Below, piece by piece: positions 1-64,000 of a stretch of DNA of 64,000 nt. The stretch is from positions 224,001-288,000 of the forward strand of contig JBEKKK010000001.1 in assembly GCA_050010755.1 (NCBI GenBank). The letters are read 5' to 3'. Both the position numbers and the translations under genes were made by a program. Positions within the stretch are counted from its first letter, which is position 1, and each line of letters begins with the position of its first letter. A model generated the notes under the pieces. That model saw only the letters and a list, made by a program, of their open reading frames with translations. It made no database searches and was not told the DNA's origin. The DNA comes from Candidatus Bathyarchaeia archaeon. GTDB taxonomy: Archaea > Thermoproteota > Bathyarchaeia > Bathyarchaeales > Bathycorpusculaceae.

Positions 1-1
1 C

Positions 2-358
2 GAACTCGAACCGATAGCTGTCGAGAAAGCAACATGCGAAGACAACCTACGACCTGTGCTAGAAGAAATCATGAAGACCGATGGCGTCATAGGCTACATC
101 CTCAGAAACACTACGTCAGCAACAATAGATCTCAACGATCCAACTAAACTAATAGACTACGCAACTCTATCCTCTTCAACCTTTGAGGCAAGTGAACAGC
201 TCTCAGAGCTGTTCGAACTGGGCAAAATCAGGCACATAAAAATCGAAGGAAAGGACATGACCACGCTCCACGTGAGCATCGACGAAAACGACGTGAGCAT
301 CTTCATGGAAAAAAGCGTAGACGCAAAGAACATTCTGGAAAGAATGCATTCACAGTAG
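2..358 (+). CDS. Roadblock/LC7 (MglB-like) domain protein, probably 5'-truncated by the window edge
   Basis: Frame is open from nt 2 (ELEPIAVEKATCEDNLRPVLEEI...). 'LEEIMKTDGVIGYILRN' plus a helix and beta-hairpin pattern is typical of roadblock/LC7. Confidence 0.65.
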   Translation, partial: ELEPIAVEKATCEDNLRPVLEEIMKTDGVIGYILRNTTSATIDLNDPTKLIDYATLSSSTFEASEQLSELFELGKIRHIKIEGKDMTTLHVSIDENDVSIFMEKSVDAKNILERMHSQ

Positions 359-713
359 GGAACGAAGGCAAATAAGCTGTCATATCTCTGGGTGTTCAAC
401 AATTCTTTCCCGAGACAAACCGATCTATAACTGCAAAACGAAGCATCCTCTTTTTCTTCCTTCAAAATTGAAGCTTCCAGTTTGCATGACGTTCACAATG
501 TGAAGTAACTCTTATGCCGTGATTTGAGATCTAGTTTTTATTGGGCAAATGAGAAAATCACTCACAATTCGCCTTTACACATGGGTCAACTTGGGATCAT
601 AAGATTTCAGCATTCTTGTTCCATAGTTCTTTTAGGGAATATTGCGGTCAGAGAAATAAAGTATTATCTATTAAGATACGACTTATTCAATGTTGACATC
701 AAGGTGAAGGATC

Positions 714-1007
714 ATGCTGAAAAAAACGGAATTCTTTGAAGAAAACAACTCGAATCAACAGGCTGACGCTAAAAAAACGATGGAAGCTACCTTGCAAAAG
801 CTGCAAGCTTTGAAAAGCAGAATATCAGAATTGAGAGCCCATTTGGAAGAACTCCAGCTCCAAACGCACATTGAAGACCAAAGCAGCTTGCGTTGCGATG
901 AATGCGGTCGTGCCATAGAGCCCGGAGAGGAAGTCGAAGCTAAGAACTTCGGTGAAAACGTGCTTCATTACCATAAGGAGTGTTTTCAAAAACTCTGGCT
1001 ACAATGA
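714..1007 (+). CDS. small coiled-coil protein with C-terminal CxxC...HxxC zinc finger (LIM/PARP-finger-like)
   Basis: GGTGA RBS upstream; heptad-like LQKLQALKSRISELRAHLEEL; CDECGRAIEPGEE...YHKECF. Confidence 0.6.
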   Translation: MLKKTEFFEENNSNQQADAKKTMEATLQKLQALKSRISELRAHLEELQLQTHIEDQSSLRCDECGRAIEPGEEVEAKNFGENVLHYHKECFQKLWLQ

Positions 1008-1300
1008 TTCTTGCGCATGCACTGCTGACCGTTGGACACGTGCCCTTTTCTTCGACAAAGCTTAAGCGTCTCCTGAAGAGTCTTCTCAGCAGTTGCGACT
1101 GAGGAGAGCAGGTCGTCTATAGTGGCCACAAACGTTGGAAAACTTTCATTACACTCTATTTTGGTAATGACTTTTGTCTTTTCAGCTCTTGTCTCTGCTG
1201 ACAGGCCTGTCGGCGTTCTATAGTTGTCTGGGTACACGGCATCAGCTATGGCTTTAGCCATGTTTGCATCCTCATACTCTATCGTTATTTCAGCTTTCAC
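986..1300 (-). CDS. pcc1: KEOPS complex subunit Pcc1
   Basis: AEITIEYED..AKAIADAVYPDN...TIDDLL pattern; overlaps the RecJ-like gene, as in conserved archaeal synteny. Confidence 0.8.
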   Translation of the reverse strand: MKAEITIEYEDANMAKAIADAVYPDNYRTPTGLSAETRAEKTKVITKIECNESFPTFVATIDDLLSSVATAEKTLQETLKLCRRKGHVSNGQQCMRKNHCSQSF

Positions 1301-2747
1301 TTTTCTCGCCTTTCAGCTGCTTCCCAACTAGTTCATCAACGACTTTTATGAAGTTGTTTATGTCTTCTATGGGTACTTGTGCACCGGCGGCAACGTTGTG
1401 TCCCCCGCCTTTTCCTTGGAATTTTTCTGCTGCGGCCTGCATGATCTCTCCCAGGTTGAGGCCTCTGCTCGTGACTGTGTCCGATGCTCTTGCGCTGATT
1501 TTCGCGATGTCTTCTCCTTCGACGTTTGAGTATGCGATTAAAGGTTTCTCCGGGTTTGGGAGGCTTCCTGAGAGTATTGATGAGATTGCGCCGATTATCT
1601 TGTCGTCGATGAAGTCTTCGCCAGAGACAACGTAGATGTTTTCAAACTCTTTTACGCGTTCGGGCTTCTCCATTATCCATCCTAGATACTTGTTTATCGT
1701 TGCTCTGTAATCGTCTAGAACCTTGTTTGCTCCTTCAAGCCCTTGTCCTCGGTCGCCCATGCACACTGCTATTCCTAAACCTGACTTGTCCATTCTCCCA
1801 GTGGCATTCAACAGAACAGCAAATTCCCTAGCATCTCTGAGTGGAGTCCAAGGTTCTTCTTGGTTCAGAATGTAAACGTGTCCTATGAGGTTTGAGGCTT
1901 CGTATCGCAGACCCTTCGAGAGCAGGTGATCTGCTAAAGCCGAACAGAGTCGCTTCTTCTCTTCCTCGGAAAGGTCTCTGAGAGCCCGCCACTTGTCACC
2001 TTCCCTTGCTTTGATGTCCAGACTTGCCAGAAAAGCCAGGCTCCTATCTTCTTCTCCGCTGATGCCAGGAATGAATGGGCTGGTGGCTGAAGACAGAGTC
2101 TTGTGGATGGGACGGGTTTCTCTGCCGAAGAATATCAAGTCTTTCTTCACAGTAAGAAGGCCAGAATTTGTCGCATCCTCAAGTATTCTCATGTTGAGCC
2201 CTCCGAACATTCGCTGATCATACTTATCCTGCATGTCTCCTAATGCCCCGACAATGGCGATTGGAGCCAGATCAACGTTGACCTTGTCAACTGCTTTAGC
2301 GACGAAATATGCCACGCCTGATCCGCTAACGTCCTTTGCGCCGTCGATTCCGTACAGATGCGGATTGACGTGGACAAAGTTGACCGATTCCTTGCCGATT
2401 ATCTGATGGTGATCCAGAATGGCGATTTTGAAATCAGCGAGTTTCTGACTTAACAAGTCCACGTATCCGCTTCCCAAATCGGTGAAAATCACCAGCTGCG
2501 GCTTGTCTGAGAGAATCTCGCCCACGATCTTCTGTTCAACCCATTGCGTTATGCGAATCCTGAACCTCGCGTCAAGCCTGAACAATGCCTTTCCGATAAT
2601 CCCCGCCGCTGCCACTCCGTCAGCGTCCAAGTGCGAAAAAACATGGATAAACCCGTCTTCCTTAACTGTCTCTAAAATCGTTTTGGCTGCCTCCTGAGCC
2701 GAATTCAGAAAACATGTAACCTGATTCTCGTTTGAGACGGAAGCCAT
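1290..2747 (-). CDS. DHH/DHHA1 phosphoesterase, RecJ/Cdc45-like exonuclease
   Basis: HLDADG, DLGSG, LDHH, GALGD and GGGHNVAAG motifs; downstream of rps15. Confidence 0.9.
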   Translation of the reverse strand: MASVSNENQVTCFLNSAQEAAKTILETVKEDGFIHVFSHLDADGVAAAGIIGKALFRLDARFRIRITQWVEQKIVGEILSDKPQLVIFTDLGSGYVDLLSQKLADFKIAILDHHQIIGKESVNFVHVNPHLYGIDGAKDVSGSGVAYFVAKAVDKVNVDLAPIAIVGALGDMQDKYDQRMFGGLNMRILEDATNSGLLTVKKDLIFFGRETRPIHKTLSSATSPFIPGISGEEDRSLAFLASLDIKAREGDKWRALRDLSEEEKKRLCSALADHLLSKGLRYEASNLIGHVYILNQEEPWTPLRDAREFAVLLNATGRMDKSGLGIAVCMGDRGQGLEGANKVLDDYRATINKYLGWIMEKPERVKEFENIYVVSGEDFIDDKIIGAISSILSGSLPNPEKPLIAYSNVEGEDIAKISARASDTVTSRGLNLGEIMQAAAEKFQGKGGGHNVAAGAQVPIEDINNFIKVVDELVGKQLKGEKSES

Positions 2748-2843
2748 GGGCTATCACTTTAGGCTAGAGAATCAACTTATTTAAGGATTTAAGACTAGCA
2801 ACGAGCATTGTTCTGTACTCGGGCAAAAAACTAGCCGAGGGTT

Positions 2844-3284
2844 CTAGGTTATTGACGCTATTTTTGCTTCGTACTTCCAGTTTTGAGGCAGGATGCCCTT
2901 GAGCTTGTAGTATCTGGAGATTTTGTGTATCTTCGCCTCAATCAATTGAAGAGATCTTTTGTTATACTGGTCAGTCCTGTTCTTTTCAAGATGAAGTGAT
3001 AGGCTTTCAGCTTTTCGGAGCAGACTCGCCAAGTCTTCAGGCAGCGACGGAGCGAGGTCATTCTCTTTAAGCACCTTCATCACCCTTTTTCCGATTATCG
3101 GCTTTGCCAAAGGAATTGCATGTTGATCCCTGAGGATGGTCCCAATGCGGCTGGGAGAGTTGCCCTCTTTTCCCAATTTCACGATTAAGGCCTCCACTTC
3201 TTCTGGCTGATACTTGCACCAACTCGGAGGGCGTTTGCTGACTGGCCTGATTTGATGAGATTTTCCCTTTTCTTGTTTAGGCAT
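2844..3284 (-). CDS. rps15: 30S ribosomal protein uS15 (S15/S13e)
   Basis: GKSHQIRP...PSW...IGTILRDQHAIP...PEDL...LIEAKIHKISRYYK; ATG at 3284. Confidence 0.95.
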   Translation of the reverse strand: MPKQEKGKSHQIRPVSKRPPSWCKYQPEEVEALIVKLGKEGNSPSRIGTILRDQHAIPLAKPIIGKRVMKVLKENDLAPSLPEDLASLLRKAESLSLHLEKNRTDQYNKRSLQLIEAKIHKISRYYKLKGILPQNWKYEAKIASIT

Positions 3285-3463
3285 CAACCATCCCTTAAAC
3301 TCTATCAGCGAAGATACGCGCATATTTAAGAATACCTGTCACTCTCGGGTACGTAGGCTTTTCATCACCGTTCTCTGAGAATTGAATACATTTCAAAATC
3401 AGAGATTATCGGAGTTTCGTGAGTTTAATAATCTCTTACATCTTTAATCGTAACTGTGATTGT

Positions 3464-3574
3464 GTGAGAATTAAGTTAACTAGCGTGTTCGCTAATGATC
3501 ACGACAAAGCACTTAAGTTTTACACTGAGACCCTTGGTTTTGTAAAAAAGGCAGATATAAGAGCCGGGAAATAG
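3464..3574 (+). pseudogene. N-terminal remnant of a VOC/glyoxalase family gene
   Basis: VRIKLTSVFANDHDKALKFYTETLGFVKKADIRAGK then TAG; matches a VOC N-terminus but is only 36 aa. Confidence 0.7.
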
Positions 3575-3585
3575 AAGTTATTTCG

Positions 3586-3996
3586 ATGAACCCATCAAAA
3601 CAAATTGACAAACAGATCGCAGAACTGGCAGATTGGCGTGGCGATGTGCTTGCCAAACTTCGTAAAATCATCCATGACACTGATCCAGAAGTGATCGAGG
3701 AATGGAAATGGATGGGAACCCCAACCTGGTCGCATGATGGGATGTTCGTGTTGGTAAATGCGCACAAAGACCACGTGAAGATGACTTTTTCTCACGGCGC
3801 AAGTCTTCCAGATCCCGAGAAGGTCTTCAACGCTATGCTAGAAGGCAACAAATGGCGCGCGATCGATTTTTATGAGGGCGACAAGATCAATGAACGCGCT
3901 TTGAAAAATCTCATCCGCTCGGCTATCGCGTTCAATACTGCTGCCTTGAAAAAGAAAACTTCCAAGACCCGCCCTAGAGCACATAAAAAAACGTAA
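3586..3996 (+). CDS. DUF1801 (YdhG-like) protein
   Basis: IAELADWRG...LRKII...EEWKWMGTPTWSHDG...F.HGA.L.DP..FNA.LEG..RAIDF. Confidence 0.85.
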   Translation: MNPSKQIDKQIAELADWRGDVLAKLRKIIHDTDPEVIEEWKWMGTPTWSHDGMFVLVNAHKDHVKMTFSHGASLPDPEKVFNAMLEGNKWRAIDFYEGDKINERALKNLIRSAIAFNTAALKKKTSKTRPRAHKKT

Positions 3997-4044
3997 CCAA
4001 GGCAGTTAAGCAAAAAACGAGCGATTTTTTTTACGAGTCTTAAG

Positions 4045-4131
4045 GGCATCGGTTGGCCTCAAAGGGAATTTGTGCTCTTGGAAAAGAGGGGCGAGATCAA
4101 AGGTTCGATTCTAGATATCGGTTGCGGAACT
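4045..4131 (+). pseudogene. fragment of a class I SAM-dependent methyltransferase
   Basis: GIGWPQREFVLLEKRGEIKGSILDIGCGT (motif I DxGCG); no start codon, and similarity is lost straight after the motif. Confidence 0.6.
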
Positions 4132-4219
4132 CCTCCATCCAATTCTCTGAGCCCCTTAGACTTGCTTCTGGCAGTTTGCTGACCTTCTAAGCAGCTTCTC
4201 CGGTTCGATGCCCCTGGAT

Positions 4220-5107
4220 TTATATTGAAAAAGTGTGTCTTCGATATTTCCAAGCGTCTGGATATGAATAAGGAATTGCCCACATGAAGGCGTAAAGGAA
4301 GGATTTTAGCAGATCAAATCCTGGACTAACTCTGTTGATAGTCCTTGTGAATACGCCTGCGTGTTTTTCGTAGGATACTCTTCCATACTCGCCCAGAATT
4401 CTTGAGAACTTGTGATCTTCTGCGACGGCTAGTTCTGGATCGTACAGATGTCCACAATCTGCGCGGATTCTGAGAGCCACTTCGCGGAGAACTGCAATGC
4501 TGAAGCCTGGCACACTGGGGCCTGAGATGGGGGTGCCCCGGATTTTCATTGTAGGCATCTTTGTTGAAAACCAGACTGTGTAGTTTTCGCCCATTGTTCC
4601 GAATCTTCGACTGATTTTCAGCGTGTCACTTGCCCTGGCAGAAGGGGCTGCTCCGACGATTTTCTTGCTTCTCAGCGCTTTATACATTACGTCAAAGTAG
4701 TTTTCATACTTGTCAAGCTTCGAGTTTACGTATTTGAGATCCAATTCCGTGCCGCTGGAAAATTGGGTATCTATGTCCTGAAAGACCACGATAGCTCCTC
4801 TTGCATAGGAAAAACCAAGGTTTCTGCCTATCGTGGGAGAATCCCATAATCCGTACTTGATTATTCCAGACTCGCAGAGGCCATGTCTGTATTTCTCGTA
4901 GGTTTCGCAATCTACCAGTTTGGAATCACTTAATTCGGGAAAACCCGCATTTTCTCCGGCATCAACAATTATGAATTCTATTTTCTTGCCAGTCTTCTTC
5001 TCGAAGAGCTGCTTGACGCTTTCCCAGTTTTCAAAAGTCTCTTTCAATAGCTTCTTGTCCTTCTCATTCTTTGCGGTGGTTACGACAGAGAAAGTTGGTT
5101 GTACCAT
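4220..5107 (-). CDS. glycosyltransferase family 2-like protein
   Basis: FSVVTTAKNE, IIVDA, GRNLG..ARG.IVVFQDID (DxD) and AED motifs; ATG at 5107. Confidence 0.75.
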   Translation of the reverse strand: MVQPTFSVVTTAKNEKDKKLLKETFENWESVKQLFEKKTGKKIEFIIVDAGENAGFPELSDSKLVDCETYEKYRHGLCESGIIKYGLWDSPTIGRNLGFSYARGAIVVFQDIDTQFSSGTELDLKYVNSKLDKYENYFDVMYKALRSKKIVGAAPSARASDTLKISRRFGTMGENYTVWFSTKMPTMKIRGTPISGPSVPGFSIAVLREVALRIRADCGHLYDPELAVAEDHKFSRILGEYGRVSYEKHAGVFTRTINRVSPGFDLLKSFLYAFMWAIPYSYPDAWKYRRHTFSI

Positions 5108-5478
5108 GCTAGGAAGAGAATGCACATGATTCTTAAACTTTTCACAGCCGCTCCGACCTCTTAACGCTGCACGCTCGTTCTCAGGCAGACCTGATAGGAA
5201 AAAAGATGAGGATGACAAGATCACTTCAAATGCACGAACTTTTAAGCGCGCTGATGCAGGAATCGTTGCGAACGCCCTCCCCTCCCCTTTTTTTCTTTAC
5301 GTCAGACGTAATGTTACAGCGTAATGTGTAAGCGTAAATTTGCATGTATCGTGCAGTGTTCCGGAAGCGACTTTGAGCACTTCGGTTGTGTGTTGCTTTG
5401 GCGGGTTGGTGCTTTCTTGACAAATCTGGTAACAAGTTATGTGTCTTCGTTTGGTTCGATGCGAAGTTTCAAGTTGTG

Positions 5479-6057
5479 TCACTTGTACCATGCAGCGAAC
5501 TTTCGAAAAGCTGCTGCGCGATGCGAGCGCTTGCATTTTTCAAGGACACTCATTTGTGCAAATGTTTCGTCGCTCTTGTCCGGCTTGAATATGGGGTCGA
5601 AGCCGAAACCCATTTTGCTTGCCTTACTTTGTTTGGGGACTATTTTTCCCGAGACGGAGCCTTCGAAACAAATTGGCGATTTTAGCTGGGAGGAAAAGTA
5701 TGCTATGACTGATTTGAACGTGGCTCTTCTGTCGTCTACCCTCTCCATCAGCTTGAGCAATCCCTTGTTGCCTATCGTTCGGTAAGCGTAGGCGGCGTAA
5801 GGACCTGGAAAACCATTAAGGGATTCTACGAACAACCCAGCATCTTCAACCACCATTGGCAGCCTGTATTTTTCAAAAGCCTCCATAACGCTGGCGTGTG
5901 CAATTTCCTGTATACTATCGCTCTGGATTTCCAGAGACTTGACTCTGAGCATTCCAACTGCGATGTTGCTCTCTGCCAAGACCATTCTCGCTTCGTTGAA
6001 TTTGTTGATATTATTTGTTGCAAAGAAAACGAAGTGACCTTTAAGTTGAAAACTCAT
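5479..6057 (-). CDS. rdgB: XTP/dITP diphosphatase (Ham1/RdgB)
   Basis: FATNNINKFNE, EDAGL, GFPGPY, GFGFDPIF, SHR. Confidence 0.95.
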   Translation of the reverse strand: MSFQLKGHFVFFATNNINKFNEARMVLAESNIAVGMLRVKSLEIQSDSIQEIAHASVMEAFEKYRLPMVVEDAGLFVESLNGFPGPYAAYAYRTIGNKGLLKLMERVDDRRATFKSVIAYFSSQLKSPICFEGSVSGKIVPKQSKASKMGFGFDPIFKPDKSDETFAQMSVLEKCKRSHRAAAFRKFAAWYK

Positions 6058-6127
6058 TTTGCTTCACGTTTTCTCTTTGTACTGTCAGCTGAAAAACAGA
6101 GACATTCTTCATTATGTTTCTGTTTGA

Positions 6128-6784
6128 TCATTCTCTTTCCTTCCTTTCTGAGACATAGCGTCCTCTTTTTTCTATTTCTTTGATCTTTTCTAAAACGTTT
6201 TCTGATGTTCGTGGACTCAAAACTGTTGAATACCCCATTATTGCAGACTCGAAGCATTCGTCGGCAAATTTGTAATGTGTGCTTTGAAGGGCTCTCTTCA
6301 TCAGATGCAGATCGACTCCTCTGGCTTCAAGTTCTTTGGTTTTGTCGCCAAGCCCGAAATCTAGGAAGAAGATCTTTCCCTCCGTGCGGAGGATAAGGTT
6401 TGATGTTGTTAGGTCGCCGTGAACTATTCCGTATTCATGAAGTCTGCCTATCAGTTCGCCAATTCTAAAGCACAGACTTTGTCTCTGACTCTTGGAAACT
6501 TCATTCAGTATTTGCTTGATCTGCTTCCCTTCGATATACTCCATTACTATGGTGGTGCTCTTGTGATCTACCAAGAAGATTATCGGTGTGGGCACACCGG
6601 CTTTTTTGGCTTCATGCATCAGCTGGGGTTCATGAATCGTTCGGTAAGAGCGGATTTGTTCATCCAACATTTTGGGACGATACTCTTTTGGCAGACGCCT
6701 CTTCAGCACGGCTTTTCTTCCGTGCCAATCTGCGAGGTAAAGGTTGGCTTCGGCTCCTTTTTTCATCAGCGCCGGCCGTTTCAT
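6128..6784 (-). CDS. bud32: KEOPS kinase Bud32
   Basis: KGAEA, HGDLTTSN, DFGL, C-terminal RGRY; ATGA overlap with kae1. Confidence 0.95.
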   Translation of the reverse strand: MKRPALMKKGAEANLYLADWHGRKAVLKRRLPKEYRPKMLDEQIRSYRTIHEPQLMHEAKKAGVPTPIIFLVDHKSTTIVMEYIEGKQIKQILNEVSKSQRQSLCFRIGELIGRLHEYGIVHGDLTTSNLILRTEGKIFFLDFGLGDKTKELEARGVDLHLMKRALQSTHYKFADECFESAIMGYSTVLSPRTSENVLEKIKEIEKRGRYVSERKERE

Positions 6785-7803
6785 TGCATCCAGGGAATTT
6801 CAACCTCCTCAAGCCGCCACCTTAGCCGAACCTGACTTTTTTCGATCGGAGTTACCGTGCCGTGCGTGTACGCCAGAACGCCTGTCCAGGCGACCATGGC
6901 TCCGTTGTCAATCGCAAAGCGAGTCGGAACAACGTCGAATCGAGCGTCGTGTTCTCTTGCTACAGACTCGATCATATTTTGCAGCCTTTTGTTAGCGGCA
7001 ACCCCGCCTGTCAGTAGAACCTCCTCTCTTCCCGTGTGTGCCAAGGCCCTCTCCGTCACCTCCGTGACCATCGAAAACGCTGTCTCCTGAAGACTGTAGC
7101 AAAGATCTTCGAGCCCACACTCTCCTTTCTTAGAGAGGACAACCGCGGCAGTGAGCAAGCCGCTGAGAGACACATCCATGCCTTTAACAGTGTAGGGCAG
7201 CTTGATCAACTGTTTTCCACCGTGCGCAAGCTTTTCAACCACAGCTCCGAACGGCAGACCTGGCTTCTGATGCAGTCCAGCTTCCCTTGCAAAAACGTCC
7301 AGGCAGTTTCCCAAGGCAATGTCTAGCGTCTCGCCGAAGATTCGGTACCGTCCAGCTTCGAAGGCCGCAACGATGGTGTTACCTCCCGAAACGTAGAGGG
7401 TCATGGGATTCTTGGTTCGGGCTGCCAGTTTTCCTATCTCGATGTGCGCCACACAATGATTGATTCCCACGAGCGGGATCTTCAGATATGAAGCCAGCGC
7501 ACGAGCCACTGTTGCTCCGGTCCGGAGGCATGGACCCAGTCCCGGGCCTTGTGAAAACGCGATTACACACAGATTCTGCGGTTTTACTCCAGATTCTTTA
7601 AGAGCACCACCTAAAACCTTGCTTGCCACTTCAGCATGATGTCTCGCAGCCTCTCGCGGATGTATACCACCCTCCGATGGAACATACGCGTCTATTACGT
7701 TGGCCAGTATCTTGCCGTTGAATGTTGATATTCCGACGCTGAAATCATCAGCTGAAGATTCTATTCCCAAGCAGTAACGCTCTTCTGCCCTCTTTTTCGT
7801 CAT
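6781..7803 (-). CDS. kae1: tRNA t6A threonylcarbamoyltransferase Kae1
   Basis: LGIESSA, GGIHPREAARHH, GPGLGPCL, HCVAHIE, GETLDIALGN, DNGAM. Confidence 0.95.
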   Translation of the reverse strand: MTKKRAEERYCLGIESSADDFSVGISTFNGKILANVIDAYVPSEGGIHPREAARHHAEVASKVLGGALKESGVKPQNLCVIAFSQGPGLGPCLRTGATVARALASYLKIPLVGINHCVAHIEIGKLAARTKNPMTLYVSGGNTIVAAFEAGRYRIFGETLDIALGNCLDVFAREAGLHQKPGLPFGAVVEKLAHGGKQLIKLPYTVKGMDVSLSGLLTAAVVLSKKGECGLEDLCYSLQETAFSMVTEVTERALAHTGREEVLLTGGVAANKRLQNMIESVAREHDARFDVVPTRFAIDNGAMVAWTGVLAYTHGTVTPIEKSQVRLRWRLEEVEIPWMQ

Positions 7804-7916
7804 TTTTCTCGTCCTTGAACATGCAATTTTTCGAAGCGGAACATACACCTTTCTATCAAATACGGTTGTTAAAGATAAAGAGAAGATTCAAAACTCGCGA
7901 GCTAAGGAAAATGGGG

Positions 7917-9545
7917 TTAGGGGTAGTGTTGTCCGAAGTGTCTGGCCACGAGTGCGACGTCTCTCATGTTGACTGTGCCGTCGTCGTTGATGTCTGCATT
8001 TGCATTCCAATTGATCGAGCCGATTGTGGATCCGAAGGCTCTTACAACAAGGGCAATGTCCCTCATGTCCACTTTGAAGTCTCCGTTAATATCCCCTGTA
8101 ATCGTTACAACGACATTGCCGCCTGTGCAGTTGTTGTTTGCAGTGTTGGTTTCGCTTGGAACAGGCCAGGCGCAGACGTTTATGGTGTAGTTTCCGTAGA
8201 CCAAGCTTGTGGTGTTACACACGCAGACTAAGATTATTCCTGAGGCTCCTGCTGAAAGAGTGACGTTCACGAATGCAGACGCAATCAGGCTCGTGTTCGC
8301 GTAGACTGTGATGTTGAAGTTTTCCGTGTAGTCGCCTAGGTTGAATACTGGGGCGTTTACGTTCAGGTTGTACCCTTGACCGACGACAGTTTTGGAAGGC
8401 CAGACATTCGTGACTGCTATGTCATGTGGTGACCACGGATTCATCAGTGGATAGTGATCAGTGTTGTTTGCATCTATAACATATGGAGTGTCGCCAATTC
8501 CATCGCTTCCTGTCAAGTTCTGATATGGACCGCTGTAAACATCGGTTCCATTGTAATCGCTCCAATAGTTTCCGCCATAAGGATAACCGTCATCCCAACC
8601 ATTGTTCATCGATGTCTCGAAAATGTAAGCTTGATGGGTGTTGTTGACAACATTGTTGTGATAAATTCGATTGCGATTGGAGCTAGACAGATACAAGCCA
8701 TAACCACAGTTGTCTATATTGTTTCCACGAATGAGGCTTTCGTTACAACTGTATAAAACTAAGCCCTGGCAGGTGCGATCGAAGTTGTTGATGTCGTTAT
8801 CAACAAACCAGTTTCCTTCGGAATTGGCCCATCCTACTATGTACATGTATGAAGTAGTGCAGTTTTGGATGTTGTTATTTGAGAAAACATTGTTGGATGA
8901 TTGATCCATCCATATCGCTGCTGCGTTGTTGAAAAAGCTGTTGTTAGATATGTAATTTGTGCCGGACTGAAACAGATTGATGGCTTCGGCGTTGTTACCA
9001 GTAAGATTGTTTTCTTCGATGGTGTTGTTATAGGAGTTGTTCAGTACTATACCATGGCCCAGATTGTCTGCAATTTGATTGGCATTAATTGTGATGTTAT
9101 TGGATGAAAGCAGTAGGATGCCATAGTTGCTCTGTTCAATGATGTTGTCTGTGACGTTGATGAAGTTCGCGCCATTGAGACAGATACTTGAGTTGGGATA
9201 GTAGAGCCCACTGTTCTTTATCGTGAACCCTGTCAGAACTACACTGTTTGCGATAATGTTTGCTACGATGCCTTCTTTTCCACCATCTATTATTGTCGTT
9301 TCCCTGCTTTCGCCGATTAAAGATAACGATTTGTCAACAGTAACATTTTCATAGTATGTTCCATTTCTGACGAAGACCGTGTCTCCATCACTTGCAGCGT
9401 TTATGGCTCCCTGTATTGTCGGATAATCGTCTGGAACTATGATGGTTGTAGGCTGTGCCTTGACTGGCTTAATGTTGAATGCCAATACTACCATGCCCAT
9501 TAACAATAATGACAACAATATTCCAGAAAATATTCTTCTGGACAT
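7917..9545 (-). CDS. secreted NosD/CASH parallel beta-helix protein with CARDB-like Ig domain and C-terminal dockerin
   Basis: Signal peptide; VPDDYPTIQGAI; Asn-rich PbH1 repeats; GGNYWSDY...DGIGDTPY; twin GDINGDFKVD / ADINDDGTVN EF-hand repeats. Confidence 0.85.
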   Translation of the reverse strand: MSRRIFSGILLSLLLMGMVVLAFNIKPVKAQPTTIIVPDDYPTIQGAINAASDGDTVFVRNGTYYENVTVDKSLSLIGESRETTIIDGGKEGIVANIIANSVVLTGFTIKNSGLYYPNSSICLNGANFINVTDNIIEQSNYGILLLSSNNITINANQIADNLGHGIVLNNSYNNTIEENNLTGNNAEAINLFQSGTNYISNNSFFNNAAAIWMDQSSNNVFSNNNIQNCTTSYMYIVGWANSEGNWFVDNDINNFDRTCQGLVLYSCNESLIRGNNIDNCGYGLYLSSSNRNRIYHNNVVNNTHQAYIFETSMNNGWDDGYPYGGNYWSDYNGTDVYSGPYQNLTGSDGIGDTPYVIDANNTDHYPLMNPWSPHDIAVTNVWPSKTVVGQGYNLNVNAPVFNLGDYTENFNITVYANTSLIASAFVNVTLSAGASGIILVCVCNTTSLVYGNYTINVCAWPVPSETNTANNNCTGGNVVVTITGDINGDFKVDMRDIALVVRAFGSTIGSINWNANADINDDGTVNMRDVALVARHFGQHYP

Positions 9546-9641
9546 TTCTCCTCTCTCCTTTCAGGAACTAAGGATGGGCAATTCAAAGAATTAACACTTG
9601 TGGAACGACTATCTGTTGAACATTACAACGTATCTTGAACG

Positions 9642-9734
9642 CTAGCGCGCGCGAAGTACAACAGATGAATAACTCTTATTTGCGAAACAAACACAATAGG
9701 ATACCACTACAGAGGATAAGCTCGCGCGCGCTAG
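9642..9734. repeat. perfect 13-bp inverted repeat CTAGCGCGCGCGA / TCGCGCGCGCTAG with 67-nt spacer
   Basis: Arms read directly at 9642-9654 and 9722-9734; intergenic. Confidence 0.9.
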
Positions 9735-9756
9735 GAGAAAAAATGGAAGGTGTACT

Positions 9757-10275
9757 TTATGTCACATCTACCGATATCTGCAGGTTTGCTGTGACGGCGT
9801 TAGCACCAGCGGCTGCCTGTGTCTGAACGTATAGTATCCATTGTGTGCTTGCCGGCAGTGTCATGTATGACGTTGTGGTCGGAGTGATCCAAGTGATGCC
9901 TGAAACCGTGTAGTTGAAGGAAGCCTGTGCGCCTCCAGATGTGTTCTCGACAACGAAATTGAAGAATACGAAGTTTGCCACTGTTGCTGTTCCTGTGGCA
10001 GGTGTGATTGAAACGTGGCGTAGTCTGAAAATGTGAGATGCACTGTCGATGTTGCTGATGTTTAGTGGTTGATCGTATGTTAGAGTCGTGTTAGGATATG
10101 CTTTGAGGGCTAGGCTGGCCCATGTTGAGTTGGTTCCCATGGTCGATCCGGTGGGCCAGTCAGTTCCTGAAACAAACACTACAGTCACGCCGGTTACTGC
10201 CGCGCTTGGTTGCATTAATATTGAATAGTATATCGCTGATGCGATGAGCAGTGATAATAGGCGAGCTCGGGACAA
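9757..10275 (-). CDS. secreted hypothetical protein (Thr-rich, beta-sandwich-like)
   Basis: GGAG RBS, hydrophobic signal peptide, N-x-S/T sequons. Confidence 0.6.
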   Translation of the reverse strand: MSRARLLSLLIASAIYYSILMQPSAAVTGVTVVFVSGTDWPTGSTMGTNSTWASLALKAYPNTTLTYDQPLNISNIDSASHIFRLRHVSITPATGTATVANFVFFNFVVENTSGGAQASFNYTVSGITWITPTTTSYMTLPASTQWILYVQTQAAAGANAVTANLQISVDVT

Positions 10276-10410
10276 TTGACCATCTCCTTACCCCAGTGAA
10301 GAATGCACATGACCTAGTATAGACATTGTTTCAAACTTGGATGTATTCCAACGCCGAAAACCGATCAATCGCGAACCCTAGGAAATCTTGACGCGCACGT
10401 GTTTTGCAAA

Positions 10411-10422
10411 TAGCGCGCGCTA
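10411..10422. repeat. palindromic TAGCGCGCGCTA copy of the intergenic (GC)n motif
   Basis: 12-bp perfect palindrome; preceded by ACGCGCACGT at 10391. Confidence 0.9.
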
Positions 10423-10519
10423 CTATCAGAAAACACGCTTATGACGAGCGGAGATTTTCCGCAAACTTTAAGCCGAGTTTGGAAGTAACCGTCTATTCAG
10501 AAACTGGGAAGGACAACCA

Positions 10520-10681
10520 TTGATTATCATTTGGCTCATAGTTTTGGTTGCGGCTCTCGCAGTTGTCTTGTCAACCGTCGCTGTCATAATTTGGCTTATG
10601 AGAAGACGACAATCGGTCAATGGATCCAAAAAGAATCGAGTGCCGCCTCCACCTCCGCCCGCGCTCTGTGATCTCCATTAA
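10520..10681 (+). CDS. small single-TM protein with polyproline tail (not in the ORF track)
   Basis: TTG start; LIIIWLIVLVAALAVVLSTVAVIIWLM-RRR (positive-inside)...VPPPPPP; 53 aa. Confidence 0.45.
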   Translation: MIIIWLIVLVAALAVVLSTVAVIIWLMRRRQSVNGSKKNRVPPPPPPALCDLH

Positions 10682-10920
10682 CACCTAGCCTTATTGCGTC
10701 CTAGGCCTGCCTAATGTGCAAACTTGAATAGATTATTCTTCTAGAACTATCTTCCACAAGCCGTATTTGATTGGTACTGACTATCAAGATTGTACGAGAA
10801 GGGAAAGGACAGAGGGAAAGGGCAACGGGGAAAGGATGGAAAAAATATGCCCTTCCCCTCAGCCATCCGGCTTGTTCTTTGCAGTTGCTATTTAAATAGC
10901 TTCTGGACTCTTCCTTCTGC

Positions 10921-10931
10921 GGCGCGCGCTA
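10921..10931. repeat. GGCGCGCGCTA motif, inverted partner of 12726-12736
   Basis: read directly. Confidence 0.85.
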
Positions 10932-11169
10932 TTGAAGCTTCTCGGCACACATCGGACATTTAAGCGGATAATTGTCTTTCCTCATCATTCTTATTTCACA
11001 AAAAAAGCGCGCACGCTCTATCTCTTTTCAACAGTCGAGATGCCCCTGCTACCGCTGGGTATCGCTCAGCCGCCACACGTGATGCAGCAGAAAAGCTGGT
11101 GATAAGTCCCAAACGAAGAGGCCTTCTTGCGCGCCTCGGTCTTCAGATGCGCGGATATGGTTTAATGAA

Positions 11170-11919
11170 TTAATCCAATAGTTTTCCGAGTTCTCTTAAA
11201 ACTTGTTCTTTTGTCTTTTCTGTGAATTCAGTCGTGACGAACGTTCCTTTCCATGAATCCAAAAACCGTTTGTCGGAGATTTCGGTAATGATCAGTTTCA
11301 GATTCTTCTTTATCATCTCTGGATGAGCTAGTGCCTTCTTTGCTCTTTCCTCCGTATCGTCTGGGATGCCGTTTCTCCAGACTAACGTAGCTATGTCTCT
11401 AATGTCGCTTGGTCTTGCGGACATCATCTTCAAGAGCAAATAATCAGTATAATCAGGAACGAAAATCTCTACTTCCTTTTCAGCGATAGGAATCTTCACT
11501 TTCTTGGTCTTCTGCAAGAACTCCTGAGTTATGTAGAATACCTGCTCATCCGTTCTTCCTCTCACTTCTCCCTCCAGGAAATCGATTGATATCTTTGCAC
11601 CTCTGCTTTCGATCTGAAGGAGCTTGACACATCGTAGAAAACCGTAATTGTCTCTTTTCTCAAAGGTTTCGATGCTTAAGTCTTTAGGCAACAACGTTTG
11701 TATCCTGTCCAAATTCCAACCTTTCGATTTCTTTAGGACGAAATCGCAGTCTCTTGTGTACCTTGAAAATGTCGCGAATGCTCTGAGAGCATAGCCGCCG
11801 ATCGTTACAATCTTAGGATTTTCAAATCCGTTGGTTTGTTTAGAAAAGTGATCGATCAACTTTTCAATCTCTTCTTCTCTTACATTCATAACGTCGACAT
11901 GTCTAACCAAGTTCAGCAA
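11170..11919 (-). CDS. AbiEii/DUF6036-like nucleotidyltransferase (type IV toxin-like)
   Basis: IGGYAL...RYTRDCDF (GG...RxTxDxD) and LKMMSARPSDIRD; start may be the ATG at 11889. Confidence 0.75.
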   Translation of the reverse strand: MLNLVRHVDVMNVREEEIEKLIDHFSKQTNGFENPKIVTIGGYALRAFATFSRYTRDCDFVLKKSKGWNLDRIQTLLPKDLSIETFEKRDNYGFLRCVKLLQIESRGAKISIDFLEGEVRGRTDEQVFYITQEFLQKTKKVKIPIAEKEVEIFVPDYTDYLLLKMMSARPSDIRDIATLVWRNGIPDDTEERAKKALAHPEMIKKNLKLIITEISDKRFLDSWKGTFVTTEFTEKTKEQVLRELGKLLD

Positions 11920-12613
11920 CCTTCTCTATTGCTTCATCAATTTCTCTTCTGACGAATGTGTCTTCCATTTTTGCTTCTCTGTGCCGGAATTCTACTCCGC
12001 TTAATTCGCCTAATTGATGGAAACCATACTCTAAGGCCTGTTTGGCCCTCACGTTTGTCTTTGAGATTCTCTTCCAATATGATTCCTTGTACAATCTATC
12101 CAAATTGATTCTGTCTTTGTTTTCATACAAGGTAGCGAATGCATCTGCGAAAGCCCATTTTTGCAAGCACACTATCACATTTTCTTCCATATCCTCAACA
12201 AACAAGTTTCCCATTTTTCTGTATCTAATCTCAGATGGGTCTTTTGAATACTCTATCTCAAAGGTCCAACCTCTTTTCTTTCCGAACTCTTTCAATGCCT
12301 CTCCGTAAGACCTGTCCTTGACCTTTAATACGTAAATATCTCTATGAACAAAGTCATGGTTCCAGAAGGACGCAGCAGTCTGGGCTGAGACTACTTTAAA
12401 GTTCTTGTCTTTCTCCAAAAAGTCCCAGACATCCTTGACCTTGGTAGGAATCCAATACCAACCCCACTTGACCCTTTCAACTAAGGCCTCCTTGGATAAT
12501 TTGTTCAAGTATTCCTTGGCGTTTGGCTCAACGCCTTTCACAGAGCTAACTCTAACCAAACTTCCTTTAGAGGATCTCAATCTCTTGTTAAACTCTGTCA
12601 AGTATTCGGGCAT
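11903..12613 (-). CDS. AbiEi-like antitoxin / wHTH regulator
   Basis: YLNKLSKEALVERVKWGWY (AbiEi wHTH wing) and VSAQTAA; directly upstream of the NTase gene. Confidence 0.65.
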   Translation of the reverse strand: MPEYLTEFNKRLRSSKGSLVRVSSVKGVEPNAKEYLNKLSKEALVERVKWGWYWIPTKVKDVWDFLEKDKNFKVVSAQTAASFWNHDFVHRDIYVLKVKDRSYGEALKEFGKKRGWTFEIEYSKDPSEIRYRKMGNLFVEDMEENVIVCLQKWAFADAFATLYENKDRINLDRLYKESYWKRISKTNVRAKQALEYGFHQLGELSGVEFRHREAKMEDTFVRREIDEAIEKVAELG

Positions 12614-12725
12614 TGTTGTTCACCTTTTATTATTGTTTGGCAAACTACTTAAAGATATCCGTTCACCTTTCAGCATGTTCTGGCAAAGAAGATGTTATGT
12701 TGGAAAACTCCAAACCTATCATTAT

Positions 12726-12736
12726 TAGCGCGCGCC
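12726..12736. repeat. TAGCGCGCGCC motif, inverted partner of 10921-10931
   Basis: read directly. Confidence 0.85.
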
Positions 12737-12796
12737 TTCCCACGTTTCTTGTGGACGTTTTCCCATGTTTCTTGTGAGCGTGCGCACTTGTTACGT

Positions 12797-12990
12797 TCAT
12801 GCTTTTTTAGAAATGCTGATTTGGTGCTCTCTCAAGACAACGGCGACAGCGAAGACTACGGTCAGCGCGACTAGGCTTAGCACTGTCGGTGTTAGGCGGA
12901 TGCCCCCCGGCGTGTAGTTTAGGAGTAGGCCCATGATGGGAACGAAAGCCAGGCTCATGCCTATACTGAGGGCTGTGCGTTCGATGATGA
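12797..12990 (-). pseudogene. C-terminal fragment of a DUF1616-type membrane protein
   Basis: IERTALSIGMSLAFVPIMGLLLNYTPGGIRL matches the DUF1616 signature (ER.ALS.G.S...P..GL.LNYTPWGIRL); N-terminal part is missing. Confidence 0.65.
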
Positions 12991-13162
12991 AGTTAGTATT
13001 TTCTGTAATATTATATGAGGAAGGACAGAGAGGCATTATTTCCGTTTTTGGGCATAGCCGCAAGTTTGTCACTTTCATTTTTCCATGGTGTTTTACAATT
13101 GTTGTGGATATACCTTTTTATTTTAAAACAACACGTATTAAAGTGGATTGGAACGGATCGAG

Positions 13163-13543
13163 ATGCCGAAACGCAATGACTTGGAACAGAAGGCTCTGCA
13201 ATTCATAGTGAACACCGGTTTCAATGGGGTTCTTCAATCAGACCTGTGGCATGAACTCGGAGCAACCAGTCGAGAAGGCTCTAGAATATCGTTGAAGCTG
13301 GAGATTAAGGGACTCATCCGTCGAGAGAAAGAGCTTCGAGAAGGAAGATGGACATTCAGACTTTTCCCGAAGAGGTTGCCGGCCTCAATCGATTCCATAG
13401 CGGACTGTCCATGCCTAATGTGTCCAGATAACCCCCGATGCGACCCATCAAGCGCAACTTCACCCCAAACCTGCGAGCGCCTCACGGACTGGCTCCTCAA
13501 CATATCTGGAACCGCCCAGCAAGGCACGATGGGTGACAGTTAA
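13163..13543 (+). CDS. archaeal Rpc34/C39 homologue (TFE-beta): wHTH plus Fe-S cysteine domain
   Basis: GVLQSDLW.ELG..SREGSRI..KLE.KGLI.RE wHTH; PCLMCPDNPRC...SPQTCERLTDWL. Confidence 0.75.
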   Translation: MPKRNDLEQKALQFIVNTGFNGVLQSDLWHELGATSREGSRISLKLEIKGLIRREKELREGRWTFRLFPKRLPASIDSIADCPCLMCPDNPRCDPSSATSPQTCERLTDWLLNISGTAQQGTMGDS

Positions 13544-13545
13544 TC

Positions 13546-14160
13546 TCGCCAAAAGCGTGGATCCAGGACAGGAAAAGAGACTACTACTATCAAAAGGCAA
13601 AACAGGAGAAATACCGTTCCAGAGCCTCGTACAAGTTGTTCCAAACAATCCAAAAATACCATTTTATAGAATTCGGCGATGTCGTCGTCGACTTAGGCGC
13701 GGCGCCTGGAGGATGGATTCAGGCGGCGAGAAAAACGGCGGGAAAACGAGGCTTCGTCCTGGGCGTCGATTTGAAGCACATCGAACCTTTTCCGCAGGAT
13801 TATGTCAGGACAATAATCTGTGACATTACGGAACAGGATGCTGCTCAACAAATTTCACAGATGCTTCCTAGAAAAGCTGATGTGGTGATTTCGGACGCCT
13901 CTCCCAACATCTCGGGAATATGGGATGTTGACCACGCTCGACAAATAGATATGGCACAGCATGCGCTGCAAATAGCTTTAGAGACGCTCAGGCCCGGAGG
14001 CAACTTCTTCGTGAAGGTCTTCCAAGGTGACATGCTTGACGGTTACACGCATGAGGTGAAGCAGCACTTTGAAACCGTCCTGGTGATAAAGCCCAAAGCA
14101 AGCAGGGCCAAGAGCTCGGAGATGTTCATTCTAGGACGGAATTTGCAAGAGGCTGCTTAA
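13546..14160 (+). CDS. rlmE: 23S rRNA 2'-O-methyltransferase RlmE/FtsJ
   Basis: DYYYQKAKQEKYRSRASYKL, DLGAAPGGW, VISDASPN, KVFQG, KPKASR..SSE; the conserved N-terminus begins 30 codons before the tracked TTG. Confidence 0.9.
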   Translation, partial: SPKAWIQDRKRDYYYQKAKQEKYRSRASYKLFQTIQKYHFIEFGDVVVDLGAAPGGWIQAARKTAGKRGFVLGVDLKHIEPFPQDYVRTIICDITEQDAAQQISQMLPRKADVVISDASPNISGIWDVDHARQIDMAQHALQIALETLRPGGNFFVKVFQGDMLDGYTHEVKQHFETVLVIKPKASRAKSSEMFILGRNLQEAA

Positions 14161-14209
14161 GCAGCAAACATAAATTCTATCAGTTGATTTATGTAGATTC
14201 GGTGAAAAC

Positions 14210-14902
14210 CTGAGAATCATCGCGGCGGACTCGTCTGCAGCCGTTTTGAACGAGAAGTTCGAGCCCTTGTCGATTGTGGCCGCAGCGTCAGTCCTAGTGG
14301 TTCCGCCCTACCGAGAAGCAAGCGCGTTCTTGGCAGAGCCGATTTTTGCAAACGCAGCCAACGGAAGCGAAGTCGTCGTTCACGAGGCGGAACTCTGCAG
14401 AGAACTTATAGGAAAAGTGAAGGCAGACGTGGTGCACTTGGACATGTCTCTGGGATCTACTCCACTGGAACAGCTTTCACCGATTCAATTCACTAACATG
14501 AGAATATCCTCCAAGGCAAAGCAGCACCTTCTCAAAATCTTGCCAAGGATAAGAAAGATTGCGAATGAGATAACGCTGAAGCACGGAGCAGACGTGTTGG
14601 CGATAGGCAAAGAAAGCATCCCTGTGAGAATTGCAGAGTTGACGGCAGGCGCGCACGCAATACTGTACGCGTCTGAAAAGGCCGTCGCAGAAGGAAAGCC
14701 GCTCCTTCTGGGCCTGCCCTCCAGATGCCAACCCCGCTTCACCGAAGGCGCAGTGAGCCTCTACTCACTCATGGCCGCAGAACACGACGTGAGAGGCTCC
14801 GCAGAAGATTCAACGAAAACCCTAGACAAGGTTAATATCGCGGAAATGTTAAACCCAGTTGCAAGAGGCTTTCGAACCTTAAGAATAACGCCTAAAAACT
14901 GA
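14210..14902 (+). CDS. DUF4152 family protein
   Basis: CTG-start extension LRIIAADSSAAVLNEKFEP..VAAASVLVVPPY; VHLDMSLG; IGKESIPVRIAE. Confidence 0.75.
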   Translation: MRIIAADSSAAVLNEKFEPLSIVAAASVLVVPPYREASAFLAEPIFANAANGSEVVVHEAELCRELIGKVKADVVHLDMSLGSTPLEQLSPIQFTNMRISSKAKQHLLKILPRIRKIANEITLKHGADVLAIGKESIPVRIAELTAGAHAILYASEKAVAEGKPLLLGLPSRCQPRFTEGAVSLYSLMAAEHDVRGSAEDSTKTLDKVNIAEMLNPVARGFRTLRITPKN

Positions 14903-14918
14903 ACGAGGATGATGTGCC

Positions 14919-15497
14919 ATGGGTATGAGTTTGTGGAAAGGCGCCTCCTCAAGAGGCAGAAGGATAATGATTATCGTTGCATTTTTGCTATTCGCAGTAT
15001 TGGTGACCATAATCGGCATTCTAGCTCCCCTGAGCTCTCAACAGATCGCAAGCGAGAACAGCGAATTGAACAGTACACAACAACAGATCCAAGGCATGGA
15101 TTTTGCGCATCGAACTGTGGCAATATTCCTGAACAACTTTGAGATATGTCTCCTGATGTTTGTGCCTTTCTTGGGAATCTTCATAGGAACATTTACACTA
15201 TTCAACACAGGCAGTGTGCTCGCAGCGCAGACGATAACCATAAACGCGAGCAACGCCGCTCGCATTCCTCCCATTCCTGCCGTTCCTCCCATTCTTGTCT
15301 TTGGGTTCCTGTTTGTTTTTCCGTTCGCATGGCTGGAATTCATATCGTACTCCACAGCTCTCTCAGAGGGCTTCTGGCTCATCAGACGCGGCTTACAGGG
15401 CGAATTGAAACGAGAAATCAAAAATCTTGGAAAACTCATCCTGATTACTGCAGCATTGCTTGCGGCAGGGGCCTTAATAGAAGCAGCCCTTATCTAA
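14919..15497 (+). CDS. SpoIIM/DUF95-like membrane protein
   Basis: IFLNN...P..G...N.G, P.AWLE and C-terminal AGALIEA motifs; 4-5 TM helices. Confidence 0.75.
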   Translation: MGMSLWKGASSRGRRIMIIVAFLLFAVLVTIIGILAPLSSQQIASENSELNSTQQQIQGMDFAHRTVAIFLNNFEICLLMFVPFLGIFIGTFTLFNTGSVLAAQTITINASNAARIPPIPAVPPILVFGFLFVFPFAWLEFISYSTALSEGFWLIRRGLQGELKREIKNLGKLILITAALLAAGALIEAALI

Positions 15498-15566
15498 ACC
15501 CTCAGCTTAGCGTTGTGGGTTTGCAGACGGAAGGCCACAACCTCTGCCGCATTCGCGGGACTTGAC

Positions 15567-16424
15567 TCAGCCTCTTGCAATTTTCAGGTTAATATCTAAA
15601 GCTCTCGGGCTCTCTGTTATTTCTCCCAAGCTTACAATGTCAACTTTCGTTGAGGCGTAAGCAAGAACGGTCTCGGCGGTGATTCCGCCGCTGGCTTCGA
15701 TCAACACTTTTCCGAGAAAACCAGCTTTCTCCAGAAGTCTCATTGCCACCTGCACTTGTTTTGGAGAAAAATTGTCCAACATGATTATGTCGGCTCCCGC
15801 CTCTGCAGCTTTCACGGCGACAGCGGCGCTGGGCACTTCAACCTCTATTTTCTTGCTGAACGAAGCTCTCTCCTTAGCGGTTCTGACGGCCTCTCGCAGG
15901 CTTCCGGCCATAGCGATGTGATTGTCTTTAATCAACACCATGTCGTCAAGATGAAGCCTATGCGTGTCGCCTCCGCCCAAAAGAACCGCTTTCTTGTCAA
16001 AATAAAGAAGCCCCGGCGCCGATTTCCGTGTACACGCAATTCTCGTTTTAAGCCCTGCCTTCAGGATCATCTTCACCAGCTTCCTCGTTGCAGTTGCTAT
16101 GCCGCTCATACGCGAGAGAAGGTTGAGCAGCGTCCGTTCCACCGAAAGGATTGTCCTCGCGTCACCAGATATCCTCATTACGACCTGATTAGCCTCCACT
16201 TCGTCCCCGTCCCCGAATAAAGCTTGAGTCTCGAGTCCCAAACTCTCAAGAAGAACCGTGGATTCCTCGATTCCAGCGGCGACCCCTGACTCTTTAAACC
16301 TCACCTCAGCCTCCCCAGTTGCACCGACCTGAACTATCAGCGCCGTGGTTATGTCTCCTTCTCCTACGTCTTCGGCCAACATGTTCCGAAGCCTATCTTC
16401 CAAGATTTTGTGGGGCAAGAACAT
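15567..16424 (-). CDS. nadC: quinolinate phosphoribosyltransferase
   Basis: EDVGEGDITT, ERTLLN, TRKSAPG, HRLHL.D, IKDNH, MLDN, EASGGI. Confidence 0.95.
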   Translation of the reverse strand: MFLPHKILEDRLRNMLAEDVGEGDITTALIVQVGATGEAEVRFKESGVAAGIEESTVLLESLGLETQALFGDGDEVEANQVVMRISGDARTILSVERTLLNLLSRMSGIATATRKLVKMILKAGLKTRIACTRKSAPGLLYFDKKAVLLGGGDTHRLHLDDMVLIKDNHIAMAGSLREAVRTAKERASFSKKIEVEVPSAAVAVKAAEAGADIIMLDNFSPKQVQVAMRLLEKAGFLGKVLIEASGGITAETVLAYASTKVDIVSLGEITESPRALDINLKIARG

Positions 16425-16573
16425 GCCCGTATTTCTTAATCTTCTAGCCTAAAACACTTGTCTTCTTTGGGGCCTGTCAATCATCGTTATTAGGGCGTGC
16501 GCACCAGCTAGTACATTTCGAGATTATCGACCAAGACGGATTCTTCTTCGAGCGGCTGCGATATGTAGCTACC

Positions 16574-17206
16574 TTATAGGAACATAGCATATAGGACTGA
16601 GTCTGCAGTTACGGTCACAGTTGTTGTGTTTCCAAAGATTTCTTGCCCATTGAAGTTCCAAGAATAGAACATGAATGGTGGCGTAGCGTCAATGGCTGTA
16701 AAGGTCATGTTAGTTCCTACTGGCACGGTGTATGTTCCAACATCGGGGCTTATGTCTCCGTATGGGTATGTCACTGGTTTAAAGCAGAACTTTAGCACTG
16801 TCAAAGTAACATTATTGGTTGGTGGCGGTGTCACTGGCGGTGTTGTTGGGGGCTGTGGGGACTCTATTGGATTGAATATTGCGATAAGAACGTGGTCGCT
16901 GTTCATTGTTATTGTTATTGTATTTCCTTCTGTCGTGACATTGTACATACTGTCTAGTATCCATGAGTCAAAATACCATCCTGGAATTGGATGTGCAATC
17001 ACGTCTACAACAGTTCCATTAGGATAAGTATTGATGCCTGGACTTGGGATTGTTGTCCCATAATCAGTTGCCCATCCAGAACAAGGTTCTGTTTTTATTG
17101 TTAGCGTACAGAAAGTTTGCGCTCGCGTGTCATGGACGACGCCCAAGGACAACACGCTGATAACCAGAAGAATCAATAGTGCTGAGGATGCTGCTCTCTT
17201 CAACAT
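16574..17206 (-). CDS. secreted protein with two InlB B-repeat-like domains and a Pro/Thr linker
   Basis: Signal peptide; G.T.PSPG..TY..GT.V...A.P..GW.F.SW motif twice; PQPPTTPPVTPPPT linker. Confidence 0.7.
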   Translation of the reverse strand: MLKRAASSALLILLVISVLSLGVVHDTRAQTFCTLTIKTEPCSGWATDYGTTIPSPGINTYPNGTVVDVIAHPIPGWYFDSWILDSMYNVTTEGNTITITMNSDHVLIAIFNPIESPQPPTTPPVTPPPTNNVTLTVLKFCFKPVTYPYGDISPDVGTYTVPVGTNMTFTAIDATPPFMFYSWNFNGQEIFGNTTTVTVTADSVLYAMFL

Positions 17207-17372
17207 TCTCCCTTCTACTGGATATAGAAGTAGAAAATTGGAACTAATTAACACCTATGGAACACTCTTCTATTGCAAATCAGAATTTCCACAAGGATGA
17301 GGTATCAAATGCAAAGCCCGCGCTGTCTCGGTTTCTACTGAGCACGAACGCGCTGGATTTTAGATAACGACG

Positions 17373-17384
17373 GCGCGCGCGCTA
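17373..17384. repeat. GCGCGCGCGCTA motif copy
   Basis: read directly; intergenic. Confidence 0.85.
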
Positions 17385-17400
17385 AGAAACGTTCACAAAA

Positions 17401-17760
17401 TCAGCTTTCTTTCATGAAGCTTTTTGCCAAGGGGTCACCTTTCTTGGTCAACACGTACCTTCGATACGTGTCTCGGCTGGTGAATCTTAATTCACCCTTG
17501 ACGAGGTTAGCTCTTTCCGGCATGTTCAGATCCATCTCGCTTGGTTGATTTCCGTTGGGATACTCCCTTGAGCCAATATTACTAGATCATATCTCTTTGC
17601 TTTTTTGATGGCAAGCATGAGAGCCTTGAATCTTCGGGGTCCCTCTTCATTTATCTGTTCTTTTTCCCTCTCGAAGTCTTCCTCCACCACCTTTTCAAGA
17701 TATGCTCCCAACAACAATGACATTTTGACCCCCGAATCAGCTATGTCACTGAGGAGATAC
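17401..17760 (-). pseudogene. frameshifted hypothetical gene with wHTH-like C-terminus
   Basis: ORF 17526-17723 continues in another frame as MDLNMPERANLVKGELRFTSRDTYRRYVLTKKGDPLAKSFMKES* (Y.LT.KG wing motif). Confidence 0.45.
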
Positions 17761-18004
17761 GAAATTTATGGAAAGCAAGAAGAAGAACTGAGGGCTGTCT
17801 TCACATGCGAAACGAAACCTCCTGTCGCGCGAGTCTTTTGGAGGCGAAAGAAGCGAAGCGCACGCTAGTGAGTTGCAAAGGCCATTGTCAACAACTGTTG
17901 ACCTATTGTTTAGGTTTGGTCAAGAACACAGGAATTATCTGTGCGTCTTTGGTTACAGCCTGTTGTCGTTGGCTGCTATGCATGGCCGACTTGAGAAAGA
18001 TGAC

Positions 18005-18601
18005 ATGGTGACGGTTCAGGCTCGGAGGGTTGAAGCGTTTGGGAAGTTGAGGCTAGGATTTACGCTGTCAATAGTCTCAGTTGTTATGTTCGCGTTAAGC
18101 ACTCTCGGGGCGTTGAGCCTTCTTGGAACGAATTTTCTGTTTGTTCTGGTTCCAGCAACCTATTTTCTGGGCATCTATGAACGAGCAAGCGGTTGGAAAC
18201 TCTTAGGCTTTGGGAAAACAGAAACGGTTATGTGGCTTAGTGCGATTCTCCTGGCTCTTTCTCCGTTGAGTTGGGTCTTTGCTGCAGGTTCGGGTTTGTT
18301 CTACTCGTACATCACAATTGACGCACTCTCTCTGGTCCCTCCAGCACTGTGGGCATTCTACACGATTGTTGAGAGTCACAACGTCGGGGAACTGGAGAAA
18401 AAACTGGGCTTGAACCTTAGACGAGGAAGAATCTTCGCTTTGTGTGGAATCCTGACCCTTATCGTCGCATATGGGGTTGCACTTTTTTCAGGGATTGGTT
18501 CTGCAACCTTCTACCTTCTGCCATTCAATTTGATCGTTTTCGCAGCTCCATTTCTGATCCTTTCCTGCGTCACGTTCATCAGAAAACTCAAACTCAAGTA
18601 G
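18005..18601 (+). CDS. multi-pass membrane hypothetical protein
   Basis: about 6 hydrophobic segments; ATG at 18005. Confidence 0.6.
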   Translation: MVTVQARRVEAFGKLRLGFTLSIVSVVMFALSTLGALSLLGTNFLFVLVPATYFLGIYERASGWKLLGFGKTETVMWLSAILLALSPLSWVFAAGSGLFYSYITIDALSLVPPALWAFYTIVESHNVGELEKKLGLNLRRGRIFALCGILTLIVAYGVALFSGIGSATFYLLPFNLIVFAAPFLILSCVTFIRKLKLK

Positions 18602-18609
18602 CACGCGCT

Positions 18610-19242
18610 TTATTTCTGCGCATCCTTCGGAGAAATGACTTCGACAGGACCGTTAGGGCTAGTTTCTTCTGCTATGACACACTGAAACTTGTATACTTTC
18701 GTCCCCTGTCGAAGCCAATAGTCCGAGAGCAAACCAGCTTTGTTACAACATTGACACAAGAATTCCTGTGCATCCCAACCCCACTCAACCGGCACTTGAG
18801 GCAGCAACAGTCCCTTGTACATGCCACTCTCAACGATGAGCCCGTCCTCACCCACCTTGACTTCGGTGCAGTATTCTTTTGGATTCTTTGCTTTTATCAG
18901 ACTTGGAGGAGTGAGAACGCTCACTTCGAAGACCACATGTTCAAGTTCGCCTAGAGACATGGGGGAAAAACGTGGGTCTTGAGTCGCAGCGTTGATTGCC
19001 GAGTCAATTACAGCCCGCGCCAAAGGCAAAGTGGGATACGGGAAGCCAATGCATCCTCTCAGTTCCTTTTCTCCGTTTGATATGCTGTTTATCGTGACGA
19101 AAACGCCGCTTGGCTGCAGGAGCTTTTCAGACACGTCCTTTGGAACATCTATGCATTTTCTTGTTCTTAGGTAGTGCTCGACGGCTTTGCGGGCGAGTTG
19201 GACGAGGAAAGTTCCTTCCTCCGAGTTTAGTTTAGATTGCAA
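18610..19242 (-). CDS. AMMECR1 / TIGR00296 family protein
   Basis: GVFVT, LRGCIG, DPRF, EVSVLTPP, GLLLPQV. Confidence 0.95.
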   Translation of the reverse strand: MQSKLNSEEGTFLVQLARKAVEHYLRTRKCIDVPKDVSEKLLQPSGVFVTINSISNGEKELRGCIGFPYPTLPLARAVIDSAINAATQDPRFSPMSLGELEHVVFEVSVLTPPSLIKAKNPKEYCTEVKVGEDGLIVESGMYKGLLLPQVPVEWGWDAQEFLCQCCNKAGLLSDYWLRQGTKVYKFQCVIAEETSPNGPVEVISPKDAQK

Positions 19243-19311
19243 TCCCGTTTCCCCCGTTGATGGCTTATGCTGATGCGCACGTTTAAGTGTTTAAGGGTTT
19301 GAGAATTGGAG

Positions 19312-19932
19312 CTAAAACTTTGTTGATTCTTCTTGTATCCCGTCTCTGGTTATTATCAGAAAATCTGTTCCGTCGCCGCTCATGATGTCCCTGCTTATGG
19401 CGCTTTTCATGGCTTTGACCACGAGCTCTTTTGCCTCTTGGGCACTCATGTTGTCTTTGTATCCTTCTTCTATAACTCCCATAGCGAGCTCCGTTCCAGA
19501 GCCCACAACAGTATACTTGTCAGGCAGCACTGACCCTAGCGGATCAAGCGAATAGAGTGATGGGCCTTCATCGTCTATTCCGCCCACTATCGTCTGAGTG
19601 ATTAGCGGCCCCAGGCGACGGTTGAAGAGCAGGTTTGACATCAGCTTCGCCGTTGATCTCACGGTGATAGGTCTTCCAGCGTCGAGAACAAACAGGTTCA
19701 CGTAGGCTTCCACCTCCCTAACCAGAACCTGCATGTCTGAAACCAATCCAGCGCAGGCTGCACCGATCAGGTCAGTTATCTTGAAAACTTTCTTGCCGGT
19801 CTTGCTGACGATGAGGTAACCGTACGAGACACGTTTCTCGGATGCCAGGATGACGCCATCTTTGAACGTTACTCCAATGGTCGTTGCTCCTGGAATGAAC
19901 ATGTAACCGTCCTGTTGCGATTGTTTCTCCAC
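19312..19932 (-). CDS. psmB: proteasome beta subunit
   Basis: PGATTIG..FKDGVILASEKR, AGLVSD, GSG, RDIMSGDG; GTG start at 19932 or 19941. Confidence 0.92.
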   Translation of the reverse strand: MEKQSQQDGYMFIPGATTIGVTFKDGVILASEKRVSYGYLIVSKTGKKVFKITDLIGAACAGLVSDMQVLVREVEAYVNLFVLDAGRPITVRSTAKLMSNLLFNRRLGPLITQTIVGGIDDEGPSLYSLDPLGSVLPDKYTVVGSGTELAMGVIEEGYKDNMSAQEAKELVVKAMKSAISRDIMSGDGTDFLIITRDGIQEESTKF

Positions 19933-20009
19933 GTCGGACACCTTTCTCGCTTTTATACACGGACAACCTATTAAACTTGATGTCCCAGGATATCTGGGTG
20001 GAGTGGAAT

Positions 20010-20609
20010 CGAATGGTGGGTGTTTATGCGCGAAAAGTTGGAGACGCGTGGTTCGGTGTCGCGTTCGAGGGTAAGCGGATCTATGCCACAGGATTTGGCT
20101 CAAACAAAGAAGGTGTTCTTCAAAGCCTGCGGGCGAGTGTTCCATCGAATGTTCCATTTCAGTTTTCGAACGAACCCTCAGCGTTTGTCGACCGCATCAT
20201 TGCCGTTTTGAAGGACGTCTACGATGGAAAGGACGTTTCACAGAATTTTGTATTCGAAACGAAGCATTTATCTAACTACGCCAAAGACGTAATCGAAACC
20301 GCCTGTCTTATCCCTCCGGGCTACGTTGCTTCTTATGGGGGAGTAGCTGATGCAGCAGGTGGAAGCCCCAGGGCCATTGGACGCGTAATGGCAACAAACC
20401 CTTTTGCGCCACTCTGTCCGTGTCACAGAGTTGTCGCCTCGGATTTCAGCCTATGCGGCTACGGCGGAGGCTTAGATGTGAAACTGGCCTTCTTAAAGCG
20501 GGAAAAAAGAGGCCATCTTTCAAAGAAATTAGTGGACGCAAGGAGCGGAAAGCTCGAATTGTTTCCCGTCGAGCTTGTGTTGGATAGGGCAGAGAAGAGT
20601 AAATGCTGA
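20010..20609 (+). CDS. ogt: methylated-DNA--protein-cysteine methyltransferase
   Basis: IPPG.VASYG, PRAIG, PCHRVV, GYGGGL..K. Confidence 0.9.
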   Translation, partial: RMVGVYARKVGDAWFGVAFEGKRIYATGFGSNKEGVLQSLRASVPSNVPFQFSNEPSAFVDRIIAVLKDVYDGKDVSQNFVFETKHLSNYAKDVIETACLIPPGYVASYGGVADAAGGSPRAIGRVMATNPFAPLCPCHRVVASDFSLCGYGGGLDVKLAFLKREKRGHLSKKLVDARSGKLELFPVELVLDRAEKSKC

Positions 20610-20642
20610 TTGGTCTTGAACTCGTAACGCAGATGGCGGCCT

Positions 20643-21170
20643 TTGATGGCTAAACGCGGATTGTACGTTGGAAGGTTTCAGCCGTTTCATTTAGGTCACC
20701 TGAGCGCGGTGAAGAGCGTTCTGAAGGACGTGGAAGAACTCGTCATAGTCATCGGCAGCGCACAGTACAGTCACACCACGGCCAATCCATTCACTGCAGG
20801 CGAAAGGTTAATCATGATCCGAAAGGCGCTGGACGAGGCGGGTTTAGATTACAGTCGAATCTGGATCGTACCTGTGCCCGACGTGCACCTACACATGCTC
20901 TGGGTTGCCGCATTAGAAGGATACACTCCCAAGTTTGAAATCGTGTACACCAATGAACCTCTAACGCGAAGGCTTTTTACGGAGGCCGGATACAAAGTTA
21001 AGCAAATTCGCTTCTTCGAAAGAAAAGTCTATTCTTCGACAGACATCAGGGCAAAGATGATTAAAAACGAAGAGTGGAAGAAGCTCGTTCCCAAGAGCGT
21101 CGCGGCCTTCATAACAGAGATAGACGGAGTGAACAGACTCACCGACCTGACAAAGAGCGATAAAGTTTAA
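20643..21170 (+). CDS. nadM: nicotinamide-nucleotide adenylyltransferase
   Basis: GRFQPFHLGH, GSAQ.SH..NPFTAGER, SSTDIR. Confidence 0.95.
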   Translation: MMAKRGLYVGRFQPFHLGHLSAVKSVLKDVEELVIVIGSAQYSHTTANPFTAGERLIMIRKALDEAGLDYSRIWIVPVPDVHLHMLWVAALEGYTPKFEIVYTNEPLTRRLFTEAGYKVKQIRFFERKVYSSTDIRAKMIKNEEWKKLVPKSVAAFITEIDGVNRLTDLTKSDKV

Positions 21171-21321
21171 CCCAACTAGCCAAACCGCCACTACGGTCAC
21201 GCGCGCGATCGATCGGATGGACAAGGGCTCCAACGGAATACCTCTGAGATGAGAGCAATGCATTATACGTGAAAAAGCGGGCGTGTGTGGCAGGAGAACA
21301 CTAAATGTTGGTTTCCATCCC

Positions 21322-22227
21322 TTAAGTCACGAGTGGTTTCGGTTCTTTACCGACCTCAATCACCCTGCCGCTGTAATTTAGTACAAACTGTTCTGGGAAC
21401 GCCTTCCACAATTCTGCTTCTGATTTGAAACCGGTGCAATGGCATGGTGAAATGAGCTTCAACCCAGTTAATCCAAGGATAGTCTTCTCTACGTAGTTGT
21501 CGGTTCTCTCCACCAAATGTGTTCCTCCTGCGAATCCATAGATGGTATCGACTCCGGCCAGTCTTTTCACGTGGTTCAGAGTGTTTATCAAGCCTGAGTG
21601 ACAGCATCCTGTAACAACAAAGCATCCTATGCCCTCCACGACTGTGAACAGCGACTGATCATCCAGTATGTGGTCTGCCACTTCCCTGCCGTCTACGTTG
21701 ACTACTAACCGTTCATCCTTGCCAAGAGGTACAGGGTCTTCAAACGAATTCCGCGGTATTTCTCCGGTCGTCCACAAGCCCGGAACAACTTCAACCGGTT
21801 CTCTGCTAAGCACTATCTTACCGCCGGCTGCCTCGACCTTTTCGAGATTCTGTTTCTTGGGGACGCCGATCTCCATCCGTTTGCCATGAGCATCAATGAA
21901 TACATGCGGCAGAAACGCATACGGATGAGCATACACTCTTGTTTCTTTAGCGGATCTCACTGATTCAACGATCGCCCCCGTGTGATCGTGATGGCTATGA
22001 CTCAGCACGAGACAATCCAGGCCAGTTAAGTCCACCTTCAAAACTCGAATGTTGAACAACAATGCCTCGGGAGCCAGCCCTGTGTCAAAAAGGATGCTTC
22101 TGCTTTTTCCATTTGCATCAGCAAGGTTCAAGAGGCAACTGAATCCCCACTCACCGAGACACCCAGGCCCTGCGAGATTATCCGCTAGAGTGGTAATCTT
22201 CAAACTTTTCACAGAATTGACTTTCAT
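21322..22227 (-). CDS. MBL-fold metallohydrolase (COG1237-like)
   Basis: LFDTG, SHSHHDHTG, DDQSL, GCCHSG, GGTHL, PCHCTG. Confidence 0.85.
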   Translation of the reverse strand: MKVNSVKSLKITTLADNLAGPGCLGEWGFSCLLNLADANGKSRSILFDTGLAPEALLFNIRVLKVDLTGLDCLVLSHSHHDHTGAIVESVRSAKETRVYAHPYAFLPHVFIDAHGKRMEIGVPKKQNLEKVEAAGGKIVLSREPVEVVPGLWTTGEIPRNSFEDPVPLGKDERLVVNVDGREVADHILDDQSLFTVVEGIGCFVVTGCCHSGLINTLNHVKRLAGVDTIYGFAGGTHLVERTDNYVEKTILGLTGLKLISPCHCTGFKSEAELWKAFPEQFVLNYSGRVIEVGKEPKPLVT

Positions 22228-22397
22228 AAGTAACCATAGCTTACAAACCCGTTATAAGAGTTTGACAAACACAACGTTGCTGGCAATTGCACCGCCGCAC
22301 GCTACGTATAGTCTGATCGCGCTTTTGAAGATAGTCACAAAAGACCTTCAAAGAAGACTGTGGACGAGTCATATCTACTGACGCTTGCCTTCTCGGC

Positions 22398-23189
22398 CTA
22401 GCTAATCACAACTTTGTCATCGATCTGAGTTTTGAAAGTCTTCGCGGCGTTGCCTTGATTTACAGAGATTTCGAGGAAATTGTGGCTCCCGATGATTGCC
22501 AATGGTCGCCCCTTTCCGACATCACCATAGGCGATGCAAAACGTCGACCTTAGCTTGGTGCCGCCAACCTTGACATTCAGTTTGTCCTTGATTTTCGTTG
22601 TCTTGAGTTCTTTTTCTGTGAAATTTGTGATTATATTTCCGAAATCATCTATGTAAATGACCTGACCTTCCAACCCGTTTTTTCTCTTAGCAATCTTCGC
22701 AAACTTCGGCAATACCATTTGTTGAATCTCCGGACCAAATTCAGCCGGACATGCGCCCTTCGCTAAATAAGCAGCTGCTGGCGCGAATATGTCTCTTCCA
22801 TGAAAGGTGCTGGAGACCCTTGACAACATTAATGCGCTATTGGTTATGCCGTAGATACGAATCTTTTCGCCAATGTTTTTCACGGCTAGGCCTAACACAC
22901 CGTTATCGGGCCCGACAAAGAAGCATTTGTTCGTCTGCACGATTATGGGTCGTCTTTTTGTTCCGACGCCAGGATCCACGATTGCTACGTGAACCGTGCC
23001 GTTTGGGAATTGAGGAGCTGCACAGGCCAATACATATGCGCCCATTCTGACATTAAACTTCTCGATTTGGTGAGTTATGTCAACAACCGTTGCGTTTGGG
23101 ATTATGCTCAGAATCACTGCTTTCATTTCTGCTGCATAGGAGTCTCTCAATCCAAAATCCGTAGTCAGAGTGACTAATGGATAATCCAT
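22398..23189 (-). CDS. SAM hydroxide adenosyltransferase (DUF62; chlorinase/fluorinase family)
   Basis: TLTTDFG, VDPGVGT.R, GPDNG, STFHGRDIFAP, IDDFGN, EISVNQG. Confidence 0.93.
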   Translation of the reverse strand: MDYPLVTLTTDFGLRDSYAAEMKAVILSIIPNATVVDITHQIEKFNVRMGAYVLACAAPQFPNGTVHVAIVDPGVGTKRRPIIVQTNKCFFVGPDNGVLGLAVKNIGEKIRIYGITNSALMLSRVSSTFHGRDIFAPAAAYLAKGACPAEFGPEIQQMVLPKFAKIAKRKNGLEGQVIYIDDFGNIITNFTEKELKTTKIKDKLNVKVGGTKLRSTFCIAYGDVGKGRPLAIIGSHNFLEISVNQGNAAKTFKTQIDDKVVIS

Positions 23190-23278
23190 GCTACTCTTTT
23201 TGTAAACAGGGCATTAATTAGATTTGCAGGAATAGGGAGCCGCCTGTTTCTGGATGCTGTTTCTCAATCAGGAGTTCG

Positions 23279-23695
23279 CTACGACACTTCGTGTGAGAAG
23301 ACTTTGACCGTTTCATAAACCGATGTTGCTGCCGCGACGCTAATAACCACTAATGAGAATATGTAATCCCTTGTCAATATGGGCGGTCTGAGAAAAACTG
23401 CGAGCATAATGAGGGAGGTTATTAGGAATATCATGTAGAAGAAATTCCTCGGTATCAGTATTCTCCTGAAACGAATCAGGTTTTCGAGGATTACTCTATC
23501 AGCAATGTATCCGTTCGCTTCTTTCTTGATGAGTCCAGCTTCTTCAAGCTTGTTCATGTGGTAAAGCGCAAGCGTAGGACTGCTCAGGTTCAGTGCTCTC
23601 TGAACCTCACGAATTCCAACTGGTCTTTCGCTCCTAAGAACGAACTTGTAAACTTTTAATGTGAGTCCTCTGAGAACTTCTTTCTGTTCACCCAC
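23279..23695 (-). CDS. wHTH transcription regulator with two C-terminal TM helices
   Basis: GIREVQRALNLSSPTLALYHMNKLEEAGLI followed by two hydrophobic helices. Confidence 0.75.
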   Translation of the reverse strand: MGEQKEVLRGLTLKVYKFVLRSERPVGIREVQRALNLSSPTLALYHMNKLEEAGLIKKEANGYIADRVILENLIRFRRILIPRNFFYMIFLITSLIMLAVFLRPPILTRDYIFSLVVISVAAATSVYETVKVFSHEVS

Positions 23696-23824
23696 GACTT
23701 TCCAGTCTCCGTATAAAAAGAGCTGCTTCTTTTTATTTGGCTATTGCTGTTCAAATCCCTTGTACACCTGTGCAAAAACGTAGAGTTAAATCATTCACTG
23801 ATTACTCAATATTTGGTGGCGTGA

Positions 23825-24652
23825 GTGGACGTAAAGAAAGAACTATTACTGACGTCACTACTTGCCATAACTCTTGCCGTAGGTCTCGGAGCGTTGAGTT
23901 TCGGCCTTTTTTCTGAGACCACTCCTAACGTTCAAATCGACGTTTCTGCCACGAAGAACGGGGTTGCCGGCCTCTCCTTTCTCCCTGAAGACCAAGTCTT
24001 TATCGAGGCGCACGTATCGAGCAATAACGCCTCGGTAGTTGGCACCCCAGTTAATTTCGAGGTTAAATCGCCGAACGGCACTGACTTTCCCGTGCAACAA
24101 ACCCAACCAGTCCGTACTAATAGCCTTGGAATAGCGAACATCACCTTCCAGATACCCTGGCCTTCAGACTGGGCTTCAGTCCTCTCCCCAGAAAGCATGT
24201 GGGTACTAGGCACGTGGCAAACAAAGGCGACAGCTAAAGCCTATGGACAAACACTCGACGCCACGACAAACTTCACCTGCGAAACCCTGACGCCCACGAT
24301 AGATCTATACACTGAGAAAGGCGGGCGCGGACCAAACGCGCCAAGCGGAAACTTCACAACCGACGAAACAGTGACAGCCTATGTCGAAGCCCGAGATGAG
24401 TTGAATCAAACCGTCCCCAGCCTACCTGTAGGTTTTGAGAGTCTAAAATATCAAGCAGTTGATAACATTCCCACAATTAGTTCCAACGCGACGGACGCCC
24501 TCGGAATTGCATCCTTCAACGTGCGCTACCCGGGCAACCTGAATGCCCCAACCGCATATGAAGACATCGCGACTGCTCCTTATTCGTCCGCCCTTAACAT
24601 GAACATGACACTGACGGACAGCATGATAATCATCGTGCAACCCAGCGGCTGA
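23825..24652 (+). CDS. secreted/membrane-anchored protein with two Ig-like repeats
   Basis: N-terminal TM; repeated motifs 'V.FEV...TNSLGIANITF' and 'VGFE...TDALGIASFNV'. Confidence 0.6.
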   Translation: MDVKKELLLTSLLAITLAVGLGALSFGLFSETTPNVQIDVSATKNGVAGLSFLPEDQVFIEAHVSSNNASVVGTPVNFEVKSPNGTDFPVQQTQPVRTNSLGIANITFQIPWPSDWASVLSPESMWVLGTWQTKATAKAYGQTLDATTNFTCETLTPTIDLYTEKGGRGPNAPSGNFTTDETVTAYVEARDELNQTVPSLPVGFESLKYQAVDNIPTISSNATDALGIASFNVRYPGNLNAPTAYEDIATAPYSSALNMNMTLTDSMIIIVQPSG

Positions 24653-24685
24653 GTTAATAGAGCAAGACCACTCTATGTTAAGATT

Positions 24686-25444
24686 TCAGACTTTGAACGT
24701 ATTCATGAAGATGCAATCTTTTAGGGGCATCATCATTTCTTCTGAAACATGAACGTCATCGTCGAAATCCACTGGAGCATCTTTGATGAGAACAACAGGA
24801 GTCTTCTCTGCAGCTTCGCCCATCAACAAATGAGCCGCTGAAGCCAAATCATCCGCCACAGCATGCCTTGTAATGAGTATAGTCCTTCCGTACAAGTCTT
24901 TTCTGCCTCTCCACTCCCTTATCGGGTTGAAGCCCGCAACCCCTAAAGCCAATCCTACCGTGCCTATCCGAAGCGGAACCAAACCACTATCAACGACAAT
25001 CACAGCGACCCGCTTCCCGGTTCTGCGGTTGATTCCGCCTCTGAAAGCCGTCAACCATTCAGCAAGGTTCTCAGGCCACAAGACGGCTGAACCGATAGGG
25101 GCGTTCTTGTTGTCTATTCCTGCATTCGGTGTGATAACACTGTCTTTTAGAGTTAGGACGGCCTTTTCGACACCGCCGTAAACCTTTCCGGCTTCACGAA
25201 GAATAAGCTCTGCAAATTCTGGCTCCAGCGAGTATTTCTTTGCCATTTGCCTAGCCTTTTTCGAGGGCCTCACATCGCTCAGTTTGACGACACGACCTTG
25301 AGAATAGGCCACTATTTTCGACGCCAATGCTAAGACGTCATCATTCTCAACTTCAAGGTGTTGTTTTTCCAAAGCTTCATGAACTAGTTCAGCCAAATCA
25401 TCGCCAGGTCTTACAATGCGCGTTCTGACGGGGAACAGGCGCAT
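24686..25444 (-). CDS. cofE: coenzyme F420-0:L-glutamate ligase family
   Basis: PGDDL, SKIV..SQGR, NAGID..N, DLYGR..IT..AVADDLASAA.L.MGE..E.TP. Confidence 0.85.
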   Translation of the reverse strand: MRLFPVRTRIVRPGDDLAELVHEALEKQHLEVENDDVLALASKIVAYSQGRVVKLSDVRPSKKARQMAKKYSLEPEFAELILREAGKVYGGVEKAVLTLKDSVITPNAGIDNKNAPIGSAVLWPENLAEWLTAFRGGINRRTGKRVAVIVVDSGLVPLRIGTVGLALGVAGFNPIREWRGRKDLYGRTILITRHAVADDLASAAHLLMGEAAEKTPVVLIKDAPVDFDDDVHVSEEMMMPLKDCIFMNTFKV

Positions 25445-25450
25445 GCACTC

Positions 25451-25735
25451 TCATCCTCCGTGCACGATTGGAACAAAAACCATTTCGTCTCCATCTTTGA
25501 TTGCCGTTTCGAAATGGTCCAATACGCTCATCTCTCGTCCGTTCACGAGTATAAGCAGGTTTGTTTTCGGGTTTCCAGATTCTGGATCGATCAAAGCTAG
25601 CTGAAGTTTGGGCAGTTCTTCGGTGATCATCTTGATGACGTTTCTCATCCGACATGGTCTTTCAAGTCTGAGTTCAAGCGTGTCTTTGCCAGAGAGACTG
25701 CGGAAAGAACCAATGAACTTAACGCTTACAGCCAT
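25451..25735 (-). CDS. MoaD/ThiS/SAMP ubiquitin-like protein
   Basis: ILVNGRE, DGDE and C-terminal VHGG. Confidence 0.9.
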   Translation of the reverse strand: MAVSVKFIGSFRSLSGKDTLELRLERPCRMRNVIKMITEELPKLQLALIDPESGNPKTNLLILVNGREMSVLDHFETAIKDGDEMVFVPIVHGG

Positions 25736-25752
25736 TCTTTGTCCCTTCCCAA

Positions 25753-27129
25753 TCACAAAACCACTATTGCAGACACATCGTTGACGTTCGTGCCCGTGGG
25801 TCCTGTGAAGATGAGGTCGCCGAGTTTTGAAAAGAAGTGATACGAATCATTTTCCGCCAGAAACTTTTCAGGAACCAAACCCATCTTTAGAGCCCTTGTT
25901 ATCGTCTTCCCATCGATAACCGCTCCAGCCGCATCCGTCGGTCCGTCTACACCGTCTGTACTAAGAGAAGCCAGCACTATTCCCTCGGATCCTTTGAGTC
26001 GTGCGGCAGCAGCTAATGCCAATTCTTGGTTTCTTCCACCCAGCCCCTTTCCGGTTACGGTCACTGTCGTTTCTCCGCCCGCAACTATGCCTGCTGGCTT
26101 TGGAGCAGGATGAGCAGAAACTGAAACTTCCGAGCCGATTGACGCTAGCATGGTGCCTATATGTCGAGCTTCCCCCTCCAATGTTGCCGTCAACATAAGC
26201 GCGTGGAGCCCATCAGTTTTCAGCTGTTCATAGGCGGCTGAGGTTGAAGATCTGTTGTTTCCTATCACGACGTTGTGAACCTTTCTGAATGCTTTGTCTC
26301 TGGCCTTGGGAGTTTCCGGGATGAGCCCTTTCTTTCCTTCTGACAACACTTTTCTTATTGACTCTGGAGCCGCAGCCCATAGATTGTACTTCTTGAGTAT
26401 GGCTATGGCTTCGTTGAACGTTGTTGAGTCTGGGACTGTTGGGCCAGAAGCAATGAAATCTAGAGGATCGCCCACAACATCGGAGAGGATGAGATTGAGA
26501 ATCGTCGCGGGATAAGCCTTTTTCGCCAGCCAACCACCTTTGAAATCTGAAATGTGTTTCCGAACTGTGTTCACCTCGTTTATGGTTGCCCCTGACTTCA
26601 ACAGAGCCTGAGTCATCTCCTTTTTATCTGCAAGGGAAATCTTCCCACGGGGGAGAGGCATCAAGCTTGAGCCACCCCCGGAAATCAAACATATGATTAA
26701 ATCGTTGCCTTCTGCTTGTTCCACTATCTCAAGCATCTGGCGAGTTCCTTCAACTCCCGCCTCGTCTGGAACCGGATGGTTAGCTTCGTGGAGCTTGATT
26801 CTGCTTGTCCTGTTTGTGCTGCCGTGAAGAACATTGACGACCCCGCCTGTCAATCGGTCGCCCAGTATCTGTTCAACAGCTTCAGCCATTGATCCGCTTG
26901 CTTTGCCACCGCCCACAACGTATACTTTCTTCAGTTTCTCCAGATTGAAAGAGAGACTATCAACATTCAGTATCGAGTCGTGAAAAAGAAGCTTTGATTT
27001 CAACAACCGCTTTGGGTCGGCCGCGTTCAAGGCAGTTTCAAGACTCGTCAAAGCCAACCTCCTTGCTTCTCGGTTGAGCCTAGTCTCCCCGTTCTCGACC
27101 AGCTGCGCCTTGTTCTTAATCGCGATCAT
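25753..27129 (-). CDS. glycerate 2-kinase (MOFRL family)
   Basis: GGGKAS, HPVPD, ISGGGSSL, SDVVGD..IASGPT, GGETTV, GGRNQE, TDGVDG, TGTNVND. Confidence 0.93.
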   Translation of the reverse strand: MIAIKNKAQLVENGETRLNREARRLALTSLETALNAADPKRLLKSKLLFHDSILNVDSLSFNLEKLKKVYVVGGGKASGSMAEAVEQILGDRLTGGVVNVLHGSTNRTSRIKLHEANHPVPDEAGVEGTRQMLEIVEQAEGNDLIICLISGGGSSLMPLPRGKISLADKKEMTQALLKSGATINEVNTVRKHISDFKGGWLAKKAYPATILNLILSDVVGDPLDFIASGPTVPDSTTFNEAIAILKKYNLWAAAPESIRKVLSEGKKGLIPETPKARDKAFRKVHNVVIGNNRSSTSAAYEQLKTDGLHALMLTATLEGEARHIGTMLASIGSEVSVSAHPAPKPAGIVAGGETTVTVTGKGLGGRNQELALAAAARLKGSEGIVLASLSTDGVDGPTDAAGAVIDGKTITRALKMGLVPEKFLAENDSYHFFSKLGDLIFTGPTGTNVNDVSAIVVL

Positions 27130-27224
27130 CCATATAGCCCGATACGCTTTTTCAATAGTTAGTGCGTAAGTGTAATAAGTCAACGCTAATAAAATATTCC
27201 GCAAATCAATGTCTGGTGAACTGC

Positions 27225-28229
27225 ATGCCAAAACTGAGGATTTATGTCACGAGGCAAATGCCGGAGAGAGGTTTGATGATAATAAGGAAGTACTTCGAGA
27301 CTGAAGTGTGGCCGGAGTATGCCCCGCCCCCGAAGAAGACGATTATAGAAAAAGCCAAGAATGTGGACGCCCTTGCCACACTTTTGTCTGACAAGATAGA
27401 CGCCGAAGTTTTTGACGCCGCGCCGAAATTGAAGATTGTCTCACAGATGGCTGTGGGCTTCGACAACATCGACCTGAAAGAAGCCACTAAGAGAGGAATC
27501 TATGTCACGAACACGCCTGAGGTGCTGACCGATACCACCGCAGACTTTGCATGGGCTTTGCTCATAGCTGTGGCGAGAAGAGTCGTTGAGGCAGACAAGT
27601 ATGTTCGCACGGGTCAATGGAAGGTCGGTTGGCATCCTGACATGATGACGGGCCGGGATGTTCACAACGCAACTATAGGCATCGTGGGCGCTGGCAGAAT
27701 AGGCTATGCGATGGCGAAGAGAGCAAAAGGATTCGACATGAAGATTCTCTTCTACGATGTCATCCCACGACCCGAGATGGAGAAAGATTTTGGTGCAAAA
27801 CGCATGGATCTTGATGAACTATTGCAGCAAGCAGACTTCGTCAGCATACACGTTCCGCTCATGAAAGAAACGCAACACTTAATGAACGAACAAAGATTTA
27901 GAATGATGAAGAAAACGGCCTACTTGATAAACAATTCACGTGGCCCAGTTGTCGACGAGAAGGCCCTGTACAAGGCATTGAAAGAAGGCTGGATCGCAGG
28001 CGCAGGAATCGACGTTTTCGAACAAGAACCAGCAACATTGGACAACCCTCTGCTCAAGCTTGACAACGTTGTCCTCGCTCCACACATTTCAAGCGCAAGC
28101 CTCGAGACCCGCGCGAAAATGGCCGAAATGGTAGCAGACAACCTCGTTTCGTTCTTTGAAGGAAAGAAACCGCCAAACCTTGTCAACCAAGACGTTATGA
28201 AAGTGCGTCCACTATCGAAGCAAATTTAA
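27225..28229 (+). CDS. gyaR: glyoxylate/hydroxypyruvate reductase
   Basis: AVGFDNID, TNTPEVLT, GAGRIG, NSRG.VVDE, DVFEQEP, PHISSA. Confidence 0.9.
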   Translation: MPKLRIYVTRQMPERGLMIIRKYFETEVWPEYAPPPKKTIIEKAKNVDALATLLSDKIDAEVFDAAPKLKIVSQMAVGFDNIDLKEATKRGIYVTNTPEVLTDTTADFAWALLIAVARRVVEADKYVRTGQWKVGWHPDMMTGRDVHNATIGIVGAGRIGYAMAKRAKGFDMKILFYDVIPRPEMEKDFGAKRMDLDELLQQADFVSIHVPLMKETQHLMNEQRFRMMKKTAYLINNSRGPVVDEKALYKALKEGWIAGAGIDVFEQEPATLDNPLLKLDNVVLAPHISSASLETRAKMAEMVADNLVSFFEGKKPPNLVNQDVMKVRPLSKQI

Positions 28230-28315
28230 ACGTGAAATCATAGACTTTGCCGCAAATAGTTAAATACCACTTTTCTTCTTACCTTCAATTTCCTTTCAAA
28301 AACAAGGTGACCAAT

Positions 28316-29488
28316 GTGGATACTATCTTTGCAGATAGAATGAAAACTCTTGGTACCGAAACAGCTTTCGAAGTGCTGGCAAAGGCAAAGGCGCTCGAGA
28401 GGCAAGGAAAAGACATTGTGCATTTGGAGATAGGCGAACCTGACTTTGACACGCCTAAGAACATAAAAGATGCCGCAATTAAAGCGTTGAATTCAGGTTA
28501 CACACATTACACTCCATCCGCAGGCATGCCGGAACTGAGACAGGCTATAGCAGACTACATTTCGAAAACCAGAAAACTGGACGTAAAACCGGAAGAAGTA
28601 GTCGTCACGCCTGGCGGAAAGCCGGTGATGTTCTTCAGCATTTTAGCGTTGGTAAATCCTGGGGACGAAGTCATGTATCCAAACCCGGGATTTCCTATTT
28701 ACGAGTCAATGATAAACTTTGTCGGCGCTAAGCCCGTCCCGATACAGCTCAAAGAGGAGAACGAGTTTGGCCTCGACACCGAATACGTCAAGAAGATGAT
28801 AACGAAGAAGACCAAGATGATAATTCTCAACTCTCCAGAAAACCCGACGGGTGGAATTGTAACACGAGAACAGCTCAAAGTAGTGGCTGACAGCATATCC
28901 GGCAGGAACGACGTGTTTGTGCTATCTGACGAAATCTACAGCAGAATAATCTATGAAGGCAAGCATGAAAGCATAACGCAATTTCCTGGAATGAAGGACA
29001 AGACAATTCTGTTGGACGGCTTTTCAAAAACGTATGCAATGACTGGCTGGAGACTCGGTTATGGAGTTATGAGAAAGGACTTGGCAGAAAAAGTTGCGCA
29101 ACTAATGACAAACTCGAACTCCTGCACTTGCGCTTTTACCCAATTGGCTGGGGTTGAAGCCCTAACGGGACCACAAAAAGAGTCAGAAAGAATGGATGAG
29201 GAATTCCGAAAGAGAAGAGAAGTCATAGTTCCCGGCTTGAACAACATCGAAGGCATAACATGCAAAAAGCCACACGGAGCTTTCTACGTGTTTCCGAACA
29301 TCACGGGAACAGGCATGGACTCTCGCACGCTGCAGGATTATCTGCTCAACAACGCTGGTGTGGCCGCTCTGGCGGGCACATCCTTCGGAAAATACGGTGA
29401 AGGCTACCTGCGCCTATCGTTCGCAAACTCAATCGAAAACATAAAGAAGGCACTAGAGCGAATAGCAAAGGCCGTTAAAAAGAAATAA
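28316..29488 (+). CDS. class I/II PLP aminotransferase (aspartate aminotransferase-like)
   Basis: IGEPDF, NSPENPTG, SDEIY, GFSKTYAMTGWRLG; GTG start after GGTGA. Confidence 0.92.
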   Translation: MDTIFADRMKTLGTETAFEVLAKAKALERQGKDIVHLEIGEPDFDTPKNIKDAAIKALNSGYTHYTPSAGMPELRQAIADYISKTRKLDVKPEEVVVTPGGKPVMFFSILALVNPGDEVMYPNPGFPIYESMINFVGAKPVPIQLKEENEFGLDTEYVKKMITKKTKMIILNSPENPTGGIVTREQLKVVADSISGRNDVFVLSDEIYSRIIYEGKHESITQFPGMKDKTILLDGFSKTYAMTGWRLGYGVMRKDLAEKVAQLMTNSNSCTCAFTQLAGVEALTGPQKESERMDEEFRKRREVIVPGLNNIEGITCKKPHGAFYVFPNITGTGMDSRTLQDYLLNNAGVAALAGTSFGKYGEGYLRLSFANSIENIKKALERIAKAVKKK

Positions 29489-29495
29489 GTCTGGT

Positions 29496-29873
29496 CTACT
29501 CTTCCACTTTTTCTTCCGTCATAGCCTCAACGATGTCTGAGGCTAAACGCACTATATCGTTGGCCTGTTTCATAGCTTTCTCGCCATCGACTTCTTCAAT
29601 CTGAGCCAGCTGTTGAAACATCGCCTCAATTTCAACTAGAAACCTCAGAATGGGATCCGTAATCGGTCCCTGCGTCTTCTCAGCGGTTTCTCTCACAACT
29701 ATCTCAACGAAGGCTGGCTCTCCAAGGCTATAATAGATGGCGTTCCTAGCTTTTCTGATGGCCTCCAAAACCAAACTTGGAGCCATATAGGGCATCTTTC
29801 TCGCAGCCTGAAGCTCCGCTTTTGCTTCGCGCAAGTATCGCAACGCCCAACTTCTTCTATAATCATCCATCAT
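29496..29873 (-). CDS. all-helical hypothetical protein (possibly HEPN-like)
   Basis: RYLREAKAEL.AA...AIYY helical pattern; no RxxxxH seen. Confidence 0.55.
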   Translation of the reverse strand: MMDDYRRSWALRYLREAKAELQAARKMPYMAPSLVLEAIRKARNAIYYSLGEPAFVEIVVRETAEKTQGPITDPILRFLVEIEAMFQQLAQIEEVDGEKAMKQANDIVRLASDIVEAMTEEKVEE

Positions 29874-29919
29874 TACAGTTCGACCCTCATTCTGTTGAAA
29901 GAGCCGACTTCAACCGAGG

Positions 29920-30186
29920 TTACGCGCCAACTGGCGCTCCTTCAGCCGATTCCTCGCCTTCCAGTTCCACTTCCTCGGAGGTCTCCTCTTGCAGTTGCCT
30001 TTGTTCTGTCGCCACAAAACGAGTTATGTAGCCCGCTATCTGGTTCAGAACCTTGGGAGTTCCTCCCTGCACTAGAGCCCTAACTAAATGTTTGTTATTC
30101 TCAAAATCATTGGTGAACTTTTCAGGAAATCGTTTGATAAGCTCCTTAGCTGTCCGTTTGATTTGCTCAGTCCGCACATTACCCAA
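29920..30186 (-). CDS. rps17e: 30S ribosomal protein S17e
   Basis: MGNVRTEQIKR.A.EL...FT.DFE.NK...NQIAGYITR; acidic C-terminal tail. Confidence 0.95.
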   Translation of the reverse strand: MGNVRTEQIKRTAKELIKRFPEKFTNDFENNKHLVRALVQGGTPKVLNQIAGYITRFVATEQRQLQEETSEEVELEGEESAEGAPVGA

Positions 30187-30405
30187 ACTTCACGATCCTC
30201 CGAATGCCCTTGACTTTCTGCCCGCTCCGAAGCATGTTAATTCCAGTTTGGACTGTCATAAACCCAACATACTAATTTAAACTTACCCCACAGTACTCGC
30301 CAAAAACCTATTCAAGACTCATCGAACCATCCATGCCAATCGCTCACATGCAGAGCCTTACCTTTTACCGAAAAGTCGACAATTCTTAATCAAGCAAGTT
30401 CATCG

Positions 30406-31188
30406 TTATTGAATGCGCTCAACATCGAAGAAATTTTTGAAGTTTTCAAGTATCTGTTCTGCAACTTCTTCTACGCTTATTTTCTTGACCTCTGCGAAGG
30501 CCGCAATAACGGTCGGAATAAAAGAGGGCGTAGTTCTCTTTCCTTCAAAAGGTCTCTTGAAAAAACGAACTGGGCCGTCGGTCTCTGTTAAGAGATTGGT
30601 CAAGGGCACTTTTTTGACCACCTCACGTATTCCATTTGAATATAGTATCGCAGGCCCCTCAGTGATGTAATAACCTCTTTCGATGGCTTTGCCAAGCGCG
30701 CTGATTGGATTACTGAACCAGTGCAGCAGCACCTTCTTGAGCGTGTAAGAGGAAAGCATGTCAATCACCTGCACAGTCGTCCCCCGCGAATGAATAATGG
30801 CCGGCAAACCAAGCTTTTCAGCCAAACGCAGCATCAAATCAAAAACCTTCACCTGCTTATCCCATATGTCCATGTACTTGGAGTCTAGCCCTATCTCGCC
30901 CAAAGCGACGAACGCCTTGTTCCTCCTCTGCGCTGAGATCAGCTGTGAAACTTGATCGAGTTCGCTATCCTGAAGTTCCTTCACAGTCCAAGGATGAATA
31001 CCTAACGCAGCATACACGATCCCAGGATGACGCTCCGTTAATTCTAAGGTTCCATGGCAGGTTTTCAGATCCATGGAGTTTGAAACCAGAGCTACTACGC
31101 CTGAGTTTTTTGCTTCAGCCAGAACTTCATCCACAACTCCAGCATACTCCTCGTCTGAGAGATGAATGTGCGCGTCAACAAACTTCAT
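30406..31188 (-). CDS. tatD: TatD family hydrolase
   Basis: DAHIH, GIHP, GEIGLD, IHSR, LHWF, ETDGP. Confidence 0.92.
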   Translation of the reverse strand: MKFVDAHIHLSDEEYAGVVDEVLAEAKNSGVVALVSNSMDLKTCHGTLELTERHPGIVYAALGIHPWTVKELQDSELDQVSQLISAQRRNKAFVALGEIGLDSKYMDIWDKQVKVFDLMLRLAEKLGLPAIIHSRGTTVQVIDMLSSYTLKKVLLHWFSNPISALGKAIERGYYITEGPAILYSNGIREVVKKVPLTNLLTETDGPVRFFKRPFEGKRTTPSFIPTVIAAFAEVKKISVEEVAEQILENFKNFFDVERIQ

Positions 31189-31371
31189 CGCTATCACTTT
31201 GGGCAACACTCATGCAACGTCTGCTTTAATAAATTCCCCTAGGAGGGTTCTGTTAACTCTTCGGCGCTTTTCAATGTTGATGAACAAGACTAGTTTCTGG
31301 AACGTACTGAACCAAGGCTCAGACAGACATATATTTTCCAATTGTCAATGTTAGATTGGAGGAGTTTAAGC

Positions 31372-32067
31372 ATGAGTGGAACAAAAGAAAGAAAAATCAC
31401 TCGAAAAGGGGTCCTTGTTACGCTTGGAATAATCTGCATCATTTTAGTAGCCTCCTTAGGCGGTGTGGTTGCAGCATATACATTAATGATAAACGACAAA
31501 AACAACACAATCTCATCCTTAACCAATCAGATTTCTCAATTAAACTCTAGTATAGCAAATCTTCAGAGCCAAGTTGCCTCCGAAAACTCCACGATTAATT
31601 CCCTGACCTCTCAGGTCGCAAATCTGCAAAAAGAATTAAATCCGAATACAACTTACACGGCGGCAGGAGTTCTCGACGGGTTGGAACTCACTATGAGGCT
31701 CGAAAATATCGTTTACATTCTCGGCGAACCAGTAAACATTACGCTCACAGTCACCAACATAAGCAATCAGACGATGAACTATAACTTCGAACACCCAAAC
31801 TTTGACTTTCGAGTTTACAACGACACGAATGACAACCTGTACCAATGGTCGAACACCCAGGTTTCTCTTAATTATGGCTCCATAATACCTCTCAACCCTG
31901 GCGAGAGTCTTGCTTCAGGTAATTTGGTTTGGCCTCAGACTTGCAACGTTATGGATGGTTCGCAAAGCTTTCCCGTTTCGCCAGGAACATATTACATTGT
32001 TGGATACGACCTAGGTAATGGTACGCAGACGGGCCCGATACAAATAACCATATCCCAGCCAATCTGA
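31372..32067 (+). CDS. membrane-anchored protein with coiled-coil stalk and BsuPI/Ig-like domain
   Basis: N-terminal TM; repeats TISSLTNQI / TINSLTSQV; GEPVNITLTVTN...FDF.VY..YQWS...LNPGES...PGTY. Confidence 0.7.
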   Translation: MSGTKERKITRKGVLVTLGIICIILVASLGGVVAAYTLMINDKNNTISSLTNQISQLNSSIANLQSQVASENSTINSLTSQVANLQKELNPNTTYTAAGVLDGLELTMRLENIVYILGEPVNITLTVTNISNQTMNYNFEHPNFDFRVYNDTNDNLYQWSNTQVSLNYGSIIPLNPGESLASGNLVWPQTCNVMDGSQSFPVSPGTYYIVGYDLGNGTQTGPIQITISQPI

Positions 32068-32403
32068 TGCCCTTAGGAACCTGTCTCAAACCTCTGATGC
32101 TGACTTGTCTTCTTGATCAGAGAAATCCATTTGCTTCATCAGACTCGATATTCGCCTTTTGTGAAGGAGTTTTTCCGTTTAGTGCTGTAGACGCGCGCGA
32201 GCAAGTTTTTAGAAAGTCTTTTTCATCCACCTGTGCTTCCAGTTCCTTCCCAAGATAGGCCCCCCAGTCAAATCCAATACTAAGTTATTCGTTTAGAGTC
32301 TTACGTATTCTGAACCCTGACCCACCGTCTCAGTGGCGTAAAATCAGTACCGATAAGCGTAAATATGCCTTGAAATAGTAAAAGAGGCTACTGAGGACTC
32401 TTT

Positions 32404-32625
32404 ATGGTAGAATTAGAGTTGGCCGTAGCTCCAATGCATAGACTGTGCAAAAAGGCTGGAGCTGACAGAGTTAGCGAGGCTGCAGCGAAAGAACTGGCAA
32501 AAGCCCTAGAGGAAATTGGGGTAAAAATCGCCAAAGAAGCTCTGGACTTCGCAATGCATGCTGGAAGGAAGACCATAAAATCTGAAGATATTGAAATCGC
32601 AGCCAGAAAAGTCATGGGCAAATAG
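32404..32625 (+). CDS. archaeal histone
   Basis: [22 protein letters not shown]...[17 protein letters not shown]. Confidence 0.95.
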
Positions 32626-32626
32626 A

Positions 32627-32656
32627 CTTTTTTTCCCAGTTTCTCCTTTCTTTTTA
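32627..32656 (+). terminator. oligo-T terminator after the histone gene
   Basis: CTTTTTTTCCCAGTTTCTCCTTTCTTTTT right after the stop codon. Confidence 0.6.
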
Positions 32657-32750
32657 TTGAAATGATGCAGACTAGTACAATCGAATACCTGCATTAACGC
32701 GAAAACGCTTAAGAACTGCGAACAGACTTCAATATTCGAAGTTGGTAAAC

Positions 32751-33074
32751 ATGGGTGGAAAGAAAAAGCTCAACCTGAAACAAATGGAACGGATGCAAGA
32801 CAAGAAGGATGAAGAAGACAAAGAAAAGAAGAAGAAAGAGAAAGGTGGAGCTCCCAAAGAAAAGAGAGCTTCGGCAGTGGTTCCGCCTGACGCTAAAAAC
32901 GACAAAATAATTGGAGAGCTCAAGAAGATGCACGTTCTAACACCTTACGCCGTGGCAACCCGATACAACATAAGAATTAGCGCAGCCAAAAGTTTCCTTG
33001 AAGAACTGAAAGAAAACGGCACGATCCAAGTCGTTTCAGGAAGCCACAACCTCAAAATATACAAGGCAGACTGA
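32751..33074 (+). CDS. rps25e: 30S ribosomal protein S25e
   Basis: MGGKKK..., LTPY.VA.RYNIRISAAK..L.EL...G.I..V...HNLKIY. Confidence 0.9.
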   Translation: MGGKKKLNLKQMERMQDKKDEEDKEKKKKEKGGAPKEKRASAVVPPDAKNDKIIGELKKMHVLTPYAVATRYNIRISAAKSFLEELKENGTIQVVSGSHNLKIYKAD

Positions 33075-33138
33075 ATTTTCCCATTTCAGAAATTCATTCG
33101 TCCACGCAAGTGGTAGATTATCAGAGGTTAGAACCTGT

Positions 33139-33618
33139 TTGGATTTTCCCAGGAGAATCTATACAGATGAAGAAGTCATCAGGGCAAGAGGACTGGTTGA
33201 GAATGGATACAAACACATTTTGACATCCGAAGGCAGTCCAGCCTTCAAGCAGAAGGTGGGCAGAGCAATCGATCTCGTCAAAGTTGCGGGTTACTACGAT
33301 TTCTTGAGAACTTACATTCGTGAAATCAAGGAGATTGACGGCTTGACCCAGCTTCGACAAGCTGAGGCTGCAATATGGGCGAACATGTACGCCGTGGAGA
33401 ATCCCGTCGACGCGGCCAGTCTTTTTGTGCAAAAGGCTAACAGCATGAAGGAATACCTGGAGGGCAAGCTTTACTACGGCGGACTAGCGGAGAGACGTTC
33501 CGACGAAAAACGGATTGAATTTCTCAAAGTGTTAGAGTCCAAGAGTCAGGAAAAGCAGGTTAGAGAAGAGTGTGAGAGAATCCTGAAGCTGTGGCGAGAG
33601 GCTTATTGGGTGTATTAG
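33139..33618 (+). CDS. conserved hypothetical protein
   Basis: 159-aa ORF with TTG start filling the gap between two genes. Confidence 0.6.
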   Translation: MDFPRRIYTDEEVIRARGLVENGYKHILTSEGSPAFKQKVGRAIDLVKVAGYYDFLRTYIREIKEIDGLTQLRQAEAAIWANMYAVENPVDAASLFVQKANSMKEYLEGKLYYGGLAERRSDEKRIEFLKVLESKSQEKQVREECERILKLWREAYWVY

Positions 33619-33998
33619 ACGCTTTCAACCCTAATTTTTGTTCCGCTCTTCACCCTTTTAAATAGTTCAAGGTTCGAAGTGACTTTGCCCACGATGCTCA
33701 CGGGGCTGTAAGGTTGTGAGCTACCATAGAAGATGCATATGGCGCTTCCCATCGGCCAAAACGCGATTGTGCCGGTTTCGACCGTGCCCTTGGCTTTTTC
33801 TTCTCCCATCTTAATGGGTGTTTCGAAGTACACCTCTTCTTTCCACATCGCCGCTCTACCCTCTATCGGCAGTTTCCTAACTATCAAATCCACTGTCCTG
33901 GGCGCGAGAAACCGAACCAGTTCTCCTTCTGCCTCGCCCAGCCCTTCGACTATAAACTTCACTTTTACGCGAGATATCTCTGCTTGTTCTTCACTCAT
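33615..33998 (-). CDS. cyclophilin-like fold protein (DUF369/AF2241-like)
   Basis: APRTV..I...LP, WKEEVYFETP, G.IAFWP.G.AICIFYG. Confidence 0.85.
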   Translation of the reverse strand: MSEEQAEISRVKVKFIVEGLGEAEGELVRFLAPRTVDLIVRKLPIEGRAAMWKEEVYFETPIKMGEEKAKGTVETGTIAFWPMGSAICIFYGSSQPYSPVSIVGKVTSNLELFKRVKSGTKIRVESV

Positions 33999-35329
33999 TT
34001 TTCTTTCCGGCTTCTTTGAATGACCTCGTCCAGAATCTGCTCAAGAGAAACTGGCCCCAAAACTTCGAGCTCATACTTTACTCTTACGGTGGGCTTGCTA
34101 ATAGATATGACCCTTCTGAGGTCGATGGGCGTCCCGATGACTACAACATCGCAGGGCGTCCGATCGATTGTCTCCTTCAGCTCCTGCACCTGTTTTTCAC
34201 CATAACCCAACGCAGGAAGAACCGCCCCCAGATGCGCATACTTTCTGAACGCATCCCTTATCGACCCCACTGCGTATGGTCTCGGATCAACCAACTCAGC
34301 CGCTCCAAATCTCTTCGCGAAGACCACGCCGGCCCCGAAGGACATGCCACCATGCGTCACGGTTGGTCCATCCTCAATCACCAGAACCTTCTTTCCGCGG
34401 ACAGCTTCCGGATTGTCGGCGGTTATGGGTGAAGCTGCCTCCAGCACTTTAGCGTTCGGATTGACTGATTTGATGTTTTCCCTTACTTCGTGGACCTTTT
34501 GTGGATCTGCTGTGTCAACCTTGTTTATTATGATGACATCCGCCATTCGCAGGTTGGTTTCGCCAGGGTAGTATGTCAACTCGTTTCCTGCCCTGTGCGG
34601 GTCGGCCACGACGATGTTTAGATCAGGCCTGTAGAAGGACATGTCGTTGTTGCCCCCATCCCACACTATCACGTCAGCTTCGTCCTCAGCTTCTCTCAAA
34701 ATCTTTTCATAGTCTACTCCTGCGTAAACGATTATTCCGTTGTCAATGTGAGGCTCATACTCTTCTCTCTCTTCAATTGTGCACTCATACTTGTCCAAAT
34801 CCGCCAAAGAAGCGAAGCGTTCGCACACCTGTCTTCTCAAATTTCCGTAGGGCATCGGATGCCTGACGACTGCAACGTTCAGACCTTTATTCTTCAAGAT
34901 CTTTGCAACCTGCCTGGAGGTTTGGCTCTTGCCTGATCCTGTTCTGACAGCGCACACGGAGACAATGGGGACCTCTGCCTTCAGCATTGTTGTCTTGGGG
35001 CCCATCAGACGAAAATCTGGACCGTTCGCCAACACCTGAGAAGCCTTGTGCATCAGGTACTCATGGGAAACGTCGCTGTAAGCGAAAACGACCTGGTCAA
35101 CATCATGTTCTCTTATCAGCTTGGGAAGCTCTTCTTCTGAGCATATTGGTATTCCGTTCGGATACTTTGAGCCGGCAAGCTCAGCAGGATAGCAGCGCCC
35201 TTCAATTCCAGGTATCTGGGTGGCTGTGAAGGCCACTACGTCATAAGCGTCGTTGTCTCGGAAGAACACGTTGAAGTTATGGAAGTCCCTTCCAGCCGCG
35301 CCCATTATTACAACTTTGATTTGCTTCAT
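33995..35329 (-). CDS. COG2403 P-loop NTPase (cDPG-synthetase-like; arginine synthetase ArcE-like)
   Basis: GAAGRDFHNFN, AFTATQIP, RTGSGKSQT, RHPMPYG, EEREEYEPHI, WDGGNND, EDGPT.THGGM. Confidence 0.8.
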   Translation of the reverse strand: MKQIKVVIMGAAGRDFHNFNVFFRDNDAYDVVAFTATQIPGIEGRCYPAELAGSKYPNGIPICSEEELPKLIREHDVDQVVFAYSDVSHEYLMHKASQVLANGPDFRLMGPKTTMLKAEVPIVSVCAVRTGSGKSQTSRQVAKILKNKGLNVAVVRHPMPYGNLRRQVCERFASLADLDKYECTIEEREEYEPHIDNGIIVYAGVDYEKILREAEDEADVIVWDGGNNDMSFYRPDLNIVVADPHRAGNELTYYPGETNLRMADVIIINKVDTADPQKVHEVRENIKSVNPNAKVLEAASPITADNPEAVRGKKVLVIEDGPTVTHGGMSFGAGVVFAKRFGAAELVDPRPYAVGSIRDAFRKYAHLGAVLPALGYGEKQVQELKETIDRTPCDVVVIGTPIDLRRVISISKPTVRVKYELEVLGPVSLEQILDEVIQRSRKEK

Positions 35330-35372
35330 TGCAAAATCCTCCAGCAAAACCCCAAATCTGGGGGTTGAATAC

Positions 35373-35382
35373 TAGCGCGCGC
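35373..35382. repeat. TAGCGCGCGC motif just downstream of the TATA-like box of the COG2403 gene
   Basis: minus strand reads TTTATATGG-AAT-GCGCGCGCTAG. Confidence 0.8.
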
Positions 35383-35410
35383 ATTCCATATAAACCTTGA
35401 CGTCGGAGCA

Positions 35411-36514
35411 CTATTCTGTCAATTGGAGCACATTGTCGCTTATGTAGTCTATTTGTTTCGCCGTGACCCCAGGATGGACGGGCAGTGAAAACACACGTTC
35501 TGCCGCCTTTTCTGTCTCTGGAAGCCTATATATGCCGAACTTGCGATAGTACGGCATGAGATGTATCGGGTTCACGTAGCAGATGAACGCATCTATTCCC
35601 TTCTGCTTCAGCTTCTCAACGATGCTGTCCCTCTCTTTCTCCTTTGCTCTCTTCAATTGGACAGTGTACAGGTACCAAGAGCACTTGAAACCCTCCGGTT
35701 CGCTTGGCAGTTTAAGATTCTTTGCCTTCGCTAGGTTTTCTGTCAGTCTCTTCGCGTTCTGGCGCCTTCTGGCCACAAACTTTGGCAGTTTTTTGAGCTG
35801 TTCGACGCCTATGGCGGCAGCTATTTCCGGCATGTGGTAATTGTGTCCAAGCATCAGGGATTGATACTTCTTCTTCTCTCCGTGACTTCGAATGTACCGC
35901 GGCGTTTCCGCAATCTCGTCACTGTTCGTTGTTATCATGCCGCCTTCGCCCGTTGTCATGTTCTTGCTTCCGTAAAAGCTCCAGCAGGCAGCGTCGGCAA
36001 AGGTTCCTGGAGGTTTTCCCTTGTACGTTGCTCCATGCGCTTGAGCCGCGTCTTCTATGATTTTGAGCTCATGCTTGTCAGCTACTTCTCTTATGGGCTG
36101 CACGTCAGCAGGCATGCCATAGAGGTCAACCGGCATTATCGCTTTGGTCTTCCCCGTCACAGCCTTCCGAGCTGCTTCTGGAGAAATGGTGTACGTGTCA
36201 GGATTTATGTCAACAAAAACTGGTCTCGCTCTGTTGAACAATATGACCTCGGCTGTTGCAACAAACGTGAAGCTGGGTAGAATCACCTCGTCGCCGGCCT
36301 TCACACCAGCTGCTGTTAGAGCCGAGTGAAGAGCGGCGGTCCCGGAGTTCGTGGCTATTCCATGCTTCGCCTTAACAAACTTGGCAAAGGCTTTCTCGAA
36401 TTCCGTGACCTTCGGGCCTGCACCCAAGCCTGATGTTAAAATACCGCTTTTCAAGACTTTGACGACGGCTTCGATCTCTTCCTCGCCAATCTGAGGAGCA
36501 TTGATCGATATCAT
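35411..36514 (-). CDS. DegT/DnrJ/EryC1/StrS sugar aminotransferase
   Basis: NSGTAALH, TFVATA, EDAAQAHG, SFYGSKNMTTGEGG, G.NY.M. Confidence 0.92.
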   Translation of the reverse strand: MISINAPQIGEEEIEAVVKVLKSGILTSGLGAGPKVTEFEKAFAKFVKAKHGIATNSGTAALHSALTAAGVKAGDEVILPSFTFVATAEVILFNRARPVFVDINPDTYTISPEAARKAVTGKTKAIMPVDLYGMPADVQPIREVADKHELKIIEDAAQAHGATYKGKPPGTFADAACWSFYGSKNMTTGEGGMITTNSDEIAETPRYIRSHGEKKKYQSLMLGHNYHMPEIAAAIGVEQLKKLPKFVARRRQNAKRLTENLAKAKNLKLPSEPEGFKCSWYLYTVQLKRAKEKERDSIVEKLKQKGIDAFICYVNPIHLMPYYRKFGIYRLPETEKAAERVFSLPVHPGVTAKQIDYISDNVLQLTE

Positions 36515-36602
36515 CACAACGCCTTCCCAACTAGTGTAGAGATCTATGTTAATAACCTCTACGTTAGCATTTCGGATACGTTTCTGCACGCCGACAGAGG
36601 AA

Positions 36603-37235
36603 TTAGAATTTGTTGGCTAAGCCTTTCACCCTATTGAGGAACTCTTCCCTTTCTTTTTCAACCTCTTCCTTTCTTCTCAACAGAAACTCCAGCTCTTCGG
36701 ATATTTCCTCCAGCCACTGTTCCAAAGCCGCATTGCTCTCTTTGGTGGTCAGTTTTGCGATGTATCTTGACACGTCTTGAGCTGCGTTCTTCTTCAGCGA
36801 GCGCAAGGGGAAGTTGATTTCCTGAAACTTCGAGAAAGGAAAGAAATGCCTAGTTGAACGCGGTTCCATCAGACGGCCACTGACGCCTGCTGCTATGACT
36901 TTCTCGACGGTTATTTCGTTGTCGACCCCGTCCGTGTATCGATGTATTCTTCTTTTTCCGACATGTATCTTGCCCTTGAATACATCTGTGAGAATGACAG
37001 GTATGAGTTCATAGCCGAGGCTTTTCAATGCGAGCCAGCGGTGCATGCCATCCAAGATGACATGGGTTTTCTCGTCGACCACGATTGGATACTTCAGCAC
37101 TCCGTCGTTGATAATTTCTTTTCGCAGGAGCTCAAGGTAAAAGGGGGAGCCCTTTTCATGGGGCTTGAGCTGATCAACCCGTAATAAGGTCACTTTGGCA
37201 GCGACGCTGTCGACTCTTTGCACAGTAGTCGTCAC
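36603..37235 (-). CDS. ParB/Srx-fold protein resembling the free-serine kinases SerK/SbnI
   Basis: LKPHE, PIVVD, ILDGMHRW.AL..LG, T.EKVI..G..GRLMEPRSTRH.FPF; starts 12 nt after the trpB2 stop. Confidence 0.7.
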   Translation of the reverse strand: MTTTVQRVDSVAAKVTLLRVDQLKPHEKGSPFYLELLRKEIINDGVLKYPIVVDEKTHVILDGMHRWLALKSLGYELIPVILTDVFKGKIHVGKRRIHRYTDGVDNEITVEKVIAAGVSGRLMEPRSTRHFFPFSKFQEINFPLRSLKKNAAQDVSRYIAKLTTKESNAALEQWLEEISEELEFLLRRKEEVEKEREEFLNRVKGLANKF

Positions 37236-37247
37236 ATTATTCGCCTG

Positions 37248-38609
37248 TCAGCTGCTGAAAATGGGAACTTCGATTTTTTGAGGCTCGTATTCCACGAGTT
37301 TACCTGCGAGATACTGCTCGTACGCTGAGAGATCGAGAAGCCCATGTCCGCTGTAATTCATTGCAATGACTTTCTTTTCCCCTGTTTTCCTGCAATTCAG
37401 AGCCTCATCCATCACGAACTTCAGGCTATGGGCGGTTTCGGGAGCCGCTATCATGCCCTCCGTTTGAGCCAGAAGCCTAGCCGCCTCGAAAACCTCGGTT
37501 TGATCGTAGGCAACTGAACGGGCATATCCTTTGTGGATGAGGTATGAGATGAGCGGTGACATGCCGTGATACCTTAGGCCTCCAGCGTGGACTGGCGGAC
37601 ATGCGTAGTCGTGTCCTATCGTCAGCATTTTGATTAGCGGAGTCATCTTGGCGGTGTCTCCATAGTCGTACGTGTAGACTCCCCTAGTCGTGTGCGGAAC
37701 GGCTTTCGATTCGCAAGCAACGAATTCTGTCTCGGTCCTCCCTTTGAGCTTGTCCATCATGAAAGGAAAGCAGAAGCCGCCGTAGTTAGAGCCTCCTCCT
37801 ATGCAGCCGCAAACGAGATTCGGGTTCACGTCTATGCTTTCGAATTGTTTCTTCGCTTCCAATCCTATTATAGTCTGATGCATCAGAACATGGTTTAGGA
37901 CAGAGCCGAGAGAATACCGCGTGTCTTCGTGTGCAAGCGTGTCTTCGATGGCTTCGCTTATAGCAATGCCGAGCGTTCCGGGATGATTGGGATTTTCTTT
38001 CAGCAGTTTCCGGCCAAATTCTGTTCGGTCGCTTGGTGAAGGGCACATTTCAGCTCCGTACAGCTGAGCCATCGTCCTTCTGCCGGGCTTGTTTTGATAA
38101 CTCACGCGAACCATGTATATTTGGCATTTGAGTCCGAAGAGCACGGTGGCCAAAGCTAAGGCTGTTCCCCATTGTCCAGCCCCAGTTTCAGTGGCTAATC
38201 TTTGGATTCCCTGCTTCCTGTTGTAGTACGCCTGTGCAATAGCTGTGTTGGTCTTGTGACTGCCTGCTGGGCTGAAGTTTTCACATTTGAAGTAGATTTC
38301 GGCGGGCGTCTTGAGGAACCTCTCGAATCTTTTGGCGCGGTACAGAGGTGTCGGGCGGGGGAGTCTCAAATAAGCATCAAGCACTTCATCTGGTATCTTT
38401 ACGAACCGTTCCGTTGATACTTCTTGTGCGACGAGTTCTTTTGCGAATATTCTTTCAAGAACTTTTGGGTTTATCGGTTTCAACGTTGTTGGATCCAGTG
38501 GGGGCGACAGGGGCTCAGGAAGATCTGCTTGTATGTTGTACCAGGATGATGGCATTTCTTCGGGTTCCAGTTGAATCACATACTCTTTGTTCTTGCTTGT
38601 TTGCGTCAT
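37248..38609 (-). CDS. trpB2: tryptophan synthase beta chain type 2
   Basis: WYNIQADLP, RPTPL.RA, GSHKTNTA, TETGAGQWG, GSVLNHV, GGGSN, HAGGLRYHG, SGHGLLD; no trpA nearby. Confidence 0.95.
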   Translation of the reverse strand: MTQTSKNKEYVIQLEPEEMPSSWYNIQADLPEPLSPPLDPTTLKPINPKVLERIFAKELVAQEVSTERFVKIPDEVLDAYLRLPRPTPLYRAKRFERFLKTPAEIYFKCENFSPAGSHKTNTAIAQAYYNRKQGIQRLATETGAGQWGTALALATVLFGLKCQIYMVRVSYQNKPGRRTMAQLYGAEMCPSPSDRTEFGRKLLKENPNHPGTLGIAISEAIEDTLAHEDTRYSLGSVLNHVLMHQTIIGLEAKKQFESIDVNPNLVCGCIGGGSNYGGFCFPFMMDKLKGRTETEFVACESKAVPHTTRGVYTYDYGDTAKMTPLIKMLTIGHDYACPPVHAGGLRYHGMSPLISYLIHKGYARSVAYDQTEVFEAARLLAQTEGMIAAPETAHSLKFVMDEALNCRKTGEKKVIAMNYSGHGLLDLSAYEQYLAGKLVEYEPQKIEVPIFSS

Positions 38610-38623
38610 TCTACCTTCTCCTA

Positions 38624-38707
38624 TGTACATTTATGTTCGTTCATGTACTTTATTGCTCAGACTGTTACGCAGGAACATATTTATACTTTCTTGCACAGAA
38701 ATGTGCA
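38624..38707. promoter_or_regulatory. phased TRP-box-like TrpY operator array in the trpB2/trpY divergent promoter
   Basis: TGTACA 38624, TGTTCG 38634, TGTACT 38644, TGCTCA 38654; GGAACA 38672, TATACT 38682, TGCACA 38692, TGTGCA 38702 (two 10-bp phased sets). Confidence 0.7.
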
Positions 38708-38723
38708 TTAAGGAAACCGTAAC

Positions 38724-39227
38724 ATGTGGAACAGCGCAAAGAAATACTTTGAGGGGCAGCCAGAAAGGCTCAAGGTGGCACGAGTGCTGATAGAAAATGG
38801 TCTGGCCGTAAGAAACGGAAAAATCTACCTTAACGAGATTGAAGTTCCCCCTGTTAGAATTGCGCGGGCGGCCGGAGTGGACAGACGGACAGTCGTAGAA
38901 ACGTTGAAAGCAATTGGATCCGACCGAGGACTTCGACTAATATTCCAAGACATTAAATCTGCAGGTCTTTCGCTGAGAGAAATTGCCAAGGATCTAAACC
39001 TTGGCGTGGTTGAAATAACGCCCGTGGATGCGAAGATCCCGGGCATATTAGCAGGATCAGCCATGATTCTTGCAAAGAATGGCCTAAGCATAAGACAGGC
39101 AATCGTAGATGACCCAGAGCTTTCACCAGAACCCAAACTCACGTTGATTGTGGAGAGAAAAATCCCCGGAGAAATCATCCCGGAGCTGCTCAACGTAAAA
39201 GGAGTAGCAAAGGTTTCAATCTACTAG
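38724..39227 (+). CDS. trpY: TrpY-like HTH-ACT regulator (COG2150)
   Basis: MW....FEG.P.R..VAR, ARAAGVDRRTV, GVVEI, PGILA, SIRQA..DPEL, C-terminal GV..VSIY; divergent from trpB2. Confidence 0.8.
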   Translation: MWNSAKKYFEGQPERLKVARVLIENGLAVRNGKIYLNEIEVPPVRIARAAGVDRRTVVETLKAIGSDRGLRLIFQDIKSAGLSLREIAKDLNLGVVEITPVDAKIPGILAGSAMILAKNGLSIRQAIVDDPELSPEPKLTLIVERKIPGEIIPELLNVKGVAKVSIY

Positions 39228-39379
39228 ATGATGAAGGGTATAATTTTTAAACCAATAATTGAAGTACATCCGCCAAGTTTTCAGGAGTTTTGATACATCA
39301 AAAAAGCACATTCATGACAGAAAGAATAATAGCGAACTTCTACCGCAATTTGTTCATTCTAACCATGGACGTCTACCTG

Positions 39380-41380
39380 ATGACCAAGATTGGCGTGTAC
39401 GTTTGTCACTGCGGCATCAACATCGCTGGAGTGGTTGATGTGCAAAAGGTTGCCGAATACGCCAAAACTTTGCCCGACGTCGTGGTATCCAAGCATTACA
39501 TGTACATGTGCAGTGAACCAGGACAACGCATGATTCAAGAAGACATAAGGAACAAAGAGCTCGATAGAGTCGTCATCGCAACGTGCTCTCCTCGAATGCA
39601 CGAAGAAACCTTCCGAAGAGCAGTTGCTGAAGCTGGGCTCAATCCATACCTGACGGAAATAGTCAATCTACGGGAGCAGGTTTCTTGGGCGCACACTCAC
39701 GAGCCTGAAAAGGCGACTGAAAAAGCTAAGGCGCTCGTCAGGATGGGAATCGCGCGGTCCCGGCTCCTAGAACCTCTTGAAAAACACAGAGTGAGCGTTG
39801 AAAAAAGCATTTTGGTTGTGGGCGGAGGAATCGCGGGCATACAGACCTCGTTAGATCTTGCTAACGCAGGTTTTCCAGTCTATCTCGTGGAGAAAACTCC
39901 AAGCATCGGCGGGCGCATGGCACAACTGGACAAAACCTTCCCAACTCTCGACTGCAGCGCATGCATATTGACGCCTAAAATGGTTGACGTAGTCAAACAT
40001 CCTAACATCACAACGCTCACAAATGCCGAGGTCACCGATGTCAAGGGCTTCGTTGGGAACTACGAAGTTACAATCCTCAAAAAACCGCGATACGTTGACG
40101 AAAAAAAATGCGTCGGTTGTGGAATATGCGCGCAAGTATGCCCGGTCAAGGTTCCAGACGAGTTTAACGAAAATCTGACGCAAAAACGCGCCATATCCAT
40201 CTACTCAACACACGCGGTTCCTAACGTCGCCATAATCAACTCGAACTACTGCCTCAGACTGAAGCATGGCAAGGGCGTTTGCGGCAAGTGCCAAGAAGCA
40301 TGCGAAGCCAAGGCTGTAGAATTCGAGGAGCGCCCTGAAACAATTCATGCTAAAGTGGGCGGCATCGTACTGGCCGTGGGTTCCGAGGTTTTCAACGCGT
40401 CGCAGATGGGAGAACTCGGATACGGACGCTTCAAGAACGTGATTTCAAACATCGAGTTCGAAAGGATATCAGATGCGTCTGGACCGACAGGAGGCAAAAT
40501 ACTCTCGCCGAAGAACGGAGAAACGCCTAAGACAATTGCTTTCATCCAGTGTGTGGGCTCTCGAGACAAGCGTTTCCATGAGTACTGTTGCCGAGTGGGC
40601 TGCATGGTAACCCTGAAACAGGCGATTCTGGCCAGAGAGAAAATTCGGGAAAACGTGAAGATATACATCTGCTACATCGACATGCGGGCCTTCGGCAAGG
40701 GCTACGACGAGTTCTACACACGTGCAAGGGACATGGACATAGATTTTGTAGCAGGCCTGCCCTCTGAGATTCACGAGTCGTCAGACGGTTCACTCTACTT
40801 CGACGTCTACGACAAAGGAACGAACAAACTCTTGCAGATACGCGCAGACCTAGTCGTGCTCGGGACAGGACTCGTTCCAAACAAAGATCTAGCAGACATC
40901 AGCGCACTAATCCATGCTTCAAGGAGCGCGGACGGTTTTCTGTTAGAAGCGCACCCGAAACTCAGACCGCTCGAAACTGCCGCGGCCGGTATCTTTCTCG
41001 CAGGCGCATGTCAGGGACCTAAAGATATACCGGACACCGTGGCGCAGGCAAGCGGAGCCGCGGCGAAGGCCTTGGACCTGCTCTCCCGTGGTGAGATCGA
41101 GCTTGAACCCTTGAAAGCCACGGTTGAAGAAGATTTGTGCAGCGGATGCAAAATCTGCGCGTCCATCTGTCCGTTCCTAGCGATAGAGATGACAACTGAT
41201 GTCATTGACGGAAAAGAGAGGACCAAAGCAGGGGTCATCGAGGCCATGTGCCAAGGGTGCGGTCTTTGCGGTTCGGCATGCCCGACTGGCGCTATCAAAA
41301 TACAACAATACACTAGCACTCAGGTCATAACTCAAGTCGACGCAGCCTTTGCTGAACGCTGCGTCAAAGGGGGAAAATGA
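39380..41380 (+). CDS. hdrA: heterodisulfide reductase subunit A
   Basis: IGVYVCHCG.NI, CSPRMHE, VGGGIAG, LDKTFPTLDCSAC, QCVGSRD..CCRVGC, ferredoxin CxxCxxC motifs. Confidence 0.95.
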   Translation: MTKIGVYVCHCGINIAGVVDVQKVAEYAKTLPDVVVSKHYMYMCSEPGQRMIQEDIRNKELDRVVIATCSPRMHEETFRRAVAEAGLNPYLTEIVNLREQVSWAHTHEPEKATEKAKALVRMGIARSRLLEPLEKHRVSVEKSILVVGGGIAGIQTSLDLANAGFPVYLVEKTPSIGGRMAQLDKTFPTLDCSACILTPKMVDVVKHPNITTLTNAEVTDVKGFVGNYEVTILKKPRYVDEKKCVGCGICAQVCPVKVPDEFNENLTQKRAISIYSTHAVPNVAIINSNYCLRLKHGKGVCGKCQEACEAKAVEFEERPETIHAKVGGIVLAVGSEVFNASQMGELGYGRFKNVISNIEFERISDASGPTGGKILSPKNGETPKTIAFIQCVGSRDKRFHEYCCRVGCMVTLKQAILAREKIRENVKIYICYIDMRAFGKGYDEFYTRARDMDIDFVAGLPSEIHESSDGSLYFDVYDKGTNKLLQIRADLVVLGTGLVPNKDLADISALIHASRSADGFLLEAHPKLRPLETAAAGIFLAGACQGPKDIPDTVAQASGAAAKALDLLSRGEIELEPLKATVEEDLCSGCKICASICPFLAIEMTTDVIDGKERTKAGVIEAMCQGCGLCGSACPTGAIKIQQYTSTQVITQVDAAFAERCVKGGK

Positions 41381-41399
41381 TTTGGGCCTCTGTGATTTG

Positions 41400-41897
41400 A
41401 TGTCGATGGCCAAGCCCAACATCGAAGTCCGAGACAAGATTCTAGCCAGAATCGGCGGAAAAGAGTTGGCGAACTGCTTTCAGTGTGGAAAATGCACGAG
41501 CGGATGCACCGCCTTGAAGCTTCTGGAGCTGAAGCCACACGAAATAATAAAACTCGTGAACTTAGGCTTCGTAGACGAACTGCCCTCTTCGGACATAATC
41601 TGGACGTGTGTAACCTGCTTGAAATGTGTGCAAAGATGCCCCCAGAAAGCCTCGCCCTACCACGTAATAATAGCCCTGAGAAATCTTGCCGTTGAAAGAG
41701 AAGCAAAAGTGCCAGAGAGCTACATGAAGGCAGTTTCCCAGATACTAGAAACCGGACAGATAGACACTTACCAGAAAATCGTCACCAGAAATATGGAGAC
41801 AGTTGACCGTGAACGCTTGAAACTTCCTAAGATATGCCAGCCGAAAGAAAGCTTTCAAATCGTTTTCATGAAGACGATGGAGGAAAAGACAGTTTGA
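41400..41897 (+). CDS. hdrC: heterodisulfide reductase subunit C
   Basis: CFQCGKCTSGC and IWTCVTCLKCVQRCP. Confidence 0.9.
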   Translation: MSMAKPNIEVRDKILARIGGKELANCFQCGKCTSGCTALKLLELKPHEIIKLVNLGFVDELPSSDIIWTCVTCLKCVQRCPQKASPYHVIIALRNLAVEREAKVPESYMKAVSQILETGQIDTYQKIVTRNMETVDRERLKLPKICQPKESFQIVFMKTMEEKTV

Positions 41898-42769
41898 AGA
41901 TGGCGGTTTTCTGGGGTTGCTGCATACTCACGAGCCAGTATGCCTATGAAATGTCCATCCGTCAGGTTCTGCCGCATTTCGACATCGAGCTAGTTGACCT
42001 GTCCGAGGCTATTTGCTGCGGCGACCCTATCAAGAGCGTAAATAACTTCTCGGCCGGCTATCTGGCGGCAAGGGCTCTCAGCTTGGCAAGCTCGACTGGG
42101 TTGGGAGATCTACTGGTTCCATGCAACCGCTGCCACTTCACACTCTCAGAAACGAAGAAAACAATACAGGACAACACTACGACTGGTCAAAAGATGTTGG
42201 GTTTGCTGGGAGAGGAAGGCTTGAAGTATGACGCGAACATCAAGATGTGGCACATCATCGATCTCTTGCACGATTATGTTGGACTCAAAAGAATCGAACA
42301 AGCCGTGACAAAACCCCTCAAAGGTTTGAAGGTGGCGACTCATGCCGGCTGCCAAATCATCCGGTACACTGACGTCGGAAGGGTTGACGATGCCGAAAAC
42401 CCGACGAAACTGGACGAGCTGATAAAGGCCTTGGGCGCTGAGGTCGTCGAATACCCCGAGAAACTGGATTGTTGTGGAGCAGCTCTGCTCCGCAGCCATG
42501 CTGACACCGCACTTTCGCTTGCGGGCTCAAAGCTGAAAGCCGTGCAGAATCTCCAAGCGGACGGAATGGTCGTCTCCTGCCCAGAATGCCAGTTGATGTT
42601 TGACGCAAAACAGAAGGACGCTGGAACAACCGTCGGAGCAAAGCTGCACGTTCCAGTGGTCTATTACACCCAACTGCTCGGTTTGGCCATGGGCATCGAC
42701 GAGAAGAAGCTCGGCCTCGATTTGAACCAGAGTCCAGTAGACCAACTTCAAGCGAAGATTTGCGCTTAG
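41894..42769 (+). CDS. hdrB: heterodisulfide reductase subunit B
   Basis: two CCG domains (FWGC..CCG..CNRC; HAGC..CCG..CPEC); TTGA overlap with hdrC. Confidence 0.9.
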   Translation: MKMAVFWGCCILTSQYAYEMSIRQVLPHFDIELVDLSEAICCGDPIKSVNNFSAGYLAARALSLASSTGLGDLLVPCNRCHFTLSETKKTIQDNTTTGQKMLGLLGEEGLKYDANIKMWHIIDLLHDYVGLKRIEQAVTKPLKGLKVATHAGCQIIRYTDVGRVDDAENPTKLDELIKALGAEVVEYPEKLDCCGAALLRSHADTALSLAGSKLKAVQNLQADGMVVSCPECQLMFDAKQKDAGTTVGAKLHVPVVYYTQLLGLAMGIDEKKLGLDLNQSPVDQLQAKICA

Positions 42770-42829
42770 ACCGCCCGAACAACTTTTATGCATGTTACTC
42801 CAAACTCGTTTCCAAAAGGTGAACACATA

Positions 42830-44044
42830 TTGGATTTCAGTTTCACAGAGGAACAGGAGCTTTTCCGCAAAGCAGTTCGAGAATGGTGCGAGAAGAATCT
42901 GCCGATGGAAAAAATAAGGGAAATGGACACTCGGGGCTCGATCCCGCAGGAACTGCTTCGGAGCATGGGCGAAATGGGTTTGCTCATAATGACCGCTCCG
43001 CAAGAACACGGCGGAACCGGCGCCGACTGGGTCACAGCATGCATCGCCGCCGAGGAACTGGGCTATGCAGACGTGAGCATCGCTTTACCCGTGCTTTGGC
43101 TCGTGGAATCATCGTGGGGCTACGTCGTCGACAGGTACGCCAGTGAACAAGTGCGCGAAGCAGTAATTCGGAAAGCGATAAAAGGAGATGCATTCATCGG
43201 AATAGGCTCGACAGAAGCTGGAGGAGGCTCAGACGTCGCCGCCTTCAAGACGACGGCGAAAAAACAGGGCAACGACTGGATTCTCAACGGCGAAAAAGCT
43301 TACATAAGCGGTACCGAAGAAGCGAGGAAGATGGGCGGAGGCTACTTTGTAATTGCCAGAAGCTCACCCGCACCCCCAGAGGCTTCACATCGCGGAATGA
43401 CAGGCTTCTACGTCCCGATGAATGCGCCAGGAGTTGAAATCAACAAACGCTACGAAGACATGGGAAGAATGGCAATCTCGACCGGCGGCTTCCTGATGAA
43501 AAATGTCAAGGTGCCAGACTCGAATCGGCTCGGAGAGGTGGACAGGGGCTTCTACCTTACAATGGAAGGGTTCGACACAGCCCGCATACTCATATCAGCC
43601 GTCTGCACAGGGGCAGCCAGACGCGCTCTGGACACTGGAATTGAATATGTAAAAGAACGAAAAGCCTTCGGAAGACCAATCGGCAAATTCCAAAGCATAC
43701 AGTTTGAGATAGCAGACGACTGGGCCCATCTGGAGGCCTTGCGGTCGCTAACATTCCGCACGGCATGGATGATGGACATGCGCTACAAAGAGAACAAGTT
43801 CGCGCCGCTCGAAGTTACCAAGATTATCGCCGCCTGCAAACTCCTCGCGCCTCACCTAGCATTTGACATCTACAAACACGCGATGATATGGCTCGGCGCT
43901 TACGGATACACGAAAGAATGCCCGTTAGAGATGGGACTGCGAGGCATCATGTCTTACTGCGTCGGCGCTGAGGGCGCAACCAACATTCAAAGAACTGTCA
44001 TAGCCAGAGAACTCTTGGGCAGGGATTTCGTAGCCTACAAATAG
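42830..44044 (+). CDS. acyl-CoA dehydrogenase
   Basis: DFSFTEEQ, TEAGGGSD, LNGEKAYIS, RKAFGRPIGKFQ, GAYGY, EGATNIQR. Confidence 0.93.
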   Translation: MDFSFTEEQELFRKAVREWCEKNLPMEKIREMDTRGSIPQELLRSMGEMGLLIMTAPQEHGGTGADWVTACIAAEELGYADVSIALPVLWLVESSWGYVVDRYASEQVREAVIRKAIKGDAFIGIGSTEAGGGSDVAAFKTTAKKQGNDWILNGEKAYISGTEEARKMGGGYFVIARSSPAPPEASHRGMTGFYVPMNAPGVEINKRYEDMGRMAISTGGFLMKNVKVPDSNRLGEVDRGFYLTMEGFDTARILISAVCTGAARRALDTGIEYVKERKAFGRPIGKFQSIQFEIADDWAHLEALRSLTFRTAWMMDMRYKENKFAPLEVTKIIAACKLLAPHLAFDIYKHAMIWLGAYGYTKECPLEMGLRGIMSYCVGAEGATNIQRTVIARELLGRDFVAYK

Positions 44045-44086
44045 CTACTTCCCGCTTTTTTGTCCCATTTACAACGGGATAGGATT

Positions 44087-45061
44087 TTACTGGAGTTGTT
44101 TTTTCAAGGCGTCTTTCAGCGCCGGCAGAACCTGGTACAGATCGCCTACCACTCCGTAGTCCGCGATTTCGAATATCGGTGCCTCGGGGTCTTTGTTGAT
44201 GGCCACAATTATCTTGGCATCGCGTATTCCAGCCACGTGCTGGATGACTCCTGAAACTCCAGACGCTATGTACAGTTTGGGTTTGACCTTGTGCCCTGAG
44301 AGGCCAATCCACTCTGAGAACCACTTTCGGTCTTCCACGAGCGGTCTGGAGCAGCCCACTTGGCCGCCGATAACGTCTGCGACCTGCTTCAGCAATGCGA
44401 CATCATCTTTCTTTTCTAAACCCCTTCCGCAGCTGACAATCACTTCAGCTTCTTCAACCCTTTCACTAGAGGTTTCAAGAGGTTTTCTCTCGACAACCTC
44501 AACCCTCGACGGTTCGACCTTGACATCCAGCCGGGCAACTTCTCCCTTGCGCTCCTGTGGAACACGCTTTTCAAATGCCCTGGCCGGCACGGTCACTATC
44601 TGCGGCTTCGACCTAAAAGCCACCCTTGCCAAGGCGTTTCCACCATAGGTTATTCTCTCGCCGATCAGCCTCCCGCTCCCATCTACCTCAACCGCAATGC
44701 AGTCGGGGACACATCCCGCGTCAAGACGCGTCGCGAGTTTGGCTGCGAGAGGCTTCCCGTTCCTCGTAGATCCAATCATCATGATTTCTGGGCGATCCTT
44801 TGCAGCGATGTCGTGGAGGACCCTTAGGTAGGCTTCGTCCTGAAAAATCGTTAATGCGGGGTTATCGACCGCGTAGACCTTGTCCGCCCCGTATCTTACC
44901 AGCTCGTTCGCTTTTTCCTGCGCGTTTTTTCCAAACTGTACAGCCGCAAGCCTGATGTGCAAATTGTCTGCTAGCTCCCTTGCTTTTCCGAGCAGTTCTA
45001 AAGTGAGGTCGTTAGCCTCTGAGAAAACGCAGATTCCGCCCTGCTCGTTCATACCGCTCAC
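44087..45061 (-). CDS. etfA: electron transfer flavoprotein alpha
   Basis: VSCGRG, GCSRP, IGLSG..VKP.LYIA.GVSG.IQH.AG, AINKD.EAPIF. Confidence 0.93.
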   Translation of the reverse strand: MSGMNEQGGICVFSEANDLTLELLGKARELADNLHIRLAAVQFGKNAQEKANELVRYGADKVYAVDNPALTIFQDEAYLRVLHDIAAKDRPEIMMIGSTRNGKPLAAKLATRLDAGCVPDCIAVEVDGSGRLIGERITYGGNALARVAFRSKPQIVTVPARAFEKRVPQERKGEVARLDVKVEPSRVEVVERKPLETSSERVEEAEVIVSCGRGLEKKDDVALLKQVADVIGGQVGCSRPLVEDRKWFSEWIGLSGHKVKPKLYIASGVSGVIQHVAGIRDAKIIVAINKDPEAPIFEIADYGVVGDLYQVLPALKDALKKQLQ

Positions 45062-45846
45062 TTCCCGATGACTCCTTCTTGAATTAACGCTTTAGCCAGT
45101 TTTTCAGCTATTTCCTGCACTGTGTCGCCCTTGATGATTATTTTTTTTCTCTCCATTTTAGGTGCTAAAGCCTCCAAGACTTCCACCTTAGAAACGATTT
45201 TCTCCTTTTGTGTGTCAATGTCTGCAAGCGTCCACTTGACTATTTCTTTCTTAGAGGCTTTCATTATCATCATAAGGGATGGGATTCTCGGCTGATTTAT
45301 CTCTCTCGTCACTGTTACCACGGCAGGAATCTTCGTCTTCACCACCTCGCTTGAGTCTTCAAGTGCTCTTTCTGCAACTATCGTGTCACCGTCCACAGTG
45401 AGTTTCCTGACCGAGCTTACCTGGGGCAAACCCAGAAGTTCTGAGAGCCTAGAGCCTACCAGTCCAGAAAAACTGTCCAGAGAAGATTCACCGCCCAGAA
45501 TCAGGTCAAATTCTCCGATTTTCCTCACCATTTGAGCAAGAATGTAAGCAGTGCCCAGAGTGTCTACCGCCTGAACCGCAGGATCATTCACAAAGTATGC
45601 CTTGTCGGCTCCCATCGCCAGCGCTTCCCGCAGAATCGCCTTGGCATCTTCTGAGTCGATGGTCAAAGTGAATATTTCGATTCCGCCAAGTTTCTCCTTG
45701 ATTCTTAGGGCCTCTTCCAGGGCGTTCTTGTCGAAATCGCTGATTTTTCTAGGCGCTCCAGCGGTTATCAACTGTCTCGTCGCAGGATCGATCTTCAACT
45801 GTGAGACATCAACCGCCTGTTTTAGACAGACGATTATGCGTTTCAT
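45058..45846 (-). CDS. etfB: electron transfer flavoprotein beta
   Basis: IIVCLKQ, DKNALEEAL, ALAMGAD, N.PRIPS. Confidence 0.93.
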   Translation of the reverse strand: MKRIIVCLKQAVDVSQLKIDPATRQLITAGAPRKISDFDKNALEEALRIKEKLGGIEIFTLTIDSEDAKAILREALAMGADKAYFVNDPAVQAVDTLGTAYILAQMVRKIGEFDLILGGESSLDSFSGLVGSRLSELLGLPQVSSVRKLTVDGDTIVAERALEDSSEVVKTKIPAVVTVTREINQPRIPSLMMIMKASKKEIVKWTLADIDTQKEKIVSKVEVLEALAPKMERKKIIIKGDTVQEIAEKLAKALIQEGVIGK

Positions 45847-46044
45847 ACAGTTTTACCTCTTGCAGTCAGTTTAAATCGGGAAACTAGGAACTTGACATTT
45901 GTAATAAAAGAGTTTCGCCTCGCCTGTTATAATTCAACAAGGCTCGCTCGCAAGGATGAAGAACGCTAGTCCCTAGTACACGCGGGTGAATTCCAATCTG
46001 ACCTCGGGCACGCTTACTCTCTAGGCGAAGTTTTCAAAGGTCGT

Positions 46045-47196
46045 TTAAAGCGCTGCAAGTTTCTTCTGAGCTGCTGCCAATCCAACGCCAAGTCCGCACA
46101 TGCAACCCAGACGCGTCAAAGTAGTCTCTACGGCTCCTATGGTTGAAAGAATATCATTTTCGCCAACATTCCCCATGTGGCCCACTCTGAAGCCTTTGCC
46201 CTTTATCGGTCCGATGGTCGAAGCGACGATTATTCCAAGCTTTCGCATTTCACTCCTGAATGATCCGTCTTCGATTTTCTCAGGGTAATAGGCTGCTGTG
46301 AGAGTGTCTGCCCTACATTTTTCTTGTGCCACGATTTCGATTTTCAGGGCGTCCATTGCGGCTCGGAAAGCTTCAGCTATTATGTGATGCCTCTTGAACC
46401 TGGTTTCCAAACCTTCTGCGAGAATTGATCTCAAGGATTCGGAAAGAGCATATATCATGTTAACAGGCGGAGTGGCAAAATACTTCGAAGGATCCATCAT
46501 TATGGGCAACCAATTCCTTATGTCACCATACCACATTCCAACAGGAGTCTTTCTGTCTTCCAGAAGACTCAGGACTCGGTCATTCATCGAAAACAGAGCC
46601 AAGCCCGGCGGAAGCCCTATGCACTTTTGAGATCCGCTCACACAGGCGTCTATTTCCCAGTCGTCGACCCGAACCTCTATTCCCCCTAGAGAACACACGG
46701 TATCAACAATGTAGAATGCATCGCTGTTGTCTTTCACAGCCCGACCAATTTCTTTTATTGGGTTGACAACACCTGTTGAAGTATCCACGTGAGTAACAGT
46801 GACCGCTTTGTAGTCGTCTTCCTTCAAAGCTTTTTTGACCTGATGCGATTCCACACATTTGCCCCATGGTATCTCCAAGGTTTTTTGCACGGCTCCGTGA
46901 GCCTTCGAGATTTTTGCGAAATAATCGCCGAAATATCCGTTGACAACGTTAAGAACTTTGTCGCCCGGCTCTATTATGTTCGCGATTCCAATTTCTAAGG
47001 CCAATGTTCCGGATCCGGCGAGAGCAAAAACCTGATGTTTGGTCATGAATACGCGTCTCAGGTTCTCGAGCGCTTCTTTGAAGGTTTCGACAAACTGCGG
47101 ATCCGTATGTGCAAGAGTTGGTTTACACAATGCACGCAGAACTGCTGGATCCACATTCGTCGGACCAGGAATCATCAGAAGCTTTCTTTCGCTCAT
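46045..47196 (-). CDS. class V aminotransferase (serine-pyruvate / alanine-glyoxylate type)
   Basis: LMIPGPT, GSGT, HVDTSTG, VDTVCSLGG, GSQKC..PPGL, RVGHMG. Confidence 0.9.
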   Translation of the reverse strand: MSERKLLMIPGPTNVDPAVLRALCKPTLAHTDPQFVETFKEALENLRRVFMTKHQVFALAGSGTLALEIGIANIIEPGDKVLNVVNGYFGDYFAKISKAHGAVQKTLEIPWGKCVESHQVKKALKEDDYKAVTVTHVDTSTGVVNPIKEIGRAVKDNSDAFYIVDTVCSLGGIEVRVDDWEIDACVSGSQKCIGLPPGLALFSMNDRVLSLLEDRKTPVGMWYGDIRNWLPIMMDPSKYFATPPVNMIYALSESLRSILAEGLETRFKRHHIIAEAFRAAMDALKIEIVAQEKCRADTLTAAYYPEKIEDGSFRSEMRKLGIIVASTIGPIKGKGFRVGHMGNVGENDILSTIGAVETTLTRLGCMCGLGVGLAAAQKKLAAL

Positions 47197-47399
47197 AAGG
47201 ACTCACAAACCAGTTGATGTTTGGACAGAATATTCTTTCACCTTCTTTATAATGATTATGTGCGGGTTAGACGGACAAGTTCTACCGTGAGCTGAGTGTT
47301 TCGACTATCAAACGCTGCATGATTGAAAGAAAGTCAGAAACCATTAGATATTGAAATGATCCTGCAGTGACATTCGATACAGCATCATGGACGTGTAGG

Positions 47400-48509
47400 C
47401 TAAATGATCAGCCGCTCTGTTGACATGTTGCTGAGCATTTTGCTGTTCCTTCGGGTGACAGTTACGTTGTCCTCAATTCTGACCCCAAACTTCCCGAAGA
47501 AGTATATTCCAGGCTCAATCGTGAACGCCATGCCCGGTGCCAATTCCATTCTGTTGCCTTGAACGATGTACGGTTCCTCGTGCACGTCTAACCCCAGCCC
47601 ATGACCAGTCCGATGAGTGAAGTACTCGCTATATCCTGCCTTTTCTATAACGTTCCTTGCTGCAGAGTCAACTTCTTCAGCGGTGATACCTGATTTCACG
47701 CTTTTTACAGCTTCGTCGTGGGCGTTGGAGACGATATCATAAATGTTTTTTTCCTTTTCAGTAGATCCTCCGACGAAAACGGTTCGTGTGAGGTCGCCAC
47801 AGTATCCTTCGCACACGGCCCCCACATCCATTAGCACGATATCTTTTTCGCCAACTTTTCGGTTTGATGTTTCGCCGTGGGGAAGAGCAGAATTCGCCCC
47901 GGAAAGGACGATGCAGAAGGGAACGCTTTCGCCGCCGCTCTCTTTAATGGTGCGCTCTATTTGACAGGAAATTGCCAGTTCGGTGACGCCTGGTTTTATG
48001 AAATCTATTCCCGCCTTTATCCCGTCTCCCACAAAACCTGCAGCTTTCTCTATCAATTTAAGTTCGTTTTCCGACTTTATCCGTCTGAGCTGACTGAAAA
48101 AGGGTGAAGCGTCAATGGCCTTTGTTTTTAATGACTTAGCAGTCAGCATATTGCAGAATTTAAATGGCAGGGTGCCCTCAACTCCGAAAGTAGCCTTCTC
48201 CAGCTTAAGCTCTTTTATCACCTTGTTGAGCAAAGACGCAGGAGACTCTGAATCGGAATAGCTTCTTATTTCGTTAAAAGCGGATTTCTCCTCCGCCTTC
48301 GTCTTCTCCAGCCTCGGAACTATAACTACAGGAGTGCCAGTCGCGACTGGGATAACTATTCCAGCGAACCTTTCCATGGACAAGGTTGAAAAGCCAGCTA
48401 AATATCGCATGTTCTTTTCGGAGACGACCAAGAAAGCATTTATTCCTGCCTTCTTGCCAAGAGTTTTTAACCCCTGTATTCTGGTTTCAAATGCCGACAT
48501 GCTTTTCAT
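47400..48509 (-). CDS. Xaa-Pro peptidase (M24 family)
   Basis: LPHG, DVG...GYCGDLTRT, HRTGHGLGLDVHE.P, TIEPGIY, GVRIED. Confidence 0.93.
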   Translation of the reverse strand: MKSMSAFETRIQGLKTLGKKAGINAFLVVSEKNMRYLAGFSTLSMERFAGIVIPVATGTPVVIVPRLEKTKAEEKSAFNEIRSYSDSESPASLLNKVIKELKLEKATFGVEGTLPFKFCNMLTAKSLKTKAIDASPFFSQLRRIKSENELKLIEKAAGFVGDGIKAGIDFIKPGVTELAISCQIERTIKESGGESVPFCIVLSGANSALPHGETSNRKVGEKDIVLMDVGAVCEGYCGDLTRTVFVGGSTEKEKNIYDIVSNAHDEAVKSVKSGITAEEVDSAARNVIEKAGYSEYFTHRTGHGLGLDVHEEPYIVQGNRMELAPGMAFTIEPGIYFFGKFGVRIEDNVTVTRRNSKMLSNMSTERLII

Positions 48510-48601
48510 CTTCGTGATGCTTGAGATTATCCTTGGCCTGGATATATTAACTCGCTGCAAAAGAAGGGGGAACGTCAACCATAAATAAGTCGGAACCCGA
48601 G

Positions 48602-49222
48602 GTGAGTTTTGGAGACCGCAGGTTGAAGACGATTAGAAACGAGAACTTGTGGATACGGCTGGGCAGCATGTGGACGGTTGGCTTCGCGATTCTTTTCTTG
48701 ACCTGGGCCTTGAGCTTTAGATCTCTCCCAGAAGGTGTCATACGGGGAAGTTCGGGCGCTTATTATGTGCCGGTGAAGGCACAAGACACCACTATGACTT
48801 TCGTACGATTTTTTTTGTGGAACATTTTCGTGGGCTGCATCCCAGTGGCGATTGGCAGCTTGGTCCGGGTGAAAGGCATTCCACTGGGCTATCTTTTGAC
48901 ATTTTATCACTGGGGCATTTACGGAGTTCTCCTCGGGACCAACTCCTTTGTGATTCCAGGAGCAGGCAAATTTATCCCATCCCTCACAACGCTGTTCTAT
49001 GGAAGCGGAATCTATGAGATTACAGCCTACACTCTTATTTCCTCAGCCACCTTCGCTCTGTATAACCGAATTGGAAATCCCAGTGGCAATTTAGATTCAG
49101 CCAGAAAGCAGAAGACGTTCGCTCTGAGGCTTTCAAAAACTGAGTTGACCACCATTGCGTTTGCTATTCTGATCCTGGCCGTAGCTAACTACTATGAGGC
49201 ATGGTCCATCTTTCACATCTGA
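48602..49222 (+). CDS. membrane protein (SpoIIM-like)
   Basis: about 5 TM helices; FLWN, GTNSF, GIYE and ANYYEA motifs. Confidence 0.6.
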   Translation: MSFGDRRLKTIRNENLWIRLGSMWTVGFAILFLTWALSFRSLPEGVIRGSSGAYYVPVKAQDTTMTFVRFFLWNIFVGCIPVAIGSLVRVKGIPLGYLLTFYHWGIYGVLLGTNSFVIPGAGKFIPSLTTLFYGSGIYEITAYTLISSATFALYNRIGNPSGNLDSARKQKTFALRLSKTELTTIAFAILILAVANYYEAWSIFHI

Positions 49223-49465
49223 AGGAAAGGACAAAACGATCTATTTTTCCAGACGCTTCAATCATGTCTTCAATCGACCTGAACCCGATGTCAAAACCAA
49301 AGCGTCCTAATGACAACAGTCCGAGCAGGGTGCACACAAGTAGAGTCTTGGACGCTCTAGAGCTTGAGCTCCAGCGTCTAAAAGTGGTTTATTCTAACAA
49401 TTTTGCATGTCTCCCAAAAGCAATAAATAACTTGAAATTTAATGGTTGAATAAACGTGATGGTAA

Positions 49466-49915
49466 GTGTCGAAAACTGAGAAACGCGTGGCTATAATAAT
49501 TTGTGATCGTTACCACACATGCGCAGGCGGCAAGTGCTTGAGAGCCTTGAAGAACAGGGAGGGAGCCTTCAGCTTATACAAGGACCAAGACGTTGAGCTA
49601 GTAGGTTATACCACTTGCGGAGGGTGCCCTGGCGGAAACATCGAGTACTGCGTCGAAGAAATGAAGAAAAACGGAGCTGACGTCGTTCATTTCGCGACAG
49701 GAATGGTTGTAGGCTATCCACCATGTGCCTACATCGACGACCTTCGAAAGTTTGTCAAGCAAAAGTACGAAATAGAGGTAGTTGTGGGCACGCATCCGAT
49801 TCCACAGAAGTATTACTTGACCCATCAGGCTTTAGGAACTTGGAACTCGCCCAGCTGGAAAGAAAAAATCAAGTACGTAGTCACAGACGAGCAAACACGA
49901 TTAAAATACAATTGA
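49466..49915 (+). CDS. CGGC domain protein
   Basis: IIICDRY..CAGGKC, TCGGCPG, H.ATG, C, GTH. Confidence 0.9.
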   Translation: MSKTEKRVAIIICDRYHTCAGGKCLRALKNREGAFSLYKDQDVELVGYTTCGGCPGGNIEYCVEEMKKNGADVVHFATGMVVGYPPCAYIDDLRKFVKQKYEIEVVVGTHPIPQKYYLTHQALGTWNSPSWKEKIKYVVTDEQTRLKYN

Positions 49916-50007
49916 TTCTAATTTCCTCCGTTTTTTACTGAGATGCACCACATTTCCAGTTAGCTTTAGGACAAAATTTTTATTCATTTTGATACACTGT
50001 CGAAGAG

Positions 50008-51057
50008 GTGAAAAATTTGTCTTGGTACATGGAACTGGGAAAAGCCGCAGACACTTTGGTGAACTATGTCCTAAGAGTGAAAAAGAACGAGGACGTCCTG
50101 ATATATGGAGACGACATCGTTGACTTCGAAGTGATGAAGGCCACTGCCGCCGCCGTGAAAACGGCTGGAGCAACACCGACCATAGTTGTTCATGAAACGC
50201 GAGAGATATCATTCACTGAACCCCCGAAGCCGCTCGCCGCTGCAATGATGGATTCAGATGTCACAGTGGAATTCTCGGCAAGAGCAATTCTCTACACCAC
50301 AGGTCAAACAAACGCTTTGAAGAGAAACCGGGCTTACATCTGCCTAACTTCTCTTGACCGCGAGGCAATGGTCAGAACTTTGGGCTGGGTGAACTACCCG
50401 AAAATGGTTGAGCTGGGAGACAAACTTGCCGAAATGACGACGAAGGCCAAAGAGATCAAAGTAACGAGCCCTTCTGGGACAAACTTCTCAGCCCAGATAG
50501 GCGGACGAAAGTTTGAGAACTTCGGTGGCACAGCTGACAAAAGAAAAGTCATAATGTTAGGCGGCCAGACCGGTGGCGCTCCGATAGAGGAAACAGAAAA
50601 TGGTATCCTTGCTTTTGACGGAAACGTTTGGCCTCCAGATGAAATCAAGGCGAACATAAAAACTCCCATAAAATGCAAGGTTGAAAAAGGAGTCATAACA
50701 GAAATCTCTGGAGGTATCGAGGCTGACGTACTACGAAGGTACATGGCAAGCCTCAACGACAAGAACCTGTATCGCATAGCCCACGTCTGCTACGGATACC
50801 ATCCAAAGGCGAGAGTCACAGGCGACATATCTGAAGTCGAAAGAGTCTGGGGCTGCTTCCAAGTCGGATGGGGGTCTCAAGGACCACTCCTCAGACCAGA
50901 CCTAAAGGGCCAATTTGGATGGAGAGCTGCATCACATGACGACGGCATTATACTGAAAGCGTCAATATACCTCGACGGCGAAGCCATCCAAAAAGATGGG
51001 AAATTCGTCCATCCAGACTTGATCCCGCTAGTAAAGGCAATGGGCGTAGTGCAATAG
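50008..51057 (+). CDS. M29-fold protein, NicX-like divergent
   Basis: SPSGT, G..AFDG, IAHVCYG, SHDDG; lacks the full AmpS ligand set. Confidence 0.75.
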   Translation: MKNLSWYMELGKAADTLVNYVLRVKKNEDVLIYGDDIVDFEVMKATAAAVKTAGATPTIVVHETREISFTEPPKPLAAAMMDSDVTVEFSARAILYTTGQTNALKRNRAYICLTSLDREAMVRTLGWVNYPKMVELGDKLAEMTTKAKEIKVTSPSGTNFSAQIGGRKFENFGGTADKRKVIMLGGQTGGAPIEETENGILAFDGNVWPPDEIKANIKTPIKCKVEKGVITEISGGIEADVLRRYMASLNDKNLYRIAHVCYGYHPKARVTGDISEVERVWGCFQVGWGSQGPLLRPDLKGQFGWRAASHDDGIILKASIYLDGEAIQKDGKFVHPDLIPLVKAMGVVQ

Positions 51058-51264
51058 ATCACTGGAAAACTCTACCGCCCACCACTTTCCTTTTTTCTGG
51101 AAACCTCGTCAAAGGGTTCTCAGGCTTCTTAGCCTTTAAAATTATCTTCTTCAGATGAACTTGGCAGGTCGCGGCAGTTCACTCACGATAAGAAGAATCT
51201 TCGTCCTTTGGAGATTCTTATTTTACAATAAACACGAAAAAAAGACATGAAAAAAGAGGTCTTT

Positions 51265-52311
51265 CTATGCGAGCAGTTTTCCGTCTTTCATTACGGTTTT
51301 TCCGTCGAGCATCCACGTCGGTTTTGGAACGACGAAGTCTTGATGCAGGTCGGTCGACACTTTCCCGCCCATGTGTGAGTTGTCGCCTATAGCCAAGTGC
51401 ACTGTTCCTCTTATCTTCTCGCATTCGAGAAGGTTATCTGGCCGCTTTGCGTTTGGGTTTGTCCCTATCCCAAGTTCGGCTAGGTTTCTTCGCGAAAGAT
51501 ACGGTTCCTCTTTTTTGCTGAAGTCAAGCAATTTCCGGAATTCGTCGCCAACCTTTCCTCCGCCAATTATTCCAGTGACTTTTCCATCCTTAAAGACCAA
51601 GGTCATTTTCTCTTTGAGGTCTGCGCACCAGTTTGGCTCCACCACGAGGTTGCCGCCAGCCGTGCCTTCTACTGGTGTGGTGTATGCTTCTCCTGCCGGC
51701 AGGTTGCCCCAAGAGCCTTTCTCGTTGAATATTCCCGTGTCGACCTTACCGTTTCTGTCTTTCACGCTGAAAACGATGTTTGTGCCTCCTGGCGAGGTTA
51801 CCTTAGCTTCGCTGGCTTTTGTAATCCAATCTGCAATTCTTTTAGTTTCTTTTTCTATGAGTTGATAGTCAGCAGCCATGGGTCCGCCCTTGGAAAACAT
51901 TTCTGCCACGAAGGTTGGCATGCTCGCGACTCTTCCTCCAGCTTTGCACGCGTTGACGCGTGCATCGGTGTGAGTGAGCGAATAGGTTGTTATTGCAATA
52001 GTCACGTCTGCGTTCTTCATTTTCTCTTCGACTTCCTTTCCCGGATGAGTTCCATGTTGACCAACCGAAGGATAAGTGTAGAACTCGACAGGGTTTTTGG
52101 GGAATTTTTCTGCCGCGATTTCGCTGACCATCTTTGCCAAGATAGACCGTTCGGCTGCTTCTGCCAATTTTTCGCTAGTCTTGGTTTTCCATTCTGCGGC
52201 TGTTGGAACATCGTTGACAACCAGCACTTTCTCGCCATCTTTCAGTGCCATGTTCACTTTCAACATGTTCACGACGCCGTTCACAATTTTGTCCTTCTCG
52301 ATCATAAACAT
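51265..52311 (-). CDS. M29 aminopeptidase (AmpS/AmpT type)
   Basis: NLPAGE, AELGIGTN, ECEK, VHLAIG, HQD; true start at about 52311 or 52305. Confidence 0.88.
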   Translation of the reverse strand: MFMIEKDKIVNGVVNMLKVNMALKDGEKVLVVNDVPTAAEWKTKTSEKLAEAAERSILAKMVSEIAAEKFPKNPVEFYTYPSVGQHGTHPGKEVEEKMKNADVTIAITTYSLTHTDARVNACKAGGRVASMPTFVAEMFSKGGPMAADYQLIEKETKRIADWITKASEAKVTSPGGTNIVFSVKDRNGKVDTGIFNEKGSWGNLPAGEAYTTPVEGTAGGNLVVEPNWCADLKEKMTLVFKDGKVTGIIGGGKVGDEFRKLLDFSKKEEPYLSRRNLAELGIGTNPNAKRPDNLLECEKIRGTVHLAIGDNSHMGGKVSTDLHQDFVVPKPTWMLDGKTVMKDGKLLA

Positions 52312-52414
52312 CACAACAGTGTCGATTTTTCGAGCAAATCGTAAACTAGCTGTGCTCAAAAGACTTATAAGATTTCTGTTTTGTGATTCTAGCAGAAACT
52401 TGGAAGGATCGATT

Positions 52415-52912
52415 ATGGAAGACCGAATAATTGAAGTTATCAAGAAGCGGAGAAGTGTGCGCCGATACAAGAAAGAATCCTTTCCGATGGAAAAACTTGT
52501 CCATATTATCGAGGCGGCCCGTTGGGCACCTTCAGCCGGCAATTCGCAACCTTGGATGTTTTTGCTGATAAACGACGAAAACATGGTGAAGGCACTGAAG
52601 TCAGTGTCCCCAGGATGGTTGAGAGATGCTCCTGCAGCGATAGTAATGTGTCTCAACAGAGAAAGTGAAACGAATTGGAGTTACATGGATATCGGTGCCG
52701 CGATGCAGAACATGCTGTTGTATGCCCATTCGATGGGGTACGGATGCTGCCCGATTGGCAGTTTCGTCGTTGACGCCATTAAGGGACTCTTAGAATTGCC
52801 AACAAAGCTCGAACCGGTTTTGTTGCTGACGGTGGGCTACCCTGATGAGAAGCCGCCAGCCACAACTCGTTTGTCAACGGGCGAACTTATTTTCAAGAAG
52901 GTTGGAAACTAA
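52415..52912 (+). CDS. nitroreductase family protein
   Basis: RRSVRRY, APSAGNSQPW, DIGAAMQN.LL.A...G.G.C, VGYP. Confidence 0.92.
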   Translation: MEDRIIEVIKKRRSVRRYKKESFPMEKLVHIIEAARWAPSAGNSQPWMFLLINDENMVKALKSVSPGWLRDAPAAIVMCLNRESETNWSYMDIGAAMQNMLLYAHSMGYGCCPIGSFVVDAIKGLLELPTKLEPVLLLTVGYPDEKPPATTRLSTGELIFKKVGN

Positions 52913-53211
52913 TGACGAAAAAGGCGGATGACTACCTTTTTGAGATAACCTGCTTCGTGACATCAAGTGCCGAGAGAGCTCTCGGACCCGAACGACAATA
53001 CGGAGCGTGCCGCCTCCTCCAAACGCTCTACATGCTCTCTTTCCTTCCAGACTACGTCGACGTGAAGGGAAACGAGTTGCTGGCGAAAGTCAGAGCATAT
53101 GTGGACGCAGATCCTCAGAACTTCTGGCGTGAACCTCAACTGAAACAGTTTTTCAGTGAGCTCAGTCGACAACTCGCGACAGAGATAAAGAGTCGACAAA
53201 ACTTGAAGTGA
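52912..53211 (+). CDS. DUF6092-like helical protein
   Basis: LFEI.CF..SSA......YG..RLL pattern; coupled to the nitroreductase stop. Confidence 0.55.
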   Translation: MTKKADDYLFEITCFVTSSAERALGPERQYGACRLLQTLYMLSFLPDYVDVKGNELLAKVRAYVDADPQNFWREPQLKQFFSELSRQLATEIKSRQNLK

Positions 53212-53254
53212 TAGTACAAGTCAAGTTTTAAATACATCATTCTCTCAGAGACGC

Positions 53255-53980
53255 GTGGGGATAGTTTTGCTCAAAATACTATTCATAAACCCGATGGGCA
53301 CCGACATTTACGATAGACACATGTTGGACACGATAAACGCAGTCAAGAGAAGTGACGTGAAAGCTAAGGTAGTCCATCTGCACAAAGGTCCAGTCCACTT
53401 GGAGTATCACTACTATGAACACTTGAATCTTGACGAAACTCTAAATTGGGTGAGGCGAGCGGAAAAAGATGGTTATGACGCAGTGGTCATAGGCTGTTTC
53501 TACGACCCCGGAGTAAGGGAAGCCAGGGAACTAGTTTCCATTCCAGTTATCGTTCCTGCAGAAGCAACATTACACGTCGCCGCGACGCTCGGACACAAGT
53601 TCTCGATAATCGTGGGTAGACGAAAGTGGATTCCGAAGATGGAAAGCAACCTGTACGTTTACGGACTAGAGAGGAAGCTTGCCTCATTCCGAGCTTTAGA
53701 CTTCACCGTCCCTAAGATGTTTTCTGACCCTGAGAAGCTTGAAAAGGCTATTTTGACCGAGGCCAAGAAGGCACTGAAAGAGGACGGCGCAGAAGTCATA
53801 GTCCTTGGATGCACGATGGAGTCAGGATTTGCGAAAGATTTGACAGAAAAGCTGAAAGTGCCTGTTCTGGACGCTGTTGTGACCTCGTGGAAATATGCTG
53901 AAATGATGGCTGACTTATACCGCAAAGTGGGCTTAACGCACTCCAAACTTTACGGATACGAAGCTCCTCCCGATGCGTAG
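53255..53980 (+). CDS. Asp/Glu/hydantoin racemase family protein
   Basis: INP, IGCFYDPG, REL..IPV, LGCT (both catalytic Cys present). Confidence 0.88.
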   Translation: MGIVLLKILFINPMGTDIYDRHMLDTINAVKRSDVKAKVVHLHKGPVHLEYHYYEHLNLDETLNWVRRAEKDGYDAVVIGCFYDPGVREARELVSIPVIVPAEATLHVAATLGHKFSIIVGRRKWIPKMESNLYVYGLERKLASFRALDFTVPKMFSDPEKLEKAILTEAKKALKEDGAEVIVLGCTMESGFAKDLTEKLKVPVLDAVVTSWKYAEMMADLYRKVGLTHSKLYGYEAPPDA

Positions 53981-54144
53981 CTCTTCACAGTGTGACTTGC
54001 CATAGCGTTGGAAAGGCATGTAAAAAGACAACTGAATCTGACTGAAGGAATGTTAAGAAAGTCGAAAAACCGCGAGTATGGTTGCCTGCTTTTCCAGGAA
54101 TGTCAAAATAGGTGTTTGAGTGTCCCGTTTAAAAAAGAAGAGGG

Positions 54145-54855
54145 TTAAGGCGTTCTCTTTTTCTTATAAGGATCCATGAACGCTTTTTTGCTGTTCGAGA
54201 GGTTTAATTTCACCAAGTCCTCAGCAATCTTCAGCGCAGCTAAGCCGGGATCGACAACGGGCACTTTGAGTTTTTTCTGCATTATTTCTGCTATGTTGAG
54301 TAGACTTCCGCATCCCATGACTAAGACTTCAGCTCCGTCTTCTTCTATGGCTTTTTTGCCTGCGGCAAGCAGTTCCTTGCAGAGTTCATCAAAGTCTTTC
54401 TTGATGTCAAGAACTTTCGTTTCGATTATCCTGGCTGATGCCAGCTTGTGCTTCAATCCGTAAACCGTTATCTTGTCCTCGAACAGTGATGCAGCACCGC
54501 AACCGCCAACACCTATGACTGAGAATTTCCTCCCCAAAATGGACGCTAGATGAATTGCTGGTTCGTTTATCCCAACTACGGGTATGTTTAACGCTTCTTT
54601 CATTGCTTCAAGCGCCGGATCGCCGAAACAATAGTCTATGACAGCGTCGTAACCTTCCTTCTCAGCTTTTTCGGCTTCAAGTAACGCTGGCAGAGCGGCC
54701 CAAGCTTCGTCGTAGAGTTGCTCGATGGAGTCAGGACCTCTCTTCAAGTTTACCACGGTCAGCTTAGTGTCAGGATCTTTGTATTTTTCGAACGCTTCTC
54801 TTATCATGTCAGTCCAAAGATCTGTCGTGACTGGTACGATGACTTTTATTCGCAT
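54145..54855 (-). CDS. Asp/Glu/hydantoin racemase family protein (second paralogue)
   Basis: GPDSIE..YDE, YCFGDPA, MGCGS, PVVDPG; ATG at 54855. Confidence 0.88.
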   Translation of the reverse strand: MRIKVIVPVTTDLWTDMIREAFEKYKDPDTKLTVVNLKRGPDSIEQLYDEAWAALPALLEAEKAEKEGYDAVIDYCFGDPALEAMKEALNIPVVGINEPAIHLASILGRKFSVIGVGGCGAASLFEDKITVYGLKHKLASARIIETKVLDIKKDFDELCKELLAAGKKAIEEDGAEVLVMGCGSLLNIAEIMQKKLKVPVVDPGLAALKIAEDLVKLNLSNSKKAFMDPYKKKRTP

Positions 54856-55014
54856 GTTGAAACCCTGAATTAGTGTAGATATATGAGGCGATTTAAGTCT
54901 TTCTAGCAGAGACCAAACAAGGGACAATTAACGAGCTAAAACCGATGCTAATTGATGCGTTTGATTCGGGCAATGAGCTCCAACAAGGTTACGAGAGGAA
55001 AATTCTTTTAAACT

Positions 55015-56094
55015 ATGCAACATTATGGTATTCACAGGCGGTATCCCTTGACGGAGTATTACGAATATGAGTTAGGCAAGGCTGCCAAGATTCTGATTAA
55101 TGAACTTGTAAAAGTCAAGCCAGGAGAAATAATTGCAATCACAGCTGACACAGGATCGGACAGAAGAGTGGTGAACGCAACGGCTGCTGCCGCCTTCGCC
55201 GCTGGCGGACTGCCCTTAGTTATGACGATTGCATCGCCGTTAGGAGTTGGCAAGGATTCTGACGCATTGACCCCTGTAAAAGCACTAGGAGCGGCTCTGA
55301 AAGAAGCTGACGTTTGGATAGAATACAACCAGCAATGGCTGCAGTACTCAACAACATATGAGATTGCTACCAAGGGAAATAGCAGACTGAGATACCTGTG
55401 CTATGTTACAATGGATGCAGATATGATGACGAGAGTGATAGGCCGAATTGATTACGTTGCACAGAAGGCCTTTCAGATAAAGTTACACGACATGACAGAA
55501 AAGTCTAGGCATATGCGAATTACAACCCCAGCTGGCACACACGTAGAGTTTGACAACCCGCGAAAGGTGTGCATGACAAATTCGTACGGTTATGCGGACG
55601 TCCCTGGTCAGCATTTGTTGGCAGGGCAGATAGGCTGGAGGCCGGTTGTTGAATCTATCAACGGGACAATAGTCTTTGACGGATCTATAGTTCCCCCCAT
55701 CGGCTTGGTTAAAACCCCTGTGAAGCTTTCCGTTAAGGGGGGAAAGGTCGTGAAGTTCGAGGGCGGCGATGAAGCCTTGAAGTATGAGTCTTGGTTGAAA
55801 AGCTTCAAAGATCCGCTTATGTTGACCTTGGCTCACGCATGCTATGGAGTAAACCCGGGGGCGAACCTAACCGGAAACATTCTTGAGGACGAAAGAGTTT
55901 GGGCCTGTACAGAATGGGGATTAGGATACGTAGGTCCATTTTTTGCCCCACCGGACGGCATACCAGCGTCAACCCACACGGACGGAATATGCCTCAACTC
56001 TTCAGTGTGGCTCGATGAAGAACAAATTCTCGACAAAGGAAAATTCATACATCCTGAGTTAGCGAAGTTAGCCAAAAGACTCGGAAAGACGTAG
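55015..56094 (+). CDS. M29-fold protein, NicX-like divergent (second paralogue)
   Basis: TPAGT, LAGQ, GTIVFDG, LAHACYG.NPGA, EDER, THTDG; start may be the TTG at 55048. Confidence 0.78.
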   Translation: MQHYGIHRRYPLTEYYEYELGKAAKILINELVKVKPGEIIAITADTGSDRRVVNATAAAAFAAGGLPLVMTIASPLGVGKDSDALTPVKALGAALKEADVWIEYNQQWLQYSTTYEIATKGNSRLRYLCYVTMDADMMTRVIGRIDYVAQKAFQIKLHDMTEKSRHMRITTPAGTHVEFDNPRKVCMTNSYGYADVPGQHLLAGQIGWRPVVESINGTIVFDGSIVPPIGLVKTPVKLSVKGGKVVKFEGGDEALKYESWLKSFKDPLMLTLAHACYGVNPGANLTGNILEDERVWACTEWGLGYVGPFFAPPDGIPASTHTDGICLNSSVWLDEEQILDKGKFIHPELAKLAKRLGKT

Positions 56095-56141
56095 CCATTA
56101 TTTGCAAACAGCTAGTTTCCTGCCAGACTGGAACAGTAGTG

Positions 56142-57113
56142 CTATTTAGCCGCTAGGTGACAGGCTACCTGATGGTCTGGTTCCACGGTGACGAACGATG
56201 GTTGTTTGGTCTTGCATATTCCGGTTGCGAAGGGGCATCTGGTGTGGAAGCGGCAACCCGGTGGCGGGTTTATGGCGCTCGGAACTTCGCCTCTTGATGT
56301 TACCTCTTTGGGTTTAAGCTTCTCCTCGTCGTCCGTCAACACGGGTATTGATGAGAGTAGCATCTGCGTGTATGGATGCACAGGATTTCGGAAGAAAATC
56401 GGTGTGGGAGCAAACTCCACGATTTGTGCCAGATACATTATCGCCACCCTTGAAGACACGTTTCTCATGAGGCTCAGATCATGGGTTATGAACAAGTATG
56501 ACAAGTTGAGTTCTTGTTGCAGCTTCATGAGCACTTTCATTATTTTTGCCTGGATAGAAACGTCTAGAGCTGATGTGGGCTCATCTAGTACTATGAAAGA
56601 GGGGTTTGTTGCGATGGCCCTTGCGATAGCGACAGCCTGTCTTTCACCTCCACCCAAGTCTTTTGGTCGTCTCTCTTTGAAATCCTGAGAGGGCAACTCG
56701 ACGGCATCAAGCAGTTCAGATACTCTTTTGTCTCGTTCTTCACGAGTTTTAGCCAGCCCCTGAATTCTCAACGGTTGCCCTATTACGTCTTTGACCGTTT
56801 TTGTCGGATTCAGAGAAGAAGCAGGATCTTGGAAGACGATTGCAAGATTCTTCTTCAAACCTTTTGGACGTTTCTTGGCGTGCATGGACAAGTCGTTGCC
56901 TTTGAAGAGTATTCTTCCCGAGGTGGGCGTGTAGATGCCCATAACTACATAGCCGGTTGTGCTCTTGCCAGAACCTGATTCGCCTACTAAGCCGAAGGTT
57001 TCACCTGATTTGACTGTAAAGTTTATGTCGTCTATTGCTCTGACTACTCCGAAACTGGTTTTGAAATGTTTTGTAAGATTTTCCACTACTAGTAAATCCT
57101 CATTCTTTTCCAT
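56142..57113 (-). CDS. oppF: oligopeptide ABC transporter ATPase
   Basis: GESGSGKST, LGGGERQ, LDEPT, HPYT, PPGCRFHTRC. Confidence 0.9.
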   Translation of the reverse strand: MEKNEDLLVVENLTKHFKTSFGVVRAIDDINFTVKSGETFGLVGESGSGKSTTGYVVMGIYTPTSGRILFKGNDLSMHAKKRPKGLKKNLAIVFQDPASSLNPTKTVKDVIGQPLRIQGLAKTREERDKRVSELLDAVELPSQDFKERRPKDLGGGERQAVAIARAIATNPSFIVLDEPTSALDVSIQAKIMKVLMKLQQELNLSYLFITHDLSLMRNVSSRVAIMYLAQIVEFAPTPIFFRNPVHPYTQMLLSSIPVLTDDEEKLKPKEVTSRGEVPSAINPPPGCRFHTRCPFATGICKTKQPSFVTVEPDHQVACHLAAK

Positions 57114-57119
57114 TAGTGC

Positions 57120-58103
57120 TCATCTCTTGTTATACAACCAACAAGCAACTTTGTGGTTTTCCCCATTCACTTCCAGAAGACTGGGCCTTTCCTTTCTGCA
57201 TATCTCCATTGCATGCTGACAACGTGGATTGAACCTGCAACCGGGTGGAGGGTTAATGTAGTCTGGAATTCTTCCTGGAATACCTTCAGAAAATCCTTCC
57301 CCACTCAACTTGGGAACAGACTTAAGCAGTCCTTGCGTATAAGGATGCAGAGGGTTCGAGAACAATTTCTGTGTTTCTGAAGACTCAATCATGTTTCCCG
57401 CGTACATGACATACACTGTGTCTACTGTGTTTTTTACGGTTCCCAGTGCATGAGATATCAGGATGATTGACAGGTTTCTCTTGTCTACTAGGTCCTTCAT
57501 AAGACGCAAAACTTGGTCTTGAATTGTGACGTCAAGACTGGTGGTGGGCTCGTCAGCAATCAGAAGATCCTTCGCTGTGGCCAGCGACATTGCTATGCAA
57601 ACTCTTTGACGCATGCCACCGCTTAACTGAAAGGGGTAGCTGTCAAGCACTCTTTCAGGATCTGGAAGCGAAACTTCCTTGAGAGCTGCTATGGATTTTC
57701 CCCGAAGGATTTTTTTCGTGGCTTTTTCGTGGTCAAAGTCGCCTGAGTATTTTATTACATCTCCAAGCAGTTCTTCGATCTTGAATACCGGATTGAGGGC
57801 GGCAGTTGGATCCTGAAATATCATGGTAAGGTTTTTTCTTCTTATCTGGTTCAATTGCTTCTTGCGGATTTTCAGCATGTCCTGTCCTCGAAAACTTACT
57901 TCTCCACCCTCGATTACGGCGTTTGACGCTAGGATCCCAAGTATTGCCTTCATCGTACTGGTCTTACCGCAACCAGATTCGCCGATGATTCCGACTTTCT
58001 CGCTCTCACGCAGAGTGAAGTCTACCCCGTTTAAGACATTCAGCTTGCCCAAGTACGTTTTGAAGCCTACAAAAAGGTTTCTCACTTCCAAGAAAGGCTC
58101 CAT
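57120..58103 (-). CDS. oppD: oligopeptide ABC transporter ATPase
   Basis: GESGCGKT, LSGGMRQR, ADEPT, HPYT, PPGCRFNPRC. Confidence 0.9.
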   Translation of the reverse strand: MEPFLEVRNLFVGFKTYLGKLNVLNGVDFTLRESEKVGIIGESGCGKTSTMKAILGILASNAVIEGGEVSFRGQDMLKIRKKQLNQIRRKNLTMIFQDPTAALNPVFKIEELLGDVIKYSGDFDHEKATKKILRGKSIAALKEVSLPDPERVLDSYPFQLSGGMRQRVCIAMSLATAKDLLIADEPTTSLDVTIQDQVLRLMKDLVDKRNLSIILISHALGTVKNTVDTVYVMYAGNMIESSETQKLFSNPLHPYTQGLLKSVPKLSGEGFSEGIPGRIPDYINPPPGCRFNPRCQHAMEICRKERPSLLEVNGENHKVACWLYNKR

Positions 58104-58988
58104 TTATCTCGTCTCCTCAACGAAAATGTCTCGAATTCCATCTCCTAAGAGATTGAAGCCCAGAATCACAACGACGATTGCCATAGCCGGGAACATGCTT
58201 ATCCACCACTGGCCGGGCAGAAAAATAGAACCACCAGCGACCATTGTACCGAGATCCGGTGTTGGAGGCTGAGCACCTAATCCCACAAAGCTCAGTGCTG
58301 AGCCTAACAGTATCACCCAGCCCACATCTAACGTGATCTTTGTCAGAATTGAGCCTAGACAGTTTGGAAGGATTTCGCTGAACATTATTCGGAAGGAGTT
58401 TTCGCCCATTACTTCGGAGGCTTGAACAAAGTATTCATTTCTCACGCTTGATGTAGCGTTGTATGTTAGCCTCGTGTACCAAGGCCACCACATCAGCGAG
58501 ACTGCCATCATCGCGTTGAATGCGCTTGGAGTGAGCACGGACGCTATCGACAAAGCCAGTACGAGCGGGGGGACAGCTATGAACACGTCTGATATTCTCA
58601 TTACCGCCATATCGACCCATCCGCCTCTGTAATACCCAGCGATCAAACCCAGAACCACCCCAGGTGGAACTACGAGCAACAACACTACCCCCGCCATCAT
58701 AAGCGAGTATTGAAACCCAAAGATAGTTCTGGTAAACACGTCCCTTCCCAGCTGATCTGTTCCAAACAGGTTTTTCGAACTAGGAGGCAGGAACCTGTCC
58801 CGAAGGTTCGTTTGCAAGCCAGCCTGGCGCGGATAAGGAGTTATAAAAGGAGCTGCTAAGGCCAGAAAAATGACCACTGCAACTACAATGAGGCCCACTA
58901 CAGACAGAGGGCTTCTGGAGAATCTGAACCATTTTCTCTTAATATCGTACCTCTTGGCGATTGTCCTGATTTTTTCCATTACTTGCAC
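58104..58988 (-). CDS. oppC: oligopeptide ABC transporter permease
   Basis: FGTDQLGRD, LSFVGLG, NLLGDG. Confidence 0.9.
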   Translation of the reverse strand: MQVMEKIRTIAKRYDIKRKWFRFSRSPLSVVGLIVVAVVIFLALAAPFITPYPRQAGLQTNLRDRFLPPSSKNLFGTDQLGRDVFTRTIFGFQYSLMMAGVVLLLVVPPGVVLGLIAGYYRGGWVDMAVMRISDVFIAVPPLVLALSIASVLTPSAFNAMMAVSLMWWPWYTRLTYNATSSVRNEYFVQASEVMGENSFRIMFSEILPNCLGSILTKITLDVGWVILLGSALSFVGLGAQPPTPDLGTMVAGGSIFLPGQWWISMFPAMAIVVVILGFNLLGDGIRDIFVEETR

Positions 58989-60013
58989 TATTGACCTCTC
59001 TCCATGAGTCTTATTCTCGGATCAAGATATGCGACCATAACATCGACAATTATGTTTGCAAGTGCATACATAATCCCTATAATCAAAACTAGCGCGACTA
59101 TACCGTTCAGATCTTTGTTTATCATAAAATTGAGACCAAGGTTGGCAAAGCCTGGCCAGTTAAAAATATCTTCTACAAGAAAAGCGTTGGCCATCAACGC
59201 GGCTATGTCCAATCCCATAACTGTTACTGCAGGAATCATGGATGGTTTGAGCAGATATTTAAGTGTCACAGTTCTATCAGGCAAGCCTTGAGACTTTGCC
59301 ATCGATATGTAATCCTTATCTTTGTTTTCAACCATGCCGGATCTTATTATTCTTGCATCCTGACACATTGCTCCCGTACACAATGCCGCAGCTGGCAGAA
59401 CCATGTGCCACAAAGCGTTTCCGAACACGTTAAACTTGCCAGCTATGAGAGAGTCAATCGTGACGAATCCAGTCACCGTATGTGGACCTGCGATTCCTGA
59501 TGAAAGCTCTCCAGTAGTCGGAAAAATTTTGAAATAGTAAGAAAACACGAGTTGCAGGATTATGGCCAGGACGAAGGCTGGAATTGATATTCCAATATAG
59601 GAGACCAATCTGACGAGGTTGTCAGGTGCTTTATAGGAATATCTGCCCGCTATGATGCCAAGTATAAAGGCTCCGGCTATTTGAAACAGGGCTGCCAACA
59701 CTATCAGTTCGATGCTCGCAGGAAGATACTTTACGACAAGACTCGATATGTCAACTCTTGTTGTTGTTGAATAGCCCAAGTTGAGGTGAAAGACGTCGTT
59801 AAGCCACACGAAATACTGTATGTATAGGGGCTTGTCCAATCCCAGTTGCTTTCTGAGTTGCTCCACGGCCCATGCTGGTGCATTGTTTCCTGCTGCCAAT
59901 CGCGCCGGGTCACCGGGCAGCACTCTGGCCAGAACGAAAACAAGTATCGATAGCCCAAACAAAGAAAAGACTATGTAGAAAGTTCTCCTAAGTATGAATG
60001 TCGACATCCTCAT
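58988..60013 (-). CDS. oppB: oligopeptide ABC transporter permease
   Basis: PGDPA, LGLDKPL..QY, F.WPG, DPRI. Confidence 0.9.
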   Translation of the reverse strand: MRMSTFILRRTFYIVFSLFGLSILVFVLARVLPGDPARLAAGNNAPAWAVEQLRKQLGLDKPLYIQYFVWLNDVFHLNLGYSTTTRVDISSLVVKYLPASIELIVLAALFQIAGAFILGIIAGRYSYKAPDNLVRLVSYIGISIPAFVLAIILQLVFSYYFKIFPTTGELSSGIAGPHTVTGFVTIDSLIAGKFNVFGNALWHMVLPAAALCTGAMCQDARIIRSGMVENKDKDYISMAKSQGLPDRTVTLKYLLKPSMIPAVTVMGLDIAALMANAFLVEDIFNWPGFANLGLNFMINKDLNGIVALVLIIGIMYALANIIVDVMVAYLDPRIRLMERGQ

Positions 60014-60274
60014 TGCGCATCGACACCTTTAATATCTATAAATGCTAGAGCGACTCTAAAAAGTCTTTTCGTATCAGACGAAACTTTGGCTCAAGTGAAT
60101 TGTCGAGGAGAACCTTCCATTATTGCATAGGTTGCAAAATGGTTGCTTGTTACTACGTGTCAAACATTCCTTTTCATCTCGACACGGCGCACAGTGCACT
60201 ATGAGATGAACATAAACCTTTAATAGTACATAGGAAAAACAGTACAAAAGAAAATAAAATCTGGAGGAAGAACT

Positions 60275-62005
60275 TTGAAACGTTTTCTAAATAGTTCTGC
60301 AATTTCAAAGATGTACGCTGCAGTCATAGCCATTATCATAATCGTAGCCGCAATTATTGGTGCTGTCTACTACGTGACCCTTCCGGGCCCGAGCCCATCT
60401 CCTTCCGCATCTCCTACAGCATCGCCTTCAGCATCTCCTTCCCCGTCGTCTTCTGCCAACATCACTGCTACGAGACTTGTTAGAAGAGGAGAATCATTTC
60501 CCTGCACCATTGATCCCGCTGTTGGATCAGACTTCTGTAGCCAAGACGGACAAACCAATCTTTACGATCCTCTTGTCTGGCCACAGCCTGGAGGAGGCGT
60601 AATTCCGTGGATTGCCACAAACTGGACAATCAGCAGTGACAGTTTGAACTACACATTCACGATCAGGCAGGGTGTGAAGTTCCATGACGGCGGAAGTTTG
60701 ACGGCGAATGATGTTGCCTTTACGATGCAAAGACTGCTAACGATAGGTCAAGGGTATTCGTGGATTTACTCGAATTATATAAACCCCACCACAGGCATCA
60801 TCGTGCTCGATGACTACACGATAATGTTCCACATCAACGCCCCAGAAGGAGCTTTTCTTGATTCGCTCGTCAGGTTGTACATAGTTGAAAAGTCATTGGT
60901 GATGGCCAACCTAGCCTCTTCTGGACCGTATGGCAATTTCGCAGACTACGGCACAACATGGTTAGCAACACACGATGCAGGCTCTGGTCCTTACTACCTC
61001 ACGGCAATAAGCGTGGACTCCTATGTCTACATGAAGCAGTTCTCTGGTTACTGGAACCCGACAAGCTTTGACCCACTTGCTCCAACCGAGGTAGATTTAG
61101 TGGCCACAGCCGCCAGCTCGGCAACGGAAAAGACTTTGATGCTGAACAAGCAGTTGGAAGTTTCCGACGAGTGGCAAGGTGACTCGTTCCTTGACCCACT
61201 AAACGCAACGAGCTACATCACTATAGAGTCTCACTCAGATGCGGGGGAATACTACTACATGATGAACACTCAGAAAGCACCAACAGACGATGTGTATGTT
61301 AGGCAAGCCCTCGCGTACGCCTTCGACTATCCGACGACGTCGACCCAGATATACTCAAGGTTCGAATCGTCAATATCATGCATACCCGCGGTCCTACCTG
61401 GAGCCATAAACTGCACGCCATATTACTTCAATCTCACCATGGCTGCCGCCCTGCTCAAGCAATCTAAGTATTACCCAAACATACCAGCGATTACATTCCA
61501 AGTGATGAATGAGGTCCCAGAGAGAATGAGTGACGCTTTGCACTTCGCCGAAACGTGTGGAGAGATCAATTTGACCGTAACAGTGACCAGCGTTCCATGG
61601 GGCACCATGGCTTCGGAGATGGCTAACAATGCCACAAGTCCAAACATTGTGCCAATAGTCGTAGACCCTCTATTCCTTGACGCAGGTTCAATGCTCGCCG
61701 AGAGATTTTCGATAGCATCTGAAGGCTCGTTCGACAATGGTGTTTGGCTACACAATGCTACGCTCGATGCGGAGATAAATGCCGCTGAAAGCACTATGGA
61801 CACGACTTCTAGAATGTCACAGTATGCACACATTCAACAAGAAATAATGAGCATATGCCCTGACATCTATGTCTATGACTTCAAAGTTGTAGAGACAGTC
61901 CAAAACTACGTTTACATACCACAAATGCACAACGCATCAACAGTCATCGGCATCCAAGGTTACAACTGCGTTTTCAGAACTTGGCAAGTCAGCCCATCAT
62001 CCTGA
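60275..62005 (+). CDS. oppA: oligopeptide ABC transporter substrate-binding protein (family 5), membrane-anchored
   Basis: N-terminal TM, Pro/Ser linker, IDPA, YDPL, VKFHDG..TA.DV.F, GSGPY, VRQALAYA.D. Confidence 0.9.
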   Translation: MKRFLNSSAISKMYAAVIAIIIIVAAIIGAVYYVTLPGPSPSPSASPTASPSASPSPSSSANITATRLVRRGESFPCTIDPAVGSDFCSQDGQTNLYDPLVWPQPGGGVIPWIATNWTISSDSLNYTFTIRQGVKFHDGGSLTANDVAFTMQRLLTIGQGYSWIYSNYINPTTGIIVLDDYTIMFHINAPEGAFLDSLVRLYIVEKSLVMANLASSGPYGNFADYGTTWLATHDAGSGPYYLTAISVDSYVYMKQFSGYWNPTSFDPLAPTEVDLVATAASSATEKTLMLNKQLEVSDEWQGDSFLDPLNATSYITIESHSDAGEYYYMMNTQKAPTDDVYVRQALAYAFDYPTTSTQIYSRFESSISCIPAVLPGAINCTPYYFNLTMAAALLKQSKYYPNIPAITFQVMNEVPERMSDALHFAETCGEINLTVTVTSVPWGTMASEMANNATSPNIVPIVVDPLFLDAGSMLAERFSIASEGSFDNGVWLHNATLDAEINAAESTMDTTSRMSQYAHIQQEIMSICPDIYVYDFKVVETVQNYVYIPQMHNASTVIGIQGYNCVFRTWQVSPSS

Positions 62006-62018
62006 CAAAAACGAAACA

Positions 62019-62038
62019 CTTCCCCCCTTCTTTTTTTG
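62019..62038 (+). terminator. C/T-rich terminator after oppA
   Basis: TTCCCCCCTTCTTTTTTT shortly after the stop codon. Confidence 0.55.
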
Positions 62039-62191
62039 CAAGATGCATATTCCCCACTTGAAAGTTAACAACGGCAGCTTTCAGGTTCGCAACCGCATGG
62101 AAGTTCAAAACACTTTTATTTCGAACAAACCTGTTTAAGATTTGAGGGAGAAATCATAGGTTTTTCTTTCCCCAGAAGCGACGTTGGTGTC

Positions 62192-63457
62192 GTGCTTTAC
62201 GTTCTGCTTGGTTCACTAGTCGCAAGAATCCTCCTGTTTCCTGTACAGGGGTGTTCAGGCGACTTAGCAGCATTCGCATTGTGGTTTAACGCCGCTGCAG
62301 CTCATGGACCAGTCGTCTTTTATCACGTTGTGAACTGTGATTATCCCCCGCTCAACGTCTACATTTTTTGGGTCTTCGGATCTCTTGCAAAACTGCTTTC
62401 GGTTTCTGTCTCGCAGCCCCTAGGAGCGCATGCGCTCTACTTGTTGAAGCTGCCTTCAACCCTTTTTGACACGGCGACAGCAGGTCTGATATTCGTTTTT
62501 CTCAGAAAAAGACTCAGTCTTAATCTCTCCCTCTTGGCAACTTCTTTCTACGCGTTTAATCCTGCAACAATTTTCAACGGGTCCATCTGGGGGCAGTTTG
62601 ACGCGATATACACTTTTTTTCTTGTGGCCTCACTGATACTAATTATCAACTCAAAACCAACGTTGTCAGTAGCAGCCTTCACAGTCGCAGTCCTGGCCAA
62701 GCCGCAAAGCATCGCCTTGGCACCCCTGATAGTCTTTATGCTAATAAAAGAGAAAAGCTGGCAGACTGTGGTGACTTCTGTTGCTACGTCAATAGCTCTG
62801 ATTTTCGTGGTCTCGGTTCCTGTGAGCCTTAACAACCTAGCGAATTTCCTAGTGAACATTTATCTCAAGGGATACACGAGTTACAGCGTTACTTCTGCCA
62901 ACGCTTTCAACCTCTGGGCAGTAGTTGGCCTTTGGAAACCAGACTCCCAAGCGTTTCTGTCGTTGAATTTTTTCGATATCGGCTGGATCATGTTCGGTGC
63001 GCTGACGGCTCTCTCACTGTTTTGCTTGTATAAGGCATCCCACCGCTCGGACAGGAATAGTCACACTTTTGAAGTCTCAGTGCTTTTCACTGCTTTTGTA
63101 CTCTTGTTCGGTTTCTTCATGCTTCCAACCAGGATTCATGAAAGATATTTATTCCCAGTCTTCAGCGTCTTAGCAATGATGCTCCCCCTCGCAAAAGAAG
63201 CGAAACCACTCTACGGGATTCTGACCTTCACCTATCTTGCCAATTTGGCATATGTTCTTCCCTTCCTCAACGCCGGCGAAAGCAACATACCCAACGGGAA
63301 TCCTTTCATCTATGCCGTAACCACGATTAATCTGGCCGCTTTTGCATACGCGCTGGCGGTAATCATCAGGAAGCCAAAATTGACGAGTTCGATCTCCAGC
63401 CAAGTATTCGAGAACTCCAGACAATCAGTTAAAGGAGACTGTGAACCTCGATGCTGA
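62192..63457 (+). CDS. GT-C fold membrane glycosyltransferase (mannosyltransferase-like)
   Basis: D...F..W, DYPP, KLP..FD, FNPA, WGQFD, KPQ, NA.NLW, HERY. Confidence 0.8.
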   Translation: MLYVLLGSLVARILLFPVQGCSGDLAAFALWFNAAAAHGPVVFYHVVNCDYPPLNVYIFWVFGSLAKLLSVSVSQPLGAHALYLLKLPSTLFDTATAGLIFVFLRKRLSLNLSLLATSFYAFNPATIFNGSIWGQFDAIYTFFLVASLILIINSKPTLSVAAFTVAVLAKPQSIALAPLIVFMLIKEKSWQTVVTSVATSIALIFVVSVPVSLNNLANFLVNIYLKGYTSYSVTSANAFNLWAVVGLWKPDSQAFLSLNFFDIGWIMFGALTALSLFCLYKASHRSDRNSHTFEVSVLFTAFVLLFGFFMLPTRIHERYLFPVFSVLAMMLPLAKEAKPLYGILTFTYLANLAYVLPFLNAGESNIPNGNPFIYAVTTINLAAFAYALAVIIRKPKLTSSISSQVFENSRQSVKGDCEPRC

Positions 63458-64000
63458 TTACCAAGCGCGACACAGTCACGATTGTCATACTGACTCTTGT
63501 CTTTCTTGCGATAGGGACGTGGGCATTAGGCATGTACAGTGTCCCCACCACCACTTGGCAATCTTACGGCATAGAAACCTTCTATGTTGATTTGGGAAGC
63601 GTGAGGAATGTAAGTTCTGCATACGTCTTAGTAGCGCAGGGAAGCGTGAGCTTTTCGGTCTACACTGGCCAGCCTGGAAACTGGACACTCGTTACGCAGA
63701 CTTCGATGGAAAACTACTACTATCAGTGGGGTCAAGTTCGCATAGATGAGGAAACCCGTTTCATACGGTTCGCTTTCGCGCCTTCGGACGGCGAGGTTGC
63801 AGAATTATCAGCCCTTGATGGAAATAACAACCAAAAAATCGTTATCAAAGCAATACAGGGTGAGAACACTGACGACAAAGGATTGGCAAATCTCACAGAT
63901 GAGCAGAACAAGGTCGAATGCCCCCCGACGTACATGTCTGAAACCTACTTCGACGAGATATATTACGTTCCAACCGCTAAGGACTACCTAAACCTCAAAG
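63451..64000 (+). CDS. GT39/PMT-like protein mannosyltransferase, 3'-truncated by the window edge
   Basis: ATG at 63451, frame open to the end; TM, extracellular domain, then DEQ...TYFDEIYYVPTAKDYL (PMT loop DE motif). Confidence 0.75.
   Translation, partial: MLITKRDTVTIVILTLVFLAIGTWALGMYSVPTTTWQSYGIETFYVDLGSVRNVSSAYVLVAQGSVSFSVYTGQPGNWTLVTQTSMENYYYQWGQVRIDEETRFIRFAFAPSDGEVAELSALDGNNNQKIVIKAIQGENTDDKGLANLTDEQNKVECPPTYMSETYFDEIYYVPTAKDYLNLK

Follow-up and report, generated by a model that had tools for sequence, protein, structure and literature searches.

New junctions left by deletion, insertion or replacement of DNA in a Bathyarchaeia lineage from peat very often carry a short alternating-GC palindrome, even if the parental ends had none. 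The palindrome, with the core GCGCGCGC, recurs between the genes of a 64-kb window (the whole stretch of DNA analysed, 64,000 nucleotides), throughout a 2.19-Mb Bathyarchaeia genome and at breakpoints between close relatives. We propose, with a probability of about 0.4, that the motif is the joint mark of an undescribed end-joining or segment-capture reaction and is later re-used as microhomology. If this is true, the motif is the stitch mark of a DNA-joining process not described before. We are not aware of any reported end-joining system whose joints all receive the same palindromic filler, and a literature search likewise came back empty.

In the window, TAGCGCGCGC or its complement gave 8 strand-hits, compared with 0.05 on average over 100 dinucleotide-preserving shuffles, none of which reached 8, and the GCGCGCGC core was seen 8 times where 0.81 were expected. 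Exact copies are present at the positions given in the earlier note, all the sites it called intergenic lie between ORFs in the ORF list, and Pfam confirms the gene content it had read (Kae1, NosD/beta-helix/dockerin, an AbiEii-like nucleotidyltransferase, nadC and AMMECR1). Eight of its degenerate copies (10391, 11006, 12777, 16495, 17858, 18599, 21199 and 32191) are as written, 1–2 transitions off the core; CTCGCGAGCT, at 7894, is a weak copy. Coordinates are collected in Table 1.

Table 1. Motif copies and variable stretches in the window
Feature	Position	Strand	Details
Variable segment 1	7857..13114	.	NosD-dockerin gene, secreted ORF, AbiE-like pair, DUF1616 fragment
Exact TAGCGCGCGC	9643..9652	+	97 nt upstream of NosD-dockerin gene start
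Exact copy	9724..9733	-	+ strand reads GCGCGCGCTA; 23 nt beyond stop of ORF 9757-10275
Complete 12-nt palindrome TAGCGCGCGCTA	10411..10422	.	Strand-hits at 10411/10413
Exact copy	10922..10931	-	Downstream of AbiE-like pair
Exact copy	12726..12735	+	112 nt upstream of AbiE-like pair
Degenerate copy AGCGTGCGCA	12777-12786		Adjoins DUF1616 gene fragment
Variable segment 2	16475..18622	.	Degenerate copies 16495, 17858, 18599; exact copy 17375
1,387-nt stretch missing from same-species variant	16485..17871	.	Run X6, one contig, depth 6, side 46
(GC)5 then TA	17373..17384	-	Between Flg_new-repeat gene and small ORF; exact copy at 17375
1.09-kb stretch	31258..32348	.	In G000; in G004, 5-nt AGCGC completes TAGCGCGCGC; in G002, 43 nt
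Exact copy	35373..35382	+	Conserved 63-nt spacer; 6 nt downstream of minus-strand TTTATA box
Ancestral segment	36603..39152	.	ParB_N-like ORF, PLP enzyme, most of 167-aa ORF; in G000, G004
~25-kb stretch, start in window	48515..64000, continues past window end	.	In G000, G004; deleted in G002

The genome-wide count, split between coding and intergenic DNA as the earlier note had proposed, gave 129 exact 10-mers (TAGCGCGCGC or its complement), 112 of them fully intergenic; with the non-coding share set at 22% of the genome by a crude gene caller, the intergenic excess has a binomial p of ~4e-55. The core itself is the most over-represented intergenic 8-mer, with 253 copies, 212 of them intergenic, compared with 17–60 for each one-off variant; the other dinucleotide repeats of four units occur 7–81 times each. 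Ten complete TAGCGCGCGCTA palindromes are found in the genome.

Around these copies we found no flank consensus, no hairpin, no symmetry past the core and no constant distance to a TATA box or gene start. Divergent, convergent and co-directional spacers all hold copies, roughly in proportion to spacer length, and a gene-relative orientation preference was absent (upstream 54/45, downstream 66/57). The brackets of the form (GC)nTA-cargo-TA(GC)n described earlier are seen in the window but follow no genome-wide rule, and no orientation bias emerged from neighbouring pairs (-+ 21, -- 17, +- 14, ++ 11; n = 63; p = 0.14). The 5' side carries A in about half and TA in about a quarter of copies, and the 3' side T or TA likewise, each side independently: TA stands on both sides of GCGCGCGC in 10 copies, on one side in 109 and on neither in 134 (n = 253), which fits independent ends. 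When the 466 flanks of 233 sites were compared, a single similar cluster of 3 flanks appeared. Since the motif has no flank consensus, hairpin, set gene distance or orientation rule, attC, pdif, REP, MITE, promoter and terminator were excluded as identities; the likeness to attC or pdif that had been suggested is not borne out, there being no conserved flanks, no symmetry past the core and no common element ends.

Strong intergenic enrichment and the predominance of the exact core over its variants could also reflect selection on a site bound by an insulator protein, a chromatin protein or a global regulator, or on a Z-DNA-prone element, the coincidence with breakpoints then being secondary. 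The copy at 35373, between a TATA box and a conserved gene start, is retained in three species (G000, G002 and G004), and alternating GC is the classic Z-former, though 8 bp is short for Z-DNA. The available part of one source reports Z-DNA to be mutagenic in eukaryotes (PMC6957503). However, no position or orientation is preferred with respect to starts, stops and TATA boxes, non-conserved spacers are 3.5 times denser in copies than conserved ones, and the 35373 copy is missing in two congeners (G003 and G001), which have unrelated 7–8 nt there despite otherwise conserved flanks. Nor does selection for a boundary signal explain breakpoint-flush copies, a junction within coding sequence or whole-gene replacements, and we consider this reading decidedly improbable. 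A DNA-uptake or self-recognition tag favouring exchange within the lineage would suit the lineage-limited over-representation and the presence of the motif on accessory genes that differ among strains. Hardly any weight can be given to it: the motif is rare in core DNA and nearly lacking in coding DNA, its overall density is only ~0.06–0.16 per kb, and copies arising de novo at deletion joints are left unexplained.

Window copies 9643 to 17375 all lie within the two variable segments, where four congeners carry other DNA. The counterpart of the first segment measures 0.6–1.3 kb and includes a single-copy TnpB gene in G004 and, judging from an OrfB_IS605 match, also in G002 and G003; that of the second consists of 1.2–6 kb of other DNA. 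On contig G004:C1, 73/79 copies are situated in the 58% without alignment to G000, and intergenic density is 0.52/kb in unaligned versus 0.15/kb in aligned DNA. Two islands hold about one motif per gene boundary, and one of these arrays is headed by a tyrosine recombinase.

Breakpoints were located at nucleotide resolution between G002 (three contig stretches, 475 kb) and G004:C1 (387 kb), whose aligned blocks are 89–97% identical (~95%). The breakpoint statistics are those of this one metagenome-assembled pair, which yields 30 junctions and 120 breakpoints. Of the breakpoints, 23/120 had an alternating-GC run of at least 6 nt within ±5 nt; at control offsets of 20–400 nt the rate was 28/1458 (1.9%) for the variable side and 8/2400 for the conserved one (p ~1e-16). 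Indel breakpoints in relatives do fall on the motif, as the earlier note had asked, at 23/120 compared with ~2% of shifted positions. At least one motif-bearing breakpoint was present in 17/30 junctions. The other 13/30 have no motif, some of them being classical elements (one with a 19-bp direct repeat, one beside a tRNA), and many insertion alleles have the motif at one junction only.

The origin of the copies could be followed where polarity was set by G000 as sole outgroup or by gene remnants. In G002, 2,551 nt corresponding to the ancestral segment of Table 1 are gone and only TAGCACGCGC stands instead, while G004 and G000 retain the genes with the motif at neither end. Most of a 129-aa ORF lay in a 992-nt stretch that was replaced by GCGCGCGCG in G000 or GCGCGGACG in G004, and the final 11 codons of the ORF persist 3' of the motif. 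Elsewhere, 313 nt were replaced by TAGCACG, abutting a native CGCGC, and 1.2–1.5 kb by 122 nt with two motif copies, one of which is flush against the flank. At junctions 15, 19, 18 and 13 the motif is found at a junction of the insertion allele and is lacking in the empty alleles; at junction 11, a breakpoint-flush motif lies inside coding sequence. That motif-free ancestral ends gave rise to joints with a new motif copy disfavours an att-type site, since a recombination site already in place would not produce this.

Two scars of G002 share the TAGCACGCGC variant, a repetition not expected from untemplated tailing. The scar allele of junction 14 occurs in G000 and G004, not in G002; alleles can pass between strains via homologous recombination, which limits the polarity calls.

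The over-representation is lineage-restricted and patchy across the family without being genus-specific, with 282 copies versus 23 and 5 within one genus and 77 versus 0 and 0 within another. Such a burst-like distribution, together with the TA preferred in flanks, the ten complete palindromes and the 122-nt filler of junction 9, which reads as two fragments, each motif-ended, might mark the footprint or the termini of a mobile element not yet recognised. Such an element could move by cut-and-paste, with TA as its target and GCGC at its ends; alternatively, a nuclease cutting next to the motif could release motif-ended fragments that are then captured at breaks. However, the neighbours of the motif share no sequence beyond the one small flank cluster, no intact element was seen, and direct annealing of GCGC overhangs should yield TAGCGCTA, of which there are just 11 copies. 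A scan of viral contigs for a 14-mer returned 36 stretches, mostly on high-GC contigs and none clearly motif-dense at comparable GC. A mobile origin is improbable, barely less so than a binding site.

Existing copies also serve as endpoints. The ~25-kb deletion in G002 left TTAGCGCGCGCT, flush with the right flank, and at the left breakpoint of that stretch G004 reads TTAGTGCGC; the deletion begins at a copy that G004 retains in degenerate form. At junctions 12 and 16, insertions immediately adjoin a pre-existing copy. Variation within the species was assessed in contigs, not raw reads. A contig from the independent run X4 covers 7249–11235 with 0 differences. In run X6, an independent sample, a variant joins 16484 to 17872 through 23 other letters including GGCGCGCGCTAG, and another variant has one extra GC unit in the palindrome at 10411, placed behind 10412. 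A weak joint that goes back from 10973 to 7917 (one contig, side 32) might reflect either a circle or a duplication. Variable segments, islands, close-pair breakpoints and the same-species variant agree in placing the motif at the ends of exchangeable segments, which was the central suggestion of the earlier note.

In a weaker form of that suggestion, cassettes would be bounded by a recombination site, or hot spot, of very small size. Segments flanked by copies would move by copy-by-copy exchange, carried out by a site-specific enzyme, microhomology-mediated joining or topoisomerase-type exchange at the 8-bp GC palindrome, and solo copies would be remains after cassette departure. The coincidence of breakpoints with the motif fits such a site, as do the arrays, the recombinase at the head of one of them, the insertions beside existing copies, a deletion from one (junction 7) and the joint that goes back; the X6 variant resembles a hybrid, with its left side like that of the 17375 copy and its right side like that of the 17858 copy. 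Yet each de novo copy at motif-free ends would need an extra step of insertion and then excision, filled alleles often have no motif at one or both ends, an orientation rule is absent, and the site would be merely 8–12 bp without flanking arms. The integrase at the array head extends over the 3' end of the RNase P RNA gene, as would the integrase of any ordinary integrative element. When the window was searched with one island integrase, it gave no integrase-like match (the nearest was at C1:204521-205339); a link to a dedicated recombinase is not supported. We regard a recombination site as possible but somewhat unlikely.

If the motif is instead the mark of a joining reaction, broken or incoming DNA ends would be bridged by a self-complementary alternating-GC stretch. 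A short tail, often following an A, might be added on each 3' end and pair with the opposite tail, or a captured fragment with motif ends might form the bridge; the joint would then be sealed. Since an existing 8-bp all-GC palindrome would be the best microhomology in the genome, later deletions and swaps would begin and end at existing copies. Islands would become strings of genes with one motif between each, selection would purge copies inside genes, and old copies would decay through transitions. In flanks, orientation, distances and density in unaligned DNA, the motif is distributed as expected for scars, not signals.

Searches for Ku, LigD-PrimPol and RVT_1 tied no enzyme to the motif, which counts against its being a joint mark. 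A complete LigD-PrimPol/Ku/ligase-phosphoesterase operon is annotated in G002, and G003 and G004 have Ku and LigD-PrimPol matches; neither G000 (93% complete; stand-alone phosphoesterase only) nor G001 yielded the operon. Ku is associated with motif load (8/18 motif-rich versus 9/103 other genomes; odds ratio 8.4, with no correction for how large or how closely related the genomes are). However, Ku-LigD is neither necessary nor sufficient for it: five motif-rich genomes (88–282 copies, 91–100% complete) gave no match to LigD-PrimPol or Ku, and nine Ku-positive genomes hold at most 15 copies. A search of 31 genomes turned up no RVT_1, and a telomerase-like template copier is therefore without a candidate. 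For the Saccharolobus replicative primase, the available part of one report describes terminal-transferase and microhomology-annealing activities and a role in end joining (PMC12019639); thus a Ku-independent route is conceivable.

Several known systems resemble the motif in part. Like REP/REPIN elements and MITEs, it is an abundant, lineage-restricted intergenic palindrome; unlike them, with their conserved sequence of 20–40 nt or longer forming hairpins or terminal inverted repeats, it is conserved and symmetric only in an 8–12-nt core. The GC clusters of yeast mitochondrial DNA are likewise short GC-rich palindromic units scattered in spacers and are linked to deletion endpoints and TAG-type flanks, but they are several times longer, have family-specific sequence and belong to a eukaryotic organelle.

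Integrons have been reported in Archaea (10.1101/2022.02.06.479319 / PMC9668308). As far as the accessible portions of that work describe them, integron cassettes with attC share with the motif arrays of small unrelated accessory genes with one repeat per boundary, strain presence/absence differences that break at the repeat and, in one array, a tyrosine recombinase head. Unlike attC, the motif has 8–12 bp, no imperfect palindrome or conserved arms and no common orientation; its copies are scattered across the genome and arise anew at deletion joints, and the integrase at the array head overlaps the RNase P RNA gene the way that of an ordinary integrative element does. PeSL cassettes of T4-type phages, in the accounts consulted in part (PMC2839356, PMC4122927), are similar in their short intergenic repeats in hyperplastic regions and in indels and replacements between close relatives that break at the units. 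PeSLs, however, are composite promoter-plus-terminator units that recombine between pre-existing homologous copies, whereas the motif is 8–12 bp without promoter or terminator anatomy and also occurs at joints that were previously copy-free. Closest in outcome to the proposed reaction is end joining by Ku-LigD or primase, which, in the sections available (PMC12019639, PMC8656161, PMC4797286, PMC7072297), gives homology-independent joints with flanking DNA lost and nucleotides added. A high motif load, however, neither requires Ku-LigD nor follows from its presence; microhomology-mediated joining by the archaeal primase, as described in the available text, combines terminal transfer with microhomology annealing (PMC12019639), the chemistry that bridging by tails would need.

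An alternating-GC palindrome with the 8-nt core GCGCGCGC, lengthening to the 10-mer TAGCGCGCGC and up to 12 nt with TA flanks, recurs in the window, and it fits better as the mark of a joining reaction than as a signal or an att-type site. All exact copies of TAGCGCGCGC or its complement reported from the window by an earlier note were recovered, at 9643, 9724, 10411/10413, 10922, 12726, 17375 and 35373. These made eight strand-hits where dinucleotide-preserving shuffles gave 0.05; the core was found eight times against 0.81 expected. The degenerate copies described there also exist, mostly one or two transitions off the core, although the copy at 7894 is weak, and Pfam supported the gene content (Kae1, NosD/beta-helix/dockerin, an AbiEii-like protein, nadC and AMMECR1). 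In the genome of the window, G000 (2.19 Mb in 8 contigs, 47.7% GC, with the window at G000:C1:224001-288000), there are 129 exact copies of the 10-mer, 112 of them fully intergenic, and 253 of the core, 212 of them intergenic. The non-coding share of this genome is 22% by home-made gene calls from a crude codon-usage ORF caller. Among intergenic 8-mers GCGCGCGC is the most over-represented, with 422 two-strand counts against 23 expected, while every other dinucleotide repeated four times has at most 81 copies; general dinucleotide slippage was ruled out, since (GC)4 alone is enriched. Alternating GC makes the motif a candidate Z-DNA former by sequence, and (AC)4 and (GT)4 are not comparably enriched; an element that adopts the Z form or binds a protein is quite improbable and fits less well than a mark at joints. 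The base 5' of the core is A in 135/253 copies and TA precedes it in 64/253, the right side mirroring the left, so that TA stands on each given side in about a quarter of copies. It is present on both sides in 10, on one side in 109 and on neither in 134, as fits two independent ends.

Beyond these 8-12 nt, the motif has little anatomy. Position counts gave at most 0.2 bit over 40 positions on each side of the core, mirror-position complementarity of 0.24-0.30 at distances 1-20 indicated no symmetry outside it, and no hairpin or cruciform potential was found around it. An all-against-all comparison of the 466 flanks of 233 sites returned no families and one cluster of 3 similar flanks; therefore, the motif is not a MITE, REP or attC-like element, and the two analyses together rule out an extended motif. 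Orientation with respect to the faced genes is unbiased (upstream 54/45, downstream 66/57), and co-directional, divergent and convergent spacers hold 61, 19 and 30 copies, approximately in proportion to their total length. A promoter or terminator role was ruled out, as the distance of the copies from TATA-like boxes and from start codons is not fixed, and they carry no oligo-T and do not prefer the stop-proximal side (27 versus 21 in a hand count). Scans for sigma-70 promoters and intrinsic terminators are of bacterial type and uninformative for archaea; the whole window has no Rfam match at gathering score and no tRNA gene. The inverted-orientation bracket proposed for the window failed as a genome-wide rule: neighbouring copies are oriented without bias (21/17/14/11 of 63 pairs), with -+ in 21/63 (p = 0.14).

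The copies are concentrated in exchangeable DNA. Four congeners (G001-G004) have the core genes of the window at 73-87% identity, with 0.6-1.3 kb of other DNA in place of 7857-13114 and 1.2-6 kb in place of 16475-18622. All window copies from 9643 to 17375 lie inside these two replaced segments, in line with the earlier proposal of exchangeable modules. On the 387-kb contig C1 of G004, 73/79 copies lie in the 58% without alignment to G000, and in the spacers of G000 the motif density is 0.52/kb in non-aligning against 0.15/kb in aligning DNA. A tag for DNA uptake is scarcely credible beside these 73/79 copies and the 212/253 intergenic cores, and fits less than a joint mark. The spacer around the copy at 35373 is conserved, and the copy follows a TATA-like box by 6 nt; it is kept in three species, and two others have unrelated 7-8 nt there. 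The window stretch is also present in independent peat and soil runs, but in no RNA run. Same-species contigs of one metagenome run, X4, match the window without a single difference over 7249-11235 and 16742-19396, so the window copies are not an assembly artefact. In another run, X6, a single contig at depth 6 (a contig, not reads) joins 16484 to 17872, skipping 1,387 nt and carrying 23 other letters at the joint, including GGCGCGCGCTAG; X6 also has one extra GC unit at 10412. A joint going back 3057 nt (10973->7917) was too weak to be taken as a circle (one contig, side 32), the joints 7940->8071 and 7946->8551 fall in the repetitive NosD gene, and gaps in contig cover were not counted as evidence.

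At the locus of window 7857-13114, three species have a single-copy, syntenic TnpB between kae1 and an FtsJ-like gene, which was not found in G000 or G001. With this distribution TnpB was rejected as a determinant of the motif; being stationary, it could be a domesticated TnpB. The DUF1616 fragment of the window (12797-13078) was considered as a remnant of the gene in the relatives and rejected, as theirs is the TnpB, without similarity to it. The same locus in the window holds a nucleotidyltransferase gene pair with a match in G002 (see the table below).

Two islands of G000 carry a copy in nearly every gap between ORFs. Their genes are unrelated and accessory: two CAP12/Pycsar-type TIR proteins, an HTH protein, a lipocalin, a lactonase, an ion exchanger, an OYE reductase, PhzF, an N6/N4 methylase and a P-type ATPase. 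The first island (~23 kb, defence and accessory genes) is headed by a 432-aa tyrosine recombinase (PF00589), whose gene overlaps with its 5' end the 3' end of the RNase P RNA gene. The island is therefore an integrated element, whose integrase does not account for the internal punctuation, and the RNase P RNA gene appears to serve as its attachment site. With one island integrase as query, the window gave no integrase-like match. A second repeat of G000, unrelated to the motif and ~75 nt long, consists of tandem ACATTACA words, then an A-run and GGGGAGGGG. There are 142 occurrences of ACATTACA; copies are often paired ~170 nt apart and almost always intergenic, and among intergenic word families the repeat ranks second in enrichment.

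Positions of features in the genome of the window (G000) and in other genomes (C, contigs; L, separate stretches)
Feature	Position	Remarks
Islands with motif arrays	G000:C1:1.350-1.372 Mb and 0.945-0.969 Mb	
RNase P RNA gene, archaeal, and tyrosine recombinase gene	G000:C1:1348651-1350134 (L149:1316-1623, L145:6837-8135)	Rfam 196.9 bits (RNase P RNA)
Neighbouring genes with CAP12/Pycsar-type TIR effector domains	L145:9736-10797 and L145:11524-12255 (G000:C1:1351735-1354254)	one fused to a DnaJ-type zinc-finger region; the stop codon of the second gene, TAG, is part of a motif copy
1.9-kb segment between ~25-nt inverted repeats (GGGGTAAAGTTTACCCCCAACCCAA)	G000:C1:790453-792430	AT-rich gene of foreign composition, missed by the gene caller, bracketed by GCGCGCGC
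ACATTACA repeat, examples	C1:128360-128440, C1:195243-195330, C2:8436-8520	one partial ACATTACA at window 9620
TnpB (OrfB_IS605 and zinc ribbon)	L001:3981-5093 (G004)	G002 and G003 also match OrfB_IS605 at this locus
AbiEii/DUF6036-like nucleotidyltransferase and upstream 236-aa ORF without Pfam match	window 11170-12613	match in G002:C1 at 80% DNA identity
Archaeal operon for end joining, complete (LigD primase-polymerase, Ku, ligase-phosphoesterase fusion)	L141:8205-11271 (G002:C3); also G003:C9, G004:C16, G010:C53	adjoins a DUF72 gene and a HerA-like ATPase

G002 and G004 were compared over 30 junctions, the synteny breaks between 475 kb of the former and 387 kb of the latter. Aligned blocks are 89-97% identical and breakpoints are therefore sharp; they were taken as the ends of megablast blocks and checked by eye. 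The expectation that indel breakpoints fall on the motif was borne out: in this one pair of metagenome-assembled genomes (three G002 contig stretches, one G004 contig), an alternating-GC run of at least 6 nt lies within 5 nt of 23/120 breakpoints, against 1.9% (variable side) and 0.3% (conserved side) in a control shifted by 20-400 nt (p ~1e-16). At least one such breakpoint was found at 17/30 junctions, and many segments that were inserted or replaced have a copy flush with one of their ends, as at junctions 2, 7, 9, 13 and 15 and further at 16, 18, 19, 25, 26 and 30. Some of the 13 motif-free junctions reflect divergence within genes, and others the insertion of ordinary mobile elements, such as one that has a 19-bp direct repeat and one adjoining a tRNA. 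That the flush copies are footprints of mobile elements, or come from fragment capture, is improbable and fits less than a mark left at joints.

Herein, we describe alleles in which the motif stands at a joint, with polarity taken from G000 as the sole outgroup and from gene remnants; movement of alleles by homologous recombination is possible. G002 has TAGCACGCGC in place of 2,551-2,589 nt kept by G004 and G000, a segment with a ParB_N-like ORF, a PLP enzyme and most of a third ORF, the 3' end of which survives. Neither ancestral end of this segment carries the motif in G004 or G000. At another locus, 992 nt of G002 correspond to GCGCGCGCG in G000 and GCGCGGACG in G004; a 129-aa ORF spans the right junction of the 992 nt, and the short alleles keep its last 11 codons after the motif. 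In G002, 313 nt give way to TAGCACG, placed directly against a native CGCGC, and in G004 a 122-nt filler that includes two copies stands for 1.2-1.5 kb. At junctions 13, 15, 18 and 19 the motif is at the junction of the insertion allele, and both empty alleles are without it. Old copies are also re-used: a ~25-kb deletion in G002 starts at a copy still present in G004 as TTAGTGCGC, and the insertions at junctions 12 and 16 lie directly beside a pre-existing copy.

We read the motif as a mark because it lies flush with breakpoints and appears in one step at deletion joints, is concentrated in young DNA, follows no positional or orientation rule, has no anatomy past 8-12 nt, and shows independent A/TA flanks on its two sides and a varying number of GC units. 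As to mechanism, DNA ends would be bridged by a self-complementary alternating-GC stretch. The copies left at the joints would later serve as microhomology, and by such re-use islands would become motif-punctuated arrays. To this bridging and re-use we assign a probability of about 0.4. The motif could instead be a minimal recombination site or hot spot, of which solo copies are leftovers after cassette loss. This would account for the arrays and for the re-use of copies, but every de novo joint would then take two steps, and we consider it possible, if rather unlikely. A bolder form of the joint mark is that a dedicated joining activity stitches any two ends via a defined linker that is self-complementary, (TA)GCGCGCGC(TA), that every illegitimate deletion, insertion or capture leaves the same 8-12-nt mark, and that the marks seed further shuffling; we offer it as a tentative and doubtful proposal.

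A first count suggested a genus-specific trait, which was dismissed when a family-wide count showed motif-rich genomes over many genera. Of 121 genomes sampled in the family, 18 have at least 50 copies, with a low backwards control and a patchy pattern; contrasts within a genus are large (282/23/5, 77/0/0 and 164/19/13 copies). Among candidate enzymes, the LigD-PrimPol/Ku/ligase-phosphoesterase operon is complete in G002. Ku and LigD-PrimPol matches are also present in G003 and G004, and were not found in G000 or G001. Ku occurs in 17/121 family genomes, 8/18 of the motif-rich versus 9/103 of the others (odds ratio 8.4, with no correction for genome size or relatedness). However, five motif-rich genomes of 91-100% completeness have no match to LigD-PrimPol or Ku, and nine Ku-positive genomes have at most 15 copies; thus Ku-LigD is neither necessary nor sufficient as a determinant. 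A C5 cytosine methylase was ruled out as driver, with no match above the Pfam threshold in any of the five congeneric genomes and one sub-threshold hit in G002. Reverse transcriptase was found in 0/31 genomes, and the viral contigs scanned for the 14-mer (36 stretches) were mostly high-GC and uninformative. Elsewhere, an archaeal replicative primase has been shown to join ends by terminal transfer together with annealing at microhomologies (PMC12019639).

As a joint mark, the motif would record gained, lost and swapped DNA at single-nucleotide resolution in an uncultured, globally abundant archaeal group, and pangenome dynamics would become readable from the sequence itself. Such a mark would suggest that breaks are repaired, or segments captured, by a reaction whose palindromic filler is fixed; the responsible enzyme would be of mechanistic interest and possibly, as a sequence-defined end joiner, of practical interest too. 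A dedicated joining activity would amount to a cassette system that reinforces itself and works without a recombinase, and to a natural barcode for genes gained and lost. A minimal recombination site of 8 bp would be far shorter than attC or pdif. Joint mark and minimal site alike explain why defence and surface genes sit in motif-punctuated arrays. In the literature on bacteria and archaea, as far as our search extended into it, neither the motif nor such scars nor joining with a fixed palindromic filler was found described.

The earlier note had likened the motif to the ends of integron cassettes or pdif modules. Integron attC sites are imperfect palindromes of 55-140 nt with conserved inner and outer core sites, which the motif lacks; integron cassettes and their sites are co-oriented beside an IntI-type integrase. 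The motif copies have no orientation bias, and the PF00589 protein at the head of one array overlaps the RNase P RNA 3' end. The pdif/Xer modules have 28-bp XerC/XerD-type sites in alternating inverted orientation, in contrast to a core of 8-12 bp with unbiased neighbours. REP/REPIN elements (with RAYT) are imperfect 20-40-nt hairpins that have a conserved head and go with a Y1 transposase in the genome, while the motif has neither hairpin nor flank families. A MITE or transposon footprint has shared terminal or internal sequence and a target-site duplication, whereas the motif copies share no flanking sequence. DNA uptake sequences accumulate in the core genome, coding DNA included, and the motif instead in non-aligning, intergenic DNA. 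Ku-LigD scars would need Ku and LigD wherever they accumulate, but the motif load does not match such a distribution. Finally, a PeSL-like cassette combines a promoter and a terminator stem-loop in one unit, and the motif has no fixed TATA box, oligo-T or stem; it is like the PeSL-like cassette in that close relatives differ by indels and replacements whose breakpoints lie at the repeat.

Follow-up and report, generated by a model that had tools for sequence, protein, structure and literature searches.

TrpB2 is widespread, and TrpB2 enzymes have been reported to prefer O-phospho-L-serine (OPS) over L-serine (Busch 2014, as cited in an excerpt of PMC11917138). That preference, reported in 2014, poses the questions of where the OPS comes from and why TrpB2 is retained. 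The window analyzed here, a 64,000-nucleotide stretch of a Candidatus Bathyarchaeia genome, contains a trpB2 gene followed by a small gene with a ParB/Srx fold. It raises the question of whether the second gene supplies the enzyme encoded by the first. The 210-residue product is probably a reduced member of the lineage of rare free serine kinases that includes SerK and SbnI, and it would feed OPS to TrpB2 for indole salvage. We favor this joint reading, which draws on sequence comparison and a predicted structure, with some reserve.

The features of the locus are listed in Table 1. The ORF list confirmed the arrangement given by the sequence-only reading, in which a trpY gene is divergent from trpB2 and the ParB/Srx-fold (SerK-like) gene follows trpB2. 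The stop codon, spacer, and GTG start agree with its statement that the SerK-like gene starts 12 nt past the trpB2 stop. The two genes would form one transcript. Translation of trpB2 probably begins with the ATG at 38609 (M8), 7 nt after GGAGAAGG, rather than at 38630, because the first "codons" of the ORF correspond to a conserved ATGTACAT box and a Shine-Dalgarno-like stretch in related loci. A DegT-family gene lies no more than 400 nt downstream in 48 of the 66 Bathyarchaeia loci with enough flank, and it is also found 3' of trpB2 in relatives without the SerK-like gene. It is doubtful that this aminotransferase is part of the module.

Table 1. Features of the trpY/trpB2/SerK-like locus (positions in the window)
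Feature	Position	Strand	Description
DegT/DnrJ/EryC1-family aminotransferase	35411-36589	-	Pfam PF01041, 427.5 bits; downstream of SerK-like gene
SerK-like gene	36603-37235	-	210 aa; GTG start at 37235; ParB/Srx-fold; core at residues 10-148, C-terminal helix at 164-209
trpB2 stop/SerK-like GTG spacer	37236-37247	-	12 nt, from sequence
trpB2 ORF	37248-38630	-	460 aa; stand-alone TrpB-like PLP enzyme; TGA stop at 37250-37248
GGAGAAGG			ahead of likely trpB2 start at 38609
Shared trpY/trpB2 control region	38610-38723	none	boxes, TATA-like core
ATGTACAT box	38623-38630		control region
ATGTACT box	38643-38649		control region
TATA-like core	about 38677-38686		between boxes of control region
ATGTGCAT box	38701-38708		control region
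trpY-family regulator	38724-39227	+	167 aa; divergent from trpB2

The trpB2 product passed the cut-offs of NF009057 (682.7 bits; cut-off, 366) and TIGR01415 (667.9 bits; cut-off, 518.85). It failed the canonical trpB model TIGR00263 (148.9 bits; cut-off, 392.45). Among PDB entries, it is closest to TrpB2 chains of Sulfolobus, namely, 6hul_B (E = 4e-144), 4qys_B, and 6hte_B. K126 in SHKTN and E148 in TETGAGQWG, which we take to be the PLP lysine and the catalytic glutamate, are invariant in 31 TrpB2 sequences. In a quick IQ-TREE run, the window TrpB2 was placed in a separate clade of 57 rows, all linked to a SerK-like gene (SH-aLRT, 100). The stem of this clade is long, with 0.7 changes per site. 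Its members presumably use OPS.

The pairing is conserved among relatives. The neighborhood survey found trpB2 directly upstream and on the same strand in 74 of 74 Bathyarchaeia loci with a SerK-like protein. The median inferred gap between the genes is 14 nt, and 70 of the 74 loci have a gap of no more than 60 nt. The same arrangement was present in all seven carriers from a 151-genome sample of the class. Because the carriers are all related and belong to a single class, the 74-locus counts are not independent events. The SerK-like family forms one clade (SH-aLRT, 100), whereas its partners come from two TrpB2 clades, one of 57 rows and one of 3; the adjacency has therefore outlasted at least one change of partner. 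The SerK-like family tree is poorly resolved, and its starred branches force only one such switch. Genome G148 contains a second, independent arrangement, with a 142-residue "mini" relative between trpY and trpB2. In the class sample, a SerK-like gene was directly beside TrpB2 in 8 of about 124 TrpB2 matches and within about 3.5 kb in 3 more, so TrpB2 usually works without a dedicated kinase. Matches to the SerK-like protein in the protein atlas came from Bathyarchaeota clusters only. The main texts of the literature searched contained no description of the trpB2/SerK-like pairing; the data sets of PMC12704722 may list the family.

The divergent gene encodes a regulator that narrowly exceeds the cut-off of NF053754 (TrpY_fam; 183.4 versus 180 bits), with residues 2 to 164 spanning the full length of 163 model positions. 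A divergent TrpY homologue was found in 67 of the 74 related loci, and the other 7 loci stop at a contig edge. Exact TGTACA, which we take to be the consensus of the TrpY "TRP box," occurs in 38 of the 67 related intergenic regions (mean of 2.6 and maximum of 7 in 200 shuffles). Across these regions, the layout ATGTAC[AT]...AATAAAGTATAAATAT...GTAC..GTAC is kept. The regulator gene is divergent from its putative target, with candidate operators in the shared promoter that resemble the TRP box. TrpY regulates trpB2 in Methanothermobacter, going by a title cited in PMC3729527. The Thermococcus TrpY homologue does not regulate trp genes (excerpt of PMC6737238), so tryptophan-responsive repression by the window TrpY cannot be assumed. 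Its responsiveness at this locus is presumptive.

The host assembly (G000) is 93.5% complete. A profile search of this assembly found no trpA over the cut-off (19 bits), no IGPS/trpC, and no chorismate-binding TrpE. The operon had been described as lacking trpA; this holds, and it extends to the whole assembly. Within the same family, trpA is present in all 12 genomes without the module and is lacking in 3 of the 4 genomes with it. The trpB2/SerK-like module is the only recognizable tryptophan route in the host assembly, which is why indole salvage is proposed. The search for other OPS consumers found no CysK/M over the cut-off and no SepRS in this assembly, and no second SerK-like gene was found in it. 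A role for the SerK-like protein in cysteine synthesis was rejected because of the absence of CysK/M over the cut-off. The assembly encodes three SerA-like dehydrogenases and a class-V aminotransferase, which may provide OPS from 3-phosphoglycerate. Given this possible alternative source of phosphoserine, the description of the module as self-contained is uncertain.

The SerK-like translation contains all three motifs that had been read from it, namely, KPHE (K24-P-H-E27), DGMHRW (D62-G-M-H-R-W67), and the C-terminal PRSTRH-type motif (P125-R-S-T-R-H-F-F-P-F134). Its best NCBIfam match was SerK NF053625 (52.2 bits; E = 4.5e-14), which is below the equivalog cut-off of 380 and pairs only residues 14 to 92 with positions 15 to 97 of the 244-position model. 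The second match was SbnI NF033589 (36.6 bits; residues 11 to 89), below its cut-off of 350. The best PDB sequence matches were SerK 5x0b (E = 2.2e-8), SbnI, and PF0380 1vk1. In phmmer, residues 16 to 92 paired with SerK 19 to 99, and residues 109 to 136 paired with SerK 204 to 231, a stretch that is not significant alone. PRSTRHFFPF aligns to PKTTRHVLPF of SerK. E27 corresponds to SerK Glu30, which is replaced by Q or A in the deposited E30Q and E30A structures. An alignment of 32 relatives, with identities as low as 29%, showed no variation at E27, D62, G63, R66, P79, L122, P125, R129, H130, F132, F134, L147, and E177. The central residues 100 to 203 of SerK are reduced to residues 93 to 108, with about 90 to 100 residues gone. 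Both phmmer and the structural alignment support the earlier observation that the SerK central domain is absent. Substrate specificity may differ if this center shapes the serine site.

The AlphaFold2 model of the protein had a pLDDT of 89.2 and a pTM of 0.82. It predicts residues 164 to 209 as a confident single helix, which accounts for the extra C-terminal tail, a putative coiled coil, of the sequence-only reading. The top nine Foldseek matches were all SerK or SbnI (E = 4e-8 to 1e-6); Noc was matched at 6e-4. In VIA comparisons, the model matched 1vk1 with a Z of 16.7 (rmsd of 1.8 Å over 127 residues), SerK 5x0j with a Z of 15.5, and SbnI with Z of 11.9 to 13.8. The SerK/SbnI group ranged from 11.9 to 16.7, and every other family, with Noc, Srx, and ParB next in order, was at 8.9 or less. 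Residues 10 to 148 of the model align with SerK 13 to 242, with 127 to 138 residues aligned. The model has the SerK-type fold, with a ParB/Srx-like core and the C-terminal strand corresponding to PKTTRH. By profile and structure, the protein belongs with SerK/SbnI rather than with ParB clades of nucleases or CTPases. A ParB grouping or a loss of the trpB2 adjacency in relatives would have counted against the sequence-only reading, and both results favor it.

Several known systems resemble this arrangement. SerK phosphorylates free serine (excerpt of PMC5120207). SerK (TK0378) of Thermococcus kodakarensis and PF0380 (PDB 1vk1 and 5x0b-5x0k) have a ParB/Srx-like core in common with the window protein (Z of 13.6 to 16.7). 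SerK and the window protein share KPHE with the catalytic Glu, DG(H/M)HRW, and the P(K/R)(T/S)TRH..PF strand. The window protein differs from SerK in that it lacks about 100 central residues and has an added 46-residue C-terminal helix. The Thermococcus SerK supplies OPS to the fold-type-II PLP enzyme CysK (PMC5120207, in part), whereas TrpB2 is the partner here. Tk-serK lies outside such an operon, as far as the same excerpt goes, whereas in the window the SerK-like gene directly follows trpB2. In the SbnI-SbnA system of Staphylococcus (staphyloferrin B), a free serine kinase is encoded with an OPS-consuming PALP enzyme; the window locus matches this by analogy only, with TrpB2 as the PALP partner in 74 of 74 loci. 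SbnI has 254 residues with a central domain, a regulatory role, and a place in a siderophore pathway, whereas the window protein has 210 residues without the center. The locus is also like canonical TrpA-TrpB, where a small partner gene beside trpB delivers one of two substrates. TrpA delivers indole, whereas the window partner would deliver activated serine in a host without trpA.

Smaller relatives of the protein suggest the same logic. These mini proteins have about 140 to 180 residues, lack the C-terminal helix, and are 31 to 47% identical to the window protein. In 31 of 64 mini-type loci (12 of 24 plus 19 of 40) taken from a 401-genome sample of the phylum, a fold-type-II PLP enzyme is encoded no more than 2.5 kb away or as a fusion partner. 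Three rows of the 40-locus set matched the window protein, at 32 to 41% identity. The partners include CysO-like genes, with the Aeropyrum O-phosphoserine sulfhydrylase 1wkv as best PDB match (E = 6.5e-71), and SerK-like/CysK-M fusions occur among relatives (P0143 and L090). The Thermoproteota mini genes that are fused in this way or lie beside CysO-type O-phosphoserine sulfhydrylase, CysK/M, or CBS genes have the same core without the SerK center, and they combine a kinase with an OPS-type PLP enzyme as the window locus does. Their partner enzymes serve sulfur amino acid metabolism, and the window partner is TrpB2. This pairing of mini SerK-like genes with PLP enzymes in Thermoproteota is unpublished and was observed in the present analysis.

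In the mechanism that we propose, the SerK-like protein would phosphorylate L-serine to OPS, and E27 would act as the base in this step. Kinase activity and the L-serine substrate are both presumed. TrpB2 would then join OPS and indole to form L-tryptophan, with phosphate as the leaving group. TrpY on the ATGTACA-type boxes of the shared promoter region would switch the gene pair by tryptophan supply. The module would serve the salvage of scavenged indole in the host.

A kinase of the SerK lineage may instead use another substrate, such as L-threonine, D-serine, homoserine, or an amino alcohol, and the TrpB2 clade may make a tryptophan analogue or take a different phospho-donor substrate. The closest full-length relatives (30 to 41% identity) have the same C-terminal tail, and none of their 80 loci contains trpB2 or trpY. 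They are found in glycan-type clusters with Asp/Glu racemases, LicD, and methyltransferases, and are adjacent or fused to nucleotidyltransferases or cytidylyltransferases. LicA/LicC/LicD decoration pathways combine a kinase, a cytidylyltransferase, and a phosphotransferase. The full-length relatives resemble such pathways, whereas the window gene is found with trpB2 and trpY instead. Their substrate may be another hydroxy compound. Because of this context, L-serine is held as the substrate of the window protein by inference. The missing SerK center and the long stem of the linked TrpB2 clade also agree with another substrate. The TrpY linkage and the complementary trpA pattern within the family point to tryptophan, however, and the mini relatives associate with O-phosphoserine sulfhydrylase-type genes. 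The Lys126 and Glu148 motifs of TrpB2 are invariant. We consider a different substrate unlikely.

The protein may also be a noncatalytic partner, either a nucleotide-binding switch or a co-regulator of TrpB2 or the operon. SbnI is a precedent, as NCBIfam labels it a bifunctional regulator/OPS synthase. ParB-fold proteins are often NTP switches (excerpt of PMC12704722), and the long C-terminal helix could mediate protein contacts. Against this, the Pfam search of the protein found no HTH or DNA-binding domain and no further domain, and neither the catalytic Glu of SerK nor either motif varies among the aligned relatives. The fusion partners found in relatives are enzymes (CysK/M, nucleotidyltransferases, and asparagine synthase), not DNA-binding domains. 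A purely regulatory role appears quite unlikely.

The reaction could run in reverse, from phosphoserine to serine, so that the protein would substitute for SerB like the proposed SerBK and TrpB2 would take the serine. No SerB over the cut-off was found in the host assembly (best, 84.9 bits versus 144), and a remote SbnI-like family has been proposed as the replacement for SerB in GapMind 2026 (excerpt of PMC13759103). The same source, in the part cited, gives this direction as thermodynamically unfavorable. It is also at odds with the reported preference of TrpB2 enzymes for OPS, and it would leave the strict linkage to trpB2 and trpY without a reason. We give it very little credence.

Further candidates were rejected. 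A sulfiredoxin has what we take to be the equivalent motif, GGCHR with the catalytic Cys; D62-G-M64-H-R has Met at that position, and the fold match reached a Z of only 7 to 8.8. A canonical ParB or Noc DNA clamp does not agree with a Pfam ParB_N score of 23.9 bits (gathering score, 26.3), an NCBIfam Noc score of 18.2 bits (cut-off, 315), the lack of an HTH and of parA, and neighbors that are trpB2 and DegT. Although weak ParB_N and Noc matches are present and PF0380 (1vk1) has in the past been described as a nuclease (excerpt of PMC5120207), a ParB-type nuclease, partition protein, or sulfiredoxin-like protein merely beside trpB2 is extremely improbable given about 82 residues aligned in those structural matches, M64, trpB2 linkage in 74 of 74 loci, and a separate ParB-HTH gene in the host genome (on C3).

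The serine kinase reading could be extended to a physical two-enzyme tryptophan synthase. In it, the C-terminal helix would dock the SerK-like protein to TrpB2 and OPS would be handed directly to the co-evolved TrpB2 clade, with the kinase in the place of TrpA. Archaea without the pathway could then live on environmental indole, and mini SerK proteins without the center would be unrecognized general suppliers of phosphoserine for archaeal fold-type-II PLP beta-replacement enzymes. The tail is not special to the trpB2 pairing, since tailed relatives occur in glycan-type clusters without trpB2. We offer this extension as speculation that is unlikely to hold.

The SerK-like protein would represent a minimal scaffold for a serine kinase, with about 140 residues and one added helix. 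Should it prove active, this scaffold could serve as a compact component for producing phosphoserine or, together with TrpB-type biocatalysts, tryptophan analogues. A dedicated, tryptophan-regulated kinase gene joined to trpB2, with the rest of the pathway lost, would be a concrete and testable answer to where the OPS comes from and why TrpB2 is retained. On this account, some Bathyarchaeia should be tryptophan auxotrophs that depend on indole, which would bear on their cultivation and ecology.

The module comprises three genes and the boxes between two of them. The 460-aa protein scored above the cutoff on both TrpB2 models (NF009057, 682.7 bits; TIGR01415, 667.9 bits) and below that of the canonical trpB model (148.9 bits versus 392.45). 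Its closest solved structures are the Sulfolobus TrpB2 chains 6hul_B, 4qys_B, and 6hte_B. The 167-aa protein was barely over the cutoff of the TrpY-family model (183.4 bits versus 180). The sequence-only reading had placed the kinase-like gene 12 nt past the trpB2 stop. This is correct, as its GTG start lies 12 nt beyond the TGA. The motifs claimed for its 210-aa product are also present (K24-P-H-E27, D62-G-M-H-R-W67, and P125-R-S-T-R-H-F-F-P-F134).

Features of the trpY-trpB2-kinase-like module (window positions)
Feature	Position	Strand	Remarks
Kinase-like gene, 210 aa, GTG start	36603-37235	-	SerK/SbnI lineage
trpB2, 460 aa (longest ORF)	37248-38630	-	NF009057, TIGR01415
ATGTACAT box	38623-38630		Window sequence
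ATGTACT box	38643-38649		Window sequence
ATGTGCAT box	38701-38708		Window sequence
TrpY-family regulator, 167 aa	38724-39227	+	Divergent from trpB2

Downstream of the module (33615-36589, - strand) are genes for a DegT-type aminotransferase, a 450-aa P-loop protein with weak cobW/LpxK matches, and a cyclophilin-like protein. This trio is kept in most related loci and also follows trpB2 in genomes without the kinase-like gene. Where relatives lack the full-length kinase-like gene (L194:4491-5630, L195, and L196:1659-2792), a NAD-kinase/DAG-kinase-fold gene (377-379 aa) lies between trpB2 and the DegT aminotransferase. The copy in the host genome (G000), 47% identical, sits elsewhere, on contig C1 (C1:748467-749582).

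For the 210-aa protein, NCBIfam ranked SerK first (52.2 bits; E 4.5e-14) and SbnI second (36.6 bits). These matches were limited to residues 11-92 and missed both equivalog cutoffs by far. The top seven matches in a PDB sequence search were all SerK, SbnI, or PF0380 (E 2e-8 to 2e-6). An AlphaFold2 model, made from an alignment of 32 sequences, had a pLDDT of 89.2 and a pTM of 0.82. Nine SerK/SbnI entries led the Foldseek search with this model (E 4e-8 to 1e-6), and Noc/ParB followed four orders of magnitude behind. VIA-align gave a Z of 16.7 against 1vk1 (rmsd 1.8 Å, 127 residues), 13.6-15.9 against SerK entries, 11.9-13.8 against SbnI, and at most 8.9 against Noc, ParB, and sulfiredoxin, with about 82 residues aligned. 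SerK Glu30, the residue mutated in the E30A and E30Q PDB entries, aligned to E27. PRSTRHFFPF aligned with SerK PKTTRHVLPF, a stretch that is insignificant taken alone. E27, D62, G63, R66, R129, and H130 are invariant among relatives down to 29% identity. The HMM scores, Foldseek, VIA-align, and residue conservation therefore place the protein clearly in the SerK/SbnI lineage, as proposed from the sequence, and not in the clamp, nuclease, or sulfiredoxin branches, yet it is outside the SerK and SbnI equivalog families. Model residues 10-148 cover SerK residues 13-242; therefore, about 100 central SerK residues have no counterpart, and the suggested absence of SerK's central domain stands. Residues 164-209 form a single long helix, the tail, with no structural match.

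A locus scan limited to one genome for each species returned 79 loci. At 74 of these, the encoded protein is 54-80% identical to the 210-aa protein; all 74 are labeled Bathyarchaeota/Bathyarchaeia except L058 and L066 ("uncultured archaeon") and L038 ("Acidiferrales"). Adjacency to trpB2, on which the sequence-only reading relied, is conserved. The trpB2 gene is immediately upstream on the same strand in 74/74 loci, with an inferred spacer of median 14 nt (≤60 nt in 70/74). A divergent TrpY homologue is present in 67/74, and the other 7 break off at a contig end. The remaining 5/79 loci (Thermoprotei/Thermofilaceae; 36-44% identity, N-domain only) lack trpB2 and trpY. The full-length form occurs in 7/151 sampled Bathyarchaeia genomes (6/80 genera), with trpB2 adjoining in 7/7. 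In an eighth genome, G418, all that matches is a C-terminal fragment, and trpB2 lies on another contig. This 117-aa ORF (G418:C40:15069-15413) matches only the C-terminal half of the family (positions 95-210) and may be a remnant. L038 (DASPPK010000009.1), labeled Acidiferrales bacterium, carries the whole archaeal module at 64-85% identity and is probably a mis-binned Bathyarchaeia contig.

The full-length kinase-like family forms a single clade (SH-aLRT 100). In a quick TrpB2 tree, 57/60 linked TrpB2s group in a separate clade (SH-aLRT 100, stem 0.7), and the other three (L012, L035, and L045) fall within the general TrpY-linked TrpB2 clade. With one kinase-like clade and partners in two TrpB2 clades, the adjacency has thus outlived at least one partner change, and the trees set no higher figure. 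Genome G148 has a 142-aa "mini" relative (37% identical) between trpY and trpB2, which is an independent arrangement.

Across the 67 loci compared, the trpY-trpB2 intergenic region shows striking conservation. An ATGTAC(A/T) box lies toward trpY, a AATAAAGTATAAATAT core is at the center, and two GTAC-centered boxes directly precede a GGAG/GGTG stretch and the trpB2 start. An exact TGTACA occurs in 38/67 regions (shuffles, mean 2.6, maximum 7). In the longest trpB2 ORF, the first seven "codons" overlap the conserved box; therefore, the ATG at 38609 is probably the true start. The TGTACA-type boxes fit the TRP-box operators of Methanothermobacter TrpY. According to excerpts of PMC6737238, TrpY binds TRP boxes between trpY and trpE; a title cited in PMC3729527 has it controlling trpB2. 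The same excerpts state that a Thermococcus TrpY homologue does not regulate trp genes, so a tryptophan response of this TrpY is only inferred.

Outside Bathyarchaeia, the nearest full-length relatives are found in low-GC aquatic metagenomes; they share 30-41% identity and carry this tail as well. Neither trpB2 nor trpY was present at any of their 80 loci (0/80; L110-L189). Because the same tail occurs on relatives without trpB2, it is shown to belong to the kinase module and not to serve as a TrpB2 adaptor. The 17 loci examined are long same-strand clusters with cytidylyl- or nucleotidyltransferases (adjacent or fused), Asp/Glu racemases, LicD, methyltransferases, NeuB, and CDP-alcohol phosphatidyltransferase. 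Examples are L114, L119, L126, L127, and L138. A cytidylyltransferase-like domain is fused to 14 of the 26 distant representatives that were scanned. The pattern again points to a small-molecule kinase passing a phospho-intermediate to the next enzyme. The clusters look like a pathway of kinase, CDP-activation, and transfer that would decorate a glycan with some phospho-compound.

The family profile matched 221/401 sampled genomes of the phylum in three sizes: the full-length form, found in Bathyarchaeia only; tailless mini ORFs of about 140-210 aa; and SerK-like ORFs of about 280-330 aa with an N-domain match only. Half of the 24 best non-full-length loci (12/24) adjoin a fold-type-II PLP enzyme or are fused with one: a SerK-like/CysK-M fusion, a cystathionine-beta-synthase type, a CysK/M, five N-extended CysK/M-like, and four trpB1-trpA operons. 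Among the next 40, at least 19 are likewise placed (12 CysO-like, 1 CysK/M, and 6 trpB1-trpA, all 6 convergent), a lower bound because only five PLP queries were used. The combined figure is at least 31/64. The N-extended neighbors are nearest to the Aeropyrum O-phosphoserine sulfhydrylase CysO (1wkv, E 6.5e-71). P0143, a 582-aa Bathyarchaeia protein, has two SerK-like repeats fused to a CysK/M domain. It is chiefly this recurring pairing with phosphoserine-type enzymes that suggests, indirectly, that SerK relatives without the center still make phosphoserine.

Mini genes are beside or fused to CysO-type, CysK/M, or CBS-type genes in many Thermoproteota (L090, L092, L096, L099, L100, L104, L107, L109, L215-L248; P0143). 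They may be an unrecognized phosphoserine source for archaeal cysteine synthesis. In one family of the phylum (f38), the mini gene directly follows a canonical trpB1-trpA pair on the same strand (L091 and L101) or is convergent on it (L105, L108, L212-L214, L221, L222, and L235). In 3vsc_A, an Aeropyrum O-phosphoserine sulfhydrylase, the N-terminal 75 residues align to the ParB-like core of the model (Z 7.0). The second SerK-like repeat of P0143, ahead of the CysK/M domain, is degenerate. The N-terminal extension of CysO-type enzymes may have arisen by decay of a SerK-like domain.

By the names of its nearest protein and locus relatives, the host is a member of Bathyarchaeia. Its assembly (8 contigs, 2.19 Mb) is 93.5% complete. 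Searches for trpA (best 19 bits), IGPS, and a chorismate-binding enzyme found none in it; all 14 control genomes gave matches. It encodes two TrpB2s, the module copy and an orphan (C1:337111-338412). The orphan (433 aa, - strand, outside the window) lies between protein-isoaspartate methyltransferase and FEN-1 and belongs to a separate TrpB2 clade common to other module carriers. Within the host's family, module and trpA are complementary. All 12 sampled genomes without the module have trpA, and 3/4 carriers, the host included, lack it. In the fourth, trpA is present only as a divergent copy (139 bits) next to its other TrpB2. Across the class, trpA is missing in 6/7 carriers versus 82/144 noncarriers, a weak contrast among genomes that are all kin.

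Under the reading we favor, if with reserve, tryptophan limitation would relieve TrpY. The kinase-like protein would phosphorylate L-serine with E27 as the base, as its lineage, motifs, and partners suggest. TrpB2 would eliminate phosphate from O-phospho-L-serine and add indole to form tryptophan, as reported for its family and presumably true of this clade. An alternative that we consider unlikely is another substrate for the kinase-like protein; the glycan-type neighbors of its tailed relatives leave room for one in this branch. The host has no CysK/M above the cutoff and no SepRS; thus, TrpB2 is the only evident phosphoserine consumer near the gene. Counting against the favored reading are the failed HMM memberships, the missing SerK center, and the scarcity of SerK-like neighbors of TrpB2 (8 of the roughly 124 class-sample matches have one, so most TrpB2s do without). 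A regulatory or noncatalytic partner, set beside the invariant E27, is a still more doubtful reading. Canonical SerC and SerB were not found above the cutoff in the host, and the protein might run in reverse in a SerB-like role; we judge this improbable. A ParB, nuclease, or sulfiredoxin function, hinted at by the only Pfam match (ParB_N, below threshold at 23.9 bits versus 26.3), is the least credible given the structural comparisons.

Kinases paired with O-phosphoserine-using enzymes are already known (SerK with CysK and SbnI with SbnA). In contrast to these, the partner here is TrpB2, and the kinase-like protein lacks the center and has a C-terminal helix. Also new are the dedicated TrpB2 clade and the occurrence in genomes without the trp pathway. 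A full-text literature search found no published description of the TrpB2/kinase-like pairing. The two recent papers nearest to the subject, a ParB-CTPase survey (PMC12704722) and GapMind 2026 (PMC13759103), contain no "TrpB" or "tryptophan" in connection with it.

The kinase-like gene is the only SerK-like gene in the host, since the second ParB match is a ParB-HTH protein. Three SerA-like dehydrogenases and one class-V aminotransferase may allow a phosphorylated serine pathway. The aminotransferase (383 aa; window 46408-47115 region; G000:C1:270045-271196, - strand) best matches aspartate-glyoxylate and pyridoxamine-pyruvate types in NCBIfam, all under the cutoff. It and a SerA-like 2-hydroxyacid dehydrogenase (window 27240-28208, + strand) are both <10 kb from the module and are possible parts of a noncanonical serine/phosphoserine route. 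The host also encodes a 522-aa tryptophanase-family protein (G000:C4:22694-24262; L210:1194-2762, - strand; NF009709, 603.7 bits), which could be a tyrosine phenol-lyase instead. With a tryptophanase-family enzyme encoded, indole would therefore be part of the host's own metabolism. In this genome, without trpA, trpC, or trpE, indole may be both produced and used again.
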